Origin: Candidatus Saccharimonadales bacterium
GTDB taxonomy: Bacteria > Patescibacteriota > Saccharimonadia > Saccharimonadales > JANWIN01
Assembly (NCBI GenBank): GCA_038231155.1
Contig: JBBRLY010000016.1
Location: forward strand, 103,864 to 167,863
Length of the DNA stretch: 64,000 bases
Direction of reading: 5' to 3'
Part shown: piece by piece, positions 1 through 64,000 of the stretch
How positions within the stretch are numbered: the stretch's first letter is position 1
Layout: every line of letters begins with the position of its first letter
Translations under genes and position numbers: made by a program
Notes under the pieces: model-generated
Told to the model about the DNA's origin: nothing
Databases searched by the model: none
Seen by the model: only the letters and a program-made list of their open reading frames with translations

Positions 1-469
1 GTGTGCTAACAGAAGTGCTATCGTTTTGGACATTTACACTTACGTTTGTATTATTGCCATTTTCATCTTTAACATTCTTATTTACAGTCCCTTGTTGTGG
101 CACTGGTATATTCTGTCCATTTACAGTCACGCGAGCAGTTCCGTCGGCGTGAAGGCTTGAACTTACATTCATGGAGCCATTTACACTATTAAGACTAGAG
201 GACTCGCCAGAAACTTTTGCATTAGAATTATTATTTAAATTCGATAAATCGGGAGTCGAAGTAGGTACTATACTGTGCAGATTAGGAGCACTGGCTAGTT
301 GCCAACCCCAAACACCTAAGCTAGTGGCTAAAATCGACGATATTCCGGCTAAACTAATTTTTTTGGTTTTGCTGCTAAGACGATGTGATAAGGGTGGATT
401 AACTTGAACGATTCGCCGCAAGGCACGTATTTTTTTAGCAAAAACACTAGATTTTTCGCTCAAGTACAT
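1..469 (-). CDS. hypothetical signal-anchored surface protein, N-terminal part (ORF leaves the window at position 1)
   Basis: Manual minus-strand translation from ATG 469-467: MYLSEKSSVFAKKIRALRRIVQVNPPLSHRLSSKTKKISLAGISSILATSLGVWGWQLA... It has a basic N-terminus, one hydrophobic helix, then N/S/V-rich sequence. No stop occurs before position 1, so it is absent from the ORF track. Confidence 0.5.
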   Translation of the reverse strand, partial: MYLSEKSSVFAKKIRALRRIVQVNPPLSHRLSSKTKKISLAGISSILATSLGVWGWQLASAPNLHSIVPTSTPDLSNLNNNSNAKVSGESSSLNSVNGSMNVSSSLHADGTARVTVNGQNIPVPQQGTVNKNVKDENGNNTNVSVNVQNDSTSVST

Positions 470-715
470 ACAATAGGCCCCTACTCCCACCGTTATATCT
501 TTACTAGCAACAGTGTAACATATTTTGTTAAAAGAAAAATAAGTTTTTTTGCTGTAAAATTTGTTACAATTTTTAAGATGTAAACAAACTATTAGCAGTT
601 TAATCAAGTTTAAGTTTTAGTTAAGTTTTCCACAGCATTATTTTGCTTTTTTGGCATAATTTATGCCATCGCACCGCTTATCTGTAAGTATGTCGCTTAG
701 GCTTTAATTTCAATG

Positions 716-790
716 TGGTGCGGGATACCGGAGTCGAACCGGTCTCCTCAGTTTGGAAAACTGATATATTAGCCGATATACGAATCCCGC
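716..790 (-). tRNA. tRNA-Gly(TCC)
   Basis: 75-nt cloverleaf on the minus strand. Acceptor GCGGGAT/ATCCCGC, D stem GTAT/ATAT, anticodon stem TCAGT/ACTGA with loop TT-TCC-AA, 4-nt variable loop, T arm ACCGG-TTCGACT-CCGGT, A73, encoded CCA. Confidence 0.85.
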
Positions 791-825
791 ATATTTCAAG
801 TGTGATTATAGCAAAAGTTACTCAT

Positions 826-2160
826 TTATTGAGTAGTCACGCCGAAGATAATGGTGTTGTTATCGCCCTGTAAGATAGTTGTGGCTTTTTTTGACTGTAT
901 AGCGTAATTAACAAAAGTGTAGTCCGATGTATCAGTCCCATAACCAGCAAGAATTTGTTTTTCGTTAACAAACTGAACAATTAGGATTGGCTGGGTTGTT
1001 TCATAGACTAGGCTGGGTGAACCAGATTTAACAGTATCAAGCTGAGTATCGTTCGAATAATACGGCGTATTAGTACCGGCCACAAATCCTACCTGAACTT
1101 GGCGCGACTTTAAAGTGCCGTTAGTGTTTTTCTCACCTTTGACACCGAAACTAGCAATCTGTATGAGCTTGTTATTTGTTATGTTCAGTGAATTTATTGT
1201 ATAGGGCGCTCCTGTAAATACACCTAGGGCCTTTTGTGGTGCTGTTGAATTTTCGGATGCCTTTGCATAAACAAGAGTTGAAAAATCAGAACTTACTGCC
1301 ACACTTGCTAATTCATCAGCTTTGAGACCACTTATCAAATCACTAGCTTTAGTAGTTTTTAAGTCTCTTAATACGGGCAATCCTGGACCACCGTCACAGT
1401 TAAAACAACCCTCCTGATAAATAATTTGCTGTTTAGTGGCATTATAGGCAATAATAAATACCCCATTAACAGTTGACGTAAACAGATCTTTTGAGTTTTG
1501 ACCTTTTAAGTCGGTTATTTTTACCGTGTTCTTACCACCGGTACCTGGTAAGTATCCAAAAACTATGTGTTGACCATCGCTAGAAAATTTCAAGCTAGTT
1601 AATTGAGCATTTCCAGTCAGATTCAATATAGAAGTGTACGTCTTTCCACTGTCAGTACTTGCGTATAGCGCATTAGCCGAAGCCACTACCACATTTGATC
1701 CACTAACATCGCTATCCGTAATCGCTTCTGAGTTAGCCAGGGACTTAGCGGTTGTCCTATCACCCCCGGCAGCTGGCCGGTTGTACATAATTAAAGGATC
1801 AGTATCTTTAGATTTAAAGGCATAAGCTACAGTATTTGGCGTAAAACTATTAGCCGTTTGAACAGTTTGAGATTGTGAAGTGGTATTTGATGAGGCACTC
1901 TTTGACTTTTTGTTATGAATCAAGAACCAATAGCCAACTGCCAACACGATAATTATTACTACTGCAAATAACAGCCAGATTTTAGACTTGTTGGATTTAG
2001 GTGAGGTTGTGGGTTTAAAAGTTTTCTTATCGTGCGAGGCTTGGACGGCTTCACTTTGAACTGGTTTACTGTCTGCTACAGGCTCTTCTGTAACTGGCTT
2101 TACCTCTTCCGGTTTTATTTCTTGATCGTCAGACGAGCTATCTGGACCCATGCTACTCAC
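826..2160 (-). CDS. hypothetical membrane-anchored extracellular protein (beta-rich ectodomain)
   Basis: Track ORF of 444 aa. Acidic/Pro/Lys-rich N-terminus, single TM helix IWLLFAVVIIIVLAVGYWFLI, then about 350 aa of S/T/N/G-rich sequence. Start is GTG at 2160 or, more likely, ATG at 2151 preceded by AAGGGGTGA. Confidence 0.7.
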   Translation of the reverse strand: MSSMGPDSSSDDQEIKPEEVKPVTEEPVADSKPVQSEAVQASHDKKTFKPTTSPKSNKSKIWLLFAVVIIIVLAVGYWFLIHNKKSKSASSNTTSQSQTVQTANSFTPNTVAYAFKSKDTDPLIMYNRPAAGGDRTTAKSLANSEAITDSDVSGSNVVVASANALYASTDSGKTYTSILNLTGNAQLTSLKFSSDGQHIVFGYLPGTGGKNTVKITDLKGQNSKDLFTSTVNGVFIIAYNATKQQIIYQEGCFNCDGGPGLPVLRDLKTTKASDLISGLKADELASVAVSSDFSTLVYAKASENSTAPQKALGVFTGAPYTINSLNITNNKLIQIASFGVKGEKNTNGTLKSRQVQVGFVAGTNTPYYSNDTQLDTVKSGSPSLVYETTQPILIVQFVNEKQILAGYGTDTSDYTFVNYAIQSKKATTILQGDNNTIIFGVTTQ

Positions 2161-2254
2161 CCCTTTATTAAGTAAAGTATAGTTTTAAACTTATTAAAAT
2201 AGCAAATCTAAGCAGGTAGAACACCTTAATCATGGTATAATCTCATCTGTTAAT

Positions 2255-2331
2255 GCCCCGGTAGCTCAATTGGATAGAGCAGAAGACTTCTAAGCTTAAG
2301 GTTGCAGGTTCGAGTCCTGCCCGGGGTACCA
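2255..2331 (+). tRNA. tRNA-Arg(TCT)
   Basis: 77-nt cloverleaf. Acceptor GCCCCGG/CCGGGGT (G1-U72), D arm GCTC-AATTGGATA-GAGC, anticodon loop CT-TCT-AA, T arm GCAGG-TTCGAGT-CCTGC, encoded CCA. The anticodon stem is weak (see findings). Confidence 0.8.
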
Positions 2332-2536
2332 AGCATAAGCATAAAGACTCCTTTAATATAGACCTTTTAATTTAATCAAATAAGTCATAATAATATTCAA
2401 AACCTACTTTTCGATTGCTATTGCCTAAGCATATGCTTTTTATTGACTAGTAATGATATACTCAAAAAGAATAATATATTAAATAATCGTCAATTTTTGA
2501 CAATTATGAAAATAATGAAAGAGGGGGAATAAACTA

Positions 2537-3670
2537 ATGCCCGCATCAAAAAAAACCGCCAAACGTTATTCAAATTCTAGATCACAATCTAGTAAATCTA
2601 AGAAAGGTAGTTTTGGCGTCCGCTCAAACATATCCAAAAAACAAATCCTTATCTTTGTACTATTATTTGCCATTATTGGTAGTGCCTTGCTGTGGTGGAG
2701 CTTTGCAGCAACCGGCGCTGTACTTAACAATAAAAGTATAGATCCAACCCATTCATCTCCACGCTGTTCATCATCAGTTACTGCAAATTGCTATTCAATA
2801 CCTCCCCCAGAAAATTCTGGTGTCAAAAGAAACACTACTGTCATGCAACTAACAGCTGGTAGCGTAGCTTCTCCAACTGAAGTAAGTGTTTTTGACAATA
2901 ACTTTGACAAAGGTATCTACAAGGTCTGTTTATTTGCTAAAAGCCTAGGTGCTGCCTCATCCGGCCAATTCAAAGTCTTTAGCTACAGTGGAGGACCTTC
3001 AGCAACCGCTCTGGCAACGTCTACCTACAACGTACCTATTACAGCAACTGACTATAAACAAGTAGCCTGTATACCCGGAATTAGATTCGATGGAACTAGC
3101 CCTGGTATGGAGGTAAGTGTTCTAAATCAAAGTGCGGCCATCCGCTTAAGTTCTGCAGTAGTCTATAAGACTGGTGATATTACTCCACCACCGCCAAATA
3201 ATTGTCATCCTGGAGACCCGCTATCTGGTGTACAGGACCCTGGTCGTCTAGGTGTAACGAAGAATTGTCAGACCATCACGGGACACGTCTGCAAATTGGA
3301 GCCTAATGAAGCTGATAGTGACAATGCCTTTGATATAATACTCGACACGCAGTACCAATCACTGCTTAACTCTAACAACGTAAATTTCTGTGGATCAGGC
3401 GACGGCCGGTTAGCCTTGCATCTTGAAACAATCCCTCAGGACCAAGCAGGAACAGTCTTTCACTCCCCCAATGCTGAGACGTTGGCACTCAAGGTTGGTG
3501 ACTATGTCAGCGTCACTGGACCACTGGTGCAGGACAACGGCCACTCAAACCCAGGCTGGACGGAGATACATCCGGTTGAGTTTATTACGGTGATTACCCC
3601 CCAAGCCGCCGTTGGGGCCCCACTTGCAGCACCATTAAAACCGACACCGGCACAATCATTTGATGATTGA
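2537..3670 (+). CDS. hypothetical signal-anchored secreted protein, apparently two-part (AT-rich N-terminal half, GC-rich C-terminal half)
   Basis: Track ORF of 377 aa. Lys/Ser-rich N-terminus, TM/signal anchor ILIFVLLFAIIGSALLWWSFAA, PPPP linker near aa 215, Cys-containing C-terminal domain. GGGGG/GAGGGGG precedes the ATG. Confidence 0.7.
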   Translation: MPASKKTAKRYSNSRSQSSKSKKGSFGVRSNISKKQILIFVLLFAIIGSALLWWSFAATGAVLNNKSIDPTHSSPRCSSSVTANCYSIPPPENSGVKRNTTVMQLTAGSVASPTEVSVFDNNFDKGIYKVCLFAKSLGAASSGQFKVFSYSGGPSATALATSTYNVPITATDYKQVACIPGIRFDGTSPGMEVSVLNQSAAIRLSSAVVYKTGDITPPPPNNCHPGDPLSGVQDPGRLGVTKNCQTITGHVCKLEPNEADSDNAFDIILDTQYQSLLNSNNVNFCGSGDGRLALHLETIPQDQAGTVFHSPNAETLALKVGDYVSVTGPLVQDNGHSNPGWTEIHPVEFITVITPQAAVGAPLAAPLKPTPAQSFDD

Positions 3671-3851
3671 AAAATCTAGCGTTCCTGCCGAACGCATTGA
3701 TTATGTAGGCGATCGAGTGGAGGCTGATATTAAATCTGCAAAAGCAGTTGGTATGAAGACTTGCTTGGTTTACTCAGAATCCGAAATCACTGACTTTTCT
3801 TTTACATCATTCAGGCAAATTTTGACAATGAATGAATGTTTGATTAGTTAA
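3660..3851 (+). pseudogene. C-terminal remnant of a HAD-superfamily hydrolase
   Basis: The 63-aa ORF contains the HAD motif IV context ...IDYVGDRVEADIKSAKAVGMKTCLV... It lacks the N-terminal DxD nucleophile motif and the cap. It starts inside the 3' end of the preceding gene. Confidence 0.45.
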
Positions 3852-3900
3852 TCTTTTTCTAACTTCTGCAACAATGCTGTACTAAATTTTATGAAAAGTA

Positions 3901-3929
3901 TTGAACAAGTATATCGTTTATGCTATTCT
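3901..3929 (+). promoter_or_regulatory. putative sigma70-type promoter (TTGAAC-17 nt-TATTCT)
   Basis: -35 TTGAAC at 3901-3906 and -10 TATTCT at 3924-3929 with a 17-nt spacer. It lies upstream of the leader preceding the 4049 gene. Confidence 0.35.
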
Positions 3930-3993
3930 GAATCCTAATGCATAAAAATAGGTATTCCCTAGCATGAAGATGCCCGGGAATATTTTTATAAGG

Positions 3994-4018
3994 ACAGCCC
4001 TTCGGGGCTGTTTTTTTA
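3994..4018 (+). terminator. intrinsic terminator hairpin (ACAGCCC-TTCG-GGGCTGT followed by T7)
   Basis: Perfect 7-bp GC-rich stem 3994-4000/4005-4011 with a UUCG loop and a run of seven T. It sits only about 30 nt upstream of the ATG at 4049. Confidence 0.7.
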
Positions 4019-4048
4019 TGCATTCAAATTAACTAAAAGGAGGTATTA

Positions 4049-4891
4049 ATGGTTAACAACTATAAAGGAGTAGAAGACACTAAAGCATTTAGCGCCGTAG
4101 TCAATAAGCTGCGCCGTTTTTGCCTAGATAAAGATTTTTGCGAGGTAAGTACTCAAGATCGGCTCAGCATACTGGCAGCTTGCGAAGATCCTGACACAGT
4201 TGCAACCTATAACTACGCCGGGCAAGTCTGGCCGCTACCCCAAACTGGACAGATGTGGCTGGAGTACGAGCTACTGACTAAACCAGATGTCCCAGGAGTC
4301 TTCTGCGTAAGTACTAGTTATCGGAATGAACAAAATCCGGTTCCTGGGCGCCATAAACTAATTTTCCCAATGTTCGAGTTTGAAATAAAAGGCGGTATTG
4401 ACGACTTAGTTAAATTTGAAACTAAGTTACTGGAGTACCTAGGTTTCGGCGACCGGAGTAAATACCACTATAAAAAATACGATCAACTAAAACGTCACTA
4501 TAAAACTAGGGAACTTACTTACAAACATGAAAATAAGATGCTAGAAGATTTTGGGATGGTGATATTCTGCACTGAGTTCCCATCATATACCTCCCCGTTT
4601 TGGAACATGAAGAAAAAAGGAGATAACTACTCCAATAAAATAGATGTCATCATCCACGGTAGTGAAACAATCGGTAGCGCCGAACGAAGTGTAACTGTCA
4701 GTGAAATGGCCAAAGAATTCTATAGCATAAGCCAGGGTAAATACGCTAAGAAGCTATTTGACCTATTCGGTAAAGATCGAGTTGAAAAAGAACTAAGTGA
4801 GTTTCTGTCACTAAACTTCTTCCCACGCTGCGGCGGTGGAATTGGTTTAACTAGATTGATTGATGCATCGAAAAGCTTACAGCTTAGCTAG
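4049..4891 (+). CDS. standalone class II aminoacyl-tRNA-synthetase-like catalytic core (AsnRS/AspRS-type). Candidate archaeal-type asparagine synthetase A.
   Basis: 280 aa. Motif 2-like SYRNEQNPVPGRHKLIFPMFEFE and motif 3-like GGGIGLTRL. No anticodon-binding domain. Strong RBS AAAGGAGG at 4036-4043. Confidence 0.6.
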   Translation: MVNNYKGVEDTKAFSAVVNKLRRFCLDKDFCEVSTQDRLSILAACEDPDTVATYNYAGQVWPLPQTGQMWLEYELLTKPDVPGVFCVSTSYRNEQNPVPGRHKLIFPMFEFEIKGGIDDLVKFETKLLEYLGFGDRSKYHYKKYDQLKRHYKTRELTYKHENKMLEDFGMVIFCTEFPSYTSPFWNMKKKGDNYSNKIDVIIHGSETIGSAERSVTVSEMAKEFYSISQGKYAKKLFDLFGKDRVEKELSEFLSLNFFPRCGGGIGLTRLIDASKSLQLS

Positions 4892-5354
4892 TTGAAATAT
4901 CTAGTTCTATAGGTTTCTCTAGCTTTAAGTAATCGCTGAGTTTAATCTTTATACTTTTATCGTGACGGCCGGGATTAAACGAAATATTTATTTGCTTAAA
5001 TAACGAATTATCTAAATAAGTTTCTAATTTAGCGATACTGCCTATTGGGTAACAGGCACCAACAATACATCCCATTTTATCCATAACTTCAGCTGGACTG
5101 GCAAATCTGATTTCTTTAACTTTTAATGCCTTTTTAAGTTTCTTGGAGTCCAGTTTATGACTACCAGCTAACACTGCTAAAACAAATCTATCTTTAGATT
5201 TAAGTAATAAAGACTTGGCGCCCGAATTTAGGGTCATGCCTCGAACTTTAGCTGCTTGTTCACTGGTATATACCGGCTCATGATCTAGTTCCGTAAAATT
5301 TATAGAGTTTGCTTTTAACAGCTTAATAATCTCCTCATAAGGATTCATAGCCAA
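4884..5354 (-). CDS. ybaK: YbaK/ProX-family aminoacyl-tRNA deacylase (trans-editing domain)
   Basis: 156 aa with a YbaK-like pattern: ...HEPVYTSEQAAKVRG...GAKSLLLK...VLAVLAGSHKLDSKKL...GACYPIG... Confidence 0.75.
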   Translation of the reverse strand: MAMNPYEEIIKLLKANSINFTELDHEPVYTSEQAAKVRGMTLNSGAKSLLLKSKDRFVLAVLAGSHKLDSKKLKKALKVKEIRFASPAEVMDKMGCIVGACYPIGSIAKLETYLDNSLFKQINISFNPGRHDKSIKIKLSDYLKLEKPIELDISTS

Positions 5355-5421
5355 AGTATAACATTGGTCAGGGCTGTGTTCCCGGGTTTAAGTTATTTTA
5401 CTTCTAGGCTAAAATATAAGT

Positions 5422-5535
5422 ATGGAACGCGATAGGAACCAACCAAATAAGCGTAGTGATGCCTGGCCCTGGGTAGCATTGGGTGGATTGGCTTTATTGT
5501 TAGTTTTTGGTTTACCTCATCCTCATGTCCGTTAA
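5422..5535 (+). CDS. possible 37-aa single-TM micro-protein
   Basis: Manual ORF MERDRNQPNKRSDAWPWVALGGLALLLVFGLPHPHVR. TAAAAT box at 5410-5415, 6 nt upstream of the ATG (possibly leaderless). Below the track size cut-off. Confidence 0.2.
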   Translation: MERDRNQPNKRSDAWPWVALGGLALLLVFGLPHPHVR

Positions 5536-5582
5536 CTGAAATTGCATTATAGAGCTTAAACAGATATAATCACCCCTGTTAA

Positions 5583-5660
5583 GGCGGACGTAGCTCAGTT
5601 AGGTAGAGCGTCGGGTTGTGGTCCCGAATGTCGTGGGTTCGAGCCCCATCGTTCGCCCCA
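5583..5660 (+). tRNA. tRNA-His(GTG)
   Basis: 78 nt including the extra G-1 typical of tRNA-His. Anticodon stem TCGGG/CCCGA, loop TT-GTG-GT, T arm GTGGG-TTCGAGC-CCCAT, C73, encoded CCA. Confidence 0.9.
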
Positions 5661-5666
5661 TTTAAG

Positions 5667-7085
5667 TTAGCTAGCTAAGCGACCTTTATCTTGTTGCCAT
5701 AAGGCAAAGTTACCGAGTACGAGTAATCGAAAATCAGAGTCTCTAATCATCTTCGATGACATAATGTTCTGAACAGGATATAACTTTATTTCGTGAGTAC
5801 CTTCTTTTGAAAGATATGAAACTAATGTTTCAGTATTTAACGACTGTTGCTTAATGATGGTCTGGATAAGTTTCAATAGTATTTCGTCATCATATTCTAT
5901 TCCAAGGTAATTAAGTAATTCCATACAAATATCTTCTAACTCAAGTTGGATTTTTTTAGCTAGCTGGGGTTCAAAATCCGTTGATTGTTGAAGCTCAATA
6001 AATGTTTGAGTTAAAGATTCAATATCTGAAATTAAGTCAGTTATAACTTCAACCGCATCATTACCCAGTTCTTGGCTTTTTTCTACATATTGGCTAATTT
6101 GCTCGACCAACGTAAGTGGTTCGTCGTGGCTTAAGACTGCCTCGGATTTCAGTAACAATTCTGCTAATGTCACAGTTTCTGTATCTTCATTTATAACAAT
6201 AAGTTCCTCTGGTTTGGGTTCAAGCAGTAGCACCTTAGAATCATAATCTATAGATACTTCTTCGTCTTCTTCCTCATCCTCACCTAATTCGATTGAAATC
6301 GTTTCAAGTCCAGCTGTACCTAAATCTTCATCTGCCAAATCCAATATTTCGGAAGCTTTGGTTTCAACAATTGTTTCTGGTGCTTGTTTAGCTAATTCAG
6401 CGATCAAGGAAGTATCTTCAATTGGTGCTAAATCTAAATTCTCTTCATTGGCCACAATTTCAACATCATTAACTGGAGATAAATCAGATTCTAATATATC
6501 TTGAGCTTTAATAGTTTGATAATACTCAGCTTGCATTTGTGTTAACCAGGCATCCATTTGCAATGACGTTGCTTCATCTGGTTTAGGGTCGACTACTGTT
6601 TCGTTTAGGTTTATTGGTGAGGATAAAGTTTGCTGAACCTCCAATTCGTTTTTTGAAGATAATGCCCTAGAGTTAACTTCATTGTCTACGGTGGCAGCGC
6701 GTAATTCATTATTTACATCGGTTTTCGTTAAGCTTTCATGATCAGGTTCTAAATTTAAAGGTTTAGCAAGCGCGGCTGGTTCTTCTGTTGTAAGCACTGA
6801 AACTTTGAGCTCAACTCCTCGTGATTCAACGATTTTTTCAAAAATTGACATATGTTCTTGCTTAATCGGTACTTCAGCTTCATTTAAAGCCATTACTACA
6901 AACATATTCTTGGCTTCGAGAGTCATGGACCCAGATGGTACCGGACACATTTTAAGAAGATCTTCTATAGTACCGGTTATACCAAACAAGGTAACCTGTT
7001 GATCTGGATACTCTAAAATTAAATCAGGCTTTTCCGGTTGGATTGATTCAACTGAAGGCACAATTTGCTCGAGAGTTGATGCCAC
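5667..7085 (-). CDS. hypothetical, very acidic (E/D-rich) protein
   Basis: Track ORF of 472 aa. Its GTG start at 7085 directly abuts the TAA of the upstream 84-aa ORF. No motif recognised. Confidence 0.65.
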   Translation of the reverse strand: MASTLEQIVPSVESIQPEKPDLILEYPDQQVTLFGITGTIEDLLKMCPVPSGSMTLEAKNMFVVMALNEAEVPIKQEHMSIFEKIVESRGVELKVSVLTTEEPAALAKPLNLEPDHESLTKTDVNNELRAATVDNEVNSRALSSKNELEVQQTLSSPINLNETVVDPKPDEATSLQMDAWLTQMQAEYYQTIKAQDILESDLSPVNDVEIVANEENLDLAPIEDTSLIAELAKQAPETIVETKASEILDLADEDLGTAGLETISIELGEDEEEDEEVSIDYDSKVLLLEPKPEELIVINEDTETVTLAELLLKSEAVLSHDEPLTLVEQISQYVEKSQELGNDAVEVITDLISDIESLTQTFIELQQSTDFEPQLAKKIQLELEDICMELLNYLGIEYDDEILLKLIQTIIKQQSLNTETLVSYLSKEGTHEIKLYPVQNIMSSKMIRDSDFRLLVLGNFALWQQDKGRLAS

Positions 7086-7340
7086 TTAAGTAACCTCCGG
7101 ATAAACAACATCATCTTCGGGTTCTAAAGCTCCAGCCTCGCGAAGAAGCTTTATATGAGTATTGGCACGCTTCTCTCTTGAGTCCCGATCAACTACTTCT
7201 TGCGATCGTAAAAGTTTTTCGACCTCTAGTGCACTACTTAGCGAAAATAGATGTTCACCATATTGTACTTCTACAGATCCATACTTATCTGAAAAGTACT
7301 GATCTGGATCTGCTAGTCTAGGATCAAGTTCTCCAGGCAT
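7086..7340 (-). CDS. hypothetical small acidic protein
   Basis: Track ORF of 84 aa, co-directional and contiguous with the 472-aa ORF. Confidence 0.5.
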   Translation of the reverse strand: MPGELDPRLADPDQYFSDKYGSVEVQYGEHLFSLSSALEVEKLLRSQEVVDRDSREKRANTHIKLLREAGALEPEDDVVYPEVT

Positions 7341-7387
7341 ATTAATATTATAACCTTAAACCAAATAGGCATGGTAGACCGTCTAAT

Positions 7388-7963
7388 TTAAACAATATGT
7401 TTATGAATAAGTACCAACAAGGCTTGGTAATGAGAAGCGCAAAACCAGACATCAAATGATACTAGCGCTAGAAATAAAACTTTTTCTACACCTTTGCCAG
7501 TAGTAATACGCATAGATTTAAAAGGCGGCAAGCCAAATTTAACAGGTAAAGGTAGTAACCAGGGCACACCCTCCTTAGTAAAGGTATCCATAACTAAATG
7601 CGATAACATTCCTATAATAAAGGCCCACCAAACGAGTTGTATGTTAACGTGAGGCATTATGGGATGAAGAAACTGTAGTAGTAGATGACTCAGCAGACCA
7701 AGTAATGCTACCCCCAAAAGCGAATGGGTTATAAAACGGTGCCCGCCTAGCATTTTGTCAAAAACTTTACCAAGTGTACCGCCGATAGGTAAATTACGCC
7801 AAAATGGTGCAGTTGGTTGATCAATATCTGGCGCGATACCGCCAATTTGATTTGCCAGAATGGCTAAAAGTGCTGTTCCTAGTGTCATGGTTTGAATCGG
7901 CTGAGTAAGCACAACAATGCCTAGCGCTGTAATGGCAGCGAGATCATGAGTACGGGCAGTCAT
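7388..7963 (-). CDS. membrane-bound metal-dependent hydrolase, YdjM/DUF457-like
   Basis: 191 aa, multi-TM, with LGGHRFITHSLLG and SHLVMDTFTKEGVPWLLP motifs typical of the YdjM family. Confidence 0.65.
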   Translation of the reverse strand: MTARTHDLAAITALGIVVLTQPIQTMTLGTALLAILANQIGGIAPDIDQPTAPFWRNLPIGGTLGKVFDKMLGGHRFITHSLLGVALLGLLSHLLLQFLHPIMPHVNIQLVWWAFIIGMLSHLVMDTFTKEGVPWLLPLPVKFGLPPFKSMRITTGKGVEKVLFLALVSFDVWFCASHYQALLVLIHKHIV

Positions 7964-8061
7964 AGCTACAGTTTATAGCAAAAGCACTATAAGAAACAGG
8001 GGCGGAGCAGTATATTTTTTGCTATAATATAGATGTAAACATCGACAGAAAATTATAGTAC

Positions 8062-9936
8062 TTGGAGTTAACTAGAGTGTATAAAAAAATAAGATTGTTT
8101 TTTAGAAATTACCTGCAGTTTGGCTTAGTAATTATTACGGTTTTGGTTGGACTGCCATTGGAACTGTCAGGCTACCACAGTGCAGCTCACATAATTTTGG
8201 GCTTAAGTGCCTTAATTAACACCATTCCGTTAGTCTGGGATATGATTCAGGATCTACGAACTGGTAAGTATGGTGTCGATATTTTAGCGGCTACGGCCAT
8301 TATATCTTCTGTAATACTAGGTCAGTATTGGGCTGCCATTGTGATCGTATTTATGTTAACAGGCGGTGAAGCCTTGGAAGATTATGCCGAGCGCCGAGCC
8401 AAAACTGAATTGACTGCTTTACTTAACAGAGCCCCGACCAAAGCCCATTTAGTAAGAGGCCGTAAAACATTAGATGTACCGGTTAGCGATATCCGAGCCG
8501 GTGATAAAATTATTATAAAACCTGGTGAAGTTGTCCCGGTTGATGCAGTCATTTTGGAAGGTACAGCCAGTTTTGATGAATCTAGTTTAACTGGCGAGAG
8601 TTTACCCCAAGTTAAAAAACTAAGCGAAGAATTACTTAGTGGATCTGTTAATTTAGACGGTTTGATTACGGCTCGCTCCCTGCGCTCAGCAAAAGATAGT
8701 CAATTCGAACAGATTATTAAATTGGTTAGATCGGCAGCAGCTAGTAAGGCTCCGTTTGTACGCTTGGCTGACAGGTACAGCATACCTTTTACCATAATTG
8801 CCTTTACTATTGGCATTTCAGCTTGGGTTATTAGCGGACATTCGATTCGTTTTTTGGAAGTTTTAGTAGTGGCTACTCCCTGCCCTTTAATCTTAGCGGC
8901 ACCAATTGCTTTGATCTCAGGGATGAGCCGGGCAGCCAAACAAGGCATTATTATAAAAACTGGCTCCTCACTGGAGCAGTTAGCAGCTCTTAAAACCATC
9001 GGTTTTGATAAAACAGGTACTTTAACTAAAGGCCGCCCTGAAGTTGATACGGTTAAAGTTTTTGGAGGCTTTAGTTCTGAAGCTGTCTTGTCTTTAGCTG
9101 CTGGCTTAGAACAAAGTTCTAATCATGTGTTGGCTAAGGCAATTATCAATCAAGCTAAAGTAAAGAAAGTAAAAATTGCAAAAGCTAAGAAAGTTCGTGA
9201 GTTAGCCGGAAATGGTTTGATTGCTCATGTTAACGGCAAAGAAGTATTAATCGGTCGATTCGGTTTAATTGCTGACTACTCGGTGACTATGCCTAAGAAT
9301 TTCAGGTCCACTAAAATTCAGCAGACGTCAGCCTTTGTAGCGGTTGACGGTCAACTGGCCGGTATCATTACATTTAAAGATGAGGTTCGGGCCGAAAGTA
9401 AACGAACTTTACATCGATTGATGAAAATGGGTATTAAACATGTACTGATGGTTACTGGTGATAATAAAGCTAGTGCTCAGCAGATTGCCAGTGAACTTAG
9501 TATCAAAGAGGTCCACGCCGAACAGTTGCCTAGTGATAAATTACGGATTATTGAAAATATTAAGAATCGCCCAGTAGGTTTTGTCGGTGATGGCGTTAAT
9601 GACGCTCCAGTACTTGCAGCTGCCGAAGTCGGAATAGCTTTAGGGGCCCGCGGTTCAACGGCTGCCAGTGAATCAGCTGATGTAGTAATCATGTTAGACA
9701 ATATCGAGAAAGTAGCCGATAGTTTGGAAGTAGCCAAATATACCTTTTTTATAGCCAAACAATCTATTTGGATTGGAATTGCTATTAGTGTTGGATTAAT
9801 GTTTATCTTCGCAACCGGTAAGTTTTTACCACTTTATGGAGCGATTATTCAAGAACTAGTTGATGTGATAGTTATATTTAATGCACTGCGCGCCCATGGG
9901 CCCTGGCAGTTATCTCCTAGAAAAACTAACCCGTAA
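8062..9936 (+). CDS. heavy-metal-translocating P1B-type ATPase
   Basis: 624 aa. Contains TGES (LTGESLP), DKTGTLT, GDGVNDAP, and TM6 ATPCPL (TPC/PCP instead of CPC). No N-terminal CxxC metal-binding domain. Start is TTG at 8062 or GTG at 8077. Confidence 0.9.
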   Translation: MELTRVYKKIRLFFRNYLQFGLVIITVLVGLPLELSGYHSAAHIILGLSALINTIPLVWDMIQDLRTGKYGVDILAATAIISSVILGQYWAAIVIVFMLTGGEALEDYAERRAKTELTALLNRAPTKAHLVRGRKTLDVPVSDIRAGDKIIIKPGEVVPVDAVILEGTASFDESSLTGESLPQVKKLSEELLSGSVNLDGLITARSLRSAKDSQFEQIIKLVRSAAASKAPFVRLADRYSIPFTIIAFTIGISAWVISGHSIRFLEVLVVATPCPLILAAPIALISGMSRAAKQGIIIKTGSSLEQLAALKTIGFDKTGTLTKGRPEVDTVKVFGGFSSEAVLSLAAGLEQSSNHVLAKAIINQAKVKKVKIAKAKKVRELAGNGLIAHVNGKEVLIGRFGLIADYSVTMPKNFRSTKIQQTSAFVAVDGQLAGIITFKDEVRAESKRTLHRLMKMGIKHVLMVTGDNKASAQQIASELSIKEVHAEQLPSDKLRIIENIKNRPVGFVGDGVNDAPVLAAAEVGIALGARGSTAASESADVVIMLDNIEKVADSLEVAKYTFFIAKQSIWIGIAISVGLMFIFATGKFLPLYGAIIQELVDVIVIFNALRAHGPWQLSPRKTNP

Positions 9937-10576
9937 AACTCATTTGACTAAGGACAACTACTATCAAAAGTGGTACAAACAAGTTGTCTAAACCATAGAC
10001 AGCTATATTTTCAATCGCTGTAGCAGTTAACGGTAACAATAATATTGCTGTAAAGGTAACTATGTAGTAATTGGCACCGCCCAGTGTTATGACAGTAATC
10101 AAGATCAATAAAGACACTAGCCAAAAAGTTGCCGTGCCAACGACAGATTTAGTAAAGCCAAGTACTTTGTACTGGTGCTTCTTCCCATAATTACTCCCAA
10201 TAACCGCAGCTAGTCCATCAGCCAAGCTGAGATGTAAAATTGCCGCCAGAAATATCCATTTTGAACTTGTAATCGAACTAGCTAACAAAATACCAATCGC
10301 AAATAAAACATCACCCCATGTTTTACGATCAATTGCGTGAATTGATTTAAAAATATTTAAAGATCGAGAAGCTGTTACTACTACAAAAAAAGCTACAGCG
10401 ATCAGCTGTATTTGCCTAAAACTCATATAAAACGGCCAAAAAGCTACAAATGTGCCAACCGTTATGTGTATGAATTTACGGCCTAGTTCAGCCTTTAGTA
10501 TTTTAGCCCGCCAAAGGGCTTCACCAATTACTAACAATGCGAAGGCTGCCAAAACAGACAGTGCAGCATTAACCAT
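9926..10576 (-). CDS. polytopic membrane protein of the CTP-dependent dolichol/phytol kinase (CdsA-like cytidylyltransferase) family
   Basis: 216 aa with about 6-7 TM helices. Contains ADGLAAVIGSNYGKKH and KSVVGTATFW motifs resembling the dolichol kinase/CdsA C-terminal signature. Confidence 0.5.
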   Translation of the reverse strand: MVNAALSVLAAFALLVIGEALWRAKILKAELGRKFIHITVGTFVAFWPFYMSFRQIQLIAVAFFVVVTASRSLNIFKSIHAIDRKTWGDVLFAIGILLASSITSSKWIFLAAILHLSLADGLAAVIGSNYGKKHQYKVLGFTKSVVGTATFWLVSLLILITVITLGGANYYIVTFTAILLLPLTATAIENIAVYGLDNLFVPLLIVVVLSQMSFTG

Positions 10577-10750
10577 AAGAAGTATTGTACTACTTTTTCA
10601 ATAAATTGGTCGGGACTCTTGAATGATTCTTGAACTGTTCAAATAAATCTAGGAAAACCCATAGCAATCAGTTAAGCTTTTACAGAAGATAAAAAAGACT
10701 AGCCCTACCAAGGCACATCTTATACATGGTTTGATATTTTAACTTTAAGG

Positions 10751-11677
10751 CTAATTTACAACTTTGCCGTTAAAATACCAGTGGCCGTTTTGATACTGTT
10801 CGTAGTTACCATCGTGCCAAAATTGTGGGTCACCACAAGTCTTTTGTGCCTCACGAGCAACTGGCACTAATTCAGGAATTAGCCTGTCTGCAATACTTAT
10901 TCTATATGGCTGTCCATCAACTTTGGTCAGGACTATGCCCGTAGAAGATAACTCACCCCAGCCACCGTTAGCTGGGTCGCTTTTATCGGTTTGTTTTGTA
11001 TAGTAGAAGCCTTTTAGCTTACAGGTTTTTAGCAACTGTATCGCTTCATCTTTAGTTATTTCAGGCTTGGAATTATTTGTTGCGAATTGTTGTTGCTGTG
11101 TTTGAAATTTTTGCTGTGATTGCTGAGTGAGTTTATTTATGTGTTTTGGTAGAGCAACTCGGAATTGATAAACACTATACGCCCCGTATAGTGCAAGTAT
11201 GACTGATACAAGCAGAGATAAGATACTAAGGACCAAGCCCTTGCCGTGCGGCTTGTGCTTAGACATATAAATCGGTAGGCCCACAAGGTTAATAAAAGCT
11301 ATAAGTCCTACGCCTGGAACTAATGTTGCATATACAATTAAACCAATGAACTCAGTACCAGACACACCAGCTTTAGCTTGCTGAATTGCCCATGTCATTA
11401 CCATAAAGAATATTCCAACGCCAATGGCTTGTAGAATCCCCAACACAATAAAGAAGTAACGCCATTTTGACGGCCTTTGGTCAGTTATTTGCTCAAATTG
11501 ACTACTAGATATGGGTGTTATTGGTTGGTTAGGTTGTCCGTTCACAACGACTGTTGGTTGCGGTGATGGGTTTATTGGTGACACTCCATTAGACGATGGC
11601 TGGGCTAGTTGACCGTTAGAATCTGGACTAGGCGTAATTGTTGGCTGAGTGTCAGGCCGTGGATTGTCGTTTTGCAT
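10751..11677 (-). CDS. hypothetical membrane protein (P/Q-rich N-terminus, 4 TM, C-terminal soluble domain)
   Basis: Track ORF of 308 aa. Hydrophobic segments between aa 85 and 170. No catalytic motif recognised. Confidence 0.6.
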   Translation of the reverse strand: MQNDNPRPDTQPTITPSPDSNGQLAQPSSNGVSPINPSPQPTVVVNGQPNQPITPISSSQFEQITDQRPSKWRYFFIVLGILQAIGVGIFFMVMTWAIQQAKAGVSGTEFIGLIVYATLVPGVGLIAFINLVGLPIYMSKHKPHGKGLVLSILSLLVSVILALYGAYSVYQFRVALPKHINKLTQQSQQKFQTQQQQFATNNSKPEITKDEAIQLLKTCKLKGFYYTKQTDKSDPANGGWGELSSTGIVLTKVDGQPYRISIADRLIPELVPVAREAQKTCGDPQFWHDGNYEQYQNGHWYFNGKVVN

Positions 11678-11873
11678 ATCTGTTTTAAGTGTTACCTAAA
11701 TAATAAGTGTCTGTAGACTAAAAAGCAACAGCAGTACTCGATGGAACCATTAGAAAATTCTTTTCCCGATTCATGATTAAAGTATCAAGGGTTGGTAAAA
11801 ATCAGGGGGTTGAAAACACTCATAAATTAAACGAACCCTAGCAAGGAAACATAAAATCATATGATTTCGTAGA

Positions 11874-11950
11874 TGGTCGGGGTGAAAGGACTCGAACCTT
11901 CGACCTCCGCGTCCCAAACGCGGCGCGCTAGCCAACTGCGCCACACCCCG
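11874..11950 (-). tRNA. tRNA-Pro(TGG)
   Basis: 77 nt. Acceptor CGGGGTG/CACCCCG, anticodon stem CCGCG/CGCGG, loop TT-TGG-GA, T arm GAAGG-TTCGAGT-CCTTT, A73, encoded CCA. Confidence 0.9.
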
Positions 11951-11998
11951 AAGAGGCTTGAATAACAGAGAGATTATAGCGGATATATCCGTAAATAA

Positions 11999-12793
11999 CT
12001 AGGCAACAGTCTTTTGAATAAGCTCAATTTTTCGAGCTAGCCTGCTTTCGTCATCTGATTCAATAAGTACAGAATTGAATTGAAGCGGACCTTCAGCTTC
12101 TAATTCGTTTTTGGTAATTGCTCCATCTTTCCAACGTGGGATTACTGATTCAAACTTTACACCTAAGCTGGAGTGTAATATTCCGCACATGCCAACATCA
12201 GTAATATGAGCAGTGCCTTCAGGTAGCACCATAGAGTCAGCCGTTGGAGTATGCCAATGATCACCTACTACAGCGGTAACTTGACCATCCAGGTAATAGC
12301 CAAATATAACTTTTTCACTGCTGTAATCTCCATGAATATTAACAATTGTAGCCAGTCGTGGGTTATCTTTATTGACAAGTAAAATTTGATCGATAGTTTT
12401 AAGCGGATTATCAATTTCTACTTTAGTATGACCAAAAGTTTCACCTAAAATCGTAATTACAAGTACTGGCCCTTTTGGTGTTTGAAAAAACTTATAGCCA
12501 AGACCTGGGCAGGCTGGCATATTAGCCGGACCAATAACCGGCTGAAGAGGATCTTCAAGCAGGGGCTTTAATGCTTCCTTACTGGGTGTATGGTTACCGC
12601 CACTAAAAAAGTCGATACCTAGCTTTTGCAGTCGCTGCATATCCTCCGGTAACATTCCTTTGCCTTCGCTAACGTTTTCGCCTTGTGCAATTACTAAATC
12701 GATCTGTTTATCTTTTTTTAGATCTGGAAGTACATTATCAACTATTTTAATTCCTGGTTCTCCCATAATGTCACCGATATAAAGTATGTTCAT
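11999..12793 (-). CDS. ymdB: YmdB-family metallophosphoesterase (2',3'-cyclic-nucleotide phosphodiesterase-like)
   Basis: 264 aa. N-terminal MNILYIGDIMGEPG, GENVSEGKG, GGNH and GDHWH motifs. Lies in an rny neighbourhood, as in Firmicutes. Confidence 0.85.
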   Translation of the reverse strand: MNILYIGDIMGEPGIKIVDNVLPDLKKDKQIDLVIAQGENVSEGKGMLPEDMQRLQKLGIDFFSGGNHTPSKEALKPLLEDPLQPVIGPANMPACPGLGYKFFQTPKGPVLVITILGETFGHTKVEIDNPLKTIDQILLVNKDNPRLATIVNIHGDYSSEKVIFGYYLDGQVTAVVGDHWHTPTADSMVLPEGTAHITDVGMCGILHSSLGVKFESVIPRWKDGAITKNELEAEGPLQFNSVLIESDDESRLARKIELIQKTVA

Positions 12794-13389
12794 AATTTAA
12801 AGTTATTTTCTTGCATAATCAATTTGGTCGTATCTTTGACAATTTGTTCAGGTCTTAATGCCTTAATAACATGCATGCCCAATTCTAATGCTGGCGGTAA
12901 ACACTTGTCTTGGTCGTCTATAAATAATATATTCTCAGGCTTTAGGTTTAGTTTAGCTAAGGCAATCTCATAAAATTCTTTGTCTGGTTTAGCGAAATGT
13001 TCTTTACATGATAATAACAGCGGCTCAAATTCATTATAAAATCCTTTTAGTTTAAGTACTTTAGCAGTTTCGGGATAGATATTTGAAAGTATTCCAGTAT
13101 GAATATTTTTTTGGCGTAATCTCATAGCTAAGTCGTATACTGGCTGGCTCCGGTTAAAGATATCTGAACTAGCCATAAATTGCTCAGCTGTTACGTGGGT
13201 ATGGTGCTTTTTGCCAAAATCTTTAAAAAATTCGTCAGTAGAAATTAATCCACGGCGATAATCTTCATGGAGCTGATCTAAAATAACAGCATCTGGGTCA
13301 ACACCAAGCATAGCTGCAAGGGTGTTTTTAACATCTTGTCCGCCAGCGGACAACACACCACCAAAATCAAATAGTACAGCTTTAATCAT
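12790..13389 (-). CDS. HAD-superfamily hydrolase
   Basis: 199 aa. Motif I AVLFDFGGVL, motif II SN, motif IV FIDDQ. Overlaps its neighbours by 4 nt. Confidence 0.8.
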   Translation of the reverse strand: MIKAVLFDFGGVLSAGGQDVKNTLAAMLGVDPDAVILDQLHEDYRRGLISTDEFFKDFGKKHHTHVTAEQFMASSDIFNRSQPVYDLAMRLRQKNIHTGILSNIYPETAKVLKLKGFYNEFEPLLLSCKEHFAKPDKEFYEIALAKLNLKPENILFIDDQDKCLPPALELGMHVIKALRPEQIVKDTTKLIMQENNFKL

Positions 13390-14039
13390 CTGATATTTAA
13401 AATTTTAAGTACCTGCGGCTTAATATGTTCGAGCATCCATAAATGTCCATGATCGTTTGGATGTAAACCGTCTATCATCATCTTTACAAAGTTAGGTTCT
13501 TCACTAAAAGGTGCATGTATATCAATAAAGTTAGCTTGGTTCTTGGTCGCAACTTCTTTAATTACTTCGTTAAATTGCTGAATCCGATCGTTTTTATACC
13601 AAAGATTGTCGTAAATAGGATTGGTTTTTGTCTCATCAACTGGCGTAATGTTAATGCACAATATCTTATCGGTATATTTTTTTGCAAACGATATAAGACT
13701 TTGATAATTTTTAGAAAATTGATCTACATTTAAATGAGGAGAGGGATTGGTTGTCCCTTCTAAAGCACTATCATTAATTCCGATTGCAAAAACAAATACT
13801 ACTCCTTTAGCTCTTTGGGCAACTTTCCTAGCGATTGACTCAACTTCAATTCTTTTTAACACATCAGTTGTTAAATCACCGCTAATACCGAGGTTATATA
13901 ACCAATAGTACTCATCATTGTCTATATCTCCGGTAATGTTTCTTACCCAAAAGTATTGTCTTAATCGGTCAGCCCAACCACCCATGGAGTCTGATGATCC
14001 ATCAGTGATTGAATCACCGAATATTAGAATTTGAGCCAT
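13386..14039 (-). CDS. SGNH/GDSL-family hydrolase (lipase/esterase)
   Basis: 217 aa. Block I ILIFGDSITDG, block III GINDS, block V DGLHPN. Confidence 0.8.
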   Translation of the reverse strand: MAQILIFGDSITDGSSDSMGGWADRLRQYFWVRNITGDIDNDEYYWLYNLGISGDLTTDVLKRIEVESIARKVAQRAKGVVFVFAIGINDSALEGTTNPSPHLNVDQFSKNYQSLISFAKKYTDKILCINITPVDETKTNPIYDNLWYKNDRIQQFNEVIKEVATKNQANFIDIHAPFSEEPNFVKMMIDGLHPNDHGHLWMLEHIKPQVLKILNIR

Positions 14040-14050
14040 TTTCGTATAAC

Positions 14051-15565
14051 CTACTTGGCGAATTCTATAGCCCGAGTTTCACGAATTACATTAACCTTGA
14101 TAGTACCTGGATACTGCATAGTACTTTCAATTTTGACGGCAATATCGCGAGCTAACTTGATAGCGCTTAAGTCATCGATTTCTTTAGGCTGCACAAAAAT
14201 CCGAACTTCACGTCCAGCACTAATAGCATAAGATTTCTCTATGCCATCAAAGCTATTGGCCACGTTCTCTAGTTCTTTCATGCGTTCCACGAAATTCTCA
14301 GCACTAATGTTGCGTGCACCAGGGCGAGAAGCACTGACAGCATCAACCACCCGCACGATTAAGGCTTCAACAGTTGTAGCTTCCATATCATCATGGTGGG
14401 CTTCGGCGGCATGAGCTACGTCTTCTGGTACACCATACTTGCGTAAAATTTCACCACTAATATGATGATGTTTGCCTTCCATTTTATGAGTCAAAGCCTT
14501 GCCTAGATCATGTACCAATGCTGCGTATTTGGCAGTCTTAACATTGGCACCTAGTTCTTCGGCAATCATGCCAGCAATGTGAGCCATTTCGGTACTGTGT
14601 TTAAGTACGTTCTGGCCATAACTAGTACGGAATTTAAGTTCTCCGACATATTGTAATATTTCTTTAGGAATACCGATAATTCCAACTTCTCTAGCTGCAT
14701 CTTCAGCACTTCTAATAACATCTTTTTGAACGTTGGCTTGGGCTTTTTCTACAACTTCTTCAATGCGCCCCGGGTGAATCCGACCATCTTTCATGAGCAT
14801 TTCCATGGTCTGGCGGGCAACCTCACGTCGAACAGGGTCAAAGCTACTAAGTATTACCATGCCAGGTGTGTCGTCTACCATAATATCTACACCTGTAGCT
14901 CGTTGCAAAGCTTGAATATTGCGGCCTTCCTTACCAATAATCCGGCCTTTCATTTCCTCGTCTTCCAGTTTGACTGCCGTAACAGTACGTTCAGCAGTAA
15001 CCTCGCTGGCCATTCGTTCCATGGCCGTTGTGATAATCAAAGCGGCAGAATCTTCGGCATTTTCTTGGGCTTCATTTTGTAATTTAGTTACTAGGCCAGT
15101 TAAATCGCCTTTTATGTCGCGTTCGGTCATTTTCATCAGTTTGTCAGCGGCTTCTTCGCGAGAAAGTTTGGCGATTTTCTCTAACTTATCTTGTTGTTTT
15201 TTCCGGATATCCCGAATCTCATTTTTAAGACCTTCCAATTCGTCTTCACTTTTTCGTAAACCGTCTGAGCGTTTGTCTAAATCATCTAGTTTTTTATCAA
15301 TAGCTTCTTCTCGGCTTATAAGCCTTTGCTCCAATTCTTTTTGCGATTTGCGATGAGCTTGATCATCTTTGCGAGCTTGTTCGTCAATATCTGCGGCTTT
15401 TTCGCGGGCTTCACTAATTAATCTTTCGCCCTCTTTTTTAGACTTACTAAGTTCTTTTTTAGCGGCTTCTTCAGCTGAGCCCAATTTCTTTTTTGTTACA
15501 ACCGTGCTGGTACCAAAACCAATACCAATACCAACAATTGCCAATACAATGGTAATTGGATCCAT
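14051..15565 (-). CDS. rny: ribonuclease Y
   Basis: 504 aa. N-terminal TM helix, long K/E coiled coil, KH domain (GRIIGKEGRNIQAL), HD domain (LVHDLGK...HH). Confidence 0.95.
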   Translation of the reverse strand: MDPITIVLAIVGIGIGFGTSTVVTKKKLGSAEEAAKKELSKSKKEGERLISEAREKAADIDEQARKDDQAHRKSQKELEQRLISREEAIDKKLDDLDKRSDGLRKSEDELEGLKNEIRDIRKKQQDKLEKIAKLSREEAADKLMKMTERDIKGDLTGLVTKLQNEAQENAEDSAALIITTAMERMASEVTAERTVTAVKLEDEEMKGRIIGKEGRNIQALQRATGVDIMVDDTPGMVILSSFDPVRREVARQTMEMLMKDGRIHPGRIEEVVEKAQANVQKDVIRSAEDAAREVGIIGIPKEILQYVGELKFRTSYGQNVLKHSTEMAHIAGMIAEELGANVKTAKYAALVHDLGKALTHKMEGKHHHISGEILRKYGVPEDVAHAAEAHHDDMEATTVEALIVRVVDAVSASRPGARNISAENFVERMKELENVANSFDGIEKSYAISAGREVRIFVQPKEIDDLSAIKLARDIAVKIESTMQYPGTIKVNVIRETRAIEFAK

Positions 15566-15748
15566 AGCTTCTCCTTCTATAGCAGATTGAGATACCCGGC
15601 AGTCACTATCACTTCATTAGCCGCTTATCCAATCTGAAAATCTAATTGAATTTAAGTAATCGTACAACGGATTTTCTCCCAAAACTTGTAGAGTCAATCC
15701 TTAAGATAACTATACTACCTTTTTACAAATACGGTCAAACAGTAAAAA

Positions 15749-16141
15749 CTATTTCTTGGGCGAGGTAACTTTGGGCGAGGCGCCATACTTAGGTAGAACT
15801 ATATTGTCGTTTTTAGCCTTAACAAGTAGTTTAATGCCTTTATTTATCCAAGATTTTCCGGTTGTGCTAACTATTGGAATTTCTAGCCCATAAGCTAACG
15901 TATTGCCAACAGTTAGCCCAATTCTTAGACCGGTAAAACTACCAGGTCCTTGGTAACAAACAACGCCTTGAATTGCTTGCCAAGATAAATTTTGCGACTT
16001 AAGAATCTGTTCAATTTTTAGATGAATGGTCTCAGAAAGCTGGCGGTGAGCCTCCCATTTTTCGCAGTCAAGTTCATTATTTGAATCATACAAGCTTATT
16101 TCGGCTTGGGGGTTATCGGAACGAATAGTTAGAATAATCAT
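15749..16141 (-). CDS. tsaB: tRNA t6A biosynthesis protein TsaB, short form (N-terminal half only)
   Basis: 130 aa. Contains GPGSFTGLRIGLTVGNTLAYGLEIPIV. Overlaps tsaE by 4 nt. Confidence 0.7.
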   Translation of the reverse strand: MIILTIRSDNPQAEISLYDSNNELDCEKWEAHRQLSETIHLKIEQILKSQNLSWQAIQGVVCYQGPGSFTGLRIGLTVGNTLAYGLEIPIVSTTGKSWINKGIKLLVKAKNDNIVLPKYGASPKVTSPKK

Positions 16142-16605
16142 TTAAGACCTTTTAGTAAGTAGCTTAAAGTTTCGGGTGCTTTAAATATAAACTCCCGAGT
16201 GTTTGTTCCTGTTGATTTAATTCGAATGGTTAAGCGCCTGTGGGGCATAACACCTTTAACAATATCACCCCATTCGACTGCAATAACGGCGTCCGGTTTA
16301 TGTAATACTTCTTTCAGATCATGGCTTATATCACCCGGTTCTTTTAACCTATAAAAATCAAAATGATAAAGCGTTAGATCATTAGTATAATATTCGCGGC
16401 GGATGGTAAAGCTAGGGCTAGCGACGTTGTCTAAGCTACCAATGCCTTTAGCTAGACCACGAACAAAAGTAGTTTTACCGCCACCTAAATCGCTGACTAG
16501 CTCAATTACTTCACCGCCTTTAAGTATTTGACCAAGTTTCTCACCAAGTAGTTCTGTTTCGTTTGAACCGCCAGACTTAGTTTGCCATTTAACAAATATA
16601 CTCAT
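16138..16605 (-). CDS. tsaE: tRNA t6A biosynthesis ATPase TsaE
   Basis: 155 aa. Walker A GDLGGGKTTFVRG, SPSFTI, HFDFYRL, EW motifs. Confidence 0.85.
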   Translation of the reverse strand: MSIFVKWQTKSGGSNETELLGEKLGQILKGGEVIELVSDLGGGKTTFVRGLAKGIGSLDNVASPSFTIRREYYTNDLTLYHFDFYRLKEPGDISHDLKEVLHKPDAVIAVEWGDIVKGVMPHRRLTIRIKSTGTNTREFIFKAPETLSYLLKGLK

Positions 16606-16711
16606 ATATATTCATAGTAGCCGAAATTGATCTGTAGCTTCAAGTACACATCGAGTTTTATTTAGTTTTGCTTGGTAACATAGCATCATAAATTTAGTCA
16701 AATAAATGTAA

Positions 16712-17278
16712 ATGAGCGGCAATTGTTTAAGGTATACTATGGTCATGTTGCAATTGAGTGGGGCTCTAGTAAATAGGCCAGTTATGAGTCTGCGCACGGG
16801 CGGTCAAATTGCTATGACCGTGGCTGCCATAATTAATCCTAACAATTTAAAAATTGAAGGATTTTATTGCCAAGATAACCAAGATAAAAAGCGGCCACTT
16901 ATACTCCTATATCAAGATATACGCGATATTATTCCTAAAGGTATTGTGGTTAATGACCATGAAGTCTTGGCTGAACCAAATGACTTAGTGCGGATGAAAA
17001 AAATCATGGATATAAACTTTGAGTTGATTGGCAAGCCGGTAGTAACAACTGGTAAGGAGCGGCTTGGCAAAGTTAATGATTATGCTGCTGAAGTTTCGAC
17101 CATGTATATTCAAAAACTATATGTCGGGCAATCAATCTTAAAAAGTTTAACTAGTGGTAGCTTAAGTGTTGACCGTACTCAAATAGTTGAGATTACTAAT
17201 CGTAAAATCGTAATCCAAGAATTATTACGAGGGGCACCGGAAGGCGCTACAGCCGCAGTTCCTATATCACCAGCTTAA
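16712..17278 (+). CDS. PRC-barrel-domain-like protein (two repeats); start uncertain (16712, 16739 or 16745)
   Basis: 188 aa. Patterns LVNRPVMSLRTGGQIAMTVAAIINP and LIGKPVVTTGKERLGKVNDYAAEV resemble PRC barrels. Confidence 0.5.
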   Translation: MSGNCLRYTMVMLQLSGALVNRPVMSLRTGGQIAMTVAAIINPNNLKIEGFYCQDNQDKKRPLILLYQDIRDIIPKGIVVNDHEVLAEPNDLVRMKKIMDINFELIGKPVVTTGKERLGKVNDYAAEVSTMYIQKLYVGQSILKSLTSGSLSVDRTQIVEITNRKIVIQELLRGAPEGATAAVPISPA

Positions 17279-17880
17279 TAATCTTCACTTTTACTTTCAA
17301 GTGCTGACTTTACATCCTGATAATTGTAGCCTTGACGAACTAAATACTGCATCAACTTTATTTCATTCTTATATCGGCCACGTCTTTTTTCTATAAGCTG
17401 CCTTAGAGTCGATTCATCGGTAACTTCATCTTCTTCTAAAGCTTTATCAATGATAGAATTGTCTACTCGCTTTTGTCGGAGCTCCATAATTAGCCGCCGC
17501 TTACTAACAGGTTTTAGTAACCTACGGTTCTCAACCCATGCTTTAGTAAAAGATTCATCGTCAATAAATCCAAGCTTGGTTAGCTTTTTTATAATTTCAT
17601 TGGAAGTATTTTCTCCGTAGCCTTTACGTTTTAAATAAGTTTGGACTTCCCATATACTACGCGACCTAATGCTCATAAATCGCATCGTTCTATCCAAAGC
17701 TTTGTCCATAACCGCCAATTGATTGAACCTTTTAAGATCTTCAGAACTTAATTCTTGACCAATATTAAGCCCACTATTTAATAATTCGGATTCTCCTAAA
17801 CTAAAAACATACTTGTCATCAATATATACGGCATATCGATCCTGTCGTTTCACTTGCCTTTTGATATTGCTGATTTTCAT
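17275..17880 (-). CDS. recX: RecA regulator RecX
   Basis: 201 aa with repeated three-helix units (RSRSIWEVQTYLKRKGY..., IIKKLTKLGFIDDESF...). Located downstream of recA. Confidence 0.8.
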   Translation of the reverse strand: MKISNIKRQVKRQDRYAVYIDDKYVFSLGESELLNSGLNIGQELSSEDLKRFNQLAVMDKALDRTMRFMSIRSRSIWEVQTYLKRKGYGENTSNEIIKKLTKLGFIDDESFTKAWVENRRLLKPVSKRRLIMELRQKRVDNSIIDKALEEDEVTDESTLRQLIEKRRGRYKNEIKLMQYLVRQGYNYQDVKSALESKSEDY

Positions 17881-17882
17881 GG

Positions 17883-18392
17883 TTAATAATATCTGGAAAT
17901 TACATCAACAAGACCATCGGTCACTTGATCAGGACTTTCATTTATTAGTTTTTTCACATCTTTAATAGAAACCCAGCGAACTAATGTCACTTCATCATTT
18001 TTTACATTTTCATCTACATTATCTTTAACTAGGTGATATACACGATTAAATCGTTTTAGGATATTATTTTGATACTTTTGATCTGTAAAATATGTACCTA
18101 GCTCCTGGAGTTTATCTGTTTTTATTCCAATCTCTTCAAAAAGCTCCCGTTTGGCAGCTGTCAAATAATCTTCATTGGCATCGACATGACCGGCTGCAGA
18201 ATTATCCCAACAATTTGGCCATAATAGTTTTGCTGTTCGTTTCTGAAGCAATATCTTTTCCCCAGAGGTATCTTCTACCATAACCCGTACTATTCGATGA
18301 ATAAGTCCTCTTTTACGAGCCTTCTCAATAGTCTCGTTTCCTGTAGGCAGGTCATTAGCGTCAACAATTTGAATTAAATCAGTAACGCTCAC
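17883..18392 (-). CDS. NUDIX hydrolase
   Basis: 169 aa with Nudix box GHVDANEDYLTAAKRELFEEIGI. Confidence 0.85.
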   Translation of the reverse strand: MSVTDLIQIVDANDLPTGNETIEKARKRGLIHRIVRVMVEDTSGEKILLQKRTAKLLWPNCWDNSAAGHVDANEDYLTAAKRELFEEIGIKTDKLQELGTYFTDQKYQNNILKRFNRVYHLVKDNVDENVKNDEVTLVRWVSIKDVKKLINESPDQVTDGLVDVISRYY

Positions 18393-18393
18393 C

Positions 18394-19401
18394 CTACTCC
18401 TCTTTTTCAGCAGCAGCAGTCACCTGCTTGGCAATCTCTTCCAGTACTTTGGGATTTTTTGATAAGAATTCTTTGGCACCTTCCCGACCCTGGGCTATTT
18501 TTTCACCTTTATAGCTAAACCAAGCACCGGCCTTTTCAACGATACCTCGGGACGTGGCCAGGTCTAGTACGTCGCCAGTTCGGCTAATACCCTGATTATA
18601 CATAATGTCAAACTCAGCTTCGCGAAAAGGTGGCGCTATTTTATTCTTGACTACTTTTACCCGGGTGCGGTTACCGACTACTTGATCACCTTGTTTAATT
18701 TGAGCGATCCGACGAATATCCATTCTTACGCTGGCATAGAATTTAAGGGCATTACCGCCGGTCGTAGTTTCAGGGTTACCAAACATCACCCCTATTTTCA
18801 TACGGATTTGATTGATAAATACTACGGTGGCATGTGATCGACTTATCACTCCAGTTAGTTTACGTAAAGCTTGGCTCATAAGTCGAGCTTGCAAACCCAT
18901 ATGCGAATCGCCCATGTCGCCTTCAATTTCTGCTCGTGGTACTAAGGCCGCCACACTATCGACTACGATAATATCGACAGCGTTACTGCGTACTAAAGTT
19001 TCAGTAATTTCAAGAGCCTGTTCACCGTTATCCGGCTGTGAAAGTAATAGGTTCTCAACATCAACGCCAATTCGCTTGGCATAAGCTGGATCTAAGGCAT
19101 GCTCGGCATCAATAAAAGCTGCAGTACCACCATTTCTTTGAACCTCGGCAATAGCGTGCAGAGCCAAGGTAGTTTTACCAGAACTTTCCGGTCCATAAAC
19201 TTCAACTACCCTACCTTTTGGTATACCGCCGCCTAAGGCTAAATCTAGCGATATGCTGCCGGTTGAGATAGTCTCGATATTTATCTTGTGAGCCTCTCCC
19301 AACTTCATAATTGAGCCTTTACCAAACTGTTTTTCGATAGTGTCTAGGGCTAGGCCCAGTGCCTTGTTTTTACCCTCAGTTACAGCTTTATCATCTGCCA
19401 T
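18394..19401 (-). CDS. recA: recombinase RecA
   Basis: 335 aa. Walker [10 protein letters not shown] and canonical RecA sequence throughout ([35 protein letters not shown]). Confidence 0.98.
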
Positions 19402-19543
19402 ATATTTCTCCGCTTAAGTTTCCTCCGCCGATTGCCTTTAATTATATGCCACTATCAGGTGCCGGCAAATTGCTAATCCTTATTAGACTCATTAATGTCC
19501 TTACTACTGACACTGACATCTTATATAATAAACCTTAACCGTT

Positions 19544-21355
19544 ATGCGTATATCTGATACTTTGGCCGAAAAGCTACTGAAGGAGACTCACAAAATCAGC
19601 GATGAACAGCTGAATTCTTTGCGTGAACAGGCTATTAGTGAGAAAAAACCAATCCAGGATCTGGTCGTAAAAAATAATTTGGTATCTGAAAAAGAGCTAA
19701 CTAAACTATATGCCGAAGAGATAGATATTCCTTTCGTTGAATTAAACGCTAAAGAAATTAAGCGAGAGATACTACGTTTAATCCCTGAACGAGTGGCCCG
19801 GCAATATAAAGCCGTACTATTTGGAGTGCAAGATGATGGCAGTAAGTTATTGGCCATGGAAGACCCTGATGATATTCAGGCTATTAACTTCTTACAAAAA
19901 CAATTAGGTACTGATCTAAAAGTACATGTCGCAACAGTCTCAAGCGTACAACAAGCGCTAGATCAATACCGTGGAAATATTAGCAGTGAGTTAACCAAAG
20001 TTATATCGCCAGATGATGAAGCGGCCGTCGAAGAAGAAGTTAGTGAAGAAGACCTAGCTGAAGACTCACCGGTAGCTCAAACCGTAAACTTAATAATTGA
20101 ATATGCCGTAAATTCTGGTGCCAGTGACATTCATATAGAACCGCGCGAAGGTTATGTATCAGTGCGTTATCGAATTGACGGGGTGTTACGAGAAGCTAAT
20201 AAACTGCCTAAAAAAGTTTTAAATGCCATAGTCTCGAGAATTAAGATCTTATCTAATCTAAAAATTGATGAGCGACGGGCACCTCAAGATGGTCGTTTTA
20301 AAGTTCAGGTCAGTGGTCAAATTTATGCTATGCGGGTTTCAACTCTGCCGATCGTTGATGGTGAAAAAGTAGCAATGCGTATACTGAACGAGTCATCTAA
20401 GGCAGCAACCTTAGAAGAACTAGGTTATTGGGGCAAAGCCTTGGAAAAAATTAACAAAGCTATCTTGCAACCACACGGCATGATTTTAGTCACCGGTCCG
20501 ACCGGATCGGGTAAATCGACTAGTTTATTTAGCATTCTAAGTTTACTAAATTCACCGACGGTTAATATATCGACGGTTGAAGACCCGGTTGAATATAGAA
20601 TTCCAGGATCCAATCAAACTCAAGTTAATCCAGTTGCTGGAATGACATTTGCTACCGGACTTAGAGCCTTGTTGCGCCAGGATCCGAATATTATTATGGT
20701 TGGAGAAATTCGCGACAGCGAAACAGCTAATTTAGCAATTCAAGCCGCCTTAACTGGGCATCTGGTATTCTCAACCCTGCACACTAACAACGCAGCTACT
20801 AGTTTACCCAGATTACTGGATATGGGTATTGAACCGTTTTTAATTGCCAGCACTGTCCGAGTGGCGGTTGGCCAACGTTTAGTCCGAAGATTATGTATTG
20901 ATTGTCGTGAGGATTATCAACCGGATGACGCTATGATTCAGGAAATTAATGATATCTTTGGCACTGGCACAGTCGGCGTAATGCAACAAGTTCACCAACT
21001 GGAGCAACAGGCTTTAGCAGCCGGGATTGGCAAAACTAACCCTTCAAAGATCAATCAACGCTCAACTACCGAATTAAGTACTAGCGAAACTAAAATCTTA
21101 AGGCTTTGGAAAGTCCACGACAACGGCTGTGAAACTTGCGGACATAGTGGTTATAAGGGGCGCATGGGCATATATGAAGTACTTGATACATCTCTTGATA
21201 TTCAAAAGCTGATTGTCGGTAATGCCACTAGTGAAGCCCTCCAAGAACAAGCCATAAAAAGCGGTATGATTACCATGCAGCTAGATGGTTTCGTCAAAGC
21301 CCTACGCGGTCAAACTTCAATTGAGGAAATCCTACGGGTTACGTCCGAGGACTAA
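19544..21355 (+). CDS. pilB: type IV pilus assembly ATPase PilB (GspE family)
   Basis: 603 aa. Two N-terminal GspE-N (T2SSE_N) repeats, Walker A GPTGSGKST, Asp box, His box, tetracysteine CIDC...CETCGHSGYKGR. Confidence 0.9.
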   Translation: MRISDTLAEKLLKETHKISDEQLNSLREQAISEKKPIQDLVVKNNLVSEKELTKLYAEEIDIPFVELNAKEIKREILRLIPERVARQYKAVLFGVQDDGSKLLAMEDPDDIQAINFLQKQLGTDLKVHVATVSSVQQALDQYRGNISSELTKVISPDDEAAVEEEVSEEDLAEDSPVAQTVNLIIEYAVNSGASDIHIEPREGYVSVRYRIDGVLREANKLPKKVLNAIVSRIKILSNLKIDERRAPQDGRFKVQVSGQIYAMRVSTLPIVDGEKVAMRILNESSKAATLEELGYWGKALEKINKAILQPHGMILVTGPTGSGKSTSLFSILSLLNSPTVNISTVEDPVEYRIPGSNQTQVNPVAGMTFATGLRALLRQDPNIIMVGEIRDSETANLAIQAALTGHLVFSTLHTNNAATSLPRLLDMGIEPFLIASTVRVAVGQRLVRRLCIDCREDYQPDDAMIQEINDIFGTGTVGVMQQVHQLEQQALAAGIGKTNPSKINQRSTTELSTSETKILRLWKVHDNGCETCGHSGYKGRMGIYEVLDTSLDIQKLIVGNATSEALQEQAIKSGMITMQLDGFVKALRGQTSIEEILRVTSED

Positions 21356-21361
21356 ACTAAT

Positions 21362-22585
21362 ATGCGCTTTTCCTACACTGCTATAGCCAAAGATGGTAAA
21401 ACCATTACCGGGTTTAGCGAAGCCCCTTCTAAAGAACAACTTATAAGTAGCTTGGCCAAACAAAGCTTGCATCCAATTATCGTTAAGCCGGCTAGGGCTA
21501 AGGCTAGTATTTTGGATATGCTGAACCGATCCAGAAAAGTCAAACTTAGGGATCTGGTAATTTTTACACGTCAACTGTCAACTATGATTAGTGCCGGGGT
21601 ACCGCTGGCCCGTTCGCTATCTACTTTGCAAAATCAATCAGACAGTAAATACTTACGCGAAATTATAGGTGGTGTCACAAAAGATGTAGAGGGTGGAATC
21701 CCGCTAGCTGATGCCTTTGCAAAATATCCTAATGCTTTCTCTCCTGTTTATATAAATATGGTCAGAGCCGGTGAAGCGGCTGGTATTTTAGATGATATTT
21801 TAAAACACCTAGCTGAACAGGTTGAGCAAGAAGCCTCTATTCGTAAAAAGATTAAAAGTGCCATGACCTATCCGGTTGTAATATTAACCATAACTGTTAT
21901 TGCCTTTTTTGGGATTATGTTCTTCATCATCCCTAAAATTGCCAAAATATTAAATGATCTGGCCGGACCTAAAGCCAAACTGCCAATTTATACCCGGGCT
22001 CTACTGAGCGCCAGCACATTTTCTAGGCATTACGGTATTTTTATATTGATCACCTTGTTTGTCGCGGTTTTTTTCATTAGAAGATATATTAAAACTGAAA
22101 AAGGTAAATATAATTTTCACGCTTTACTTCTAAGAGTCCCGGTTTTAAAAACTATAATTACCAAAATTGCAATTGCCCGGTTTTCTCGAACTTTTGCTTC
22201 ACTAATGACGGCTGGAGTTGGTGTGCTTGATGCGCTGGATGTAACTGGTGGTGCCATAGGCAATAAAGTTATTGAAGCCGAGCTTAAAGAAGCCGCCATT
22301 CAAGTAAAAAATGGAAAACAGTTATCTGAACCACTCAGTAAAAGTAAGCATTTCCCGCCAATCGTCAGCCAAATGTTAGCGGTCGGTGAAGAAACTGGTC
22401 AAGTTGATACCGTTTTACTCAAAGTCGCCGATTTTTATGAAGAAGAAGTAGATGTCATGATAGACGGCTTAAGTGCCCTAATAGAGCCAATGATGATTAT
22501 TGTTTTAGGTAGTTTTGTCGGTTTAATTGCCGCTAGTGTTATGGGTCCAATTGCTAGTTTGAGTAAGAACATCGGCAACAACTAG
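21362..22585 (+). CDS. pilC: type IV pilus platform protein PilC (GspF family)
   Basis: 407 aa with two GspF-type repeats and three TM segments. Lies directly downstream of pilB. Confidence 0.9.
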   Translation: MRFSYTAIAKDGKTITGFSEAPSKEQLISSLAKQSLHPIIVKPARAKASILDMLNRSRKVKLRDLVIFTRQLSTMISAGVPLARSLSTLQNQSDSKYLREIIGGVTKDVEGGIPLADAFAKYPNAFSPVYINMVRAGEAAGILDDILKHLAEQVEQEASIRKKIKSAMTYPVVILTITVIAFFGIMFFIIPKIAKILNDLAGPKAKLPIYTRALLSASTFSRHYGIFILITLFVAVFFIRRYIKTEKGKYNFHALLLRVPVLKTIITKIAIARFSRTFASLMTAGVGVLDALDVTGGAIGNKVIEAELKEAAIQVKNGKQLSEPLSKSKHFPPIVSQMLAVGEETGQVDTVLLKVADFYEEEVDVMIDGLSALIEPMMIIVLGSFVGLIAASVMGPIASLSKNIGNN

Positions 22586-22610
22586 ACCATAAATTAATAA
22601 CTAATTAGGC

Positions 22611-22638
22611 TTGACCTAATCAAGGTAATGGTTATAAT
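22611..22638 (+). promoter_or_regulatory. putative promoter of the major pilin gene (TTGACC-16 nt-TATAAT)
   Basis: -35 TTGACC at 22611-22616 and -10 TATAAT at 22633-22638. Implies a leader of about 80 nt ending in RBS AGGAGGGTGGG. Confidence 0.45.
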
Positions 22639-22724
22639 CGTTACTAGATTCTAAAGCGATAGGTCTTATGGCTCTTTCGCAAAAGAACTTTAGAAAATAA
22701 AACAATATAGGAGGGTGGGCTCTT

Positions 22725-23186
22725 ATGGTCTCACTAAAACGTAAGCAAAGCGGTTTCACTATTGTGGAACTATTAATAGTTATCATTGTGATCGGTATTC
22801 TGGCAGCCTTGGTGCTAGTTACTTTCACCGGCGTACAGCAGAAAGCTCGAAATACTGAGCGAACAACCGATATCAAGGCGGTCGCTAGCCACTTAGAGGT
22901 ATATAACGCTCAAAATGGCTTTTACCCGACATTTGCTAATTTAAACGACAATAGTAACCCAACCTGGGTTTCTCAAAATCTTAAAGGTCTAGATAAAGAA
23001 GCCTTAAGAGATCCAAAAGGTACGCTCTACACCTTTTTAGCTTCATCTTCATCTAGTCAATATGGTTACGCACCAACTAAAGATGATGGATCAGCCTGCG
23101 ATAATTCGGCTGGCAATGAATGTACTAAGTTTACTTTGACCTACACCCTAGAAGGTGGTACTCAACAGACTGTAAATAGCCCTTAA
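22725..23186 (+). CDS. pilA: type IV (major) pilin
   Basis: 153 aa. Class III signal KRKQSG/FTIVELLIVIIVIGILAAL with the G-1/F+1/E+5 pattern. Strong promoter and terminator. Confidence 0.85.
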   Translation: MVSLKRKQSGFTIVELLIVIIVIGILAALVLVTFTGVQQKARNTERTTDIKAVASHLEVYNAQNGFYPTFANLNDNSNPTWVSQNLKGLDKEALRDPKGTLYTFLASSSSSQYGYAPTKDDGSACDNSAGNECTKFTLTYTLEGGTQQTVNSP

Positions 23187-23215
23187 CTAGCCTATCTTAC
23201 CTGCACTGTTAACTC

Positions 23216-23246
23216 AAAAACCCTGACCTATCCCGTCGGGGTTTTT
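23216..23246 (+). terminator. intrinsic terminator after the pilin gene (A5-CCCTGAC-CTATCCC-GTCGGGG-T5)
   Basis: 7-bp stem at 23221-23227/23235-23241 (one G.U pair) flanked by A5 and T5. Confidence 0.7.
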
Positions 23247-23346
23247 GTATTTAATAAAAGGAGTAGATTCTGCCTTAGAGAGCTAGTAAGCTCATGTACT
23301 ATAATAAGCGTAAGCATGCTGATCATAAAAATAGTAAATTGTAATT

Positions 23347-23802
23347 ATGTTTAATCATTTAAAATCAATTAAAAGTTCAAGCGGATTTACAATTGTTGAA
23401 CTGGTTCTGGCCTGCGTTATTTTTCCACTGGTTGTAATAGGTATGACTAATGCATTCGGGTCAGTCAGAGATACCTACAAAATAGCCAAGCAATATAATG
23501 AAATGTACGCTGTACTTAGTGCTTGTCCGGAAATAGATAGGGCCTTGGACTATACTTCTTTGTCGAGCGGTACAAACTGTTATCCCAATAATTCTTTTAA
23601 AGCCGAGGGTGGTGGCAATGCCGTTATTACCTATAACCCAACAGTTACTGTAACCGATTCTAGCAGTCTACCAAACTCTGATCCACTGCACAGTGTGCCA
23701 GATTCTAAGGTTATTTATATCTCTGTGCCCTTTTTAAAAAGTTCCGCCCAACCGTTGCAACTTCGGATGTTAATCACTAGAAATGGTATCGGCCAGCTAT
23801 GA
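23347..23802 (+). CDS. minor pilin / pseudopilin
   Basis: 151 aa. Prepilin-type N-terminus SSSG/FTIVELVLACVIF. Confidence 0.7.
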   Translation: MFNHLKSIKSSSGFTIVELVLACVIFPLVVIGMTNAFGSVRDTYKIAKQYNEMYAVLSACPEIDRALDYTSLSSGTNCYPNNSFKAEGGGNAVITYNPTVTVTDSSSLPNSDPLHSVPDSKVIYISVPFLKSSAQPLQLRMLITRNGIGQL

Positions 23803-24575
23803 AGAACTCTGAAGCTGGTTTTACAATTCCCGAACTGATTACGGTGATGGTTGTCAGTACCTTGTTTGCTGGTTTAATAATGTTTTTTGGGTTTGACTAT
23901 TGGCAGACCGCCGAAATTCAACAATCAGATCAAGATACTCTAATAAGCCGCTTAAATGCTGGTGATTTCATCAGAGAAAATATTGGCGAGTCATCCGGAT
24001 TAATTATCCAGAATAGTTTAGCTGATTCCCATACCTTGGTGCCCGATCCGGCCATAAATAGTGGTCTATATTGGATTCCTTTGCACGCTATACCATCGCA
24101 TTTAACTATTGGATCATCAGGCTCAATCACCCCTCTAATTTATTACAAAAAAATGAGTATTAATACCTCCAAAGCGGTAATTATGAACGGTACTGTCCCA
24201 TATGATGATGAGTTCGTACTTTACTTAAATGGCTCTAACAAACAACTGCTAGACCGATCGATTGCTAATCCCAATGCTCCCAATAATCGTCTTAAAACCA
24301 GTTGCCCACCTGCTAACGCCTCACCCAGTTGCCCGGCTGATAAAGTTATTGCAACCGATGTCGCTTCGGTTGATACACGTTATTTTTCTAGAACCGGCAC
24401 TCCACTGGATTACTCATCTTCAACTGATCCTAATACCGGCAACTTGAATGGACCGGATTTCCCTGTTGTGGAAGTCTTGGAACTTACCTTAAATCTGCAG
24501 TTCAAACCTTTGTTTCAAAAAACTAATGTTACTCAAAATAGTACTGTAATTAGAATTGCACTGAGGAATGATTAA
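23799..24575 (+). CDS. minor pilin / pseudopilin
   Basis: 258 aa. Prepilin-type N-terminus SEAG/FTIPELITVMVVSTLF. Overlaps its neighbours by 4 and 8 nt. Confidence 0.7.
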   Translation: MKNSEAGFTIPELITVMVVSTLFAGLIMFFGFDYWQTAEIQQSDQDTLISRLNAGDFIRENIGESSGLIIQNSLADSHTLVPDPAINSGLYWIPLHAIPSHLTIGSSGSITPLIYYKKMSINTSKAVIMNGTVPYDDEFVLYLNGSNKQLLDRSIANPNAPNNRLKTSCPPANASPSCPADKVIATDVASVDTRYFSRTGTPLDYSSSTDPNTGNLNGPDFPVVEVLELTLNLQFKPLFQKTNVTQNSTVIRIALRND

Positions 24576-25995
24576 GATGAGCAAAACTAAAAAACCAGGT
24601 CAGTCCGGATCAATTATTGTATCGATACTAATCGTAACTTTATTTTTAACAACGGTGGTTTTGGCGGTTATAATTCTAGCCAATGCTACTTTAACTAGAG
24701 CTAAATCGAGAGTCTTTTTATTGCAAGCGCAGTATACTGCCGAATCGGGTGCTGATGCGGCTATCGCTCAGTTAAATAATGTAAGTGATAGTTATGCAGG
24801 CAGCGGCGGACAAGTAACAGTTTTATTAGCTAATCGCTACCGAGCTACTTTCTCAACGACCGTAGTAACTGGATCCACTTCTAAAGAAAGAGTAATTACA
24901 AGTGTCGGTCGAGTGTTTGTACCAGCGGCCGCAACAAATGCAAACTATACTCGGACTATTGAGGTGGTAGCCCAACGTAGTTCGACCACTGCAAGTTCGT
25001 CGATGCTATCGCGAAACATTATAGACATTGCTAGCGGTGTTAAAAATATTTGGGCAATAGATATTTACGCCAACGGTTTTATAAACATGAATAAGAATAC
25101 GACTAATCTAATCGCCGAAAATATAACCGTAGCCGGTAGGAATGCTGGTGCCAGTAATTGTTCGATAGGTGGTGCCGGTAATTTGCTAAAGCCAACAAGT
25201 TTTAGCCACCTCGGACAAACTAAAACTAATATAATGACTGCTTACAACAACTGTATTTCACCGCCCGGCAATACTACTAACGCTAACTTTGGCGTAACCG
25301 CAAATCAGACAGTTAGTACAATTGCGTCGACCTATATTCCATTTACCCAGTACATGGATAATTCGTATATTTCCGGCAATTGCAGTGACTGGACAGGTGG
25401 TGGTAATCATAATATACCATCAACCAATAACACTAAGAAAACTCAGTATCCAGATAGTAGTAGCGGTGTTTCATCTAGCTGCGGCAGTTCCGGTAATTTA
25501 AGTTTAAGTGGTACGTTTAATATACAAGATCATGTCCATTTGCGGGCTAATCTATGCAGTACTTCAGCCTGTGACCCAACGTTTAATAATCCCACCAGTT
25601 CAATTAAATTCGTATTTATTGAAGGTACGATTAACTTTGAAAGTCTACAAACGTCACCCGGTAGTGGACCGATCGTACTTGTCACTTATGGTGCTGATCC
25701 TAATTCACATGGATCGGCCTGTCCTAGTACTGATGGCGATTCCTTATACCTTGGCCAACATGGTAATACTAAGACCATTGCACCGGCTATTTATTTACTA
25801 GCCAAAAACGGTTTATGCGTCGATCAAACTAAGTTCGATAATAATAATCCGTCAATAGGTGGCCTATCAGGTAAAAATTTGTATGTCGCTTCCAGCCCCG
25901 GCAACCCATTTGATTTAAAACTAGACCCTAACTTCCCAGTTAGCCAAATCCCTATCGACTTGGCTTGGCGAGCTGTTAGGTATCGTCGTTTGTGA
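24568..25995 (+). CDS. large PilX-like pilus-associated protein (possible tip or adhesin component)
   Basis: 475 aa. N-terminal anchor GSIIVSILIVTLFLTTVVLAVIILANATL resembling the PilX N-terminal domain, then an N/S/T/G-rich, Cys-containing region. Confidence 0.5.
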   Translation: MIKMSKTKKPGQSGSIIVSILIVTLFLTTVVLAVIILANATLTRAKSRVFLLQAQYTAESGADAAIAQLNNVSDSYAGSGGQVTVLLANRYRATFSTTVVTGSTSKERVITSVGRVFVPAAATNANYTRTIEVVAQRSSTTASSSMLSRNIIDIASGVKNIWAIDIYANGFINMNKNTTNLIAENITVAGRNAGASNCSIGGAGNLLKPTSFSHLGQTKTNIMTAYNNCISPPGNTTNANFGVTANQTVSTIASTYIPFTQYMDNSYISGNCSDWTGGGNHNIPSTNNTKKTQYPDSSSGVSSSCGSSGNLSLSGTFNIQDHVHLRANLCSTSACDPTFNNPTSSIKFVFIEGTINFESLQTSPGSGPIVLVTYGADPNSHGSACPSTDGDSLYLGQHGNTKTIAPAIYLLAKNGLCVDQTKFDNNNPSIGGLSGKNLYVASSPGNPFDLKLDPNFPVSQIPIDLAWRAVRYRRL

Positions 25996-26043
25996 GCCAT
26001 TTACACCTTTCAATCTGCTATACTCTATGCATAAGCGCTACAA

Positions 26044-27132
26044 ATGCTTTTGATGGACAAGCATAAAATGAATATTGGAACACATTTTTTTCAAGATAAA
26101 CCACTGTTTGGCCTGGATATTGGTTTTAGTTCATGCAAGGTAATGCAAATTGAGTGGATCAGTAAAAAACCGCATATCTTTGGTTACGGGGTTGGCCGAT
26201 TTGAATCAGCCAATGTAAAAGATGGGGTAATTATTAATCCAGAGTCACTTGCGCAATCGATAAAAAATTTATTTGAAACCAGAATTGTTGGAGATATTGC
26301 AACCAATCGTGTAGCTATAGGCGTACCGGCCTCGCGTACTTTTAGTCGGGTTATTAAACTGCCTAAGTTATCTAATCAGGAGCTAGACGAAGCCGTTCGC
26401 ACCGAAGCTGAACAATACATACCACTTCCGGTTGAAAGCCTTTATTTGGATTTTGAAATAATTAACCGTACAGACAAAGAAATTGAATTGTTTGCTGTTG
26501 CGGTACCCAAAGATATCATTGATTCATATATGCTGCTTACACGACTACTCGGGTTGGAAGTAGTAGCCATGGAAACAACTATAGCTTCGGCAGCCAGGTT
26601 GTTTGCAAAAACCAATATGAATGATATTCCGACGGTACTAATTGACTTTGGTTCAATTTCAACTGACATTACTATTTTTGATAAAACTTTAATTGTAACT
26701 GGCACGGTAAGCGGTGGCGGCGATATTTTTGCTGAGGAAATAGCCAAACACTTGAATGTCACAAAAGCTGAAGCTACTGTAATTAAAAATAAATATGGTT
26801 TGGATTTTAGTAAAAAACAAGATGAGATTTTATCAGCCTTGCAATCACTGCTCGATCAGTTACTAAAAGAAATTCGGCGGATGATTCGTTATTATGAGGA
26901 GCGCTACGGGTCTGCTAAAAAAATCAGCCAAGTAGTTATTATGGGTGGTGGCGCAAATATGCCCGGTCTAGGAAATTACTTAACTAACTCTCTCAGGTTG
27001 CCGGTTAGAATGACCGATCCTTGGCAACATATTGATCACAGCATGTTACCGACCCCAAATTTAGTTGATAGATCAATGTTCGTAACGGTATCCGGTTTAG
27101 CACTAGCAAATCCTAAAGAAGTCTTTTCATGA
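26044..27132 (+). CDS. pilM: type IV pilus assembly protein PilM (actin-like ATPase fold)
   Basis: 362 aa. Contains FGLDIGFSSCKV, VLIDFGSISTDITIF and VVIMGGGANMPGL motifs. Confidence 0.85.
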   Translation: MLLMDKHKMNIGTHFFQDKPLFGLDIGFSSCKVMQIEWISKKPHIFGYGVGRFESANVKDGVIINPESLAQSIKNLFETRIVGDIATNRVAIGVPASRTFSRVIKLPKLSNQELDEAVRTEAEQYIPLPVESLYLDFEIINRTDKEIELFAVAVPKDIIDSYMLLTRLLGLEVVAMETTIASAARLFAKTNMNDIPTVLIDFGSISTDITIFDKTLIVTGTVSGGGDIFAEEIAKHLNVTKAEATVIKNKYGLDFSKKQDEILSALQSLLDQLLKEIRRMIRYYEERYGSAKKISQVVIMGGGANMPGLGNYLTNSLRLPVRMTDPWQHIDHSMLPTPNLVDRSMFVTVSGLALANPKEVFS

Positions 27133-27728
27133 TTAACCTCCTACCAAGTGACGTTAAACAGAATTTTGGCTATGCTCGCTATAATACCAAGTTGCTAAAA
27201 TGGAGTGCAGTTTTTGCCCTTAGTATCTTTGGCGTCGGCGTTATTGTGGCTTTTGGACTTTTTTACATTAACCACTCGATTCATAGTTACACATCGCAAA
27301 ACGCTCAAGTCCAGCAAGAACTTAAAAATCAAAAGCTTGATCAAACCCAAAAACAAGTAAAAGACTTGTCCAGTTCAGTGAAACTGGTTCTGCAAGTTTT
27401 ATCGCGTGAAATATTATTTTCAAAACTGATTAATCAAATCGGTACGGCCATACCACCAAATGCCGTATTAACAGATCTAGATATTACTAAAACCCAAGGT
27501 GCAATTAATATAATTGCCATTGCTTCGGATTATAATACTGCCAGTCAAGTTCAAGTAAACTTGAAGGATCCAGCTAATAAAATTTTTGATCAAGCCGATC
27601 TCATCAATATTACTTGTACCAGCGCTGCCACCACAACAAATCAACGCTATCCCTGTACGGTTAGTATTAAAGCCCGGTTTGCTAAAAGTAATCCGTTTTT
27701 GTTTATAAACAGTCAGGCTAAGCCATGA
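27129..27728 (+). CDS. pilN: PilN-like pilus assembly protein
   Basis: 199 aa. N-terminal MINLLP motif, single TM, coiled coil. 4-nt overlap with pilM. Confidence 0.65.
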   Translation: MINLLPSDVKQNFGYARYNTKLLKWSAVFALSIFGVGVIVAFGLFYINHSIHSYTSQNAQVQQELKNQKLDQTQKQVKDLSSSVKLVLQVLSREILFSKLINQIGTAIPPNAVLTDLDITKTQGAINIIAIASDYNTASQVQVNLKDPANKIFDQADLINITCTSAATTTNQRYPCTVSIKARFAKSNPFLFINSQAKP

Positions 27729-28348
27729 ATAGTAAAAAATTCTATTTTGTAATGTTGGCAGTAACCGCTTTACTAGGAGTTGGAATAATAGTTGCGGCTT
27801 ATTTTGGTAGCCAAATGTTAAGTAAACAAGCTCAAAAACTAGTCAGCTTAAAACTTAATAGTAAAGTCGCTGACACCCAGCAAACCTCGCTTTTACAAGC
27901 CAAAAAAGATATAAAAAAATACGCTGAGTTGGGTCAGGAAGCAAAAGCCATAGTGCCTCAAGAAAAAGATCAGGCCGCGACCGTTCGTGAGATAGTCACA
28001 ATAGCCGCTGCCAACCATATGAAGCTAGGCGCCATAACTTTTCCGGCTTCGTCACTGGGACAAAGTCTGCCAGTGTCATCAGCACCAGCCACTCCTCAAA
28101 CACCTAAGGTACCACCAGTTACTCAAGTTCAACCGGTAGCTGGTATCGATGGTGTGTACGTTATGCCAATCACCATTCAATCCGATTCCTCGTCACCGGT
28201 GACTTATTCTAATTTAATAGAATTCTTGAATGGCTTGGAACATAGCCGTCGCACCGCCCAGGTATCCAGCGTAACCATTACCCCGGATCGACAAGATCAA
28301 TCCAAATTATCTTTTAGTTTAATTGTTAATGTTTATCTAAAGCCATGA
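27725..28348 (+). CDS. pilO: PilO-like pilus assembly protein
   Basis: 207 aa. N-terminal TM, coiled coil, C-terminal alpha/beta region. 4-nt overlaps on both sides. Confidence 0.5.
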   Translation: MNSKKFYFVMLAVTALLGVGIIVAAYFGSQMLSKQAQKLVSLKLNSKVADTQQTSLLQAKKDIKKYAELGQEAKAIVPQEKDQAATVREIVTIAAANHMKLGAITFPASSLGQSLPVSSAPATPQTPKVPPVTQVQPVAGIDGVYVMPITIQSDSSSPVTYSNLIEFLNGLEHSRRTAQVSSVTITPDRQDQSKLSFSLIVNVYLKP

Positions 28349-28644
28349 AAGATATACTGCAAAAAATCATTAAAAAAGTACTGCCGATCTTATATTTTTT
28401 GAGGCGTTATAAAGCATTTGTGTTTTTAATTAGCCTACTTGTGATATATGGCTTCTTGATTTTTAAAATTAACTCTCTGAATAATTCTGAACCATCTGAT
28501 TCGGATGTGACCACAAAACTTCAAACTGTAACTCGGCCACATATCGATCAAACAGCAATCGATAAAATCCAACTACTTCAAGGCAATAGCGTGCCAGTAA
28601 AATCGCTGTTTAACAGTGCGCGAAATAACCCTTTCTCTGAATAA
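28345..28644 (+). CDS. hypothetical single-TM protein, last gene of the pilus operon
   Basis: 99 aa with TM AFVFLISLLVIYGFLIF. 4-nt overlap with the pilO-like gene. Confidence 0.45.
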   Translation: MKDILQKIIKKVLPILYFLRRYKAFVFLISLLVIYGFLIFKINSLNNSEPSDSDVTTKLQTVTRPHIDQTAIDKIQLLQGNSVPVKSLFNSARNNPFSE

Positions 28645-28651
28645 ATTTTAT

Positions 28652-29266
28652 TTAATTGCCGTATTTTTCGACGTATTCTTCGTGGGCTTGGATAATTTTC
28701 GGAGAATTAATATAAGGATTTGGAACAAAGCTAAATGTGCAGTTTTCAATCTCACCAGCTGTCTCGACTATTAAAGTACCGTAGTTAAATATCCTAGGTA
28801 AAATGCCTCGCTGAATAATATTTACGTCTTCAACTTGCCCCATACCAAGTTGTGTAACTTTACGATTAAATAGACTTATATAAAGTACTTCAGCAATTTT
28901 TTGGTTAGTTATATAAATCACATTAGATCGATAAATAGTATAAGGAATGGCCGTGCCGATTAGTGCAACTAGCGATACAACTGCACCAATACCAATAATA
29001 ATCGCCTTAATGCTACCAGTACTACCAAGGTTAACTCCTAAATTGTCTAAGTTCGTAGCTAGAACGATGGCCGCAACTAGTACAGTTGTGGCAATAAATA
29101 ATCCTGTCACTAAAATAAAAACTATGCCAATCGGGTGTCGGCGGATTTCAGCTATTAATTCTTCTTTTTCATCAAATTCAATGTATCGAAAAAGCCGCTT
29201 ACCCATAGGGCTTAACTTATCTTCTGCCTCAACCTGGTGCTCTGTCAGTGGTTGTGTTTGTGTCAT
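28652..29266 (-). CDS. membrane protein with bacterial PH (YdbS/YdbT-like) domain
   Basis: 204 aa. Two TM helices after an RRHPIGIVF motif, followed by a small beta-rich domain. Confidence 0.5.
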   Translation of the reverse strand: MTQTQPLTEHQVEAEDKLSPMGKRLFRYIEFDEKEELIAEIRRHPIGIVFILVTGLFIATTVLVAAIVLATNLDNLGVNLGSTGSIKAIIIGIGAVVSLVALIGTAIPYTIYRSNVIYITNQKIAEVLYISLFNRKVTQLGMGQVEDVNIIQRGILPRIFNYGTLIVETAGEIENCTFSFVPNPYINSPKIIQAHEEYVEKYGN

Positions 29267-29276
29267 CTAGAACTTA

Positions 29277-30302
29277 TTATATCAATTTTGCCTGTTCTGA
29301 ACTGCCTGGTTGTTTACCTAGATGTTTATAGGCTTTATGAGTTACCTTACGACCCCTGGGAGTACGTTCTAATAGACCAAGTTGTAATAAATAGGGCTCA
29401 AAATAATCTTCAATGGTTATTCGTTCATCGGATAATAAGGCAGCTAGAGTATCAACACCAACTGGTCCACCGTTGTAACTATCAATTATGGCGGCTAATA
29501 AACGGCGATCGGCTGAATCCAGGCCAAGGTCATCTATATCCAGCAACTTCAATGCAGCCAAAGTATTACTTTGATCAATAATACCGTCACCGTTTACGTC
29601 GGAGTAATCGCGTACTCTTTTAAGAAGCCGATTGCCAATGCGCGGAGTTAAACGGGATCGTTGGGCAATTAAACTGGCAGCCTCAGGTTTAATTTGCGAG
29701 CCTAATATTTTTGATGATCGTCTGATAATTTCTTCCATTTCATCCGGACTATAAAATTCTAATCGGTATACATGACCAAACCTGTCACGCAGCGGAGCAG
29801 CTAATGATCCTGCCCGAGTGGTTGCTCCAATTAATGTAAACTTTGGTATATCCAGGCGTAAACTTCGAGCGCTGGGGCCTTTACCTAACATAATATCAAT
29901 GGCGTAATCTTCCATGGCGCTGTATAAAACTTCTTCAACGCTGCGATTTAAACGGTGGATTTCATCAATAAATAAAATGTCTCCATCTTGCAAGTTTGTT
30001 AGCATACTAGCTAAATCAGCTGCCCGATCAATAGCCGGACCACTACTTACTCGAATATTAGCGCCCATTTCCCGGGCAATAACATAAGCTAAAGTAGTCT
30101 TTCCTAGTCCTGGCGGACCATGAAGTAATATATGTTCTAAAGTTTCGGACCGCTTTTTAGCAGCGGCAATACTAAGGGTTAAGTTCTGTTTAACACGTTT
30201 TTGGCCAATATAGTTTTTAAAATCGTTCGGTCGCAAGGTCTCTTCTAACTCGACTTCTACTGGGTCATCTTGACTGGTGTTAATAACTCGCTCGACTGCC
30301 AC
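29277..30302 (-). CDS. ruvB: Holliday junction branch migration ATPase RuvB
   Basis: 341 aa. [15 protein letters not shown], and a winged-helix C-terminus. Confidence 0.97.
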
Positions 30303-30304
30303 GA

Positions 30305-30883
30305 TTAACCTCCCCGTTTTAGGGCTTGTTTAACACGTTGCTGCGTAGGTAAATCGGCTGGTACATTACCAAGGGCGTTTAAGGCATCTGGTGTGTTAAA
30401 GCCTAAAGCAACTAGGGCCTGAACAGCTTCGTCTTGATTGGCAGTTTGGTTAGATTTAAATAAACTATCGGATACGTTGCTAGCGAGACCAACCTTATCT
30501 TTTAAGTCAACAACAACTCGTTCAGCCACCTTTTTACCAACTCCGTTGGCGGCTTGGATAAACTTAACGTCGCCGCTGGCAATTGCCTGCCTAACCTCAG
30601 ATGCAGTGCCAACACTTAATATATTAAGGGCCATTTTAGGACCAACTCCGTTGACACTTAAAAGTTGTTCAAATAAGTGTTTAACGTCTTCACTTAAGAA
30701 CCCAAATAAATCATGAGAACTTTCGCGGATATGCTCATAGATGTAAACTTGTACTATTTCGTCAGTTTTAAGTTTTTGCCTATCTTCTAAAGTTACAAAA
30801 ACTCCGTAGCCGACGCCGTGCACATCAAGTACTACCAATTCTGAAAGCTTTTGGGCAACTTTACCAGTAAGTGTCACTATCAC
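30305..30883 (-). CDS. ruvA: Holliday junction DNA helicase RuvA
   Basis: 192 aa. OB fold N-terminus and HhH motifs ([29 protein letters not shown]). Confidence 0.9.
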
Positions 30884-30890
30884 GCTTCTA

Positions 30891-31361
30891 TTATCGCATA
30901 GTCATAGAATGACAAATAGCCGCAGCTAGAGCATCGGCAGCGTCATCGGGCTTAGGTATTTCCTTAAGATTAAGTATTACTCGGACCATTTCCTGAATTT
31001 GCTTTTTATCGGCCCGGCCGTAGCCGGTTAAAGCTAGTTTAATTTGCAGCGGAGTGTATTCAAATAGATCTAGCCCGGCTTGTTTAGCGCAGAGTAATAC
31101 GACACCCCGAGCTTGGCTGACAGTCATGGCAGTTGTTATATTCTGGGCAAAAAATAGTTTTTCTACGGACATTATTTGCGGTTTGGAATGGACAATTATA
31201 TCGGTTAATTCATCAAATATTGTTACCAATCGTACGGCATCATCTTCTTTTATGGGTGTACGAATAACACCTGCATCCACTAGCTCAGCCTTACTACTGC
31301 TGGCTTCAATAATTCCAAAGCCCAATATGCCCGTACCCGGATCAATGCCGATTATTCGCAT
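30891..31361 (-). CDS. ruvC: crossover junction endodeoxyribonuclease RuvC
   Basis: 156 aa. MRIIGIDPGT ... EKLFF ... DAADALAAAICH. Confidence 0.92.
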   Translation of the reverse strand: MRIIGIDPGTGILGFGIIEASSSKAELVDAGVIRTPIKEDDAVRLVTIFDELTDIIVHSKPQIMSVEKLFFAQNITTAMTVSQARGVVLLCAKQAGLDLFEYTPLQIKLALTGYGRADKKQIQEMVRVILNLKEIPKPDDAADALAAAICHSMTMR

Positions 31362-31364
31362 AAC

Positions 31365-32084
31365 TTAATCTATCGTAAGGTCAAAGTTAGTATAAGTTTC
31401 TGATACATCATCAAGTTCTTCTAGGGCATCCATCAGACGCATAATTTTACCGGCAGTTTCTTTATCGCTAATCTCTACAGTAGTTTTTGGAACGTAACTA
31501 AGTTCGGCTTCTAACACTTCGGTGCCAGCATCAGCTAGGGCGTTTCTAACTTTAGCCAAATCCTTAGGTTCAGTAAAAACCAGGGATTCGCCGTCCTCTT
31601 CTTCAACATCCTGCGCACCAGCATCTAAGGCAGTCATTAACAATTCATCGCCGGAAGCTTTAACTCGGATTATACCTTTATGATCAAATTGAAAAGCTAC
31701 CGCACCTTTCTCTGCTAAGTTGCCGCCATGTTTAGTAAAAGCCACACGCACATCTGGTAAAGTTCTATTTATATTATCGGTTGCACACTCTACTAATATG
31801 GCTGCACCGCCTGGGCCATAGCCTTCATACATTACTTCCTGGATTTGTTCACCAGCTAGTTTGCCACTGCCGCGGTCAACCGACCGCTGAATGTTGGCCA
31901 ACGGCATATTGGCAGACTTGGCTTTATCGACGGCTAGCCGTAGCGTAAAGTTAGTTTCTGGATCGCTTCCTCCACGGGCCGCAATAGCTATAGCATTGCC
32001 TAACTTTGTAAAAATAGCACCACGGGCGGCGTCTTTAGCACCCTTTTGCCTTTTGATAGTGCTCCATTTAGAATGTCCTGACAT
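31365..32084 (-). CDS. yebC: YebC/PmpR-family transcriptional regulator
   Basis: 239 aa. N-terminus MSGHSKWSTIKRQKGAKDAARG. Confidence 0.92.
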   Translation of the reverse strand: MSGHSKWSTIKRQKGAKDAARGAIFTKLGNAIAIAARGGSDPETNFTLRLAVDKAKSANMPLANIQRSVDRGSGKLAGEQIQEVMYEGYGPGGAAILVECATDNINRTLPDVRVAFTKHGGNLAEKGAVAFQFDHKGIIRVKASGDELLMTALDAGAQDVEEEDGESLVFTEPKDLAKVRNALADAGTEVLEAELSYVPKTTVEISDKETAGKIMRLMDALEELDDVSETYTNFDLTID

Positions 32085-32182
32085 CTTAAGTATTATAGCG
32101 AAAAGTTATGATTTAGACTTATCTTGCTAAGACAAAAGCTGATGATAATCTTATTTAAGTGATAAGGGTGTAAAATAGGGTC

Positions 32183-32563
32183 ATGGATTTGAAAAGTGTT
32201 TCCAGTTTAACCTACTATGTAAAAGATTTAGATCAAACAACTAAATTTTATGAAACTTTAGGCTTCCAGTTTCGGAATCGTCAAGTGAATCGTACAACCG
32301 CATATTTAAATTGGTTCACTATCAACTTTGTTGCGATAGATAAAGAAGATAAACCGGAATTTCAAAAAGAGGCTCGTGCTGAAAATAAAGGGGCAGGCCT
32401 ATATATTAACATTAGTGTGTCTGACGTTGATGAATTTTACCAAGCCATGATTAAAAAAGGACTTAAACCGTCTACTGAACCGCGCGATTGGCCTTGGGGC
32501 AATCGTGAGTTCGTGATGCGTGACCCTGATGGTTATAAACTTGTCTTTTTCAAAAAAAAGTAA
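32183..32563 (+). CDS. VOC-family (glyoxalase/bleomycin-resistance fold) protein
   Basis: 126 aa with a VOC-like pattern: FYETLGF ... WGNREFVMRDPDGYKLVFF. Confidence 0.75.
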   Translation: MDLKSVSSLTYYVKDLDQTTKFYETLGFQFRNRQVNRTTAYLNWFTINFVAIDKEDKPEFQKEARAENKGAGLYINISVSDVDEFYQAMIKKGLKPSTEPRDWPWGNREFVMRDPDGYKLVFFKKK

Positions 32564-32620
32564 GTACTCAGTGCTAAGTTATCTTTTTCACTTTTTATAA
32601 AACTTAAAGTTAAGGTCTAA

Positions 32621-33064
32621 ATGCAAGCTTTTAATCATACAGTATTTGGAGCATTAGTCGCAGTTACTATCAAAGAACCGGCACTAGCTATACCAATCGC
32701 CTTAGGTTCACATTTTGTAATGGATGCTATCCCGCATTATGGCAACGATCCTAAAGCACCTCGAGGAAGCAAATTTTATAACATGAGGGTCCTAATTGAT
32801 GGTATAGCTAGTATATTAATTTTAGTAATTATCGTTTCACTTAAGCCGGCAGACCCGGGTCTTATAATTGCCTGCGCTCTGTTTGCAGTGTTGCCTGATC
32901 TGTTGTGGCCGCTGGCACTGCACATTAAGCAAAAAGGTCCATTATGGGATTTCTTCAAATTTCATAAACATATCCAAAGAGAAAGCCGATCAGGTATATT
33001 TGTAGAAATTGGTTGGTTCGTGCTGAGCGCTTTGTTCGTTGTCTACAATGTTCGCCTTGGTTAG
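32621..33064 (+). CDS. hypothetical polytopic membrane protein (His/Asp motifs faintly YdjM-like)
   Basis: 147 aa with 4 hydrophobic helices. Contains GSHFVMDAIPHYG. Confidence 0.5.
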   Translation: MQAFNHTVFGALVAVTIKEPALAIPIALGSHFVMDAIPHYGNDPKAPRGSKFYNMRVLIDGIASILILVIIVSLKPADPGLIIACALFAVLPDLLWPLALHIKQKGPLWDFFKFHKHIQRESRSGIFVEIGWFVLSALFVVYNVRLG

Positions 33065-33160
33065 ATCACTAGAGTAAGGCACTAAATTACTAGCTAACTT
33101 ATTGGTAAAGTTAAGACTTAAGTTCATTGATAAACAACAAAAATATATTATCATAACAAA

Positions 33161-33700
33161 ATGAAAACTTTTGTTTCTAAGAATAGCGCTACTGCCGCTT
33201 TTGTTATGTCTGAGATAGCAAGTTCACCAGGTCAATTGACTCCGGTTAGTTTATCTGAGACCTTATGTATTAGTCATAGCAATTTATTTGAAAATATTAT
33301 TAAGCTAATTGACGATCGAGTAATTACTAAAACAACTCGTCAAACTGGCAGAACGGGTAGACCTAATAGCTTATACTGGCCAACCAAAAAGTTTTGGGAC
33401 AATTACCACTACATAACAGATAAGTTAGCAGAAGAATTGGATGAGGACTTGGCTTTAATTAACAATGAAGCTGTACGCAATAAGCAAAGATTAAGTCGAC
33501 TGGCAGACCGAGATGGACCAAGAATAGAGTTATATAAAAGTGAGGCAAATTTCCTAGGCAGAGCCGCAATATTAGGACACTGTGTTGATTTATCTAAAAT
33601 AGGTAAGTGGTGGTCAGGAACTCCAGGCTGGCAAACATTTATTACTGTCGAGGCGCTAAAAGAAATAGACGTTATTAGTGATCCATTAACAGTAAACTAG
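33161..33700 (+). CDS. hypothetical protein with N-terminal winged-helix-like region
   Basis: 179 aa. LSETLCISHSNLFENIIKLIDDRVITK resembles a MarR/wHTH recognition helix. Confidence 0.4.
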   Translation: MKTFVSKNSATAAFVMSEIASSPGQLTPVSLSETLCISHSNLFENIIKLIDDRVITKTTRQTGRTGRPNSLYWPTKKFWDNYHYITDKLAEELDEDLALINNEAVRNKQRLSRLADRDGPRIELYKSEANFLGRAAILGHCVDLSKIGKWWSGTPGWQTFITVEALKEIDVISDPLTVN

Positions 33701-33768
33701 CTGTTACAGGCAAATATTATTATAACTAAGGTAAGATCTTGTACTTTAGGTCAATGATTTACTGTTAG

Positions 33769-34164
33769 TCATTTTTGATTTTTTAACTTTCTCCAACCGC
33801 CAGCTTTGTTATTGGCAATAACTTCCTTAAACAGATTTAGTAAAGCTCGTTCATTAATCACTTCATTTTGATGTATTTGTATAGATCGAGCTGTTAAGTT
33901 GCCCTGCCCTTGGTTAATAATGCCTTCTGGATCAGCTGCTATAGGATCATAAATAAAAATATTAACATGTATTTTTGCTGCCAGTAATGCACATATATTT
34001 CCATTCAGTACAAAGTATGGCCGGTCTGTACGTTTAATTGTTTCTGTAACATCTGCACCGGCGGCGTGAACTAAGTCACGAACTTTCCGGCAAATGTCTT
34101 GTTGCCAAGCAGGAAGTGAACTTATATATTTATCGACTCGTGGGTCTTTTTGATAAGAGCTCAT
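33769..34164 (-). CDS. DUF1801 (YdhG-like) domain protein
   Basis: 131 aa. The pattern VDKYISSLPAWQQDICRKVRDLV...PYFVLNGNICAL is typical of the family. Confidence 0.6.
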   Translation of the reverse strand: MSSYQKDPRVDKYISSLPAWQQDICRKVRDLVHAAGADVTETIKRTDRPYFVLNGNICALLAAKIHVNIFIYDPIAADPEGIINQGQGNLTARSIQIHQNEVINERALLNLFKEVIANNKAGGWRKLKNQK

Positions 34165-34286
34165 CCAACTACAATAATCTCATATTATGGCTTTGGCTAG
34201 AGTTCGAAAACATGATTCTAGCATATGACATTAATGCGCCAATGAATGGATGGTCCGTCGTGAACGTTATCACAAATAGTGTTAGA

Positions 34287-34607
34287 CTATCGATTAATAT
34301 TAGCGGCTATGGCGAATTGCATAAAATAAGCCTCTAGGGTTGTGTCGACATTGTCGGTGGTTATTGACTCGGCAAATTGTTCGCGGGCGTATAGCAACTC
34401 CCTCAGGCCGACACGTTTTTGGGCTGCCCAGAGCTGGGCCGTCTCATCAATCAAATCGAGCCCTCGGTAAAAAGCCGCCAGGCATCTGTCTGGTTTGCCC
34501 TCACGTTTGGCGCTTAAAGCTCGACCGACTTCTAAACCGATATTCCCCATCTGATTAAACATATCCATTTCTGCCCAGCTTGTAGTATTAAATACGTGGC
34601 TAGTCAT
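34287..34607 (-). CDS. hypothetical helical protein (GC-rich gene)
   Basis: Track ORF of 106 aa. 8-nt overlap with the upstream 113-aa ORF. Confidence 0.5.
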   Translation of the reverse strand: MTSHVFNTTSWAEMDMFNQMGNIGLEVGRALSAKREGKPDRCLAAFYRGLDLIDETAQLWAAQKRVGLRELLYAREQFAESITTDNVDTTLEAYFMQFAIAANINR

Positions 34608-34941
34608 GGACCACCTTTTGTACTAGATCTATAATTTGTTGCCGGATCTCCGGATTCAAGACGTCTTTTGAAGCATTTCCTTGGCTGGGTCGTATGTTTA
34701 TCATTGAATCGAACTCTATAAAATCATCAGTCCCGTAGTCTCCTGGATGCAAGTTAATCCCCCATAGGTCGTTCTGCCTGGAGCCATGTTCCATTAAATA
34801 CGCTTCGCCATCAGCATGCATGCCCATGTCAACAATAAAGATACTTTTTGCAATATCAACATCAACTTTTACAAGGGTGCCATACATTTTCTCGGCCATA
34901 GCCGCCAACCCACCTACACTTATTTTCTCTACAACTTTCAT
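34600..34941 (-). CDS. hypothetical protein
   Basis: Track ORF of 113 aa, first gene of a two-gene cassette. Confidence 0.55.
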   Translation of the reverse strand: MKVVEKISVGGLAAMAEKMYGTLVKVDVDIAKSIFIVDMGMHADGEAYLMEHGSRQNDLWGINLHPGDYGTDDFIEFDSMINIRPSQGNASKDVLNPEIRQQIIDLVQKVVHD

Positions 34942-35000
34942 CTAGTGTTTAAGTATAGCAAAACCAAAATATCCTGCGGATAGTCTTTTTACGCTGTTTG

Positions 35001-35010
35001 TACTTGGAGG
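35001..35010. repeat. left copy of 10-bp direct repeat TACTTGGAGG (candidate att core)
   Basis: Identical to 47628-47637, which spans the last 6 nt of tRNA-Lys (CCTCCA on the minus strand) plus 4 flanking nt. Confidence 0.45.
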
Positions 35011-35099
35011 TGCGTGTGCAGTGCTATTGCAACCAAATTACAAGATAATCCAACGATCTTTATTATGGCAATGTCGACTGATACCCAAATTTAACATGT

Positions 35100-37358
35100 T
35101 TAGTTAGTGGGGTCGATTTCAATAACTTCACCCTCAATCACGCCATCATCTTTCTTAATCTTCTCAGCCTCAACATGTCGATAAAGATACATAAATTGTT
35201 CTGCAACGAGGTATTCAAACGTTTTATCTGTATTAAAGTGGCCATCTGGATATTCTATGGCCTGATTCACCTCATCACCGAACTCTTTGGTAAGAGGACC
35301 AACGAACAACCCAGGATCAACTGCGGCAGCGATACTATCATAAGACTCTCGGCGAAAATCTGAACGTATCGGTTTTCCGGTGGTCATTTCATACCCATGA
35401 CCGACATATGCTTGCAAGAACTGTATAGCGAGTTTGGGGTCTTTCTTGAAACTTTCCTCAAGGTATTTCTGAATATCCTTGCTATCGCCCCATTTTTGCC
35501 ATATCCACATTAGGGAGGCAACATCATTGGGGTAGTCGGTTTGTACGTGATGGTTTTTAGTGTATGTCTTGATTCTTGTTGCCAGAATCTTACCAAGTTC
35601 ATGCACTTGATCCTCTGAAATCAGCGGCACAAAATCTGGTTTATCTTTATCATTCTCAGAGTTGACTCTGACCCATTGCAGCAATTGAGCAGCGTAGTTT
35701 ATCGGTGCATTACTGATGAATTTAGTAAGGGTCTCGTTGGCATTATCCACATTTTTCATGAGATGAACGGCAAGTATCGCAGACTGTACGTATGGCGACA
35801 TTGTGTCCCCGAGCAATGATTGTCTTGAACGCATGAGACTTGCTCCATTAGCAACAAGTACCTCGGCGAGAGTTTTGCTCGTCTGTTCAGGAAGTTTCTT
35901 CTCTCTTCGGCGTAACTTAGAAATGATCATGGCAACGTCAGCATCTTTGATCAGAGTCTGAAATATTTTACTGGCCTTTGCCGGTGATGTCTTCGGGTTA
36001 GTTATTGCAGCCAAGAAATCTTCAATTTTACTGTCGGCTATATCCCCGGGAGGGATCCCGTAAGAGAAGTATCGGTTAAAGTATTTATCCGTACACACCC
36101 TCTTTGCTTCTTCCCAATTCGCCTCAAAATCTCCGCCGTATGATGAGCCTCCGAGTGCCCATTCCACTGATGGGAATAATTCCTTAACAATGCTGACTTC
36201 CATCCCAGTAGGCTCGTCCTTGCCAAAGATTTTTCTACGAGTGCTTGTCTTTGCATTCTCATCTCGATCCCCATATGCACCTGATCTCAACACTACCTCT
36301 TTGCTCTTTGCCAGACGCTGATACAACTCTGGGAAGAAGATGCGTAACATATCAACCAGTGCTACATCGGTAAAACTGGCCTCATTTGATAGTCTTTCAA
36401 TAGAGAAGTCTACTGTATTGAGATACCGAACTATTCTTCGTGGCGTATTGAACAGTTTCTCAGCGTCCCTTGAGAAATAGACGGATTGGAATCTAGACAT
36501 GTCATCATCGGTAATATCGAACTTATGCCCAATGATGATTTTGTCCAACTCTTCCGTTAGGTATCTATTGAGCAGTTCCTGATCTACGTTTGGAACATAC
36601 AATGGTAGTTGTACTATTTTATCTATGAAGTTGTCTCCAACGTCGGAGTTGTTGGGATATCGCAATGCTAATGCATCTGCAACAACTTCACGATCAAATG
36701 AGAGTAGATAAGAAATATTACTAAAATGAGCGATATTCTTCACAAGTTTGAATACTTGATGAATCTCGTCGCTATCAAGCCTATCAATATCATCAATCAC
36801 TACAATCACTCGCTGGCCTGATTTAGCGAGTATCTTGTCGACTCGTTCTCTCGTTGAATCAACACTTATGACTTTATCGCTGTGAGCAACGCCAATGCGT
36901 TTTAATAACGAGCCGAGTATTTTGCCTATCAAGCCAGCGGGCGGGAAGAACGTACCTACGACATCCCCGACTGGTCCTGTAATCTCACCGTATCGTTTGA
37001 GTTCCTCAGCAACAACTTCACCGTTTGATCGTAATCTTGCTCCGAGTTTACTTGCTAATGTGCCAAAGAACGCCATATGCAGGCTTTCCGAGTTTGAGAA
37101 AACCCATGGATTGAACTTTATTACCACTGTTTTTTCGTTATATTTCTGATCAATATGCTCAACGGCCATGTTTATGACGGAGGTTTTGCCACTACCCCAC
37201 GACCCATATAGACCAACGGTAATCGATTGAGAATCTGGGACTTTTACTAGCGTTTCAGCTAGGGAGACAGAGAAATCTTTTCGGCCAAATCTATCTTCGT
37301 TAGATCGAGCAATGGGTTCATCTGGGCTTTTCTTGAATGTCTTCATTAGGCATTCCAA
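35100..37358 (-). CDS. KAP-family P-loop NTPase with a large uncharacterised C-terminal region
   Basis: 752 aa (748 if the ATG at 37346 is used). Walker A GLYGSWGSGKTS, FNPW motif, hydrophobic G/P-rich insert (ITGPVGDVVGTFFPPAGLIGKILGSLL), Walker B VIVVIDDIDRLD. Its start overlaps the hsdMS stop. Confidence 0.85.
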   Translation of the reverse strand: MECLMKTFKKSPDEPIARSNEDRFGRKDFSVSLAETLVKVPDSQSITVGLYGSWGSGKTSVINMAVEHIDQKYNEKTVVIKFNPWVFSNSESLHMAFFGTLASKLGARLRSNGEVVAEELKRYGEITGPVGDVVGTFFPPAGLIGKILGSLLKRIGVAHSDKVISVDSTRERVDKILAKSGQRVIVVIDDIDRLDSDEIHQVFKLVKNIAHFSNISYLLSFDREVVADALALRYPNNSDVGDNFIDKIVQLPLYVPNVDQELLNRYLTEELDKIIIGHKFDITDDDMSRFQSVYFSRDAEKLFNTPRRIVRYLNTVDFSIERLSNEASFTDVALVDMLRIFFPELYQRLAKSKEVVLRSGAYGDRDENAKTSTRRKIFGKDEPTGMEVSIVKELFPSVEWALGGSSYGGDFEANWEEAKRVCTDKYFNRYFSYGIPPGDIADSKIEDFLAAITNPKTSPAKASKIFQTLIKDADVAMIISKLRRREKKLPEQTSKTLAEVLVANGASLMRSRQSLLGDTMSPYVQSAILAVHLMKNVDNANETLTKFISNAPINYAAQLLQWVRVNSENDKDKPDFVPLISEDQVHELGKILATRIKTYTKNHHVQTDYPNDVASLMWIWQKWGDSKDIQKYLEESFKKDPKLAIQFLQAYVGHGYEMTTGKPIRSDFRRESYDSIAAAVDPGLFVGPLTKEFGDEVNQAIEYPDGHFNTDKTFEYLVAEQFMYLYRHVEAEKIKKDDGVIEGEVIEIDPTN

Positions 37359-39895
37359 ACCTCGGAAATATAATCTGCGATCTTTTTCTCATAAACAGAA
37401 ACCAATTTTTGGCTTCCCTTTATCAGATCATTTTCAGACTCCAGCTCATCTACTATTTGATGCTGAACGTCTAAAGATGGGAGGGGTATTTCAATATTAA
37501 GCAATTTGGGTTTTGATATATTTTTCATACTTCCACTTGTTCCGTTAGAGAGATCCGAAATCATTCTCCTATATTTCGGTGAGGAAATAACATACTGTAC
37601 GTAACGCATTGAAAGATCATTACCTTTTTTATCTGCTTGCCAAAGTCTGTCGGGCAAATAAAGTTCATTGTAGTCACTGTCAATGTATACACTCGCACCA
37701 ACTAACTCAGGGGTGTTCATTCTACTTATAATAATACTGTCTGTTTTTGGATTAATCTTTGCTCTGTGAAGTTCACTGTCAAGAATTACCTTGTTTTCTC
37801 GGGGGTTGAATGCGCCATATGATACAGCGCTTGTCTTGAGAATTCCGTGTTCGCCATCGCTCATTGGCCGGTTCATAGAATTCACACTAACACCGGCCTC
37901 GAGTTTAACGAACAGTTCATTAAGTTTAACTTTCGGCCACGATGTCTCGAATCTAATTTCCGGCTGATAAGTTTTTAGTATTATTTTTCCTGAGTCAGCA
38001 ATAACTCGATAACTATCTAAGGTTGCCACAATTTCCTTCTGCATTTCTATTGTCGGTAAAGGGATTTTATTGGCAAGAAAATAATCAACTTTGAGCCTTT
38101 TTCTATTTGATGTCCCAATGCTCGAGTCTTCACACAATTGTGTAAACTCAGCAGACTGAACGATGTAATCCAGAAATTTGGGAAAGATTCTGTCCATATT
38201 CGATTCAAAGACTGGAAAATCAGAAGTAACAATTGCCCCATCTAATTCTGATGTTACGATACCAAATGCCCCGTGGCGTGCATCAATTTTGGAAATTATA
38301 AAATCCCCTGCAAATGCAATAAATTGTCTCTTTGTTTTGATATCTTGACCTCGAATTGACTGCCGCAGGATAACACCTTTGCTAAATAATTTGACAGTTA
38401 TTTGCTTGTATTCTTTGGCATCTAACACCTCAACAGTACGGATCTGCGGAATCAGAATATCCTTCAGCTCAACCATTGGCCAACTGTTGCCTCTGGTGGA
38501 TTCAATCCTACTATCACCAATTATTTTGAGTGAGTGTACAGGATCGTTGTAGAGTGTATTCCGATCGATAATTCTGGTTTCAACTGTCAACTTACTGCCC
38601 ATCGATTCGGAATTCTTAAAACATTGAATTATGTTAAGGGCATCAGGAAGATCATTCGCATCAATTGGATTACGTAGCGAGCCCAGATCATAACCATCGC
38701 TTTTTACTTTAACAAACAGCACTTGTTTCGTCTTTGGATCAATCGTTTTGTCGAAAAAGAGAATGCTTGTCTTGGCGGTCTTAGCATATGGATTGAAGAT
38801 ACCGGTTGGAAGGCTCACAACACACCAAAGTCCGGCATCTAACAAAGATTGTCGAATCTTTCCATACGCTGCCTGATCTTTGAATAAAACGCCCTCTGGA
38901 ACAATAACGCCGCATCTACCGGCGGTACTGAGGTGCTTAGTCATATAATTCAAAAAGAGTACCTCTGTGGCACCAGTCCCCATTCGTAAATCCTCTGAGA
39001 CACTAGCTTTATCGACATTTCCAGAGAACGGTGGGTTGGCTAGGATCACATCCCACTTACCTCTATCACCTGTGGTGTCGACAAGTGTATTTTGCCGTTT
39101 GATGCTAGCGTGACTAAGATTGTGTAGATAGAGGTTCATTACGCCGAACTTCACCATATCCTCGTCGCTATCAAACCCAGTAAAAGCGTGATTGAAGATG
39201 AAGTCTCGTTCTTCGCCAGACAATTCATCCATTAAGAATGTACCGTCTTTTTTGAATCGTTCAGAGGTGTACTTGGTACGAAGGTGATTCAACGCCTCAA
39301 CGAGGAATCCGCCAGTCCCACAGGCTGGGTCTAGGATCGTCTCGCCCTTTTCTGGGTCGACCACATCCACCATGAACTTGATTACGTGGCGTGGGGTTCG
39401 GAACTGGCCGTTTGTACCGGCCTGAGCCAACTTAGAAAGTAAATACTCGTACATGTCGCCGAAAATGTCTTTGGAACCGTGCCTTGCGGCGGTATCCAGT
39501 TCAGTAACTAACTTCTCGATTTCATGTACCAATACACGTAAGGTAGGCTTGTCATATATCTTGATGTGGGCGTTGCGGTAGAGCAAAGCCACAGTTTTAT
39601 CGGTAGTCAGTTCCGGCAATTTGCGATACGCTTCCTCGAGTGTGTCGAACAAGATTTCAGCGTTGAGCATCAAAAGGTTGTCCCAACTGTATTTCATCAG
39701 TTCATCTTTGAAGATTGCATCATGATCTGGATTAAGCAATTTTGCCTCTTCATCGTGCTGAGTAAGAGCACGTAGGAACATCAAGTAATTGATCTGCTCG
39801 ATGATTGTTGCATGGCTCGCCACACCAGCCCCAAATAGCCTGTCCATGAGGTTGTCGATCTTGCGATGGAGGCCGGTAGCGTGGAATGGCTGCAT
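37346..39895 (-). CDS. hsdM: type I restriction-modification methyltransferase fused to the specificity subunit (HsdM-HsdS single polypeptide)
   Basis: 849 aa. HsdM N-domain, motif I DPACGTGGF, motif IV NPPF. Two TRD-like halves follow, each ending in the S-subunit conserved helix (KIPLPTIEMQKEIVATL and IEIPLPSLDVQHQIVDEL). Confidence 0.88.
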   Translation of the reverse strand: MQPFHATGLHRKIDNLMDRLFGAGVASHATIIEQINYLMFLRALTQHDEEAKLLNPDHDAIFKDELMKYSWDNLLMLNAEILFDTLEEAYRKLPELTTDKTVALLYRNAHIKIYDKPTLRVLVHEIEKLVTELDTAARHGSKDIFGDMYEYLLSKLAQAGTNGQFRTPRHVIKFMVDVVDPEKGETILDPACGTGGFLVEALNHLRTKYTSERFKKDGTFLMDELSGEERDFIFNHAFTGFDSDEDMVKFGVMNLYLHNLSHASIKRQNTLVDTTGDRGKWDVILANPPFSGNVDKASVSEDLRMGTGATEVLFLNYMTKHLSTAGRCGVIVPEGVLFKDQAAYGKIRQSLLDAGLWCVVSLPTGIFNPYAKTAKTSILFFDKTIDPKTKQVLFVKVKSDGYDLGSLRNPIDANDLPDALNIIQCFKNSESMGSKLTVETRIIDRNTLYNDPVHSLKIIGDSRIESTRGNSWPMVELKDILIPQIRTVEVLDAKEYKQITVKLFSKGVILRQSIRGQDIKTKRQFIAFAGDFIISKIDARHGAFGIVTSELDGAIVTSDFPVFESNMDRIFPKFLDYIVQSAEFTQLCEDSSIGTSNRKRLKVDYFLANKIPLPTIEMQKEIVATLDSYRVIADSGKIILKTYQPEIRFETSWPKVKLNELFVKLEAGVSVNSMNRPMSDGEHGILKTSAVSYGAFNPRENKVILDSELHRAKINPKTDSIIISRMNTPELVGASVYIDSDYNELYLPDRLWQADKKGNDLSMRYVQYVISSPKYRRMISDLSNGTSGSMKNISKPKLLNIEIPLPSLDVQHQIVDELESENDLIKGSQKLVSVYEKKIADYISEVWNA

Positions 39896-39897
39896 AT

Positions 39898-42273
39898 TTA
39901 GACTTTCAACAGTTTATTATTGTGAACATCTGAAACAATTTCTTCGAGTTCATCTTTGCCGAATGTATCTAGCCACTCTCGTACTGAGTAACCCTGGTTG
40001 AATGGCTCACGTTGCAAGAAACTGATGTCGGATGCCTTTTGTAGCGACTTGCGTAATCTGTCGTCTTGTACAACTTCGGTAGCAATCAAATCAACCATCA
40101 ACGCTCGTCGCTGTGTTGCGCCTGGCTTCTTGCCGTATTTATAGATCATGCCTTGTTTCCATTGCTCTAATTGCTCGTCTCGCTCAGGCAAAGACTTTTT
40201 CTTGAGTGCCGACAGCAAGAAGTCTTTTACCGTCGCAATTACTCGGTATGAACTGATCAGACTCTCTTCGTTAAAATAGTGGCTCGGTCGGTTGAGCAGT
40301 TCACTGTTGATGAGTTCGATCAATTCTTCAGTCTTATCTTCATTATCGATCATCGTTGCGACTTCGGGATGGCTCGTCACAAACTGCTGGACTGCTGACG
40401 TCCACTCGTCTTTGTACATCTCACGATCAACCTTGTCGCCGTCGGGTCCAACTTCGATAAGGTTACGTGTGCCGATCATATCGGCCTGATGAGAGACGAC
40501 CGGTTCGGTCTTAACCACTTCTTCGTTATTCGATTCGGAAGTCTGCTCAGACGATTGTATCGAGTGAGCGGCCTCTTTGTCAGCCTTGTTTCGGTCAATT
40601 GGCTTCTTGAGCGGTGCTTCCCAATCGTAATTTTCCTCAAAGTATTCACATACGCCGCAAAAATCGAACATCACGAACTGCTTCTTGTCGATTTCCTTGC
40701 ACAGGCGAGTCCCACGGCCTTTAATCTGTTGGTACAGAGTTGGCTCGAATACTGGACGAGCAAGCACAATGTTCTGCACTTCGGGAGCGTCAAAGCCGGT
40801 TGTGAGCATATCGACCGAGACGGCAATACGAGGCAGTTGGTTATCGGGGTTCTTGAAGTCTCGAGCAATCTCACTCGCACCCTGTACGCTACTGGTGATC
40901 GTTCTGGCAAATCGCCCATTATATTCGGGGTGCATTGCGTTTAGCACTTTTTCAAGCTCAAGAGCATGTCGCTGTGACACGGCAAAGACTATGGTCTTAC
41001 CAATCTCACCTCTGTTATTTCGCTCAGCGTACTCTAGGAACTCGGCCATCATCGCCTTATTACGCTCAGGCAAATAAACTTTCTTTTCAAGGTCACGAAT
41101 TTTGTAATTCTCACCCTCGACATCCTCTTCGGTCAGCACCAGGCCATCTTCGCTCAAAGCGGCTTGCGTGAGTATAGTATTCATTTTGTGAAGTTTGGGC
41201 GGAATGAGGAATTCATCTTTAACACCGTCCTGAATGGTATAGCGGAATGTGGCATTGCCGTCCTCACAACCAAAGTAACGATAGGTATCTCGCTGGATAC
41301 GGGCTTCAACAGCACGAGGATCGTTGATTTCCAACTTCTCTAAATCAAGATTCTTGAGGAAATCACGAGGTGTGGCGGTTAAACCGATCTTGGTTGCACC
41401 GACAAAGTAATCCATTGCCGCTCTCGCTTGCGGACTGTAAATACTGCGATGTGCCTCGTCATGGATAATCAGGTCGAAATAACCCGACGAAAAGATGTCT
41501 TTACCATGTAGAGCAAGCGATTGAATCGTCGCAATCACGACATTTGCCCCTGTTAAGTTCTTTCGAGACGACCCCCAATACGTGGCAACGCTTGAGAGGC
41601 CACCCAGGAGACGTTCAAACGATCCTTTAGTCTGTGATGCTAGCTCCACTCGATCCACAACAAATAGCACCGTCTGGGCTTGATGGGTACGCAGAAACTT
41701 ACTGATAATCAGGCCCGCTAGAACGGTCTTGCCTGTACCGGTTGCCATTTCGAGCAAGAAACTACGTTTGCCCTCGTCATAACGCTTTGCAATGCTCTGA
41801 TATGCCGCTATCTGGTATGGCCGAAGTTCGAGTGAGTTATCAATGTCTTTGAAGTAATCTTTTTCGACCGATTTCGTCGATAGAAGTTCGACCACTCCAA
41901 CACGTCCAACATTTCGCCTGCGCTCCAAATCTTCACGAGAGAAGAATGCCGGCACGGAAATAGCATCACCTGAAGCAATATCCCAAAAATAAACCACATG
42001 ATCGTTGGCGAGGTAGATATATTCGATCTGACCCTTGTATTGAGTCTCGGCGTAGTTCAATGCCTGTTGCTTGGCGGTATAGGGATCAATCTCAGGGGCT
42101 TTGGCTTCAATGAGTGCGATTGCTTTGCCTGAACGATCTTTGAGCACATAGTCTGCTCGACCGACGCTCCCGTGATCTTCAAACACGACTTGGCTTTGAT
42201 CTTCAATATCCCAACCAGCCTCACGTAATTTGCGATCGATGATGACTCTTGAATATGCTTCTTTTTGATTCAC
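39898..42273 (-). CDS. hsdR: type I restriction enzyme R subunit (EcoEI/type IB-like architecture)
   Basis: 791 aa. N-terminal PD-(D/E)xK (GRADYVLKD...IALIEAKAP), SF2 helicase motifs MATGTGKT, DEAH, TATP, QQIKGRGTR, acidic linker, C-terminal helical domain. GTG start. Confidence 0.9.
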   Translation of the reverse strand: MNQKEAYSRVIIDRKLREAGWDIEDQSQVVFEDHGSVGRADYVLKDRSGKAIALIEAKAPEIDPYTAKQQALNYAETQYKGQIEYIYLANDHVVYFWDIASGDAISVPAFFSREDLERRRNVGRVGVVELLSTKSVEKDYFKDIDNSLELRPYQIAAYQSIAKRYDEGKRSFLLEMATGTGKTVLAGLIISKFLRTHQAQTVLFVVDRVELASQTKGSFERLLGGLSSVATYWGSSRKNLTGANVVIATIQSLALHGKDIFSSGYFDLIIHDEAHRSIYSPQARAAMDYFVGATKIGLTATPRDFLKNLDLEKLEINDPRAVEARIQRDTYRYFGCEDGNATFRYTIQDGVKDEFLIPPKLHKMNTILTQAALSEDGLVLTEEDVEGENYKIRDLEKKVYLPERNKAMMAEFLEYAERNNRGEIGKTIVFAVSQRHALELEKVLNAMHPEYNGRFARTITSSVQGASEIARDFKNPDNQLPRIAVSVDMLTTGFDAPEVQNIVLARPVFEPTLYQQIKGRGTRLCKEIDKKQFVMFDFCGVCEYFEENYDWEAPLKKPIDRNKADKEAAHSIQSSEQTSESNNEEVVKTEPVVSHQADMIGTRNLIEVGPDGDKVDREMYKDEWTSAVQQFVTSHPEVATMIDNEDKTEELIELINSELLNRPSHYFNEESLISSYRVIATVKDFLLSALKKKSLPERDEQLEQWKQGMIYKYGKKPGATQRRALMVDLIATEVVQDDRLRKSLQKASDISFLQREPFNQGYSVREWLDTFGKDELEEIVSDVHNNKLLKV

Positions 42274-42382
42274 GTTTTATCCATGTCTAAATATAAAATT
42301 TGCTACCTCAAATCAGGTAGCCCACCCCCAGATTTTACCACGGGAAAGCACTTTGAAGTAGGAGGTTGTACAATAGAGTCAT

Positions 42383-42817
42383 ATGATAGGTCAAGCAATA
42401 ATCAATTCGCATACGTTGGATACCGCTAAAAACGGTAACGCTGTTGGCCGTCCCAAGGCGATAACCTCCGAAGTCGTCCATCAATTAATAGACTCACTTC
42501 GGCTGGGTTCTGACGTTACGGCTGCCTGTATTCTATCTGGTATCAGCACCTCGACTTATTACAACGAACTTGCGAGGAACAAGCGATTTATGGACAAAAT
42601 GACCATTGCTCAGCAAGAAACATCGCTTTATGCCAATACGCTTATTGCAAAAGCTATTAGACAAGGAGATATGAAGACGGTCAGATGGTATCTTGATCGC
42701 CAAGATCGACTTGCATACCACGCACAGCAATCGGCCAAAAATCGAAATACGAAAAAGATCATCATTACTGAGACTCATCAAAACACCCATTCTGTCAGTA
42801 TGGAAGTTGATCAGTAA
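42383..42817 (+). CDS. HTH DNA-binding protein (phage terminase-small-subunit/resolvase-HTH-like)
   Basis: 144 aa. Contains GRPKAITSEVVHQLIDSLRLGSDVTAACILSGISTSTYYN. Confidence 0.45.
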   Translation: MIGQAIINSHTLDTAKNGNAVGRPKAITSEVVHQLIDSLRLGSDVTAACILSGISTSTYYNELARNKRFMDKMTIAQQETSLYANTLIAKAIRQGDMKTVRWYLDRQDRLAYHAQQSAKNRNTKKIIITETHQNTHSVSMEVDQ

Positions 42818-42860
42818 GCACCCATTTCTCTTACGCAGTAAACGCTTTACTCAAGCCATT

Positions 42861-42890
42861 TTGAGATAGCCCACCAGAGAGTGTTATAAT
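42861..42890 (+). promoter_or_regulatory. strong sigma70-type promoter with extended -10 (TTGAGA-18 nt-TGtTATAAT)
   Basis: -35 TTGAGA at 42861-42866. TG at 42882-42883 followed by TATAAT at 42885-42890. Confidence 0.55.
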
Positions 42891-42896
42891 TTCGAT

Positions 42897-43113
42897 AACG
42901 CCATTCTTGGCGTTGGAACAATTTAGCAATGACCTAAACTCACCTCGGTGAGCATGGTTATAAATCCAGAAAAGCGTACTAAGCTCGTCGTTTAGGCATC
43001 TTTTCTGGTTGCACATCGAATGGTGTGCAGGGGTCGCAAGATCCCGCTTAGCGGCGAGCTTCGTGTGTCTCGCCGCCAGCATCAATTAGATGCCGAGTTA
43101 GGAGGCGGCGATC
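42897..43113 (+). ncRNA. candidate structured leader or ncRNA (seven consecutive hairpins) upstream of the SHOCT-domain gene
   Basis: Stems read directly from sequence: 42897-42914, 42939-42952, 42966-43008 (9 bp), 43010-43029, 43030-43045 (GCAA loop), 43051-43076 (8 bp GC-rich), 43079-43093. There is also alternative pairing with the SD-start region. Confidence 0.4.
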
Positions 43114-43686
43114 ATGGGATTACTCGACAGTATTAAAGATGGATATACCAAGAATCGGGAAGTGGCCGCTGAACGCAAAGATGTGAGGGGTGAGAAACTC
43201 GCACATGCACAATGCATTTATTTGGGTGGATATGAGGTTAAGCATAAAGCCGGTGGTAGCGTTACGTTTTTCGAGAATCAAATTGAGTTTAGTACCCTTG
43301 GTAAAGCCAAGTTTACGCTAACCAAGACGTTAGTGCGTGAAGTGGCCGTTGAGGGCAAGGACGAAGTTCATAGTCGTGTCACCGTCACACGCTTGCTCGT
43401 TCTCGGCATATTTGCTTTCGGGGCAAGGAAAAAGAACGAGGTCAAAGAATCTTATATCACGATAGTCTTGAATGATGGTCGAGAGGTTGTTTTACAGGTC
43501 AATAACATCGCCCCCGTGCAACTCAAGGCCAAATTTTCAAAGGTGTACGCTGCATACAACCAAAGCAAGCCACTGCAGCAAGGTTCAGCCACAGACGAAC
43601 TTGAGCGGCTGGCAGCACTCAAATCCAAGGGCGTAATAACCCAAGCCGAGTTTGATGCAAAGAAACGTCAACTACTGGGCTTATAG
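43114..43686 (+). CDS. protein with C-terminal SHOCT domain
   Basis: 190 aa. The C-terminus ELERLAALKSKGVITQAEFDAKKRQLLGL matches the SHOCT pattern. Good RBS AGGAGG 8 nt upstream. Confidence 0.6.
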   Translation: MGLLDSIKDGYTKNREVAAERKDVRGEKLAHAQCIYLGGYEVKHKAGGSVTFFENQIEFSTLGKAKFTLTKTLVREVAVEGKDEVHSRVTVTRLLVLGIFAFGARKKNEVKESYITIVLNDGREVVLQVNNIAPVQLKAKFSKVYAAYNQSKPLQQGSATDELERLAALKSKGVITQAEFDAKKRQLLGL

Positions 43687-43792
43687 CAATAGTTACAGCT
43701 ACAGCTTGATTCTCTGCAAATTGTTGGCCGTAGCCGTTAAACGGTAAACTGTATTTAGTACAAGTTCCTAGTTAACAGAATGAAGATGCAAA

Positions 43793-44413
43793 ATGAATAT
43801 CCGAGAATACACAGCACAAGCGGCAAAAGCACTATTAGCCAATCCTGAGTTTCAATCTGCTGTGGCTCAGACTAGAAACAACAACCACATAGCAGATTCT
43901 GCGCTTGCTGACGATGCCGCAATCGAGACTTGGTATAAGGATCGAGTTTACGGCAAGACGAATGCCGAGACGCCTCTGGATGATGCTGTGGCTGACATCA
44001 TCTTTCAATTCCAATTAAGTCCCGACTGGCGGCATAGCATCAAGCGTTACATACTGCTTAATAATCCCATGGATATGCAACTGCCGATGCACATTGAGGT
44101 AGGCGTAATAGAAGATGAACAAACCCGCCAATGGCGTGTTGTTGCCTACATACCCGAATACGCTTCCCAGCGAGATATTAAGGCGGCGTTGCCAGAAATA
44201 ACCAAGTGGCAAGAGAAAATACGAGCCAAGTCACTCAAGCGGCAGCCGGTATTTACCAATGAACTTGCCAAAGAAGCCTACGCTATATATCAGCGTGTAA
44301 GGAGTTATCAGAAAACGGCCACTGAACTCGGCGAAAAGTCACAGAGGAAGATTAGCCAAGAACAAGCCAGAGATTTAATCCGCAACTACAAAAAGCGGGT
44401 TGGTATCAATTGA
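43793..44413 (+). CDS. hypothetical island protein
   Basis: Track ORF of 206 aa. No motif recognised. Confidence 0.5.
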   Translation: MNIREYTAQAAKALLANPEFQSAVAQTRNNNHIADSALADDAAIETWYKDRVYGKTNAETPLDDAVADIIFQFQLSPDWRHSIKRYILLNNPMDMQLPMHIEVGVIEDEQTRQWRVVAYIPEYASQRDIKAALPEITKWQEKIRAKSLKRQPVFTNELAKEAYAIYQRVRSYQKTATELGEKSQRKISQEQARDLIRNYKKRVGIN

Positions 44414-44465
44414 ACCCCAAATAGTACCAATTATTCCTAAACGTTTATTTTGAGATTGTGTAGTC

Positions 44466-44729
44466 ATGATGATGACTGCATTAGATGAAGATGAGGCAAA
44501 GAAGCCATACACGACCAGCGATTTAGGTTGTATTACGGCTTTGGTATCCTCCGGTCTTCACATTCAGTCGTTAGATAAATCCAACCCCAGGCGGGTTGTT
44601 TTTGTTTTTGATCAGTCGGCGGCACTTTTGAAACTGGTCGATTCATATTGGAATGGGTCGCTTAATGTGGATGCTAAAACCTACTTTGAAACTCAAAAAT
44701 GGTTGAAATCCAGAATATACAACGGCTAA
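44466..44729 (+). CDS. hypothetical small island protein
   Basis: Track ORF of 87 aa. Confidence 0.45.
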   Translation: MMMTALDEDEAKKPYTTSDLGCITALVSSGLHIQSLDKSNPRRVVFVFDQSAALLKLVDSYWNGSLNVDAKTYFETQKWLKSRIYNG

Positions 44730-44731
44730 TT

Positions 44732-44950
44732 ATGGAATTTACTACCGCCGACATTAAACAGTTTCAGGGGCTTTACGTTAAGTATTTCAATATCAAGCTC
44801 ACCGATAGTATGGCTCGTGTGAAGTTGATGATGCTGGTTAGGCAAATGGAAATAGCATACCAGCCGATAACCCAAGAGCAGTTTGACAGGCTCAACAATG
44901 AAGATGGAAATGCACAAAATGAGCAGAGCAGATCAACAATCAATCGCTAA
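44732..44950 (+). CDS. hypothetical small island protein
   Basis: Track ORF 44699-44950 trimmed to the ATG at 44732, 2 nt after the preceding TAA. Confidence 0.4.
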   Translation: MEFTTADIKQFQGLYVKYFNIKLTDSMARVKLMMLVRQMEIAYQPITQEQFDRLNNEDGNAQNEQSRSTINR

Positions 44951-45425
44951 ATACTTCAAAAAGAAGCCCGTCCTTTATATTGGTGGTCTGGGGCAGGTAT
45001 TCTCGATGCCAGCCGGTATACTGCTAAGCCAACTGCTCTATTGGCATGGTCAGGGCGGGCGTAAAGACGGCTACATCTATAAGACTGCTGATGAGATTCG
45101 ATCTGAACTTGGCATGAGCCGCACAAGCCAAGAGACTGCGATCAAGCAATTAAGAGAGTGCGGCGTTATTGATTACAAGTTGGCTCAAGTTCCCGCCCGA
45201 CGGCATTTTAGAGTCAACCTTCAACGGTTACACGAATTGCTTCCCAGTTTGAAGGAAACCAGCAAACTGATTTATCCAAATCCGGCAAACTACTATGTTA
45301 CAAACAGCCAATCTATTACAAAGATTACCAGAGAGAATACATTAAAGAATACACCAATTGGGGATAAAAAGTCTTTCTTTGAAGCAAGAGCTGCCTTAAC
45401 GAGAAAGATGGGTAAGCCTCCTTGA
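44883..45425 (+). CDS. hypothetical winged-helix protein (replication-organiser-like); real start probably near 44910-44919
   Basis: 180 aa. TADEIRSELGMSRTSQETAIKQLRECGVIDYK resembles a wHTH. Confidence 0.45.
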   Translation: MTGSTMKMEMHKMSRADQQSIAKYFKKKPVLYIGGLGQVFSMPAGILLSQLLYWHGQGGRKDGYIYKTADEIRSELGMSRTSQETAIKQLRECGVIDYKLAQVPARRHFRVNLQRLHELLPSLKETSKLIYPNPANYYVTNSQSITKITRENTLKNTPIGDKKSFFEARAALTRKMGKPP

Positions 45426-45471
45426 TATTGCCATTAACGCTATATGGATATTTAAGAATAAGGAGAACAAT

Positions 45472-45852
45472 ATGGATGTGAGAAATTCTGATGCGGTTAA
45501 TGATTTGTTATATGAAGGGTTGGGGAAACTGTCAGGCGGGTGGAAGTATCAAATGGAGTCCCAACAACCCAAGCACTGCTCGTGGGTAACCTTGGATGCA
45601 GAGTTACAAAATTGTTGCGTGGATGCCGGGTCCTTTATCGGATATAAAGATGTGGGAGAAATGAAGTCTAAGGTCGTTGAACTTGTACAGGTAGCGATGA
45701 GCGAGGAGTTACTTGAAATGGTAAGAACAGGCGAAATTCTGCATTTGAGTTTCCGTATAGGCCCTAGTGCCATATCTGGATATAACTACAACGAAGAACA
45801 TGGCATCGAAGAGTTTGAGTATTCAGATAAAAATGAAAAGGCTGTACAATAA
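45472..45852 (+). CDS. hypothetical island protein
   Basis: Track ORF of 126 aa with RBS AAGGAGAA upstream. Confidence 0.5.
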   Translation: MDVRNSDAVNDLLYEGLGKLSGGWKYQMESQQPKHCSWVTLDAELQNCCVDAGSFIGYKDVGEMKSKVVELVQVAMSEELLEMVRTGEILHLSFRIGPSAISGYNYNEEHGIEEFEYSDKNEKAVQ

Positions 45853-45856
45853 CAAC

Positions 45857-45948
45857 GTTGACCCAGTTATGTTCCAAGAAGCTTTTTTATGCTCTTCTGC
45901 CTGTTCTGGGGCGGTTCAGCCAGAAGCCTTCTTGGTGACTGGGTCAAC
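45857..45948. repeat. 92-nt imperfect palindrome between the cargo module and the recombinase gene
   Basis: Perfect 11-bp arms GTTGACCCAGT (45857-45867) and ACTGGGTCAAC (45938-45948). Inner 8-bp arms CCAAGAAG (45874-45881) and CTTCTTGG (45928-45935). Confidence 0.6.
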
Positions 45949-45987
45949 CTGAACCGTCCCTTTTGGGACTCTAAGGAGGGCATAAAA

Positions 45988-47673
45988 ATGAAAAATAGCA
46001 AAGGTTTGCGTTATATCGCTTACGTTCGTAAATCATCTGAAGATAAAGAGAAGCAGGAACTTTCTCATATCAGTCAGATTGAGAATATTAAAGACAAGTT
46101 CGGCCACCTCAACATAGTTAAGTGGATGGAACCAGAAAGCCGTTCGGCCTTTACGCCTGGTCGACCAATCTTTAATGAAATGATGGCAATGATTGAAAAG
46201 GGTGAGGCAGACGCTATTGTTGCGTGGCACCCGAACCGTTTATCTCGAAATGAAATTGATAGTGGTGAACTCACCTATTTATTACGAAGTAAATTGAAAG
46301 ATTTACAGTTTTGCTCTTATAAGTTTGATAACAACCCCGAAGGTATCATGATGTTGCAAATTGTCATGAATCAGGGGCAATACCAGTCATCCAAACAAGG
46401 TGTTGATGTAAAGCGTGGCATGGAAACAAAGGCTGATACCGGTGAAAAGCCAGGTCGTGTCATGCCAGGGTATATGAAGCAAACTGTCTTGGACGAGTAC
46501 GGCCAGCCGGTTATTCATGGCAAGAAGATAATCACAATGACAGTCAAAGATCCCGAACGTTACGATACGGTCAAACAAATGTGGAAGTGGTATTTGTACG
46601 AGCGGCAGTCGCCTCAACAAATATGGAAAAGGGTCAACGAGGAATTACATTATAAGACCGTTCCATACAAGAACAGAAAAGACGGCAGTATTAAGGGTGG
46701 CGAACCAATGAACAAAAGTATGGTTTACCGAATATTTCAGAATCCGTTTTATGCCGGCCAATACCTCCATAACGGCGTCCTTCGCAAGGGCAACTACCAA
46801 GACATCAAAATGATCACTTGGGACGAGTATAAGTTGGCACAGGAACTATTGGGTGCAAGAGCGAACCAACGTGTCGGCACGTTTGAATATGCCTTTGCCA
46901 GCATGATCAAATGTGGTGTCTGTGATTGCCAAATACAAGCTCGCCACCGTACCAAGTTCGTTAAGAGCGAGAATAAATTCAAGACGTATGTGTACTATTA
47001 CTGTTCACGCAAAAGCGAAAAACGACCATGCAATCAAAACGATTACACATTGGTTGAGGACGTTGAGCGTGACATTGATATGGAGTTACGCAAATACACC
47101 ATCATTCCCGAATTCAAAGACATGGCATTAAAACTGTTGAGCCGCAATCACAAGATTGAGGCCAGTGAGCGTACAAGTATTTATGACAAACTGCAAAAGC
47201 AACGCAAGACCATGCAGAGTGAACTTGATAGCCTTATCGGCTACCTGCATCGTGAGTTGATAGATGAAGACGACTACAAGCGTCAACGCAACTTACTCAA
47301 GGTTGAGCTGAACAGTATTGATGAACAACTACGCAATACCGAGAGACGTGCCGAGAATAATATGGAACTCAATGAGAAAGCATTCAACTTCGCCGTATAT
47401 GCCCGATCACACTTTGAGAATGGTGACGTCCGAACCAAGAGAGATACGTTGCGGACATTGGGCCAAAGCCTGATACTCAAAGACAATACGCTGTACATCG
47501 AGCCAAACGAATGGTTGGTGCCGATTTGCAATGCTTACCCTGAACTTGAGAAACGCTACATCTGGGCTCGAACCAACAAAAAAGCCACCCTACAGATGAA
47601 AGAGGCGGCTTTAATGGAAATTATGAATACTTGGAGGGCCCACTGGGACTCGAACCCAGGACACCCTGCTTAA
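45988..47673 (+). CDS. large serine recombinase (integrase)
   Basis: 561 aa from the ATG at 45988 (RBS AAGGAGGG). Resolvase catalytic domain YVRKSS...NRLSRN, recombinase domain, zinc ribbon CGVCDC...YYCSRK...C, C-terminal coiled coil. The last 14 codons are antisense to tRNA-Lys. Confidence 0.9.
   Translation: MKNSKGLRYIAYVRKSSEDKEKQELSHISQIENIKDKFGHLNIVKWMEPESRSAFTPGRPIFNEMMAMIEKGEADAIVAWHPNRLSRNEIDSGELTYLLRSKLKDLQFCSYKFDNNPEGIMMLQIVMNQGQYQSSKQGVDVKRGMETKADTGEKPGRVMPGYMKQTVLDEYGQPVIHGKKIITMTVKDPERYDTVKQMWKWYLYERQSPQQIWKRVNEELHYKTVPYKNRKDGSIKGGEPMNKSMVYRIFQNPFYAGQYLHNGVLRKGNYQDIKMITWDEYKLAQELLGARANQRVGTFEYAFASMIKCGVCDCQIQARHRTKFVKSENKFKTYVYYYCSRKSEKRPCNQNDYTLVEDVERDIDMELRKYTIIPEFKDMALKLLSRNHKIEASERTSIYDKLQKQRKTMQSELDSLIGYLHRELIDEDDYKRQRNLLKVELNSIDEQLRNTERRAENNMELNEKAFNFAVYARSHFENGDVRTKRDTLRTLGQSLILKDNTLYIEPNEWLVPICNAYPELEKRYIWARTNKKATLQMKEAALMEIMNTWRAHWDSNPGHPA
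47628..47637. repeat. right copy of 10-bp direct repeat TACTTGGAGG (candidate att core)
   Basis: Overlaps the 3' terminal CCTCCA of tRNA-Lys. Identical to 35001-35010. Confidence 0.45.
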
Positions 47674-47708
47674 AAGGCAGGTGCTCTAACCGGCTGAGCT
47701 ATGGGCCC
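47632..47708 (-). tRNA. tRNA-Lys(TTT)
   Basis: 77 nt. Acceptor GGGCCCA/TGGGCCC, anticodon stem CCTGC/GCAGG, loop CT-TTT-AA, T arm CTGGG-TTCGAGT-CCCAG, encoded CCA. Confidence 0.9.
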
Positions 47709-47832
47709 TTAACGGGGGTGATTATCCTTGATAACTCCTCAAAAGTCAAACTGTATATATCTAAAATGCTTGTAATAATTATGTTTAAACCATAAGCTAT
47801 ATAATAAGTATATAAATAACCAAGGAGTTAAA

Positions 47833-48081
47833 ATGCAACCAAAACATAATTCTATATTCAGTCGATTGACAGGTATGTTTAAAAAGAAGCAGTCTGACGC
47901 TGGACCACCCCCAAGCCCAGACGTAGCTAGTCCAACTATGCCATCATCACCAACTTCACAACCACCAGATGCTTCACCAGCACCTCCACCTCCTCCACCT
48001 ACAGACCCAACACTACCTACAAATGAGCCACCACAGCAAAATCCACCAACAAATCCAACTGGTGGCGGTTTAGTTCAGTAA
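47833..48081 (+). CDS. hypothetical proline-rich small protein
   Basis: 82 aa with RBS AAGGAG 7 nt upstream. More than one third Pro (PPPPPP tract). Confidence 0.45.
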   Translation: MQPKHNSIFSRLTGMFKKKQSDAGPPPSPDVASPTMPSSPTSQPPDASPAPPPPPPTDPTLPTNEPPQQNPPTNPTGGGLVQ

Positions 48082-48146
48082 TTTCTAATACAAAATATCA
48101 AACAAGATTAGCAACAAGTTTTTAAACTTAACATATTACTCAATCT

Positions 48147-48641
48147 TTATTTATGTTTGCTCTTTTTATCTTTACCATGACCTGGTTTATTGAACCACAA
48201 ACTCAGTAAACTAAGAACTGTAGCAATAGCTACAATCACCGTTTGATACTGTTCAACTGTAGGCCAAATATTACTACTGGTTATATTATGACGTATGCCC
48301 CCAGGCATTAATGGTACGGCTAGAAGAACACCCACGATTCCAACAGAGAGAGCCAAAATTAGATTAATAGTATTTTTAATACCATGTACTTTGCCACGCA
48401 CAAATAAAATAGTGAAAAAAGCTGGCGCATAAAGTAGCCCTAGACGTATAGTATCCAAATTTACAGAGTTGCTGGAGGGTGTAAATGAATTTACAAGCCT
48501 TACACTATCGCTACTAACAAACTGGGCCAAAACACTGCCGGCGCAAAGTGATAAAAAAACGATGGCTGCATTGGCCCTTAAGAAGAATATTATGACAGCC
48601 GGAACACCAATTAGAAGACCGATTATTACTACTGCTGGCAT
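48147..48641 (-). CDS. hypothetical polytopic membrane protein
   Basis: 164 aa with about 5 TM helices. Confidence 0.6.
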   Translation of the reverse strand: MPAVVIIGLLIGVPAVIIFFLRANAAIVFLSLCAGSVLAQFVSSDSVRLVNSFTPSSNSVNLDTIRLGLLYAPAFFTILFVRGKVHGIKNTINLILALSVGIVGVLLAVPLMPGGIRHNITSSNIWPTVEQYQTVIVAIATVLSLLSLWFNKPGHGKDKKSKHK

Positions 48642-48678
48642 GCGCCCATAATAGCATAAGCAACACCGAACAGAGTAC

Positions 48679-49581
48679 TTAGGCGCCTACGCGGTCTCGA
48701 CGTCTTTGTTTGGAAGCATTTTGCTCAATGTAATCGATGATTTTTTCAGCAACGTTGTGATCAGTAATGCTTTCAATGCCAAAACCGGGACTAGCATTAA
48801 CTTCTAGCACTAATGGTCCCCGATTAGACCGTACCATATCTACACCACAGATAGATAAGCCCATAGCTCGAGCAGCTTTTTGGGCCGTCTTACGTTCCTC
48901 ATCGGTTAACTTAATCGGTGTACCTTGACCACCTTGATGTAAATTAGATCGAAAATCGTCATCCAAACTTTGACGTAGCATGCTGGCTACAACTTTGCCA
49001 CCGACAACCAGTGCCCGAATATCGGTACCGGCAGATTCAGCAATAAATTCTTGCACTAAAAAACTCACACCTTCGACATAAAAAGCCTGCATTACTGCTT
49101 GAGCAGCTTTACGCGTTTCTGCAAGCACAACTCCACTTCCATGAGTACCACGAGCGACCTTAATAATTAAAGGTACCCCACCGGCTTGTTCAATAACGTC
49201 CTCTACATCAGCAGTCTCTCGAGCAAATACGGTTTTAGGAATTCCAACTCCTGACCTAGCTAGTATTTGTATGCTACGCAGTTTGTCACGCGTACGGACT
49301 AAGGCGATTGAACTGGTAGTTGTAAAAACACCTTGGACTTCAAACTGCCTGACAATTGAGCTGCCATACTTGGTTAAACTGGATGAGATCCGCGGTATAA
49401 TTACGTCAATATCGTTTAAATCTTCACCTTCGTAATGGACTACCGGATGACTCTGTTCAATGGTCACATAACATTTGGCATAGTTAATTACTCGGACTAC
49501 GTGCCCGTGCTTTTCAGCTTCCTCTTTTAGACGCTTGGTTGAGTAGTTACCAGAGCCCTGAGATAATATGGCTATTTTCAT
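48679..49581 (-). CDS. rimK: RimK-family ATP-grasp ligase (alpha-L-glutamate ligase)
   Basis: 300 aa. MKIAILS..., PLIIKVARGTHGSGV, VQEFI, DIRALVVGGKV, GVDMV...PLVLEVNASPG. Confidence 0.9.
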   Translation of the reverse strand: MKIAILSQGSGNYSTKRLKEEAEKHGHVVRVINYAKCYVTIEQSHPVVHYEGEDLNDIDVIIPRISSSLTKYGSSIVRQFEVQGVFTTTSSIALVRTRDKLRSIQILARSGVGIPKTVFARETADVEDVIEQAGGVPLIIKVARGTHGSGVVLAETRKAAQAVMQAFYVEGVSFLVQEFIAESAGTDIRALVVGGKVVASMLRQSLDDDFRSNLHQGGQGTPIKLTDEERKTAQKAARAMGLSICGVDMVRSNRGPLVLEVNASPGFGIESITDHNVAEKIIDYIEQNASKQRRRDRVGA

Positions 49582-50018
49582 GACTTTACCTCCTTCACAG
49601 CTTGAGGGTACTTGGTACCTTTATGTACGTCAACCAAAAAATGATTTTTACGTAGGAACCGGCGGCCTACCAAAACTGGCCATTTCATAGCACTACGGTT
49701 AGCTAAGCTTAGAACTATAGGGTACCTTTTGCCATCTATTAAAATTTCGGTTTGGATCACAAACCTTTTTTCATTACCACCATTACTGCTTCGCACTGTT
49801 GTTGCCCTATATTCATGCGCAGTTATGATAATTTCTGGGTGATCAAATGGTGAAAATCGCAAAGTTTTGCGTTTAGCAGTTTTTTCTTCTTCTATTTTAG
49901 TGCAATGTAGTGCACCAGTGTAGGCACCGGTATCAATTTTAGCCATAATATCGGGCATACCAAACTTAGGAAAGCTGACTTTCTCAAACACACCTATAAC
50001 TTTTTTTTCATCTATCAT
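49578..50018 (-). CDS. RimK-associated retropepsin-like protease (putative ATP-dependent zinc protease family)
   Basis: 146 aa with AKIDTGAYTGALH (DTGA aspartyl-protease-like signature). 4-nt overlap with rimK. Confidence 0.75.
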   Translation of the reverse strand: MIDEKKVIGVFEKVSFPKFGMPDIMAKIDTGAYTGALHCTKIEEEKTAKRKTLRFSPFDHPEIIITAHEYRATTVRSSNGGNEKRFVIQTEILIDGKRYPIVLSLANRSAMKWPVLVGRRFLRKNHFLVDVHKGTKYPQAVKEVKS

Positions 50019-50108
50019 TTTTACTTACCTTCTCTACTTCCGGTTGATACAGTGTCTCATGGCTTATAAGTTATACAACTATACCACTTTTTAGTAATCT
50101 TTACAATA

Positions 50109-50222
50109 CTATTTAGCAGCTTTTTGAACGTGTAAAAAGATAAAAACGATCAAAATAATAATTACAGCTAAAAGCACAATCATCATGGGTATAAACCCAC
50201 TGTCATTGAGGTGTTTTGACAT
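50109..50222 (-). CDS. possible 37-aa single-TM micro-protein
   Basis: Manual ORF MSKHLNDSGFIPMMIVLLAVIIILIVFIFLHVQKAAK between dnaJ and the rimK operon. Confidence 0.2.
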   Translation of the reverse strand: MSKHLNDSGFIPMMIVLLAVIIILIVFIFLHVQKAAK

Positions 50223-50269
50223 CTTAAACTTATTGTAATAACAGTAGTCAATAAACACAACCACTAAGT

Positions 50270-51358
50270 TTAAAGTTCGCTTAATATTTGTTGTTGATGT
50301 CGAGATAACTTAGTAGGTGTATCTACGATTAACGTCACAATGTGAGCACCGCGACCGCGACCATTAAGATACGGTACACCGTGACCAGATAGCTTAAAGT
50401 CTGTACCGCTTTGAGTACCGGCTGGAACTTTCATGTTTACCAACCCATCGACGGTATCAACTTCTAATTCACTGCCTAGGGCTGCGTCTACCATACCAAC
50501 ATGCTCTTCACTTAATATCAAATCTCCTTCACGGGTGAATTGTTTATGTGGCTTGACACGGACGTTTACAAATAAGTCACCTTTTGAGGCTGTTCCATTA
50601 ACTGGATTAGCAATTGCTTCTCCATGTTCGCGCAATCGAATGGTGGCCCCATCATCGACACCAGCCGGTACTTTAAGTTTAATATCTTGGGTTTTGGGTT
50701 GAGTACCGTTGCCTTTACATACATTACAGATTTTTTCAGGTATCTTACCTGTACCGTTGCAGGTGGGACAAGTACTAGCTTGCTGAATATTGCCAAATAT
50801 AGTCCGAGTGAGATTTACTATTTGACCAGAACCTTTACAAGTATCACAGGTTTTCATTTCATAGCCAGGCTCCACCGTACTACCTTTACAATGTTCGCAG
50901 ACATCATCTAACTTTAAGCGTAAGTCTACTTCGGTTCCAAACACGGCTTGTTCAAAGGTTAATTCTATTGAAGTTTCAACATCCCGACCTCGGCTAGGTC
51001 CTTGTCTACTTCCAGATGATGGTCCTCCACCAAAAAAACTGCTGAAAATATCACCTAGACCTAAATCTCCGAAGTCAAAATGAAATTCCTGACCTTGACC
51101 ACCAAAGCCAGCAAATGGATTACCACCGTCGCTGGCGGCACTGCTACCTACGCCAGCATGACCAAATTGATCATATCTTTTGCGCTTATCTGGGTTACTC
51201 AGAACTTCGTAGGCTTCATTGACCTCTTTGAATTTTTCTTCATTACCACCACGGTCTGGGTGATGTTCAACAGCTGCTTTACGAAATGCTTTTTTAACTT
51301 CATCAGCTGAAGAACTTTTAGAAACACCCAGGATTTCGTAGTAGTCTCTTTTGGCCAT
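50270..51358 (-). CDS. dnaJ: chaperone DnaJ
   Basis: 362 aa. J domain with HPD, G/F region, four CxxCxGxG zinc-finger repeats. Confidence 0.97.
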   Translation of the reverse strand: MAKRDYYEILGVSKSSSADEVKKAFRKAAVEHHPDRGGNEEKFKEVNEAYEVLSNPDKRKRYDQFGHAGVGSSAASDGGNPFAGFGGQGQEFHFDFGDLGLGDIFSSFFGGGPSSGSRQGPSRGRDVETSIELTFEQAVFGTEVDLRLKLDDVCEHCKGSTVEPGYEMKTCDTCKGSGQIVNLTRTIFGNIQQASTCPTCNGTGKIPEKICNVCKGNGTQPKTQDIKLKVPAGVDDGATIRLREHGEAIANPVNGTASKGDLFVNVRVKPHKQFTREGDLILSEEHVGMVDAALGSELEVDTVDGLVNMKVPAGTQSGTDFKLSGHGVPYLNGRGRGAHIVTLIVDTPTKLSRHQQQILSEL

Positions 51359-51404
51359 ATAAATATCTTAGTAAACCATCAGGATTTAATCACCCAATAG
51401 TGAA

Positions 51405-53327
51405 TTATTTCTCACCTTTTTCATCTACTACTTCACCCTCAACCGTTTCGTCCTTATCTTTGGAGTCTTTACTATCGTCCCCAGACTCTTGTTTTTTAGC
51501 TTCAGATTCAGCACTAGCCGATTCATACAGCTTGGCGCCAATTGGCATTATTTTATCGCTAAGCTCTTTAGCGGCTTTTTCTAGTTCATCTTTATCAGCT
51601 TTATCTTCGCCAGCTACTGCTTTAGCGGCGTCTATTGCCTCGTTGAGTGTCTTCATGTCCTCGTCAGCCAACTTTTCCTTCTGGTCGTTCTTCATTTTAT
51701 CAGCCTGATAAATAGCCGTATCCAAAATATTGCGGGCTTCGACACTCTCACGCTTCTTTTTATCTTCATCAGCATGAGCTTCGGCTTCTTTGGCCATTTT
51801 CTCAACATCATCTTTGCTTAAGTTACCACTGTTTTGAATGGTAATACTTTGCTCTTTGCCACTGCCTTTATCTTTAGCGGTAACATTCAAAATACCGTTG
51901 GCATCTAAGTTGAAGGTAACTTCAATTTGCGGTACACCGCGAGGTGCTGATGGTATGCCATCTAGAACGAAACGGCCAAGACTCTTATTGTCGGCTACCA
52001 TTTCTCGCTCACCTTGGACAACGTGAATTTCTACTTGTGGCTGATTGTCGGCCGCCGTACTAAATACCTCGCTTTTGCTAGTCGGAATAGTACTATTGCG
52101 TTCAATTAGTTTAGTAGCAACTCCACCAAGTGTTTCAATTCCAAGCGAAAGTGGTGTAACGTCCAGGAGTAATACATCTTTAACATCGCCTTGCAAGACA
52201 CCGGCTTGAATAGCCGCGCCAATGGCCACTACTTCATCAGGATTAACACCTTTCATTGGTTCCTTGCCAAAAATTTTCTTTACTTTAGCTTGAACGGCTG
52301 GCATGCGGGTCATTCCACCCACCAACACTACCGCGTCAATATCGCTGGCTTTAAGTTTGGCATCTTTAAGGGCTTTTTCACTTGGTTCGGCTGTTTTATC
52401 TATTAGTTCACTAACTAAACTTTCTAATTTGGCTCGAGTCAGTTTATGCTCAAAGTGCTTAGGACCATCAGCATCAGCTGTTAGAAATGGTAGGTTGATT
52501 TCAACTTCATTGGTTGAGCTAAGCTCAATTTTGGCTTTCTCAGCCTCATCGCGCAATCGCTGCATAGCTGCTTTATCGTCGCTAACATCTATTCCGCTTT
52601 CTTTCTTAAACTCATCAGCAAGATAATTAACAATTACACGGTCAAAGTCGGCACCACCTAAGTGAGTGTCACCATTGGTACTTTTTACTTCAAATACACC
52701 GTCACCAAGCTCTAAGATGGATACGTCAAAGGTTCCGCCACCTAGGTCATATACGGCAATTTTTTCATCCTTCTTTTGGCCTTTATCTAAACCGTAAGCC
52801 AGCGCTGCTGCAGTCGGCTCATTAATAATTCGCTTAACCTCCAAACCGGCAATTTTACCGGCATCTTTGGTAGCTTGGCGTTGACTATCATCAAAGTAAG
52901 CCGGCACCGTTATAACTGCATCTGTTACTGGACCACCCAAGAAAGCTTCAGCGTCGCTTTTAAGCTTGCCTAAAATCATGGCACTGATTTCCTCAGGACT
53001 ATATTCTTTGTCGCTCATTTTAACTTTTACGCTTGTTCCGCTTTTAACAATCTCGTAACCCATCAGTTTAAGATCGCGCTGGACTTCTTTATCTTCCCAA
53101 CGGCGGCCAATCAAGCGTTTAACTTCGTATATGGTGTTCTTGGAGTTAGTGACCTGTTGACGGCGAGCCACCTGACCAACTAATCGTTCACTATTTTTAT
53201 TAACCGCTACTACGCTTGGCGTGGTGCGGGCACCTTCACTGTTGGCAATTATTTCAGGCTTACCAGCCTGCATTACAGCCATAGCACTGTTTGTAGTTCC
53301 TAAATCAATTCCTATTGTTTTTCCCAT
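51405..53327 (-). CDS. dnaK: chaperone DnaK (Hsp70)
   Basis: 640 aa. [17 protein letters not shown] and canonical Hsp70 sequence throughout. Confidence 0.98.
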
Positions 53328-53369
53328 AATTTATTCTCCTATTCGTTTAAATTCATCTATTATTAGCAT

Positions 53370-53636
53370 TTACTCTTCTAACTTTTCAGCATCTAATTCC
53401 GGAATATGTAGTGTTGTAACATTTTTTTTACTTAGCTGAGCTCGCAAAGCGTCTACGGTCATACTGCCTAAACGGCCTTGTATCATATATCTAAAACCAA
53501 GTTGAACCATAGCTTCTGGGTTGGTTTCAACTAAATCACTTCCACGTATTTGTCGATCGAGTCCATGACTTTTGGAATATGCCTCATGATCTATATGATC
53601 TTCACTACCGGCACTGTTTCCTTCATCTCCCATCAT
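53370..53636 (-). CDS. hypothetical 88-aa protein embedded between grpE and dnaK
   Basis: Track ORF. Its ATG overlaps the grpE TGA (ATGA at 53636-53633). Confidence 0.5.
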   Translation of the reverse strand: MMGDEGNSAGSEDHIDHEAYSKSHGLDRQIRGSDLVETNPEAMVQLGFRYMIQGRLGSMTVDALRAQLSKKNVTTLHIPELDAEKLEE

Positions 53637-54124
53637 TGTTTCTCCATTCGAACTTTTACCATGGCATGACGAATAACATTATCTCCAAGAACATAGCCAG
53701 CTTGCAGTTCTTCAGCGACAACTTCGTGATTACCGTCGCCCTCATCCATGCTGATAGCTTCGTGAAGTCGCGGATTAAATTGTTCGCCAACCGTTTTTAT
53801 ACGTGATACACCAATAGTTTCTAAGGTCTTCTCAAATTGTTTAACAATAGCGTTTACACCCTTTACATAGTCATTTTTCTCAAGATCTTTAGGTACGTGT
53901 TTTAAAGCTCGATCGAAATTATCGATAACCGGCAGTAACTGTTGGATTATGCTGGCTTTAACCATTTCTTGGAGACTACCGATTTGTTCGTCATGACGAC
54001 GGCGCAAATTCTCAGCATCAGCTCTTTCGCGCTGTAAAGCTTCGGTCAGGGACAGGACTTGATTTTGCATTTCTTTAACTAAGGTTTGACTTTGACTGCT
54101 TGGGGTCTTTTTCGGCTTAGGCAT
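53633..54124 (-). CDS. grpE: nucleotide exchange factor GrpE
   Basis: Track ORF trimmed to MPKPKK (163 aa). Coiled-coil N-terminus and [12 protein letters not shown] motif. Confidence 0.9.
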
Positions 54125-54827
54125 ATAATACTTCCTCCAAAGTTTCACCGGCATGGCGTACTAGATTCATTACATCGCGGTAACTTTGCCGAGTCGGTCC
54201 AAGAACGCCAATATAGCTATTATCACTGTAGGAGCTGCGGAACCGGCTAATAATCAAGGAACAACCGGCACTTGCGCCAATCGGATTTTCTTTACCAATA
54301 TAGACACTTAAGGGTTCGTTGGGTGCTACCTCATGCAACCATGGTTCCAGATTATCTAAAAGTCTGGCCACCTCTTGGACTTGACCGCGATTGATAAACT
54401 CTGGTTGGCCGAACAAATTAGAAAGTCCACTCATGTACAGCTGATTACCAATGGTGGCTAATCCCAAATTATGTGTTAATTCTACTAAGGTATCTACAGT
54501 GTTACGAATGGTGTGTTCTGGTACTCCACCGCTGTGAACCCGAGCCGATAAAGCTTTTTCAGCCCGCCTCTCCAGTGCTGAATCGTGGCCTTCAGTCAGT
54601 TGATTCACATACAGCCGATAACCGGAATCAGTTGGTATGCGCCCAGCACTAGTGTGCGGTTGATGGATAAATCCCAACCGTTCTAGTTCTGCCATCTCGG
54701 CACGAATTGTTGCCGAAGACACACTAAAGGCCTTAGCCAGTAAGCTAGATCCAACAGGACTAGCAACTTCGGCGTATTGCTCGACAATAGCTTGCAGAAT
54801 TTTCTGCTGACGGTTAGTTAATAACAT
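54117..54827 (-). CDS. hrcA: heat-inducible repressor HrcA, short form
   Basis: 236 aa. N-terminal w[19 protein letters not shown]...[34 protein letters not shown] operator lies upstream. Confidence 0.85.
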
Positions 54828-54849
54828 ATAAATGGCACCTAAAGCTTAT

Positions 54850-54894
54850 GAGTGCTAGTTTAGCTAATTAGCAGTCAAAGGTCAAGAGTGCTAG
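54850..54894. promoter_or_regulatory. CIRCE operator (TTAGCAGTC-N9-GAGTGCTAG, 54868-54894) plus an extra GAGTGCTAG half-site at 54850-54858
   Basis: One mismatch per arm to the consensus TTAGCACTC-N9-GAGTGCTAA. Located 40-67 nt upstream of the hrcA ATG. Confidence 0.75.
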
Positions 54895-55469
54895 TTACTT
54901 TTTTGTTTAAGAAGAATTTTCTCAATTCCTTCAACACCTTGTTCGGGATGTCCAGTCTGGTTAACAATTACATAATCATACTTGTCTTGGTAAGGCATTT
55001 CTGTTTTAGCCAGTTTGAGTCTACGTTGAATGGCACTTTCGTCTTCTGTTCCCCTAGCCCTAATACGCCTTTCTAATTGATCCCAACTCTCAGCATTAAT
55101 AAAAATTAAAACTGCTGCCGGAATTTGTTCTTTAATAACTAACGCACCTCTTACATCTTTACGTAATATGACATTTTTACCCTGGTCTAATAAGTTTTCT
55201 AGCGGTTCACGTAGGGTGCCATACCACTGGTTATTATCTACCTGAATAGCTTCCAGAAACTTTCCGGCTTCGCGTAATTTTTTAAATTGTGTTTGATTTA
55301 CAAAACTCATATCGACACCCTCAACTTCCCCCGGGCGGGCTGGGCGAGTGGTGATAGAAGCTGGCATTTGCCAGTCTGGATGTTTGGCTAAAAATAACTT
55401 AATGATGGTATCTTTACCAACTCCGGCCGATGGTCCGGATATAACTAATAATTTACCTCTTGAGTGCAT
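54891..55469 (-). CDS. gmk: guanylate kinase
   Basis: 192 aa. P-loop GPSAGVGKDT and TTRPARPGE motifs. Confidence 0.92.
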   Translation of the reverse strand: MHSRGKLLVISGPSAGVGKDTIIKLFLAKHPDWQMPASITTRPARPGEVEGVDMSFVNQTQFKKLREAGKFLEAIQVDNNQWYGTLREPLENLLDQGKNVILRKDVRGALVIKEQIPAAVLIFINAESWDQLERRIRARGTEDESAIQRRLKLAKTEMPYQDKYDYVIVNQTGHPEQGVEGIEKILLKQKSN

Positions 55470-55617
55470 ATAGTAATAATAACCTAATCTTTATAAAATT
55501 TTTGGTGGTGACATTTCAATCTGAATAACTCCTTGTATTTTGACCTTTTTTGGCGTATATAAAAAGTATTAGTTATACCGCAACTTGCATTAAGTTAGGC
55601 GGCTAAAGGAGGAACAA

Positions 55618-56022
55618 ATGCCAGACATAGTTATTAACTGGTGGGCAGTCATTGTGGCTGCTGCAGTAAATATGATAGTGGGGGCCGTTTGGTATTCACC
55701 AGTCTTATTTGCTAAAGATTGGGCTAAATTAGTTGGCCGCAAAATGGACCAGATGGGTGACGGAACAAATAGTTACATCATTACCACAATTGCTGCCTTA
55801 GTTCAGTCCGCAATATTTGCTTTCATTGTAGGTTGGAGCGGAGCCCACACGGTTGCTCAAGGTGCTTATCTAGGTCTATTAATCTGGATTGCCTTTGTAG
55901 CGATTACCCAAGGAGTCAATACCGTCTTTGCAGTTTCACGCAAGAAACTTTGGGCTATTAACACTGGCTATTTCCTGGTAGTACTGGTTATCAACGGTGC
56001 TATTTTAGCCGCCTGGCGCTAA
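55618..56022 (+). CDS. DUF1761-family membrane protein
   Basis: 134 aa. N-terminus INWWAVIVAAAVNMIVGAVWYSPVLFAKDW is typical of the family. Confidence 0.6.
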   Translation: MPDIVINWWAVIVAAAVNMIVGAVWYSPVLFAKDWAKLVGRKMDQMGDGTNSYIITTIAALVQSAIFAFIVGWSGAHTVAQGAYLGLLIWIAFVAITQGVNTVFAVSRKKLWAINTGYFLVVLVINGAILAAWR

Positions 56023-56115
56023 AAGAAAATAATCTGAAGATAGAGCTACATATAGGTACTTAAATTAAGTTCGTTGTAGTATTAATTGAGTAATCTAGGA
56101 GAGATTTAGCACGAT

Positions 56116-57909
56116 TTAATCGCGCTTTAGCATTACCGTAAAGGCCTCTGCTGGAATATCGACTTTTCCGAATCGCTTCATGCGCTTTTTACCTTTGGTT
56201 TGTTTGGCCAATAATTTTTTCTTTCGTGATACATCACCGCCGTAAAGATAACCGGTTACATCTTTTCGATAGGCACTGAGGTCTTCACGGGCAATGAATT
56301 TACCACCTATGGCTGCTTGTAAACTGACTTGGAAGTTCTGACGCGGGATTACATTTTTAAGTTTAGTAACAATGGAGTGACCAAGGTTTTGAGCTTCGCT
56401 ACGGTGTACCATGATACCTAGAGCATCAACCCGTTCTCCAGCTACATAGAAATCGAGCCTGACTAAGTCTTGGGCTCGGTAATCGGCTAATTCGTAATTA
56501 AAGGAGCCGTAACCAGAGGTTAGACTTTTAAGTTGATCATAAAAGTCAGTTAATAGATTAGCTAAAGGCGCTTCAAAGGTAATAACTGCTAATTGGGAAT
56601 CAACGTATGAAATGTTTTTTTGGATACCGCGCTTGCTAATAATTAATTGGATAACTGATCCGACATAATCTTTAGGACAGACAATTTCACCTTTAATCCA
56701 AGGCTCACGGATTTCGGTAATTAATGTTGCGTCAGGTAAGTCAGCAGCACTTTTTATATCAATAACTTTGCCGCTACTTAGTGTTACCGAGTAATCAGTT
56801 GACGGATTGGTTATAACTAGCTCAAGATCGTATTCGCGCTCTAAACGTTCACGCACAATATCCATGTGCAGTAAACCTAAAAAGCCGACGCGTAAGCCAA
56901 ATCCAAGTACTGGTGAGTTTTCAGGTTCAAACTGTAGAGCCGAGTCACTAAGGCTTAGTTTATCTACGGCGTCTTTAAGTAATTGGTAGTTTTCACCAGA
57001 ATCTGGGAAAAATCCAGCATAAACAAATGGTTTCACATCTTTATAGCCTTGCAGCGCCGTAGTCGCTTTATTAGATGTTAAGGTTATGGTGTCGCCAACT
57101 TTAGCCTCACGGGTACTCTTGAGGTTAGTGACAATATAGCCGATCTCGCCAGTATCAAGTGATGGTTTAGCTACCATGTCTGGTTTTAAGGCACCGACTT
57201 CAAGAGCCATGCCGTCACTACTTGATGCCATCATACGAATGGCTTGACCTTTAGCGATACTACCGTCAACCACTCTTATGTATAAAATTACACCCCTGAA
57301 ATCGTCATAGTAGGAGTCAAAAATTAGGGCTCTGGTTGGTTTATTAGAATGGCCTGTGGGGCTGGTAATATCTGTGACTATCCGCTGCAGTAGCACGTCG
57401 ACACCTTGGCCGGTTTTAGCTGAAATTAATAATATGTCTTCATAGTTACAGCCAAGTAATGAAACCACTTCATTAGTAGTTCGCTCAATATCGGCTGCTG
57501 GCAAATCAATCTTATTTAAAACTGGAATGATTTTTAGATCGGCCGCTAAAGCTAAATAGACATTTGCTAGCGTCTGGGCCTGAATACCTTGGGTAGCATC
57601 AACTACTAAAATGGCTCCTTCACAAGCCTCTAAACTACGTGAAACTTCATAGCTGAAATCAACATGTCCAGGTGTATCAATCAAATTTAGCTGATAGTTT
57701 TTAGCATCTAACAGATAGTCCATGCGTACAGGGGCGAGTTTGATAGTAATGCCCTTTTCACGCTCCAAATCCATTTTGTCGAGTAGCTGCTCACGCATCC
57801 GCCGTTTTTCAACAGTTCCAGTTAATTCCAACAATCTGTCAGCCAGCGTAGACTTACCATGGTCAATGTGGGCAATAATGCAAAAATTCCTAATATCGTC
57901 TGAATTCAT
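56116..57909 (-). CDS. lepA: translation elongation factor 4 (LepA)
   Basis: 597 aa. G motifs AHIDHGKST, DTPGH, NKID, and the LepA-specific C-terminal domain. Confidence 0.97.
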   Translation of the reverse strand: MNSDDIRNFCIIAHIDHGKSTLADRLLELTGTVEKRRMREQLLDKMDLEREKGITIKLAPVRMDYLLDAKNYQLNLIDTPGHVDFSYEVSRSLEACEGAILVVDATQGIQAQTLANVYLALAADLKIIPVLNKIDLPAADIERTTNEVVSLLGCNYEDILLISAKTGQGVDVLLQRIVTDITSPTGHSNKPTRALIFDSYYDDFRGVILYIRVVDGSIAKGQAIRMMASSSDGMALEVGALKPDMVAKPSLDTGEIGYIVTNLKSTREAKVGDTITLTSNKATTALQGYKDVKPFVYAGFFPDSGENYQLLKDAVDKLSLSDSALQFEPENSPVLGFGLRVGFLGLLHMDIVRERLEREYDLELVITNPSTDYSVTLSSGKVIDIKSAADLPDATLITEIREPWIKGEIVCPKDYVGSVIQLIISKRGIQKNISYVDSQLAVITFEAPLANLLTDFYDQLKSLTSGYGSFNYELADYRAQDLVRLDFYVAGERVDALGIMVHRSEAQNLGHSIVTKLKNVIPRQNFQVSLQAAIGGKFIAREDLSAYRKDVTGYLYGGDVSRKKKLLAKQTKGKKRMKRFGKVDIPAEAFTVMLKRD

Positions 57910-57949
57910 ATCCCATCAAGTATAACAGAGGTGATACCAATACTTAGGT

Positions 57950-59536
57950 TTAAAGCCTTATGGGCTTCAATATAATGCGGTAAGCCTTATTAAAGGCAAT
58001 CTTAGCTTCATCTAGCCCAAATAAAGCTGACATCACTAGGTGCACCAACATTGTTACACCAGCAATTAAACCAAATTTAAAACCTAAGGTTACAAATCCC
58101 CTATCAGCTAATTTTAGAGGAAGTAACGATACCATAACGAAGGCTGTCATAACACTAAACCCCGTGACTGAAACAATTTTCAGTACAGTCCCCCAGAATG
58201 CCGCATTAACGATGTATGGATCACGTACCAACATAATAAATAGTAAGGTAGAGATTTCCGCCACTGCAGCTATTGATTGTGCTAAGGCTAGTCCAGTTAG
58301 GCCGTAAGACCCAGGTTTGGCTAAATTAAATACCAATATAACGTTCAAGGCAATTACCAGTAATGATACAAATAATGGCGTAGCTGTATCTTTTTGAGCG
58401 TAAAAATAGCGTGACAAAATGGTGTACATAATACGGGCAAAAATAGCTACTGAAAGATATCCAAATACCAAAGCTACCTGAGGCGCTGCGCCTCCGTAAA
58501 GTAAGCGTGCTAGGTAGCCACGACAGAAGTAGGCAATTACGGCTACTGGCATAGCAATCCAAATCATAATTTCGACAATCTTAAAAAAATCACGGTGGAA
58601 TAAATCAGTGCGGTGTTGGGCTAAGCGTTCAGTTAGCCTAGGAAAAGCAGCTGTAGATATAGCTGTACCAAATAACATGACCGGCACATTCATAAGTGTT
58701 GTAGCAAAGTTATAATAGGTTACCGCACCTCGTCCTAAAACTGTCGCCCGGTTAGTCTCGACAATACTGTTAATGGAGTCCACCCCCTGATCAATGGAGC
58801 GGGCTGGCAGTTTACGCATAATTAGTTTAAAATCATCGGACTTAAAATTAATCTTCGGTTTCCAGCGGAACTTAAGCCCCCATAAACCAAAACTGGCTAC
58901 TATAAGCTGCAAAATAGCCCCGACAAGTGCTCCCACACCCAGACCAATAATACCGAGGTTGTATTTAAATATGTAAATGCTAAAAATAATTGCCAAGTTA
59001 TAAAATAATGGAGCAACTGAGTAAAAGAAAAACCGCCCAAAGCTTTGTTGAACGCTCATCAAAATTCCTGAAATTGTAAACAGTAAGGGGTTTAGGGCTA
59101 CAATCCGCATGATGTTAGTAGCTTGATCAAGTTCATGCGAAGCTAGATGAGGTGCTACCACGTAGTGCAGCAGTGGTCTAGCGAATATAAATATAGTCAG
59201 AGCCACTATAAACATCACTATAGTCAAAAGGTTTAATAGACTGCTGGTAATGTCCCAAATACCTTTACGGTCCCCTTTATGCAATCTATCAGCCAATACC
59301 GGCATAAAAGCTACTCCCAAGGCACCGGCGGCAATAGTCAGAAAAAAGAAATCTGGTATTTGAAAGGCCGCAAAGAAGGCATCAGTCCCACCAGGGTTTA
59401 CAACTGTGAAGTTAGTACTGACCAAACGATTTCGAAAGAAGCCAAGCAGCTGCGCCATTAAGGTGGCGACTATCAGTAAGGTTGCCGCGTTACCTAGTGA
59501 AATTCTGGATTTTGCTCTGTTATCTGGGCCAGCCAT
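57950..59536 (-). CDS. murJ: lipid II flippase MurJ (MviN family)
   Basis: 528 aa with about 14 TM helices. MurJ-like N-terminus ATLLIVATLMAQLLGFFRNRLV. Confidence 0.85.
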   Translation of the reverse strand: MAGPDNRAKSRISLGNAATLLIVATLMAQLLGFFRNRLVSTNFTVVNPGGTDAFFAAFQIPDFFFLTIAAGALGVAFMPVLADRLHKGDRKGIWDITSSLLNLLTIVMFIVALTIFIFARPLLHYVVAPHLASHELDQATNIMRIVALNPLLFTISGILMSVQQSFGRFFFYSVAPLFYNLAIIFSIYIFKYNLGIIGLGVGALVGAILQLIVASFGLWGLKFRWKPKINFKSDDFKLIMRKLPARSIDQGVDSINSIVETNRATVLGRGAVTYYNFATTLMNVPVMLFGTAISTAAFPRLTERLAQHRTDLFHRDFFKIVEIMIWIAMPVAVIAYFCRGYLARLLYGGAAPQVALVFGYLSVAIFARIMYTILSRYFYAQKDTATPLFVSLLVIALNVILVFNLAKPGSYGLTGLALAQSIAAVAEISTLLFIMLVRDPYIVNAAFWGTVLKIVSVTGFSVMTAFVMVSLLPLKLADRGFVTLGFKFGLIAGVTMLVHLVMSALFGLDEAKIAFNKAYRIILKPIRL

Positions 59537-59615
59537 TTCCCTAGATTATAGATTAATCTAATGCTTACCACCTAGTAAAAAGTCACTTCCTGTGTCAAAA
59601 ACCGTAGTCTAAATA

Positions 59616-61493
59616 CTAATATAGGGCTGCGGCTTTAGGCATAACAGCATCTTCCAGAAGTTTTTTAACTTCGGCAGCTTCTATTGTTTCTCGCTCTAGC
59701 AAGCGGTTTTTAAGCTTTTCCAGTTTGTCCATATTGGTTTTAATAACTTCTCGAGCTCGATGGGCAGCTTCTGTAATTAAATTTTCTACCTCATCATCAA
59801 TTACTTTAGCCGTTTCATCGGAATATTGCCTCTCATGGACTAATTTTTCTAGCATCATCCCTTCATCGACATGGAATACTTGGTCGCGTAACTTAGATCC
59901 CATACCTTGATTAACTACCATGTCACGGGCCAGCTCAGCAGCTTTTTGTAGGTCATTGCCAGCGCCAGTGGTAATACGGTCTTTACCATAAATTACTTCC
60001 TCAGCTACCCGTCCACCTAACATGCGAGCCAAAACGTCTTTAAATTCAATGACCGAGTGATAGCTCTTATCCTCCGGTGGAATAAACCAGGTAACGCCAC
60101 CAATACCACCGCGCGGGATGATAGAAACCTTATGCACGGAATCACTATCTGGTAACACAAAGCCCACTACGGCGTGACCAGCTTCGTGATAAGCAGTTAG
60201 TTCTTTTTCCCTTTCATTCATAACTTTACTTTTACGTTCTGGACCAAGGGCTACTTTCTCAAAACCTTCGGTTAAATCTTCTTGGGTAATTTGATGGTGG
60301 TTTTGACGGGCTGCAATTATGGCTGCTTCGTTAGCTATGTTAGATAAATCGGCTCCCGATGAACCAGCTGATTTAGCAGCTAAGGCATCTAAATCGACGT
60401 CTTTGGCTAAAGGTTTTTTAGCGAAGTGAATTTTAAGAATGGCTTCGCGATCTCGGCGCTCAGGAAGTTCTATATTGACACGGCGATCAAACCGTCCCGG
60501 TCGCAGTAAGGCAGGGTCTAGTACGTCAGAACGGTTAGTGGCTGCCAGCACAATTACATTTGTGCCTTGTTCAAATCCATCCATTTCGACTAGAATCTGA
60601 TTTAAAGTTTGTTCACGCTCATCGTGTCCACCACCCATACCACTACCTCGGCGACGGCCGACAGCGTCAATTTCGTCTATAAAGATAATACATGGCGAGT
60701 TTTTCTTGGCTTTAGCAAACAGATCGCGTACTCGGCTGGCACCAACACCAACGAACATCTCTACAAATTCAGATCCGGATATGCTGAAAAATGGTACGTT
60801 GGCTTCGCCAGCTACAGCCCGGGCCATCATGGTTTTTCCAGTGCCAGGTGGACCAATTAGCAATACACCTTTAGGAATTTTGGCCCCTAAGGATTCAAAC
60901 TTTTTAGGGAATTTCAAAAATTCTACAATTTCTTGTAAATCTGTTTTGGCTTCAGCCGCCCCAGCCACATCGCGAAAGGTTACCTTATCTTTTTCATTAC
61001 CATATAAGCGAGCTCGGCTTTTACCAAAACTAAGGGCCTGATTGCCTTGGCCTTGAGCACTTCTAATCATAAAGAATAATACTAAGCTTATTAACACTAC
61101 CGGCAAGATAGACAGTCCAACGTTTGTCCAAGTTGCAGTAGCACTGCTGGGAGCTTTAACATCAACGACTACGTTCTTATTAGTTAGGCCTTGCTGATAG
61201 ATACTGGAACCAGTTTCTTTAAAAGATTTTGTAGTGGGCTTAGCATCACCCTTTTTAGTGACCTGCAGAGAGTCGCCCTGAATGGCAATCTCTTTTACGA
61301 CGCCGCTATTAGCCTCTGATATTACCTGAGAAAATGGTTCGTCTTTAAGTTGGCTGGGCTGATTAAAGGCCGCCAGTGCTGCTAAAGATAAAAGAATAAG
61401 TAGAGCAACAAACCCAAAATTCTTAAAATTTTTGCGTTTGTTACCTCCTAAATTTGGTTGTTTACCAAATGGTTGTCTATCCATACCCGACAT
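59616..61493 (-). CDS. ftsH: ATP-dependent zinc metalloprotease FtsH
   Basis: 625 aa. Two TM helices, AAA+ [20 protein letters not shown] zinc site. Confidence 0.97.
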
Positions 61494-61519
61494 ATTATAC
61501 AGAAACGACCAAATGAATG

Positions 61520-62398
61520 CTAGCGCTCATGGTGCACGAGTGCCAACTCTTCACTATTAATCTTAAGTACTAAGCTCTTGTTGACGTCAGCCTGCTTACC
61601 TGGTGCTAAAGTTTTAGCTGCTCGAACTAATAGTTCAAGTCGTTTTTTATCTAGATCGCGGACCTGATTATTAATTAGCCAAGTATGCATTGTCTCTTTG
61701 GCAAGAGCATGCGGTAGCAAAATAAACCATTGCCTATCTAATTGTTTATGTTTGGCTATTTGTTGATTCAAAATTTCATCAATACTTTTATTAAGTTTGC
61801 CAAGCTTATTGATGTGACCAACTAATGTTTGGCGCTGCGATTTGCTTAATCTCGGTAGGATTTTAAGACGTACGTAGTTCCGTAAATATACGGTATCTAA
61901 ATTTGTACTATCTTCGTGCCAAGCAATTTTATGGCTTTTTGCGTAAGCCATAAGCTCCTTTTTAGGGATGTTAAGTAGCGGCCTTACAAGTTCTGGTGTT
62001 GATTTAAGTGAAGATAGTCCACGACGATTAGTACCGCGAAGCATATTTATAACTGCAGTTTCCAATAAGTCGTCTTGATGATGAGCAGTAATAATTGCTT
62101 GGGCCTTAAAGTCACTTTTTACTTTGTTTAGAAATTTATAGCGAGCCTGACGTGCAGTGTCTTCACTGGTTTTGGCCCCCAAGTTTCCCTTTTCACTGCT
62201 AAACTCCAGCTCATAGGTTTGGGCTGTCCGTTGTACTAATAGTTGGTCTATTTTGGAATCTTTACGAATACCATGGTCAAAGTGAGCCACAACTAATTTA
62301 AGCTGAGGCTGCCCCGTTAATAAGTGCAGCAAAACCATCGAGTCCACACCGCCACTCACAGCTACAATATACTTTCCTGGCTTTACTTCAATTTGCAT
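61520..62398 (-). CDS. tilS: tRNA(Ile)-lysidine synthase TilS
   Basis: Track ORF trimmed to MQIEVKPGKYIVAVSGGVDSMVLL (PP-loop SGGxDS), 292 aa. The 58-codon upstream extension overlaps guaA and was rejected. Confidence 0.85.
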   Translation of the reverse strand: MQIEVKPGKYIVAVSGGVDSMVLLHLLTGQPQLKLVVAHFDHGIRKDSKIDQLLVQRTAQTYELEFSSEKGNLGAKTSEDTARQARYKFLNKVKSDFKAQAIITAHHQDDLLETAVINMLRGTNRRGLSSLKSTPELVRPLLNIPKKELMAYAKSHKIAWHEDSTNLDTVYLRNYVRLKILPRLSKSQRQTLVGHINKLGKLNKSIDEILNQQIAKHKQLDRQWFILLPHALAKETMHTWLINNQVRDLDKKRLELLVRAAKTLAPGKQADVNKSLVLKINSEELALVHHER

Positions 62399-62417
62399 AC
62401 ATAATATCTTATCAGTA

Positions 62418-64000
62418 ATGGACGGTGAAATGCAGGATCGGGGTGGAGAACAATTAGGCATACCTGAGCGTCTGGAACCGCGTGCCACCAGAATCGGAAT
62501 TGTCGATGTAGGCTCACAACTGCTCAAACCTATAGACCGTAAAATCCGCGAAATTGGCGCCGATACGATCATTTACCCGTCTGATGTAAGTGCTGAGACA
62601 TTACTTGAAAATTGTGATGCATATGTAGTGTCTGGTGGTGGCGATAGCGCTTATGATGAGTCATCACCTATACAATGTGACCCAAAGATATTTTCAAAAG
62701 AATTTCCGCTGCCAGGATTATTTATATGTCTTGGTCACCAGTTACTTAATAAAGCCCGTGGCGGGACTGTCGAGAAAGGAGTTAAGGGACGCTACGGTCA
62801 ATCTGTGATTGATATTTCAGAGCCTGATGACCCTTTTTTTGCCGGGTTTGGCAATAAGGCAAAAGTCCTAATGAATGCTGGCGATTGCATCACTGTAGAC
62901 AACTTGGCGCCTGGGCTTAAAGTCTTAGCGCTTTCGCGTGAAGGTGATCATCAAACCGTCGCTGCTTATAAAGATGAAACTGGTACTAAAATTGGTGTAC
63001 AGTTCCATCCAGAAGTTGACCTAACGGAAAACGGTGAAGAACTATTTAAGCATTTTATTCGAGATACTGCTGGCCTTGAACTTAACTATACTTCCGAAGC
63101 AAAGCATGCCACGGTTCAAAATCGAATTATAAGAACAGTAGGTAAAATGCCAGTCGTTACATTGGCAAGCGGCGGTGTAGACTCCACTGTTCTGGCTGCC
63201 GCCCTTCATGAAGAAGTCGGATCCCGGCAGCACCTCGTGCATATCGACACCGGATTAATGCGTAAAGGTGAATCTAAATTAGTTTTAAATGCTTTGCGTG
63301 AACAGGGTTTACCTAATATACATTTTATAGATGCTACAGATGATTTTCGAAATGCTACGACACTATATAACGGTAAACTAACAAATACCCTGGAATGTGA
63401 AACAGATCCAGAAGCAAAACGTCACATTATCGGTGACACTTTTACTAGGATAATCGAAGCTACTTTTAAAGAACTAGGTTTAGATCCAGAAAGTGCCTAT
63501 TTAGGTCAGGGGACTTTACGCCCCGATATTATTGAAAGTGCTGGCATCGGCAAAAGCGCTAAGAAAATAAAAACTCATCACAATGATACTCCGTTAATGC
63601 GGGAGTGGCGAAAACGCGGTATGTTAGTTGAACCATTAGATGAATTACACAAAGATGAAGTACGTGAGCTTGGTATTGAACTTGGTCTACCCCCTGAAGT
63701 TGTGTGGCGTCAACCGTTTCCGGGACCCGGTTTAGCTATACGAATTATCTGTTCATACGGTGGGGCAGATTTTGAAGGTAGACGGGCTGTAGAAAATTCA
63801 ATGCATGAATTTGCAGACAGTGATACTTCCGTCCATTTATTACCTATAAGATCAGTCGGTGTGCAAGGTGATGATAGAACATATAAATATGTCGCAGCAA
63901 TTAGTACCGATGGCGAGTCAAACTGGGAGCAAAATATGGAATTAGCTGCCGAGATACCGAGAGTAATTAACGACATTAGTCGAGTAATTTTTATGTTTGG
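62418..64000 (+). CDS. guaA: GMP synthase (glutamine-hydrolysing), 3' end outside the window
   Basis: Manual translation (no stop in the window, so absent from the track). GATase CLGHQLL and QFHPE, ATP-PPase LASGGVDSTV, FPGPGLAIR, VGVQGDDRTY. Start is uncertain (62418 or 62430). Confidence 0.9.
   Translation, partial: MDGEMQDRGGEQLGIPERLEPRATRIGIVDVGSQLLKPIDRKIREIGADTIIYPSDVSAETLLENCDAYVVSGGGDSAYDESSPIQCDPKIFSKEFPLPGLFICLGHQLLNKARGGTVEKGVKGRYGQSVIDISEPDDPFFAGFGNKAKVLMNAGDCITVDNLAPGLKVLALSREGDHQTVAAYKDETGTKIGVQFHPEVDLTENGEELFKHFIRDTAGLELNYTSEAKHATVQNRIIRTVGKMPVVTLASGGVDSTVLAAALHEEVGSRQHLVHIDTGLMRKGESKLVLNALREQGLPNIHFIDATDDFRNATTLYNGKLTNTLECETDPEAKRHIIGDTFTRIIEATFKELGLDPESAYLGQGTLRPDIIESAGIGKSAKKIKTHHNDTPLMREWRKRGMLVEPLDELHKDEVRELGIELGLPPEVVWRQPFPGPGLAIRIICSYGGADFEGRRAVENSMHEFADSDTSVHLLPIRSVGVQGDDRTYKYVAAISTDGESNWEQNMELAAEIPRVINDISRVIFMF

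What the first reader, a model, noticed from the sequence alone, without database searches (positions are those of the whole stretch)
35001..47708. About 12.6-kb serine-recombinase island integrated at the 3' end of tRNA-Lys(TTT)
Seen in sequence: (1) A 561-aa large serine recombinase gene ends inside tRNA-Lys, with ORF 45988-47673 and tRNA 47632-47708 on the opposite strand. (2) The 10-mer TACTTGGAGG, covering the tRNA's terminal CCTCCA plus 4 flanking nt, recurs exactly once more, at 35001-35010. That site is in the non-coding gap beyond the last cargo gene. (3) Spot GC is about 47-48% inside versus 35-42% outside. (4) The content is defence cargo plus small phage-like genes, with no capsid, tail or large terminase genes. 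Established: integrative elements commonly target tRNA 3' ends and regenerate them. Serine integrases need only short common cores. Inference: the boundaries are attL 35001-35010 and attR 47628-47637.
Basis: partly seen in the sequence, partly recalled or inferred. Interest (0 to 1): 0.7.

Follow-up and report, generated by a model that had tools for sequence, protein, structure and literature searches.

The report
Serine-integrase defence island at tRNA-Lys
A 12.6-kb mobile element carrying anti-phage genes sits at the end of a lysine tRNA gene in a Saccharibacteria (TM7) genome, and its integrase gene runs across the element's own attachment site, so insertion swaps the enzyme's C-terminal tail for one read off the antisense strand of the tRNA.

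Summary
tRNA-Lys(UUU) lies at 47632-47708 (-). A 561-aa large serine recombinase gene (45988-47673, +) ends 42 nt inside it. TACTTGGAGG occurs only at 35001 and 47628 (0.04 expected by chance).

- The "non-coding gap" 35011-35094 is the displaced 3' end of the integrase gene.
- Joining 47637 to 35011 continues the ORF for 27 codons.
- That tail is homologous to the tails of unintegrated relatives (L085, and L090, an 8,030-bp circle).
- A distant relative at tRNA-Lys(CUU) shows the same layout, with a 13-bp repeat.

The host is Saccharibacteria. None of 80 related species carries the element at this syntenic locus.

Cargo is a type I restriction-modification system plus a PifA-like ATPase. The backbone holds a replication initiator, a small-terminase-like protein, a LOOT RNA (Rfam RF03000) and the integrase.

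Antisense to the integrase's conserved RTNKKA motif is a hairpin plus T-run, which would terminate the tRNA transcript.

No empty site or circle was found for this exact element. Whether the tail swap has a function is untested. I rate it a new variant of a known kind, closest to tycheposons and other tRNA-targeting islands.

The parts
35001..35010 (.). attL common core TACTTGGAGG. It is the antisense of the tRNA's terminal CCTCCA plus 4 nt of trailer.
   Evidence: It is one of only two copies in the window. Host trailer lies to its left and the integrase-tail coding arm to its right.
35011..35094 (+). Displaced 3' end of the integrase gene (the P' arm of attP). It holds 27 codons, CVCSAIATKLQDNPTIFIMAMSTDTQI, plus a stop. 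It is in frame with the integrase only when 47637 is joined to 35011.
   Evidence: The translation is homologous to the natural C-terminal tail of P0002 in L085 (WRAVCKTIATKLQDNPTIFITAIG). Against L085 there are 6 synonymous and 5 non-synonymous codon differences.
35100..37358 (-). Cargo: PifA-like KAP-family P-loop NTPase, a candidate abortive-infection defence protein.
   Evidence: Pfam KAP_NTPase 2e-50. PADLOC PifA 4.2e-90 over residues 10-663.
37346..39895 (-). Cargo: type I R-M methyltransferase fused to a two-TRD specificity subunit (HsdM-HsdS, 849 aa).
   Evidence: N6_Mtase 1e-54 plus two Methylase_S stretches. PADLOC MTase_I 8e-108 and Specificity_I hits.
39898..42273 (-). Cargo: type I restriction subunit HsdR of the EcoAI / type IB family.
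   Evidence: ResIII, Helicase_C, EcoEI_R_C and HSDR_N domains. NCBIfam restrict_EcoAI 1e-86, which is below that model's curated cutoff. PADLOC REase_I 6e-67.
42383..42817 (+). Backbone: small-terminase-like helix-turn-helix protein (144 aa).
   Evidence: PHROG 4102 terminase small subunit 1.6e-12. Pfam Sf6_terminase is below its cutoff. A homologue sits in the attP-form relative L085.
42931..43045 (+). Backbone: LOOT RNA (Rfam RF03000, function unknown), upstream of the plus-strand backbone operon.
   Evidence: 72.1 bits against a gathering score of 46.4, matching the full model 1-121. Also present in related elements L085, L086 and L093. Absent from 7 loci that lack an intact element.
43114..43686 (+). 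Backbone: SHOCT-domain protein (190 aa).
   Evidence: Pfam SHOCT 2.5e-9. A SHOCT-domain gene sits at the equivalent backbone position in L085, L086, L093 and L096.
43793..44413 (+). Backbone: conserved protein of unknown function (206 aa).
   Evidence: 40-45% identical homologues in the attP-form elements L085 and L090.
44466..44950 (+). Backbone: DUF5659 protein (44466-44729) and an overlapping 83-aa ORF (44699-44950).
   Evidence: DUF5659 1.5e-11. Both are conserved in L085, L086 and L090, and the 83-aa ORF also in L087.
44883..45425 (+). Backbone: replication initiator (lambda O-like / DnaD-like winged helix).
   Evidence: PHROG 9773 'replication initiation O-like' 8.6e-26, and DnaD-like loader 1.2e-14. 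DnaD_N is precomputed on the syntenic genes of relatives.
45472..45852 (+). Small ORF (126 aa) directly upstream of the integrase, function unknown. It could be a directionality factor, but nothing supports that.
   Evidence: No family hit in any library.
45988..47673 (+). Large serine recombinase (integrase), prophage-form isoform of 561 aa. The last 12 codons (AHWDSNPGHPA plus stop) are read from the antisense strand of tRNA-Lys.
   Evidence: Pfam Resolvase, Recombinase and Zn ribbon domains. The AF2 model of relative P0002 shows NTD, RD, ZD and a long coiled coil. Foldseek gives full-length matches to an attL/RDF-bound serine integrase (9dxd), phiC31 and Bxb1 integrases, E down to 5e-17.
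47575..47612 (-). Intrinsic-terminator-like hairpin plus T-run for tRNA-Lys, encoded antisense inside the integrase ORF. The T-run is the antisense of the NKK codons of the conserved RTNKKA motif.
   Evidence: Fold energy -17.5 kcal/mol, z = -1.96. The same hairpin plus T-run is present in all 5 loci compared, and 4 of 10 pairs show compensatory changes.
47628..47637 (.). attR common core TACTTGGAGG.
   Evidence: Comparison with the 13-bp core of the L087 element narrows the shared crossover interval to NNTGGAGG, 47630-47637.
47632..47708 (-). Host tRNA-Lys(UUU), intact, with an encoded CCA. This is the integration target.
   Evidence: ARAGORN and Rfam. The same tRNA sits at the syntenic locus in 59 related genomes.

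Best explanation
Positions 35001-47637 are an integrated, probably still mobile, 12.6-kb element in a Saccharibacteria chromosome. It is neither a complete prophage nor a conjugative element.

Its large serine recombinase recombined an element site (attP) with the 3' end of tRNA-Lys(UUU). Strand exchange fell somewhere within NNTGGAGG, the antisense of the tRNA's terminal CCTCCA. This left the tRNA intact and produced 10-bp direct repeats.

attP lies inside the 3' end of the integrase ORF. The excised circle therefore encodes a 577-aa integrase with an element-encoded 27-aa tail. The integrated copy encodes a 561-aa protein whose last 11 residues and stop codon come from the antisense strand of the tRNA.

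The element also replaces the tRNA's native trailer with its own hairpin plus T-run, embedded antisense in the integrase coding sequence.

Once excised, the circle is presumably replicated by its O/DnaD-like initiator. While integrated, it gives the host a type I R-M system and a PifA-like ATPase.

Shown by sequence comparison: the boundaries, the tail swap, the attP configuration in relatives (one assembled as a circle), the conserved terminator-like hairpin and the cargo identities.

Inferred: current mobility of this copy, the exact crossover dinucleotide, the route of cell-to-cell transfer, and any regulatory role of the tail swap or the LOOT RNA.
For: - The 10-mer occurs only at the two ends.
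- LSR identity rests on domains, fold and invariant residues.
- The synthetic 47637|35011 junction is colinear with the natural contig L085, whose gene order is the circular permutation expected of an excised element...rep, Int, [attP], terS-like, PifA(-).
- L090 has a 30-nt terminal overlap, and a 528-aa ORF closes across its ends, giving an 8,030-bp circle in attP form. The same integrase occurs in three samples.
- The L087/88/89 element (integrase 54% identical) at tRNA-Lys(CUU) has a 13-bp direct repeat. An in-frame tail remnant, WRAIVVAIATRIQSNAY*, follows its attL.
- 96 of the 120 closest homologues end in an antisense-tRNA tail. Eight more (...WRAI*) match the tRNA-Lys(CUU) pattern verified for P0094. 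Five carry attP-type tails.
- Elements L086 and L093 sit at the same tRNA-Lys next to DnaK-DnaJ. They share backbone genes (SHOCT, DUF5659, the replication initiator) but carry different R-M cargo.
- 80 species keep DnaK-DnaJ-RimK-[tRNA-Lys]-YebC-RuvCAB synteny without any island gene.
- Composition is distinct.
- The terminator-like hairpin is conserved with compensatory changes.
Against: - No empty site and no circular junction were found for this exact element. The left-flank proteins are singletons at 90% identity among 15 billion proteins. The attP-form protein is not in the collection. Two metagenome scans returned nothing.
- No recombination directionality factor was identified.
- Dyad symmetry of the reconstructed attP and attB is no better than chance.
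- No relative of the integrase occurs in IMG/VR viral contigs or in phage or plasmid records (at most 26% identity). The transfer route is therefore unknown.
- The small-terminase call rests on a PHROG hit only; Pfam is below its cutoff.
Confidence: 0.85

Rival explanations
1. The element is a phage satellite of the PICI type or PICI-like tycheposon type. After induction by a helper Saccharibacteria phage it excises, replicates from its own initiator, and uses its small-terminase-like protein to be packaged into helper capsids.
For: The gene set of integrase, replication initiator and terS-like protein, with no structural genes, matches satellite architecture. The size is 8-13 kb. The backbone is conserved while cargo varies across relatives. 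PICI-like tycheposons with terS are described at tRNA genes (bioRxiv 10.1101/2020.12.28.424599).
Against: terS similarity is modest: PHROG 1.6e-12, Pfam below cutoff, plus a weak hit to the transposase HTH. No capsid-remodelling gene, repressor or helper-sensing gene was recognised. No family member occurs in IMG/VR.
Confidence: 0.3
2. The element is an integrative plasmid-like or cargo-carrying tycheposon-like element. It moves as naked or vesicle-borne DNA, or by natural transformation, and the terS-like protein is only a DNA-binding regulator.
For: An 8,030-bp circular relative assembles as a free replicon with a replication initiator. No relaxase or coupling protein was found. The window encodes PilM homologues, which may belong to a DNA-uptake pilus (my inference).
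Against: There is no direct evidence for any transfer route. The terS-like gene is found in L085 and a similarly placed ORF in L093, which suggests a role beyond generic regulation.
Confidence: 0.4
3. The copy in this window is an immobile, decaying remnant that is now just a fixed defence island.
For: Relic attL arms without integrases are common at this hotspot in other species, so decay does happen. No excised form of this exact element was found.
Against: The 561-aa integrase ORF is intact and keeps all family-invariant residues. The two 10-bp cores are identical. The 27-codon tail remnant is open, in frame and conserved. All backbone genes and the LOOT RNA are full length.
Confidence: 0.15
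4. The 10-mer repeat is coincidental and the true island extends further left, for example to YebC at about 32100.
For: The region 32183-34941 is also absent from the 80 relatives and has its own composition (38.5% GC).
Against: The sequence immediately right of 35010 is the homologous continuation of the integrase ORF seen in the attP-form relatives. L085 places PifA directly after it. No tail-like or core-like relic lies in 32100-35000. The chance expectation for the 10-mer is 0.04.
Confidence: 0.03

Closest known systems
Large serine recombinase (LSR) integrases of temperate phages and integrative elements (phiC31, Bxb1, SPbeta SprA, Listeria A118/LI Int, TP901-1)
   Same: The domain order is the same: resolvase NTD, recombinase domain, zinc ribbon with an inserted coiled coil. 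Foldseek gives full-length matches to solved serine-integrase, phiC31 and Bxb1 complexes. The common core between the reconstructed attP and attB is short.
   Different: Sequence identity to any phage, plasmid or PDB integrase is 26% or less. The target is a tRNA 3' end, which PMC3218068 calls rare for serine recombinases. attP lies inside the integrase's own ORF. From memory, not checked here, the classical integrases have attP beside the gene rather than within it.
Tycheposons of Prochlorococcus (Hackl et al., bioRxiv 10.1101/2020.12.28.424599)
   Same: These are small tRNA-targeting elements with a site-specific integrase plus a replication module. They carry either cargo or PICI-like terS. 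New arrivals push older remnants away from the tRNA, building islands strewn with partial att or tRNA relics. The same is seen here as relic attL arrays in L068 and other loci.
   Different: 910 of 937 tycheposon-type elements use tyrosine recombinases and leave partial-tRNA repeats of about 40 nt. Here the enzyme is an LSR, the repeat is 10-13 bp, the host is a CPR bacterium, the cargo is defence, and the integrase ORF spans attP.
Integration-dependent immunity of cluster G/N/P mycobacteriophages such as BPs (Broussard et al. 2013, as reviewed in PMC9262239)
   Same: attP lies inside a coding sequence, attB overlaps a tRNA 3' end, and integration changes the C-terminus of the encoded protein. 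The integration state is thus written into a protein isoform.
   Different: In those phages the split gene is the repressor, the integrase is a tyrosine recombinase, the common core is about 35 bp, and the removed tail is an ssrA-like degradation tag. Here the split gene is the serine integrase itself, and the tails (...STDTQI...ITAIG...TALAQ) show no consistent ssrA-like ending.
SSV-type archaeal integrases (Sulfolobus SSV1); this comparison is from my own knowledge and was not checked here
   Same: attP is located within the integrase gene and the target is a tRNA gene, so integration partitions or alters the integrase gene.
   Different: SSV integrases are tyrosine recombinases and the gene is split into two separate fragments. 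Here only the last 27 codons are exchanged, and a full-length ORF persists in both states.
phiRSM1 (Ralstonia) and mycobacterial AICEs, which use serine recombinases at tRNA genes
   Same: They are serine-recombinase-mediated integrations into the 3' end of a tRNA gene (tRNA-Ser, tRNA-Leu) (PMC3218068).
   Different: The recombinase lineages and hosts differ. That source describes no overlap of the recombinase ORF with the tRNA.

Membership tests
Large serine recombinase (serine integrase) | N-terminal resolvase-type catalytic domain with the nucleophilic serine and conserved arginines | tested here: met
   PF00239 3.2e-17. R14, S16, R84 and R87 are invariant in the 38-sequence alignment.
Large serine recombinase (serine integrase) | Recombinase domain, then a zinc-ribbon domain carrying a long coiled-coil insertion | tested here: met
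   PF07508 and PF13408. The AF2 model has helices 374-478 between the zinc-ribbon strands. Foldseek matches a serine integrase complex (9dxd), phiC31 and Bxb1 integrases over about 560 columns, E = 5e-17.
Large serine recombinase (serine integrase) | Short (about 40-50 bp) attP and attB sharing only a small core around a 2-bp crossover, with no arm-type sites | tested here: inconclusive
   The core is 10 bp here and 13 bp in L087. The crossover dinucleotide cannot be fixed, and dyad symmetry is not above chance.
Large serine recombinase (serine integrase) | Excision requires a cognate recombination directionality factor | not testable with these tools
   No candidate was recognised among the small ORFs. 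HTH_17 genes occur in relative L086 only.
tRNA-integrated genomic island / integrative element | Flanked by direct repeats derived from the tRNA 3' end, with the tRNA left intact | tested here: met
tRNA-integrated genomic island / integrative element | Absent from the syntenic locus of related genomes (empty sites) | tested here: met
   80 Saccharibacteria species loci keep the synteny and the tRNA but have no island gene. No same-species genome is available.
tRNA-integrated genomic island / integrative element | Existence of an excised circular form with the predicted attP junction | tested here: inconclusive
   Met for relatives: L085 is in attP configuration and L090 is an 8,030-bp circle. 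Not found for this exact element.
Integrative conjugative / mobilizable element (ICE/IME) | Relaxase, with or without a coupling protein and type IV secretion genes | tested here: not met
   No such family appears among any of the element's proteins in Pfam, PHROGs or NCBIfam.
Complete temperate prophage | Capsid, portal, large terminase and tail genes | tested here: not met
   None in the 12.6 kb. No family member occurs in IMG/VR.
Phage satellite (PICI-like) | Integrase, replication module and a packaging-hijack gene (terS or a capsid-remodelling gene), with helper dependence | tested here: inconclusive
   The integrase and replication initiator are present. The terS-like call is PHROG 1.6e-12 but Pfam is below its cutoff. 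Helper dependence is not testable.
Integration-dependent gene-product switching (BPs-type) | attP inside a coding sequence, so that integration alters the C-terminus of the product | tested here: met
   The integrase ORF continues across the 47637|35011 junction for 27 codons that are homologous to natural attP-form tails.
Integration-dependent gene-product switching (BPs-type) | Tyrosine integrase; the split gene is the repressor; the removed tail is an ssrA-like degradation tag | tested here: not met
   The enzyme is a serine recombinase, the split gene is the integrase itself, and the tails have no consistent -LAA-like ending.
Type I restriction-modification system | HsdR, HsdM and HsdS functions encoded together | tested here: met
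   HsdR (39898-42273) and a fused HsdM-HsdS with two TRDs (37346-39895). Activity was not tested.
PifA (F-plasmid phage-exclusion protein) | Full-length similarity to the PifA KAP NTPase | tested here: met
   PADLOC PDLC02361 4.2e-90, residues 10-663 against model positions 5-677 of 720. The defence phenotype was not tested.
LOOT RNA (Rfam RF03000) | Covariance-model score at or above the curated gathering threshold over the full model | tested here: met
   72.1 bits against 46.4, model positions 1-121 of 121. Scores of 65-82 bits in three related elements.

The most novel reading that the evidence does not exclude
A large clade of tRNA-targeting large serine integrases, abundant in Saccharibacteria, places attP inside its own 3' coding end as a built-in state sensor. 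The free circle would make an integrase with an element-encoded tail that is under purifying selection. The integrated copy would make an isoform whose tail is dictated by the antisense tRNA and whose mRNA converges on a strongly transcribed tRNA gene. The two isoforms, or their expression levels, would differ in activity, directionality or stability, giving switch-like control of integration versus excision without, or in addition to, a separate directionality factor. The same stretch of DNA would then serve at once as integrase coding sequence, tRNA terminator and attP arm. The orphan LOOT RNA would be the element's leader or regulatory RNA.
Probability: 0.3. Interest if true: 0.75.

Novelty: new variant of a known kind. 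Interest (0 to 1): 0.62.

Why it matters
- My literature searches found no description of integrative elements like this one in CPR/Patescibacteria. This gives a well-delimited, apparently widespread family that brings R-M and abortive-infection-type defence genes into very small genomes at a fixed tRNA-Lys hotspot.
- The architecture is unusual for a serine integrase. attP lies within the integrase ORF, the C-terminal tail depends on integration state, and an antisense terminator-like hairpin that would serve the target tRNA is embedded in the coding sequence. Swapping the two tails in vitro would test directly how LSR directionality or stability can be controlled.
- The relic attL arrays have unrelated host-side arms. 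This suggests that attB recognition relies mainly on the tRNA half-site, which is relevant to engineering LSRs.
- An orphan Rfam family, LOOT, now has a genomic context.
- About 40% of the 150 best cluster representatives of this LSR clade carry the antisense-T-loop signature at their C-terminus. The phenomenon is therefore general and not peculiar to one locus.

Tried and rejected
- Same-species empty site. An exact scan of JGI metagenome contigs for the left flank plus core (matching attL or attB) found nothing. A degenerate scan for the tail-coding arm also found nothing, and it missed even the JGI contig L085, so that collection is incomplete. The left-flank proteins are singletons at 90% identity, so no sister strain exists in the 15-billion-protein collection.
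- Excised form of this exact element. The 577-aa attP-form protein is not in the collection.
- Logan contigs L001, L002 and L084 all end inside tRNA-Lys. I first read this as a sign of population heterogeneity. It is more simply explained by the conserved tRNA 5' half shared among co-occurring species, so I did not use it as evidence.
- Dyad symmetry of the reconstructed attP and attB, to locate the crossover. The best scores (9-13 of 22) do not exceed chance.
- Viral origin. No relative occurs in IMG/VR with a single protein or with the alignment. Phage and plasmid records reach at most 26% identity.
- A longer or degenerate tRNA-derived repeat elsewhere in the window that would move the left boundary. 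None was found.
- ssrA-like degradation tags on the attP-form tails. No consistent motif appeared.
- Literature on LOOT RNA. The main text of PMC5737381 does not discuss it and no supplement is held.
- Searches for earlier descriptions of Saccharibacteria or Patescibacteria serine-recombinase elements at tRNA genes gave nothing specific.

Full report
**1. Checking the observation**

ARAGORN finds tRNA-Lys(ttt) at 47632-47708 on the minus strand, and Rfam agrees. The plus-strand ORF ending at 47673 carries Resolvase, Recombinase and Zn_ribbon_recom domains.

The last 42 nt of the ORF are the reverse complement of the tRNA's 3' half. They read ACT TGG AGG GCC CAC TGG GAC TCG AAC CCA GGA CAC CCT GCT TAA, which translates to TWRAHWDSNPGHPA*. 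The stop codon falls in the anticodon loop.

TACTTGGAGG occurs only at 35001 and 47628. Shuffles give a mean of 0.04 occurrences, and none of 100 shuffles reached two. No longer or degenerate copy of the tRNA end exists elsewhere in the window.

The island is 44.0% GC against 40.4% for the rest of the window. Other 12.6-kb windows range from 39.0 to 42.0%. Its tetranucleotide distance is three to four times that of any other window.

**2. Host and locus**

The flanks encode PilM homologues, RuvABC and YebC on one side. On the other side are a 164-aa membrane protein, RimK, a RimB-like protein, DnaJ, DnaK, GrpE and HrcA.

A genome scan with RimK returned 80 loci. Most are titled Saccharibacteria or Saccharimonadales MAGs, with 75-88% identity. 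They share the order DnaK-DnaJ-RimB-RimK-membrane protein-[variable 2-8 kb]-YebC-RuvCAB. In 59 of them a tRNA-Lys(ttt) sits in the variable interval. None contains a homologue of the integrase or of any island gene. Those loci are therefore unoccupied in other species.

No genome of the same species is available. The left-flank proteins are singletons at 90% identity among 15 billion proteins. Two metagenome scans found nothing.

**3. The decisive evidence for the boundaries**

The integrase has a large family of full-length homologues at 50-80% identity.
- 96 of the best 120 end in ...WRA(Q/R)(W/R)D(S/L)NPRH(P/S)A. This is an antisense tRNA 3' half translated in the same frame.
- Eight more end ...WRAI*. 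For P0094 this is the same arrangement at a tRNA-Lys(CUU) whose T-arm supplies an earlier stop.
- Five have a different, longer tail. For example, P0002 ends ...SWRAVCKTIATKLQDNPTIFITAIG.

Reading the window's attL inner flank (35011-35094) in the frame set by ...ACT TGG AGG gives CVCSAIATKLQDNPTIFIMAMSTDTQI*. This is plainly homologous to the P0002 tail.

The synthetic sequence 45988-47637 plus 35011-37400 aligns colinearly with the natural contig L085 that encodes P0002. Identity is 74% over 1,695 nt, and the alignment runs 62 nt past the junction.

L085's gene order is SHOCT, orf206, DUF5659, orf83, replication initiator, Int, then the terS-like gene and PifA on the opposite strand. That is the circular permutation expected of an excised copy.

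A second attP-form relative is P0056, whose integrase is 57% identical and occurs in three samples. One contig, L090, has a 30-nt terminal overlap, and a 528-aa ORF closes across its ends. It is therefore an 8,030-bp circle.

An independent integrated element (P0094, 54% identical; L087/88/89) has a 13-bp direct repeat, CATGGAGGGCCAT. Directly after its attL core comes the in-frame remnant WRAIVVAIATRIQSNAY*.

The "non-coding gap" is the displaced 3' end of the integrase gene. Intersecting the two cores places the crossover within NNTGGAGG, provided its position is conserved across the family.

**4. Anatomy**

Next to attL lies the cargo, all on the minus strand:
- a PifA-like KAP NTPase (PADLOC 4e-90);
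- a fused HsdM-HsdS with two target-recognition domains;
- an EcoAI-family HsdR.

The plus-strand backbone follows:
- a small-terminase-like HTH protein (PHROG 1.6e-12; Pfam below its cutoff);
- a LOOT RNA (RF03000, 72 bits against a gathering score of 46);
- a SHOCT protein, a conserved 206-aa protein, DUF5659 and an 83-aa ORF;
- a lambda-O/DnaD-like replication initiator (PHROG 8.6e-26);
- a 126-aa ORF and then the integrase.

Related elements at the same tRNA-Lys (L086, integrase 80% identical; L093, 75%) share backbone genes (SHOCT, DUF5659, the replication initiator) and the LOOT RNA. Their cargo differs: an N6_N4 methyltransferase with ResIII-type enzymes. LOOT is absent from seven loci that lack an intact element.

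No relaxase, capsid, portal or large terminase family was recognised.

The AF2 model of P0002 (mean pLDDT 79.8) shows the canonical LSR domains. A C-terminal helix, residues 535-562, runs straight through the crossover position. Foldseek gives full-length matches to solved serine-integrase complexes, including phiC31 and Bxb1. Sequence identity to any phage, plasmid or PDB integrase is 26% or less.

**5. Dual coding at the integrase 3' end**

About 20-55 nt downstream of the tRNA's CCA, on the tRNA strand, lies a GC-rich hairpin followed by TTTTTTGTT (47575-47612). Its fold energy is -17.5 kcal/mol, z = -1.96.

The T-run is the antisense of the NKK codons in the family's conserved RTNKKA motif. 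The same hairpin plus T-run is present in all five loci for which I have DNA. Stem sequences differ, and 4 of 10 pairs show compensatory changes.

The native trailer reconstructed at attL has only a weak 5-bp hairpin followed by a T-run. I infer that the element supplies a replacement terminator for the tRNA. This is not shown experimentally.

**6. Is the tail a real peptide?**

Between the window and L085, the 21 aligned tail codons differ at 6 synonymous and 5 non-synonymous positions. The preceding 60 integrase codons differ at 22 and 23. The tail thus evolves like the adjoining coding sequence. This holds even beyond the roughly 25 bp expected for an att half-site.

This supports a translated, constrained tail in the circle form. 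It does not reveal the tail's function. No ssrA-like tag is evident.

**7. Family-level picture**

A profile search of 1.84 billion cluster representatives gives 1,774 proteins at E <= 1e-30. Of the best 150, 60 carry the antisense-T-loop signature ((D/E)SN and similar) within their last 32 residues. Control windows inside the same proteins give 0-1. Some members target other tRNAs, for example P0100 and P0120, which end ...SWYPELDSNQRP.

Several unoccupied species loci contain orphan attL-type relics. Each consists of unique DNA, then TGGAGG, then a tail-coding arm. L068 has five in series. The segments between them hold a GntR regulator with an ABC transporter, an RHH/PIN toxin-antitoxin pair, a pilin-like gene and another PIN gene.

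This looks like serial integration and decay, which is the island-building model proposed for tycheposons. The host-side arms of these relics are unrelated to one another. That suggests attB recognition rests mainly on the tRNA half-site. This is an inference.

**8. Comparison with what is known**

- The enzyme is an LSR on every feature tested.
- Integration of serine recombinases into tRNA genes is described as rare (PMC3218068).
- The element's lifestyle most resembles tycheposons and PICI-like satellites. Those are overwhelmingly tyrosine-recombinase elements.
- Placing attP inside a coding sequence, so that integration alters the product, is known for mycobacteriophage integration-dependent immunity (PMC9262239). 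There the split gene is the repressor and the integrase is a tyrosine recombinase.
- It is also known for SSV-type archaeal integrases, which are tyrosine recombinases. That point is from my own knowledge.
- My literature searches found no description of a serine integrase whose ORF spans attP and exchanges its tail for antisense-tRNA codons. They also found nothing on such elements in Saccharibacteria. The library searched is incomplete, so prior description cannot be excluded.

**9. Verdict**

The finding is a new variant of a known kind.

What remains open:
- whether this copy is still mobile;
- how it transfers (satellite versus plasmid-like);
- which protein, if any, is the directionality factor;
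- whether the tail swap, the antisense overlap with the tRNA and the LOOT RNA have regulatory roles.

Noticed in passing
window 42931-43045 (+); L085 7031-7152; L086 6670-6788; L093 6498-6617: The orphan Rfam family LOOT RNA (RF03000) matches at full length (65-82 bits against a gathering score of 46.4). In all four elements with the closest integrases it lies in a non-coding gap of the backbone, upstream of a plus-strand gene (the SHOCT gene in the window and L086). It is absent from the more distant elements L087 and L090, and from 7 loci without an intact element.
   Followed up: partly
L068 15029-18541 (five copies, minus strand); L050 4373-4435; L075 12099-12173; L076 about 13183-13260; L079 12642-12698; L021 15193-15270: Orphan attL-type relics (unique DNA, then TGGAGG, then an in-frame tail-coding arm 'WR..AIATKLQ(D/E)NP..') lie downstream of tRNA-Lys in species that have no integrase there. 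In L068 the five relics are separated by segments holding a GntR regulator with an ABC transporter, an RHH/PIN toxin-antitoxin pair, a pilin-like gene with DUF5665, and a PIN gene. This suggests serial integration and decay.
   Followed up: partly
L004-L083, within 160 nt downstream of tRNA-Lys (for example L040, L006, L009, L043, L070): Nine of 58 related loci carry a significantly similar inverted copy of the tRNA's 3' half just after its terminator. In L040 it is a perfect 20-nt inverted repeat that includes the trailer. Eight loci carry direct partial copies. The tRNA itself points either way relative to RimK and YebC (35 loci '+', 24 loci '-'). The LSR integration model does not explain the inverted copies.
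   Followed up: partly
L096 (Logan SRR24807096 contig, 5849 bp), integrase 4166-5833: The metagenome that contains the window's organism also holds a second family member, P0047 (integrase 57% identical, with a SHOCT gene upstream). Its ORF ends antisense in a tRNA-Lys(CUU). The protein table lists the same longest-contig length (189,994 bp) for P0047 and for the window's own proteins, so this genome may carry two paralogous elements at the two tRNA-Lys genes.
   Followed up: partly
window 37346-39895 (-): HsdM and a complete two-TRD HsdS are fused into one 849-aa polypeptide, next to a separate EcoAI-family HsdR. This looks like an uncommon arrangement for a type I system (my impression, not checked).
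   Followed up: no
window 32183-34941: The 2.9 kb between YebC and attL is also absent from nearly all of the 80 related species and has lower GC (38.5%). It encodes a glyoxalase, a membrane protein, a 179-aa ORF, DUF1801, a 106-aa ORF and DUF5674. It appears to be older accessory DNA at the same hotspot, but it contains no recognisable att relic.
   Followed up: partly
proteins P0121-P0270 (cluster representatives): Sixty of the 150 best 50%-identity cluster representatives of this LSR clade have an antisense-T-loop-coded motif ((D/E)SN..) in their last 32 residues, against 0-1 in internal control windows. Some tails (for example P0122, ...NPRPTVLETVALPAELHPY) run much further past the motif. 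Ending inside a tRNA gene therefore appears to be a clade-wide habit involving several different tRNAs.
   Followed up: partly
L001 end, L002 end, L084 end (window 47663-47689): All the Logan contigs fetched for this region break inside tRNA-Lys. The most likely cause is that the tRNA's 5' half is shared among co-occurring Saccharibacteria, which creates a branch in the assembly graph.
   Followed up: no
Metagenome-contig collection: A degenerate pattern that matches the JGI contig L085 (Ga0558097_0031112) exactly returned no hit. That searchable collection therefore does not contain every JGI metagenome reachable through the protein-based tools, and negative scans there carry little weight.
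   Followed up: no

What the first reader, a model, noticed from the sequence alone, without database searches (positions are those of the whole stretch)
35100..42273. Tightly coupled hsdR - fused hsdM/S - KAP NTPase operon: candidate undescribed RM-linked defence system
Seen: three co-directional minus-strand genes are packed almost without spacing. The hsdR TAA at 39900-39898 lies 2 nt from the hsdMS ATG at 39895. The hsdMS TAA at 37348-37346 shares a base with a KAP ATG at 37346 (TAATG), or overlaps by 13 nt if the ATG at 37358 is used. The third gene encodes a 750-aa KAP-family P-loop NTPase with Walker A GSWGSGKTS, FNPW, a hydrophobic insert, and Walker B VVIDDIDRLD. Its C-terminal region of about 420 aa has no motif I recognise. 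Established: a type I RM enzyme needs only R, M and S. The KAP family is a distinct P-loop clade, often with membrane insertions in the NTPase domain. There is precedent for an NTPase embedded in a type I hsd locus acting as a second-line suicide module, namely the PrrC anticodon nuclease within the EcoprrI locus. Inference: the KAP protein may sense or back up the RM complex, or regulate it. If so, the three genes on a mobile island in a CPR-like host form a composite system not described as such, to my knowledge.
Basis: partly seen in the sequence, partly recalled or inferred. Interest (0 to 1): 0.8.

Follow-up and report, generated by a model that had tools for sequence, protein, structure and literature searches.

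The report
Restriction operon carrying a PifA-like gene
A type I restriction-modification operon on a mobile island of a likely candidate-phyla-radiation (CPR) bacterium has a phage-exclusion gene of the known PifA family attached to its end; the pairing is one of several interchangeable add-ons seen at that spot rather than a new dedicated three-gene system.

Summary
Three minus-strand genes are packed as described: hsdR 39898-42273, a fused hsdM/S 37346-39895 and a KAP NTPase 35100-37346, with junctions TAAatATG and TAATG.

- The KAP protein is a full-length homologue of PifA, the F-plasmid T7-exclusion protein (PADLOC PifA 4e-90; profile comparison 99.9%, 636 columns).
- Seven distinct loci of its closest clade (50-58% identity) carry it alone; five show it beside a serine recombinase, a SHOCT gene or both, and none has hsd genes.
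- In the wider family no type I gene is adjacent.
- The same hsdR-hsdMS cassette elsewhere (HsdR 62-96% identical) carries something different right after hsdMS: CBASS, an Old nuclease, a Schlafen-like pair, an unknown membrane protein, or nothing.
- DNA similarity to one such locus ends exactly at the hsdMS stop.

The trio is therefore two catalogued defence modules transcribed together. They sit beside a tRNA-Lys gene on what looks like a serine-recombinase island. This is an appended version of the known "defence genes embedded in RM operons" pattern.

The more interesting points are the variable slot after hsdMS and the natural HsdM-HsdS fusion family. A guard role for the KAP protein is not excluded.

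The parts
39898..42273 (-). hsdR: type I restriction subunit, 791 aa, GTG start. N-terminal PD-(D/E)xK-type nuclease region about 41980-42195, ResIII/DEAD motor 41365-41832, Helicase_C 40705-41016, EcoEI_R_C tail 39919-40419.
   Evidence: Pfam ResIII 3.3e-36, Helicase_C, EcoEI_R_C, HSDR_N. PADLOC REase_I 6e-67. NCBIfam EcoAI/FtnUII family 1e-86, 291.9 bits, below the 550-bit equivalog cut-off. 96% aa identity to HsdR in L152 and L153.
37346..39895 (-). hsdMS: one ORF fusing the methyltransferase with a complete specificity subunit, 849 aa. N6_Mtase 38600-39475, target-recognition domain 1 38012-38488, domain 2 37379-37942.
   Evidence: Pfam N6_Mtase 1.1e-54, Methylase_S in 2 stretches, HsdM_N. 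PADLOC MTase_I 7.6e-108 and Specificity_I 4.7e-46 and 1.2e-40. DPACGTGGF and NPPF motifs are visible in the translation. All five related cassettes also have the fusion.
35100..37346 (-). PifA-family KAP P-loop NTPase, 748 aa. NTPase domain 36408-37283, moderately hydrophobic disordered insert 36870-36971, all-helical C-terminal region 35148-36407.
   Evidence: Pfam KAP_NTPase 1.9e-50. PADLOC PifA 4.2e-90 over residues 6-659. hhalign against an F-type plasmid 'phage T7 exclusion protein': probability 99.9, E 5.6e-37, 636 columns. AF2 model pLDDT 84.3.
39896..39900 (-). hsdR/hsdMS junction, TAA-AT-ATG (2-nt spacer).
   Evidence: Read directly. The same type of junction occurs in L152, L153, L157 and L161.
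37344..37348 (-). hsdMS/KAP junction, TAATG (stop and start share one base). A GAGG lies 13-16 nt upstream of the ATG, inside the conserved ...ISEVW... C-terminus of HsdMS. This is the point where similarity to L153 ends.
   Evidence: Read directly. L153 has the same ...ISEVW..TAATG junction followed by an unrelated gene. blastn similarity to L153 ends at window 37344.
42274..42340 (-). Upstream leader of hsdR, conserved with the related cassettes. This is the 5' edge of the shared hsdR-hsdMS block and the presumed promoter region.
   Evidence: blastn similarity to L152 and L153 begins at window 42340 and 42312 respectively. No convincing promoter was called.
42383..45852 (+). Island backbone of small genes, divergent from hsdR: o144 (42383-42817), SHOCT protein (43114-43686), o206 (43793-44413), DUF5659 (44466-44729) and others.
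   Evidence: Pfam SHOCT 2.5e-9. DUF5659 from the precomputed hit in L001. tblastn homologues of o144, SHOCT and o206 occur in the KAP-only elements L144, L145, L148, L150 and L155, and of o206 in L152.
45889..47673 (+). Large serine recombinase, 594 aa: the presumed integrase of the island.
   Evidence: Pfam Resolvase 3.2e-17, Recombinase 5.2e-7, Zn_ribbon_recom 1.5e-5. Serine recombinases also flank the KAP-only and RM-plus-other-cargo elements.
47632..47708 (-). tRNA-Lys(UUU), whose 3' end overlaps the end of the recombinase ORF. It lies at the recombinase-side edge of the island.
   Evidence: ARAGORN; sequence read. No flanking direct repeat was found.

Best explanation
The locus holds two separable defence modules, both of known kinds, that are transcribed together.

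Module 1 is a type I restriction-modification enzyme of an EcoAI-related (type IB-like) lineage. Its methyltransferase and specificity subunits are one polypeptide (HsdMS). It methylates host DNA, and together with HsdR it translocates and cuts unmodified DNA.

Module 2 is a stand-alone PifA-family KAP NTPase. By analogy with F-plasmid PifA, its helical C-terminal region would sense a phage protein. Its P-loop NTPase would then drive a change at the membrane through the hydrophobic insert, stopping infection by permeabilising or depolarising the cell.

The KAP gene sits in a variable position directly after hsdMS. In related elements that position holds other, mostly abortive-infection-type genes. 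It is translationally coupled to hsdMS (TAATG, with a GAGG inside the conserved HsdMS C-terminus), so both layers are expressed and move together. The carrier appears to be an integrative island with a serine recombinase next to tRNA-Lys.

Shown: gene identities, the coupling, PifA homology, non-conservation of the pairing, and the swap boundary. Inferred: activity of both modules, the PifA-like mechanism, and independence of function.
For: Identity of the parts.

PifA homology:
- PADLOC PifA 4.2e-90 covering profile positions 5-677 of 720.
- BLASTP to an F-type PifA: 24% identity, E 6e-29 over residues 5-342.
- Profile comparison: probability 99.9, 636 aligned columns, query 7-676 against PifA 11-709 of 741.
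- The family is very large, with 10,692 representatives at E<=1e-30, and the best 150 listed matches span nearly the whole profile.

Stand-alone in the closest relatives (50-58% identity):
- L144/145, L146, L148 and L150 have the KAP gene divergent from a serine recombinase (with a SHOCT gene in L144/145 and L150) and no hsd genes.
- L154, L155 and L084 also lack hsd genes.
- The SHOCT, o206 and o144 genes are homologous between those elements and the window.

The cassette with other cargo:
- L152 (HsdR 96% identical): CBASS cyclase 6.5e-86 plus a 2TM/Cap15 effector 7.5e-45.
- L153 (96%): a 505-aa protein with hydrophobic N-terminal segments and no family hit.
- L157-160 (79%): SLFN_AlbA_2 protein plus a 356-aa protein.
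- L162-167 (62%): Old-family ATPase/TOPRIM, 1.4e-45.
- L161 (78%): nothing co-oriented.

Sharp mosaic:
- DNA identity of 82-87% runs from about 40-67 bp upstream of hsdR to about codon 320 of hsdMS.
- With L153 it resumes in the last 720 nt of hsdMS and stops at the stop codon.
- GC content is 0.47 (hsdR), 0.47 (hsdMS 5' part), 0.39 (rest of hsdMS) and 0.43 (KAP).

Literature:
- Embedded defence genes are frequent in type I RM, BREX and DISARM (10.1101/2024.01.29.577857; PMC11411939).
- PifA is reported to sense T7 proteins and trigger membrane depolarisation (PMC8594841).
- KAP NTPases with uncharacterised C-terminal regions protect against phage and need Walker B (PMC13552941).
- An engineered HsdM-HsdS fusion works with HsdR (PMC3510504).
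Against: - No experiment exists. Independence of the two modules is inferred from gene neighbourhoods only.
- The samples are small: 7 distinct close-clade KAP loci and 5 distinct related cassettes.
- Every cargo gene found is tightly coupled to hsdMS. Some functional dependence on the RM enzyme could explain that equally well.
- Identity to F PifA is low (24% in the NTPase half, and detectable only by profile in the C-terminal half), so trigger and effector mechanism may differ.
- One tested KAP defence protein did not behave as abortive infection (PMC13552941).
- The insert is not a confident transmembrane segment.
- pifC, the regulator that precedes pifA in the F-type plasmid examined, did not appear in the Pfam and PADLOC scans of the neighbouring genes; most of those gave no hit.
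Confidence: 0.7

Rival explanations
1. Guard model. The KAP protein, like the other genes found in this position, monitors the RM complex. It fires when a phage anti-restriction protein (Ocr-like or Stp-like) disables the enzyme, as PrrC does for EcoprrI.
For: - Translational coupling of every cargo gene to hsdMS.
- The cargo genes that could be classified belong to families usually described as abortive-infection or suicide effectors: PifA-like, CBASS with a 2TM effector, Old. The L153 cargo is an unclassified protein with hydrophobic N-terminal segments.
- T7, the classic PifA target, also carries the type I inhibitor Ocr (PMC8594841).
- PrrC is almost always embedded in type I RM.
- Other PifA-like subclades are stably embedded in DISARM-like clusters.
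Against: - The nearest KAP relatives occur without any RM gene.
- CBASS and Old are known to work on their own (my own background knowledge).
- The third gene changes while HsdR stays 96% identical, so no co-evolved interface is indicated.
- There is no PrrC-like nuclease domain and no PrrC hit.
Confidence: 0.12
2. The KAP NTPase mainly serves the mobile element, for example by excluding competing elements or stabilising the island. It would not be a phage defence, and its place after hsdMS would be incidental cargo packing.
For: - PifA-like genes ride on F-type plasmids, other plasmids and serine-recombinase islands, and on contigs classed as viral.
- Authors have questioned whether phage exclusion is PifA's primary role (PMC8594841; PMC13552941).
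Against: - Family members lie inside or beside many bona fide defence systems: DISARM-like, type IIG, Lamassu LmuB, IetS, Gabija.
- Several KAP proteins with uncharacterised C-terminal regions protected against phage experimentally.
Confidence: 0.1
3. The KAP protein regulates the RM enzyme, for example through restriction alleviation, assembly or membrane localisation of the complex.
For: - Operon position and coupling.
- KAP NTPases were proposed to regulate assembly of other protein complexes (Aravind et al. 2004, as quoted in 10.1101/2022.08.21.504612, and in PMC13552941).
Against: - One related cassette lacks any third gene, and four others have unrelated genes there.
- Close KAP relatives have no RM partner.
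Confidence: 0.03
4. One or both modules are inactive remnants carried along on the island.
For: None specific. The HsdMS fusion with two target-recognition domains and no separate hsdM raises a stoichiometry question: classical enzymes use two M subunits per S, and the purified engineered fusion needed extra M in vitro.
Against: - All three ORFs are intact and full length with their catalytic motifs.
- Walker A and Walker B core residues are invariant across 35 KAP homologues.
- The fused MS arrangement is conserved in six loci.
- The engineered fusion restricted in vivo with HsdR alone.
Confidence: 0.05

Closest known systems
PifA of the F plasmid (phage T7 exclusion protein; 'Pif' in PADLOC)
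   Same: - Similar length (748 vs 741 aa) and architecture: N-terminal KAP P-loop NTPase with an insert between Walker A and B, then a long helical C-terminal region.
- Homology is detectable over almost the whole length.
- Both are carried on a mobile element and are the last gene of a tightly coupled operon.
   Different: - Only 24% identity in the NTPase half, and profile-level similarity beyond that.
- The upstream gene is hsdMS, not the repressor pifC.
- The host is a likely CPR bacterium.
- Trigger and effect are untested.
Defence genes embedded in type I RM operons (PrrC in EcoprrI, RloF in Campylobacter, TgvAB in V. cholerae VPI-2; 'guilt-by-embedding' of Payne et al. 2024)
   Same: - A second, mechanistically different defence gene sits in the same operon as a type I RM system.
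- The inserted cargo varies between related operons.
   Different: - Here the cargo is appended after the last RM gene rather than placed between hsd genes, because M and S are fused and R comes first.
- The cargo is a PifA-family KAP NTPase, not a nuclease of the PrrC or GmrSD type.
- 'PifA' does not occur anywhere in the Payne et al. preprint or its held supplements; 'KAP' is absent from its main text and occurs in one supplementary table as weak KAP_NTPase domain hits.
Engineered 'Type IMS' EcoKI HsdM-HsdS fusion (Roberts et al. 2012, PMC3510504)
   Same: M fused in frame to a full two-domain S subunit, working with a separate HsdR.
   Different: - The window's fusion is natural and belongs to a family found in six related loci. 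HsdR relatives are numerous among CPR MAGs.
- A single-domain variant of 680 aa also exists (L152).
Serine-recombinase-linked defence cargo (PMC13552941)
   Same: Defence genes, including KAP NTPases with uncharacterised C-terminal regions, Schlafen-domain proteins and others, sit next to a serine recombinase.
   Different: - That work used small serine recombinases, mostly in Firmicutes and gut metagenomes.
- Here the recombinase is a large one (594 aa, with Recombinase and zinc-ribbon domains) next to a tRNA gene.
RADAR RdrA and other STAND-like or KAP-like defence ATPases (QatA, Tmn)
   Same: - P-loop ATPase followed by helical domains.
- RdrA is the best solved structural match (E 7e-7).
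- QatA models match the Walker A region.
   Different: - TM-score is only about 0.3.
- QatA scores 65.6 bits against a 600-bit cut-off and matches only residues 32-118.
- No tmn model appears among the PADLOC hits, and none of the neighbouring genes scanned matched a qatBCD or rdrB model.

Membership tests
KAP family P-loop NTPase (Pfam PF07693) | Match to the family model above the gathering score | tested here: met
   172.2 bits against a cut-off of 20, E 1.9e-50, residues 22-313 on profile positions 1-287 of 293.
KAP family P-loop NTPase (Pfam PF07693) | Walker A and Walker B, with a hydrophobic or transmembrane insertion between them | tested here: inconclusive
   Walker A GSWGSGKTS and Walker B VVIDDIDRLD are present, and their core residues are invariant in 35 homologues. 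The insert at residues 122-159 is the most hydrophobic segment, but Kyte-Doolittle reaches only 1.37 and its pLDDT is below 50. Membrane insertion is not established.
PifA (F-plasmid phage exclusion, PADLOC PDLC02361) | Full-length homology to PifA, covering both the NTPase and the C-terminal region | tested here: met
   PADLOC PifA 4.2e-90, residues 6-659 on profile positions 5-677 of 720. hhalign probability 99.9, E 5.6e-37, 636 columns against a 741-aa 'phage T7 exclusion protein'.
PifA (F-plasmid phage exclusion, PADLOC PDLC02361) | pifC-pifA operon, with the repressor immediately upstream | tested here: not met
   In the F-type plasmid, pifC ends 1 nt before pifA. Here the upstream gene is hsdMS, and the flanking ORFs that were scanned gave no regulator-type hit. 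No PifC model was searched specifically.
PifA (F-plasmid phage exclusion, PADLOC PDLC02361) | Abortive exclusion of phage triggered by specific phage proteins, with membrane permeability changes | not testable with these tools
   Known for F PifA from the literature (PMC8594841; Schmitt et al. 1991, cited). It needs phage assays.
Type I restriction-modification system | HsdR with a nuclease region, an SF2 translocase motor and a helicase C domain | tested here: met
   HSDR_N 3e-6, ResIII 3.3e-36, Helicase_C 1.4e-7. PADLOC REase_I 6.2e-67. The ATGTGKT and DEAH motifs are visible.
Type I restriction-modification system | Gamma-class N6-adenine methyltransferase (HsdM) and a specificity subunit with two target-recognition domains | tested here: met
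   N6_Mtase 1.1e-54. Methylase_S in two stretches, with PADLOC Specificity_I hits at 470-628 and 652-839. They are fused in one ORF instead of being two genes.
Type IB (EcoAI/EcoEI) family | Equivalog-level match of HsdR to the EcoAI family model | tested here: not met
   NF046051 scores 291.9 bits against a cut-off of 550. The EcoEI_R_C tail is present (29 bits against 24). The protein is related to this family but is not a member by the curated threshold.
PrrC-type anticodon nuclease embedded in type I RM | ABC-ATPase-like N-domain plus a C-terminal anticodon-nuclease domain, located between hsd genes | tested here: not met
   No PrrC model is among the 8 PADLOC hits at E<=0.01. The C-terminal region is all-helical PifA-type. 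The gene is appended after hsdMS, not embedded.
Qat system (QatA) | Equivalog match to QatA, with qatBCD neighbours | tested here: not met
   NF041923 scores 65.6 bits against a cut-off of 600 and matches only residues 32-118. None of the neighbouring genes scanned gave a Qat hit.
Defence gene embedded in a host defence system (Payne et al. 2024) | Located between core genes of the host system, with variable content among related host systems | tested here: inconclusive
   Variable content is shown: five different states in six related cassettes. The position, however, is after the last core gene, so it is 'appended' rather than 'embedded' in the strict sense.

The most novel reading that the evidence does not exclude
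The hsdR-hsdMS cassette of these CPR-type islands could be a dedicated docking platform. Its conserved HsdMS C-terminus (...ISEVW, with an in-frame GAGG and a TAATG junction) would act as a recombination and translation-coupling joint that captures interchangeable suicide effectors (PifA-like KAP, CBASS, Old, Schlafen-like, an unknown membrane protein). The RM complex would license or trigger whichever effector is installed, for instance when phage anti-restriction proteins disable it. That would be a general 'RM-guarded abortive module' design rather than mere co-location.
Probability: 0.12. Interest if true: 0.7.

Novelty: new variant of a known kind. Interest (0 to 1): 0.4.

Why it matters
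The case shows how a reasonable 'new composite system' call resolves into two known modules once neighbourhoods of both partners are compared.

Three leads remain worth following:
- A natural HsdM-HsdS fusion ('type IMS') family. It had previously been made by engineering as a proposed evolutionary intermediate. I have not checked REBASE for natural examples.
- A sharply bounded, translationally coupled position after hsdMS that holds different genes in related loci, and from which uncharacterised cargo (a 505-aa membrane protein; a Schlafen-like pair) can be nominated as defence candidates.
- Evidence that PifA-family KAP NTPases, a family of more than 10,000 sequence clusters whose mechanism is still unknown, are repeatedly recruited into other defence operons.

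Defence in CPR bacteria is little studied, so a functional test here would add information.

Tried and rejected
- **Promoter and terminator scans over 34800-42500:** counts no higher than in shuffled sequence. They say nothing about an internal promoter for the KAP gene.
- **Search for att-like direct repeats flanking the island (31000-48500):** only short chance-level repeats. Island ends are therefore not defined on the ruv side.
- **Metagenome scan with the KAP protein:** 3 loci, only one of them close (L084, a 4-kb contig).
- **Viral-contig scan with HsdR:** nothing.
- **Viral-contig scan with the KAP profile:** 57 loci, all distant (at most 30% identity over comparable lengths) and none next to type I genes.
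- **PDB sequence search with the family profile:** no hit.
- **Foldseek against PDB:** only weak global matches, to RdrA and Orc1/Cdc6 at TM about 0.3, so no effector fold could be assigned to the C-terminal region.
- **afdb50 structure library:** not available.
- **Identities considered and rejected for the KAP protein:** PrrC-like, QatA and Tmn.
- **'The wider KAP family is type I-linked':** considered and rejected.
- **Aravind et al. 2004 (PMC416466):** could not be read. It is quoted only through papers that cite it.
Full report
**1. Observation**

The junctions read TAA-AT-ATG between hsdR and hsdMS and TAATG between hsdMS and the third gene.

The alternative upstream start at 37358 is TTG, not ATG. 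Close homologues align from the first residue of the ATG-37346 product, so the overlapping TAATG start is the likely one.

Pfam, PADLOC and NCBIfam confirm the following:
- an HsdR with a nuclease region, ResIII motor, Helicase_C and EcoEI_R_C tail;
- an HsdM (N6_Mtase 1e-54) fused in frame to a complete specificity subunit with two target-recognition domains;
- a KAP NTPase (1.9e-50).

All catalytic motifs are intact. No other R, M, S or KAP gene occurs in the window.

**2. What the third gene is**

The PADLOC PifA model matches at 4.2e-90 across residues 6-659.

An F-type E. coli plasmid carries the annotated pifC and 'phage T7 exclusion protein' pair. That 741-aa protein aligns with the window protein at 24% identity over residues 5-342 (E 6e-29). 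Against a 35-sequence profile of the window protein's family it aligns over 636 columns, query 7-676 against PifA 11-709, with probability 99.9.

The 'unrecognised' C-terminal 420 aa is therefore the conserved C-terminal region of the PifA family. An AlphaFold model (pLDDT 84.3, pTM 0.71) shows it as all-helical, and the insert at 126-159 as disordered. The insert is only moderately hydrophobic.

The nearest solved structure is the RADAR ATPase RdrA, and only weakly (TM about 0.3). No solved structure matches by sequence.

The family is very large, with 10,692 cluster representatives at E<=1e-30, and the best 150 listed matches span nearly the whole profile.

**3. Is the KAP gene linked to type I RM?**

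*Close clade (46-58% identity, mostly unnamed metagenomic proteins; the one informative source name is Saccharimonadales).* In L144/145, L146, L148 and L150 the gene stands alone and is divergently transcribed from a serine recombinase, with a SHOCT gene between them in L144/145 and L150. There are no hsd genes. L154, L155 and L084 also lack them. The SHOCT, o206 and o144 genes of the window's island have homologues in those elements. These are the same kind of element, with or without the RM pair.

*Wider family (24-33% identity).*
- In 80 species-representative genomes and 59 viral or metagenome loci, phmmer with two different type I families finds type I genes within 10 kb in only 3-4 loci. 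None is adjacent.
- No type I model was among the PADLOC matches listed for the 73 immediate upstream neighbours.
- Two annotated plasmid examples are solo genes among other defence genes.

**4. What does the RM cassette carry elsewhere?**

HsdR proteins 96% identical to the window's occur on two other contigs.
- L152: hsdR, hsdMS (680 aa, one target-recognition domain), a CBASS cyclase and a Cap15-type 2TM effector.
- L153: hsdR, hsdMS (872 aa) and a 505-aa protein with hydrophobic N-terminal segments and no family match.

More distant cassettes:
- 79% identity, L157-160: a SLFN_AlbA_2 protein plus a 356-aa protein after hsdMS. This cassette also sits next to a yebC-ruvCAB cluster and a serine recombinase.
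- 78% identity, L161: no co-oriented third gene.
- 62% identity, L162-167: an Old-family ATPase/TOPRIM nuclease that overlaps hsdMS by 20 nt.

Every cargo gene is tightly coupled to hsdMS.

blastn places the shared DNA from 40-67 bp upstream of hsdR to about codon 320 of hsdMS. With L153, similarity resumes in the last 720 nt of hsdMS and ends at its stop codon. Both loci then read ...ISEVW..TAATG followed by unrelated genes. GC content changes at the same points.

The position after hsdMS is thus a variable cargo slot, and the PifA-like gene is one occupant.

**5. Context**

The island runs from the operon through small divergent genes to a 594-aa large serine recombinase. The end of the recombinase ORF overlaps tRNA-Lys(UUU) at 47632-47708. 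No att repeats were found.

The other flank holds yebC-ruvCAB.

Those HsdR relatives that carry a source name are nearly all from CPR lineages: Berkelbacteria, Shapirobacteria, Saccharibacteria, Levybacteria and Peribacterales. One 96%-identical copy is labelled Aquirhabdus in a MAG. The window's own organism was not identified directly.

**6. Mechanism**

The best-supported reading is two independent layers expressed as one transcript: restriction of unmodified DNA, plus a PifA-type sensor-effector.

For F PifA the literature reports sensing of T7 gp1.2 and gp10 and cell death by membrane depolarisation (PMC8594841). For other KAP proteins with uncharacterised C-terminal regions, Walker B and the C-terminal region are both needed for defence, and one such protein was not abortive (PMC13552941).

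The engineered EcoKI M-S fusion restricts with HsdR alone in vivo (PMC3510504), so the natural fusion is plausibly active.

A guard relationship of the PrrC type is not excluded, but the non-conserved pairing does not favour it.

**7. Comparison and novelty**

Defence genes embedded in type I RM, BREX and DISARM operons are an established pattern (10.1101/2024.01.29.577857; PMC11411939).

This locus is an appended variant of that pattern, in a fused-MS cassette, with a PifA-family occupant. 'PifA' does not occur in that preprint or its held supplements. 'KAP' occurs there only as weak domain hits in one supplementary table.

Within the wider PifA-like family, two subclades are stably tied to other systems:
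- four taxa have the gene between DrmMI and further DISARM-like genes, and those KAP proteins are 69-77% identical to each other;
- three Bacteroidota loci have it directly after IetS, at 62-89% identity to each other.

The family is therefore a recurrent add-on to defence operons, but the window's own clade is usually solo.

**8. Verdict**

- The 'undescribed composite RM-KAP system' is not supported as a dedicated system.
- The locus is best filed as a new variant of a known kind.
- Interest is moderate and rests mainly on the cargo slot and the natural M-S fusion family.

Noticed in passing
window 37346-39895; L152:5216-7258, L153:6981-9599, L157:10396-12924, L161:9613-12210, L162:8385-10964: A natural HsdM-HsdS fusion is conserved in all six related cassettes, with a C-terminus of the form ...(E/Q)(V/L)W. 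It comes in two-domain forms (842-872 aa) and a one-domain form (680 aa). This architecture was previously built by engineering as a proposed evolutionary intermediate ('Type IMS'). HsdR relatives are numerous in CPR MAGs.
   Followed up: partly
L153:9599-11116: A 505-aa protein with hydrophobic N-terminal segments, coupled to hsdMS by TAATG in the same slot as the KAP gene. It has no Pfam or PADLOC match and is a candidate uncharacterised defence gene.
   Followed up: partly
L157:12928-14662 (also L158-L160): A SLFN_AlbA_2 protein (223 aa) overlapping a 356-aa protein with no family match, in the slot after hsdMS. RelB/YafQ and HicB/PIN toxin-antitoxin pairs follow. This is a candidate two-gene defence module.
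   Followed up: no
L055:9878-12121, L061:9989-12127, L068:9989-12127, L069:9947-11842: A subclade of PifA-like KAP genes (69-77% identical to each other) sits directly after DrmMI. In L061 the surrounding genes were confirmed as a DISARM-like cluster: SNF2 DrmD/DrmA-like, DrmMI, KAP, type II REase-like, DrmD. The four loci come from four different Proteobacteria or MAGs. This is a stable embedded arrangement, unlike the window's.
   Followed up: partly
L049:9989-12154, L054:2743-4983, L058:9989-12151: Another PifA-like subclade (62-89% identical) lies 13-19 nt after, or overlapping, an IetS-type gene in Bacteroidota genomes. L045 has one 14 nt after Lamassu LmuB. L050 has one after a type IIG-like methyltransferase, with a GajA homologue about 0.5 kb downstream.
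   Followed up: partly
window 42383-42817 (+): A 144-aa ORF divergent from hsdR, with only weak Sf6-terminase-small-like and DUF5681 hits. It has homologues in 6 loci (5 distinct) of the close KAP clade, usually convergent and abutting the 3' end of the KAP gene (L144, L145, L150, L155). It may be an element regulator or excision factor, or a partner of the KAP protein. Why it lies on the other side of the operon here is unexplained.
   Followed up: partly
window 47632-47708 and 45889-47673: tRNA-Lys(UUU) overlaps the last 42 nt of the serine recombinase ORF on the opposite strand. This suggests integration at or into the tRNA gene, but no att repeat was found.
   Followed up: partly
window 29277-32084; L157:1048-4701: In both the window and the relative with 79%-identical HsdR, the island lies next to the yebC-ruvC-ruvA-ruvB cluster but in opposite orientation relative to it. 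This may be a shared insertion region in related genomes.
   Followed up: no
L161:13303-14644: About 1.1 kb downstream of the cassette that lacks a third gene sit a DUF3892 protein and a metallo-beta-lactamase-fold protein matching the PADLOC candidate PDC-M48B (1.6e-75). A convergent M78 peptidase/HTH pair lies between them and the cassette.
   Followed up: no
L153 (BAAJVC010000043.1): A 12-kb contig binned as Aquirhabdus sp. (Gammaproteobacteria) carries an hsdR 96% identical in protein to the window's CPR-type gene. Either the contig is mis-binned or the cassette was transferred very recently between phyla.
   Followed up: no

What the first reader, a model, noticed from the sequence alone, without database searches (positions are those of the whole stretch)
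42861..43113. Strong promoter followed by a 200-nt run of back-to-back hairpins with an SD-sequestering alternative pairing
The 296-nt gap between 42817 and 43114 contains a near-consensus extended -10 promoter (TTGAGA-18-TGtTATAAT, 42861-42890). Seven stem-loops follow: AACGCC/GGCGTT (42897-42914), CTCAC/GTGAG (42939-42952), and the 9-bp CCAGAAAAG/CTTTTCTGG (42966-43008). Next come TGCACA/TGTGCA (43010-43029), GGGGTC-GCAA-GATCCC with a GNRA-type loop (43030-43045), the 8-bp GCGGCGAG/CTCGCCGC (43051-43076), and GCATC/GATGC (43079-43093). From 42966 to 43093 the hairpins tile the sequence with gaps of 5 nt or less. The 3' arm TCGCCGCC (43070-43077) can alternatively pair with GGCGGCGA (43104-43111), which lies between the SD (AGGAGG, 43100-43105) and the ATG (43114). 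This gives a mutually exclusive switch. It could be a translational riboregulator or thermosensor, a stand-alone ncRNA of the element, or a structured single-strand origin. Short 5-6 bp stems occur by chance, so the 8- and 9-bp stems and the tiling carry the weight.
Basis: partly seen in the sequence, partly recalled or inferred. Interest (0 to 1): 0.6.

Follow-up and report, generated by a model that had tools for sequence, protein, structure and literature searches.

The report
LOOT leader RNA with strand-swap switch
The hairpin-rich gap is a copy of the LOOT RNA, a known bacterial structured RNA of unknown function; here and in about 125 relatives it sits behind its own promoter just upstream of a mobile element's variable "cargo" gene and carries a conserved, previously unmodelled 3' extension that looks like an on/off switch for translating that gene.

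Summary
The promoter, all seven hairpins and the SD-proximal alternative pairing are at the stated coordinates, and the fold beats shuffles (z = -5.4). Four hairpins (42931-43045) are a full-length match to Rfam LOOT RNA (RF03000, 72.1 bits, cut-off 46.4), an orphan ncRNA class.

Comparison with about 125 LOOT copies showed features beyond the Rfam model.
- A 3' tail (Z, 43046-43068) pairs with the whole apical loop of P2 (X, 42975-42999) and covaries strongly.
- The P2 basal stem also covaries, and cannot coexist with the full X:Z helix (inferred).
- Z' pairs with the RBS/start region in a minority of loci, including this one.
- LOOT has its own promoter, and a same-strand ORF starts about 150-200 nt from its 5' end.
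- The downstream genes are unrelated to each other.
- A large serine recombinase lies nearby in 58/127 loci.

Best reading: a cis-acting leader with a four-segment relay (X, Z, Z', RBS) that gates cargo translation. The input signal is unknown. This locus is a new member of a known family.

The parts
42861..42890 (+). Sigma-70-type promoter: -35 TTGAGA (42861-42866), 18-nt spacer, extended -10 TGtTATAAT (42882-42890). The predicted transcription start is near 42897.
   Evidence: scores it 11/12 with an upstream TG. At family level, a promoter-like site scoring >= 9 lies within 70 nt upstream of LOOT in 73% of 99 loci, against 17-20% in shuffled and opposite-strand controls. The -10 box usually ends 15-29 nt before P1.
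42897..42914 (+). 5'-terminal hairpin AACGCCA-UUCU-UGGCGUU, specific to this locus. It sits between the predicted start site and the conserved 5' motif.
   Evidence: It appears in the MFE and in all constrained folds. It is not part of the family consensus; a few other loci carry unrelated hairpins at this position. A role as a 5'-end stabiliser is inference only.
42918..42930 (+). Conserved 5' motif ACAAUUUAGCAAU (family consensus ACAAYUKAAU). It lies just 5' of P1 and outside the Rfam model.
   Evidence: The motif is present 8-20 nt before P1 in about 42 of 48 loci. Permutation tests found no pairing partner in X, Z, the RBS region, J1/2 or the P2 3' strand.
42931..43045 (+). LOOT RNA core (Rfam RF03000).
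- P1: outer stem GACC/GGUU, inner stem CUCAC/GUGAG, and the invariant internal loop CCUAAAC/GCAUGG.
- J1/2: AUAAAU.
- P2: basal stem 42966-42974 with 43000-43008.
- P3: 43010-43029, loop GAAU.
- P4: 43030-43045, loop GCAA.
   Evidence: cmscan gives 72.1 bits against a gathering score of 46.4, E = 4.2e-13, covering model positions 1-121 of 121. My extended model R1 scores it at 114.5 bits. On the 102-sequence alignment, P1 is 92-96% paired, P2 basal 99.3%, P3 97.8% and P4 99.2%, all with compensatory changes. The P2 basal stem is 9-13 contiguous pairs in 48/48 sequences.
42975..42999 (+). X: the apical part of P2 (CGUACUAAGCUCGUCGUUUAGGCAU). It can form a weak local hairpin, CUAAGC/GUUUAG, as in the Rfam structure. 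Alternatively it can pair along its length with Z.
   Evidence: The X:Z core of 15 pairs is 91.1% paired, and 15/15 pairs change on both sides, in an alignment whose model did not pair X with Z. A permutation control of own against foreign X:Z partners gives z = -16.6.
43046..43068 (+). Z: the 3' tail GCUUAGCGGCGAGCUUCGUGUGU. It is not in the Rfam model. It is complementary to X, with G-U wobbles, and its centre GCGGCGAG is also complementary to Z'.
   Evidence: In predicted folds of growing transcripts, adding Z displaces the P2 basal stem in the window and in 27/46 loci.
43069..43077 (+). Z': CUCGCCGCC.
   Evidence: A Z-complement lies directly downstream at p <= 0.05 in 24/46 diverse loci (15 at <= 0.01) and in 66/80 metagenomic loci. 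Adding Z' restores P2 in the MFE in 22/24 of the loci where Z' is significant.
43079..43093 (+). Small hairpin GCAUC-AAUUA-GAUGC, enclosed by the Z':Z'' pairing. It is specific to this lineage.
   Evidence: It is present in the MFE and identical in the L296 relative. Its significance at family level could not be tested.
43100..43116 (+). Translation start region of the 190-aa SHOCT-domain gene: SD AGGAGG (43100-43105), Z'' GGCGGCGA (43104-43111), ATG (43114-43116).
   Evidence: Z'' has a pairing probability of 0.95 in the ensemble, and the SD 0.5. Z':RBS duplex energy is -17.0 kcal/mol, with p = 0.027 against shuffles and 0.043 against other loci's RBS regions. The whole leader up to the ATG is 98% identical in L296, whose protein is only 69% identical.
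43114..43686 (+). Downstream gene: a 190-aa protein with a C-terminal SHOCT domain. It is the first gene of a same-strand run ending in the large serine recombinase (45889-47673).
   Evidence: Pfam SHOCT at 2.5e-9. The neighbours include DUF5659, a Rep O-like/DnaD-like protein and a serine integrase. Homologues in sister elements lack LOOT.

Best explanation
The region is one transcription unit.
- A strong sigma-70 promoter starts an RNA near 42897.
- The RNA carries a lineage-specific 5' hairpin, then a conserved 5' motif.
- Next comes a complete LOOT RNA core (P1-P4, 42931-43045).
- A 3' extension follows that runs into the ribosome-binding site of a SHOCT-domain gene.

The extension forms a four-segment relay.
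- X is the apical loop of P2.
- Z is the tail.
- Z' is CUCGCCGCC.
- The fourth segment is the start region, GGCGGCGA between the SD and the AUG.
- Each segment can pair only with its neighbours in this list.

The relay has two main states.
- When P2 is closed, X is unavailable. Z then pairs with Z' and the start region is free.
- When Z invades P2 and pairs with X, Z' is released. It can then cover the SD-AUG spacer and part of the SD.

LOOT therefore most likely acts in cis as a leader that sets how much of the first cargo gene is translated. The operon behind that gene may also be affected.

What is shown:
- family membership;
- covariation for P1-P4, P2 basal and X:Z;
- recurrence of Z:Z';
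- enrichment of Z':RBS complementarity;
- constant leader geometry;
- a conserved promoter.

What is inferred:
- the full X:Z helix and the P2 basal stem exclude each other;
- the switch controls translation;
- the invariant CCUAAAC/GCAUGG loop of P1 is an 11-nt-type receptor for the GAAA loop of P3, giving a compact sensor-like core.

The signal that biases the switch is unknown. It could be a ligand, a protein or co-transcriptional kinetics.
For: Identity.
- The Rfam LOOT hit scores 72.1 bits against a gathering score of 46.4, over the full model length.
- My extended 150-position model scores the window at 114.5 bits.

Structure.
- z = -5.4 against shuffles.
- On a structure-blind MAFFT alignment of 48 copies, X:Z has 20 pairs, 17 with changes on both sides, and is 78% paired.
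- On that alignment the whole structure has a covariation score of 0.539 against 0.222 shuffled (0/500 shuffles reach it); slid controls are <= 0.17.
- On 102 copies aligned to a model that leaves X and Z unpaired, the X:Z core is 91.1% paired with 15/15 pairs covarying.
- On the same alignment P2 basal is 99.3% paired with 8/9 pairs covarying.
- P2 basal is 9-13 contiguous pairs in 48/48 copies.
- Conserved G-U pairs in X:Z (for example U-G in 89/102 copies at one position) fix the strand as +.

Switch.
- The three window states lie at -93.9, -94.7 and -94.9 kcal/mol.
- In MFE folds of growing transcripts, P2 is present in 46/46 cores.
- After Z is added P2 remains in 19/46.
- After Z' is added P2 is present in 36/46, and in 22/24 of the loci where Z' is significant.
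- Z:Z' is significant in 24/46 and 66/80 loci.
- Z':RBS permutation tests give p = 0.0016 and 0.007.
- Clear parallels to the window are L056, L155, L126 and L177/L235, where Z' matches GGAGG or AUGGCGG.

Leader role.
- The first long same-strand ORF starts 152-200 nt from P1 in most of the 80 metagenomic loci, and similarly in the diverse set.
- No terminator-like site was found.
- Promoters are enriched upstream.
- In L296 the leader is 98% identical up to the ATG while the protein is 69% identical.
Against: - No experiment of any kind supports the model. Transcript ends are unknown, and Rfam classes LOOT as an sRNA gene.
- Z':RBS complementarity is significant in only about 20-25% of loci, so SD or start occlusion cannot be the universal output.
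- About half of the diverse set lacks a clear Z'.
- The incompatibility of full X:Z with P2 basal is a geometric argument, not a measurement. A partial pseudoknot could coexist with P2.
- The energy differences are within the error of nearest-neighbour models, and those models ignore pseudoknots and tertiary contacts.
- The window's P3 loop is GAAU, not the family-invariant GAAA. This weakens the tetraloop-receptor argument for this particular copy.
- The metagenomic set was collected with a pattern that fixes part of X. It therefore adds little independent covariation in that part.
- L296 shows conservation only; it provides no compensatory changes for Z':Z''.
Confidence: 0.6

Rival explanations
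1. LOOT is a stable RNA, processed from the leader or separately terminated, that acts in trans or on its own nascent transcript. In this reading it resembles the c4/CI immunity RNAs of phages P1 and P4. The X loop would be an antisense element. Z and Z'' would be its targets, and Z'' overlaps the RBS of the first gene of the operon that leads to the replication initiator and the integrase.
For: - Rfam types the family as an sRNA.
- LOOT has its own strong promoter.
- X is complementary to two downstream sites that share GCGGCGA, one of them next to the SD.
- LOOT heads a same-strand run that ends in Rep-like and integrase genes.
- Sister elements without LOOT carry an Xre-type repressor at the head of the homologous operon. 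This suggests LOOT occupies a regulatory slot.
Against: - No terminator or obvious processing site was found.
- Z lies in cis only about 50 nt from X in every locus.
- A conserved Z' decoy is easier to explain in a cis relay.
- No further Z-like sites above chance occur in the element.
- No C4-family hit was found even at E <= 10.
- In about half of the LOOT loci with a detected recombinase (28/58), the recombinase is transcribed divergently from LOOT. LOOT therefore cannot head its operon in those loci.
Confidence: 0.2
2. LOOT is a constitutive structural leader. It would be a compact, nuclease-resistant 5' module, carried with its promoter, that stabilises and insulates mRNAs of newly acquired cargo genes. 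The alternative pairings would be steps of an ordered co-transcriptional folding pathway, not a regulated switch.
For: - The downstream genes are unrelated: no Pfam family occurs in more than 4 of 97. This argues against a gene-specific signal.
- The module looks portable. It is present before the SHOCT gene in the window and in L296 but absent from sister elements.
- The leader/CDS identity break falls exactly at the ATG.
- Predicted folds toggle P2 -> X:Z -> P2 + Z:Z' as the transcript grows.
Against: - Strong covariation of a helix (X:Z) that is lost again in the final predicted fold is hard to explain if it has no function.
- The enrichment of Z':RBS complementarity points to an output on translation.
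- About 25-30 invariant unpaired nucleotides suggest a specific binding or tertiary function.
Confidence: 0.13
3. The feature acts at the DNA level, as a single-strand replication origin or a recombination site of the element. Alternatively, the region encodes the minus-strand 84-aa ORF.
For: - Both strands fold better than shuffles.
- The P2 basal stem is almost purely Watson-Crick.
- The element encodes a replication initiator and a serine recombinase.
Against: - Conserved G-U pairs exist only on the + strand.
- The + strand folds 14 kcal/mol better than the minus strand.
- The GNRA loops and the receptor-like loop are RNA motifs.
- A conserved promoter has the same orientation as LOOT and the downstream ORF.
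- The ORF has no Pfam hit, and all three antisense frames are closed in 71/101 homologues.
Confidence: 0.03

Closest known systems
LOOT RNA motif (Rfam RF03000; from Weinberg et al. 2017, Nucleic Acids Res 45:10811, PMC5737381)
   Same: The window matches the full model above the curated threshold. All six helices are present. So are the invariant CCUAAAC/GCAUGG loop, the AAA-rich J1/2 and the GNRA loop of P4. As in my recollection of the family description, it lies in a mobile, phage-like context.
   Different: - The Rfam model stops at P4 (position 121 = 43045) and starts at P1.
- The conserved 3' tail Z, its pairing with the P2 loop, the Z' competitor and the 5' ACAAYUKAAU motif all lie outside the model.
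- I could not read the 2017 supplement, so I cannot say whether its authors drew any of these.
- This copy has an extra 5' hairpin and a GAAU loop in P3 instead of GAAA.
Translational attenuators and riboswitch expression platforms that sequester the SD (e.g. the ermC leader with segments 1:2, 2:3, 3:4; established knowledge)
   Same: There are four consecutive segments with mutually exclusive neighbour pairings, and the last pairing covers the SD/AUG. The window states are near-isoenergetic.
   Different: There is no leader peptide. The first segment is masked by closure of a conserved structured domain, not by a stalled ribosome. The input signal is unknown. RBS occlusion is detectable in only a minority of family members.
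C4 antisense RNA family (P1/P7 c4, P4 CI; Rfam RF01695; mechanism from established knowledge)
   Same: It is a promoter-proximal structured RNA in the leader of a mobile-element operon. A loop of it is complementary to downstream sequences, one of which overlaps an RBS.
   Different: No C4 match was found in 42000-44000 even at E <= 10. The fold is different and larger. The complementary tail is adjacent in cis, and there is no evidence of processing.
GAAA tetraloop / 11-nt receptor (CCUAAG...UAUGG; established knowledge)
   Same: The P1 internal loop CCUAAAC/GCAUGG differs from the canonical receptor only in having an A and a C where the receptor has the closing G-U. It is invariant in 48/48 copies, and the P3 loop is GAAA in 47/48.
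   Different: This is a resemblance from sequence only; no 3D evidence exists. The window copy has GAAU in the P3 loop.

Membership tests
LOOT RNA (Rfam RF03000) | Covariance-model score at or above the curated gathering score (46.4 bits), over the full model | tested here: met
   72.1 bits, E = 4.2e-13, model positions 1-121 of 121, at 42931-43045 on the + strand.
LOOT RNA (Rfam RF03000) | P1 with the conserved internal loop CCUAAAC / GCAUGG, followed by an AAA-containing linker | tested here: met
   The window has GACCUAAAC...GCAUGGUUAUAAAUCC. These positions are invariant in the 48-sequence alignment.
LOOT RNA (Rfam RF03000) | Long P2 hairpin, P3 with a GAAA loop, and P4 with a GNRA loop, in that order | tested here: met
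   P2 basal has 9 bp, P3 8 bp and P4 6 bp with a GCAA loop. One deviation: the P3 loop is GAAU here, whereas L296 and 47/48 others have GAAA.
LOOT RNA (Rfam RF03000) | Occurrence in phage or mobile-element contexts across phyla (my recollection of the family description; not verified in a source) | tested here: met
   The window element has a terS-like gene, a Rep-like gene and a serine integrase next to tRNA-Lys. A serine recombinase lies in 58/127 LOOT loci. Copies also occur in IMG/VR contigs and in Patescibacteria and gammaproteobacterial MAGs.
Riboswitch (ligand-sensing cis-regulator) | Conserved aptamer upstream of a gene, with an expression platform of mutually exclusive pairings | tested here: inconclusive
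   The architecture fits: there is a conserved core, X/Z/Z' competition, and an ORF directly downstream. However, the downstream genes share no function, which is atypical for metabolite riboswitches.
Riboswitch (ligand-sensing cis-regulator) | Direct, specific ligand binding that changes the fold | not testable with these tools
   Testing this needs in-line probing, ITC or similar with candidate ligands.
C4 antisense RNA (RF01695) / P4 CI-type immunity RNA | Match to the family model; processed stable RNA of about 77 nt | tested here: not met
   No C4 hit at E <= 10 in 42000-44000. Processing cannot be tested here.
RNA thermometers (ROSE, fourU and similar Rfam families) | Match to a thermometer model, or a simple SD-occluding hairpin with weak pairs | tested here: not met
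   No such Rfam hit. SD-proximal occlusion here uses an 8-bp G+C-rich helix, unlike a stem that would melt in the physiological temperature range.
Intrinsically terminated stand-alone sRNA | Rho-independent terminator after the structured part | tested here: not met
   No terminator-like site in 42300-43800. The U-rich stretch after Z pairs with the 5' half of X in relatives.

The most novel reading that the evidence does not exclude
LOOT is an orphan sensor-type leader: a riboswitch or protein-responsive switch. Its true functional unit is about 30 nt longer at the 3' end than the published motif.

- The compact P1-P4 core may be held together by a GAAA/receptor contact.
- That core decides whether the tail Z invades P2 or pairs with Z'.
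- The choice gates translation of whichever cargo gene has been captured downstream. Such genes include restriction-modification enzymes, nucleases and small membrane proteins.

On this reading LOOT would be a portable promoter-plus-switch cassette of tRNA-integrating large-serine-recombinase elements. It is shared between Patescibacteria, Proteobacteria and predicted phages.
Probability: 0.3. Interest if true: 0.8.

Novelty: new member of a known kind. Interest (0 to 1): 0.55.

Why it matters
LOOT is one of the widespread structured bacterial RNAs that has had no function assigned since its description in 2017. I found no paper in the searchable library that assigns it one.

This analysis gives a concrete and testable hypothesis.
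- The conserved unit includes a promoter, a 5' motif and a 3' tail.
- The tail competes with the P2 stem.
- The unit always sits directly in front of a variable gene in serine-recombinase elements.

If the hypothesis is right, it would explain how such elements express newly captured cargo, including defence genes, across very distant hosts. It would also provide a natural, modular RNA switch. In addition, it suggests that the Rfam model is truncated at both ends.

Tried and rejected
- **Phage DNA search.** blastn of 42383-43700 against the phage collection gave no match.
- **Supplement.** The 2017 supplement is not held, and the main text does not discuss LOOT.
- **Literature.** Searches for LOOT function found only a methods paper that mentions its helices.
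- **Pattern scan quality.** The first DNA pattern gave many false hits. Only 1 of 18 proteobacterial or other loci was LOOT by Rfam. I therefore filtered on the P1 stem.
- **Viral search with the SHOCT protein.** This found only SHOCT-domain matches.
- **Partner for the 5' motif.** Permutation tests against X, Z, RBS, J1/2 and the P2 3' strand were all null.
- **Extra trans targets.** Z-like sites elsewhere in the window are at chance level.
- **tRNA-derived direct repeat.** I found no 14-mer repeat of the tRNA region that would mark the other island end. This fits serine recombinases, which have only short core identities.
- **Antisense ORF.** It is not conserved and has no Pfam hit.
- **Host identification.** Exact look-ups of housekeeping proteins gave singleton, unnamed clusters.
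- **Alignment-based pair count for Z:Z'.** I did not attempt this because Z' pairs with different registers of Z in different lineages. I used per-locus shuffles instead.
Full report
**1. The observation**

Reading 42600-43400 and listing ORFs confirms a 296-nt gap. It lies between a 144-aa ORF ending at 42817 and a 190-aa ORF starting at 43114.

The promoter scan finds one site in 42300-43800: TTGAGA-18-TATAAT preceded by TG, at 42861-42890, scoring 11/12. It finds no terminator-like site.

Folding 42895-43120 as RNA gives -94 kcal/mol. Dinucleotide shuffles give -67.5 +/- 4.9 (z = -5.4, 0/200). The minus strand gives -79.7.

**2. What it is**

cmscan against Rfam 15 places LOOT RNA (RF03000) at 42931-43045 on the + strand. 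The score is 72.1 bits against a gathering score of 46.4, E = 4.2e-13, over model positions 1-121 of 121. A scan of the whole window with gathering thresholds confirms the hit.

- the inner stem of P1;
- the basal stem of P2;
- P3;
- P4.

LOOT was described by comparative genomics (Weinberg et al. 2017, PMC5737381). I found no paper that assigns it a function. A methods paper only notes that it has about 43 base pairs in six helices (PMC7657543).

**3. Relatives**

Pattern scans returned candidate loci from three collections. After I filtered for the P1 stem, or used a pattern that included part of P2, the yield was:
- 47 clear LOOT copies from viral contigs and GTDB genomes, mostly Patescibacteria MAGs plus a gammaproteobacterial MAG;
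- 80 unique copies from metagenome contigs.

A covariance model built from the first set (R1, 150 positions, with X and Z left unpaired) scores the window at 114.5 bits. It aligned 102 copies.

**4. A conserved 3' extension that competes with P2**

In every relative, a tail follows P4. A typical example is CUGGCGGCGAGCUUUGUGU. It is complementary, with G-U wobbles, to the apical part of P2. In the window, X is 42975-42999 and Z is 43046-43068.

On a structure-blind MAFFT alignment of 48 copies:
- the helix has 20 pairs, 17 with changes on both sides, and is 78% paired;
- the whole structure has a covariation score of 0.539 against 0.222 shuffled (0/500);
- slid controls score <= 0.17.

On the 102-copy alignment:
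- the 15-pair core is 91.1% paired, and all 15 pairs change on both sides;
- the P2 basal stem is 99.3% paired, with 8 of 9 pairs covarying.

Counted from its invariant C-G anchor, P2 basal is 9-13 contiguous pairs in 48/48 copies. It shows all four Watson-Crick types and almost no wobbles. Own X:Z partners beat foreign ones by z = -16.6.

X fills essentially the whole P2 loop, with linkers of only 0-5 nt. A helix of about 20 bp there cannot coexist with a closed P2 stem. This is my geometric inference, not a measurement. Both helices are selected, so the RNA probably switches between them.

**5.

GCGGCGAG/CTCGCCGC is the pairing of Z with a downstream complement, Z'. Such a complement lies directly after Z at p <= 0.05 in 24/46 diverse loci (15 at <= 0.01). 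About 2 loci would be expected by chance. It is also present in 66/80 metagenomic loci. Z' covaries with Z, for example CCUGGUGG/CCACCAGG, GGCGGGGAG/UUUCCCGCC and GCUGGCUAGG/CCUGGCCAG.

Z' is complementary to the RBS/start region in a subset of loci:
- 6/23 loci at p <= 0.05, permutation p = 0.0016;
- 11/60 loci at p <= 0.05, permutation p = 0.007.

The subset includes the window, L056 and L155 (GGAGG-type SDs), and L177/L235 (AUGGCGGGAAAA).

In the window, three states lie within 1 kcal/mol:

| State | Energy (kcal/mol) |
|---|---|
| P2 + Z:Z' (SD free) | -93.9 |
| X:Z + Z':Z'' | -94.7 |
| P2 + Z':Z'' | -94.9 |

Z'' has a pairing probability of 0.95.

Predicted folds of growing transcripts toggle. 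P2 is in the MFE of 46/46 cores. It remains in 19/46 after Z is added. It is present in 36/46 after Z' is added, and in 22/24 of the loci where Z' is significant.

**6. Leader geometry and promoter**

The first long same-strand ORF starts 152-200 nt from P1 in most metagenomic loci. The median distance after Z' is about 20 nt. The diverse set is similar.

A sigma-70-like site scoring >= 9 lies within 70 nt upstream in 73% of 99 loci, against 17-20% in controls. The -10 box ends 15-29 nt before P1 in most of them.

A conserved motif, ACAAYUKAAU, lies between the predicted start site and P1 (window 42918-42930). I found no pairing partner for it.

**7. What lies downstream, and the element**

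The 97 proteins encoded directly downstream are unrelated to one another. No Pfam family occurs in more than 4 of them. They include DUF4352 proteins, zinc ribbons, DNA methylases, Mrr-type and DUF2726 nucleases, small membrane proteins and SHOCT proteins.

A large serine recombinase lies within the fetched flank in 58 of 127 loci. A tRNA gene usually abuts its 3' end.

The window element carries the following genes:
- a small-terminase-like gene (42383-42817);
- LOOT;
- the SHOCT gene;
- DUF5659;
- a Rep O-like/DnaD-like gene;
- a serine integrase whose 3' end overlaps tRNA-Lys;
- to the left, a type I R-M system and a KAP NTPase.

The closest homologue of the SHOCT protein is L296, at 69% identity. 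Its LOOT leader is 98% identical right up to the ATG, and identity drops sharply after that. Sister elements (L297, L300) lack LOOT. L300's recombinase is 54% identical to the window's. Both place the SHOCT gene behind another ORF and a divergent Xre-type repressor. LOOT therefore behaves as a portable promoter-plus-leader cassette.

**8. Mechanism and rivals**

I favour a cis-acting four-segment relay (X, Z, Z', RBS) that sets translation of the cargo gene (confidence 0.6).

The invariant P1 loop CCUAAAC/GCAUGG resembles the 11-nt GAAA receptor, and P3 carries GAAA in 47/48 copies. This suggests a compact core that could sense a signal. It remains inference, and the window copy has GAAU.

The rivals are:
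- a processed RNA acting like the P1/P4 immunity RNAs (0.2);
- a constitutive stabilising and insulating leader whose alternative pairings are only folding intermediates (0.13);
- a DNA-level element or the antisense ORF (0.03). The last is contradicted by strand-specific G-U pairs and by non-conservation of the ORF.

**9. Novelty**

The locus is a new member of a known family. To my knowledge the following are not in the Rfam model:
- the 3' tail and its competition with P2;
- the Z' element;
- the 5' motif;
- the fixed leader position in front of variable cargo;
- the link to tRNA-integrating serine-recombinase elements.

I could not check the original supplement.

Noticed in passing
window 47632-47708 (tRNA-Lys, - strand) and 45889-47673 (serine recombinase, + strand): The last 42 nt of the recombinase ORF overlap the 3' half of tRNA-Lys on the opposite strand, so its C-terminus (WDSNPGHPA) is encoded by the complement of the tRNA T-arm. 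The L063 recombinase also ends in a tRNA-complement-like peptide. In many LOOT loci a tRNA gene abuts or overlaps the recombinase 3' end. No long direct repeat marks the other end of the island.
   Followed up: partly
window 42918-42930; relatives, 8-20 nt upstream of P1: A conserved motif, ACAAYUKAAU, lies between the predicted transcription start and P1. It is outside the Rfam LOOT model and no pairing partner could be detected. It could be a protein site, an initial-transcribed-region signal or a tertiary element.
   Followed up: partly
L300 745-2267 and L297 91-1539: Sister elements share the SHOCT gene; L300 also shares DUF5659 and a 54%-identical recombinase. Both lack LOOT. Instead they carry a divergent Xre-type HTH gene and an extra 166-184-aa ORF at the head of the operon.
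   Followed up: partly
L296 1-245 versus window 42939-43180: The leader is 98% identical up to the ATG, whereas the protein is 69% identical, and the break in identity falls exactly at the start codon. This indicates either strong constraint on the leader or recent exchange of the LOOT cassette.
   Followed up: yes
L054 3618-3794 (+), 4236-4412 (-), 401-519 (+): One small MAG contig carries two convergent full LOOT copies about 440 nt apart, plus a weak third match of 26.7 bits.
   Followed up: no
window 43018-43021: The P3 loop is GAAU in the window, but GAAA in L296 and in 47 of 48 aligned LOOT copies.
   Followed up: no
window 34287-42273 (- strand): The left part of the island carries a type I restriction-modification system (fused HsdM/S 37346-39895, HsdR 39898-42273) and a KAP-family NTPase (35100-37358). 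It also carries DUF5674 (34600-34941) and DUF1801 (33769-34164) genes. These are probable defence cargo.
   Followed up: partly
Genome-contig hits L054-L173: Most true LOOT copies recovered from the GTDB genomes are in Patescibacteria (CPR) MAGs such as Saccharibacteria, Levybacteria and Gottesmanbacteria.
   Followed up: no
The host is therefore an otherwise unsampled species with about 40% G+C.
   Followed up: no
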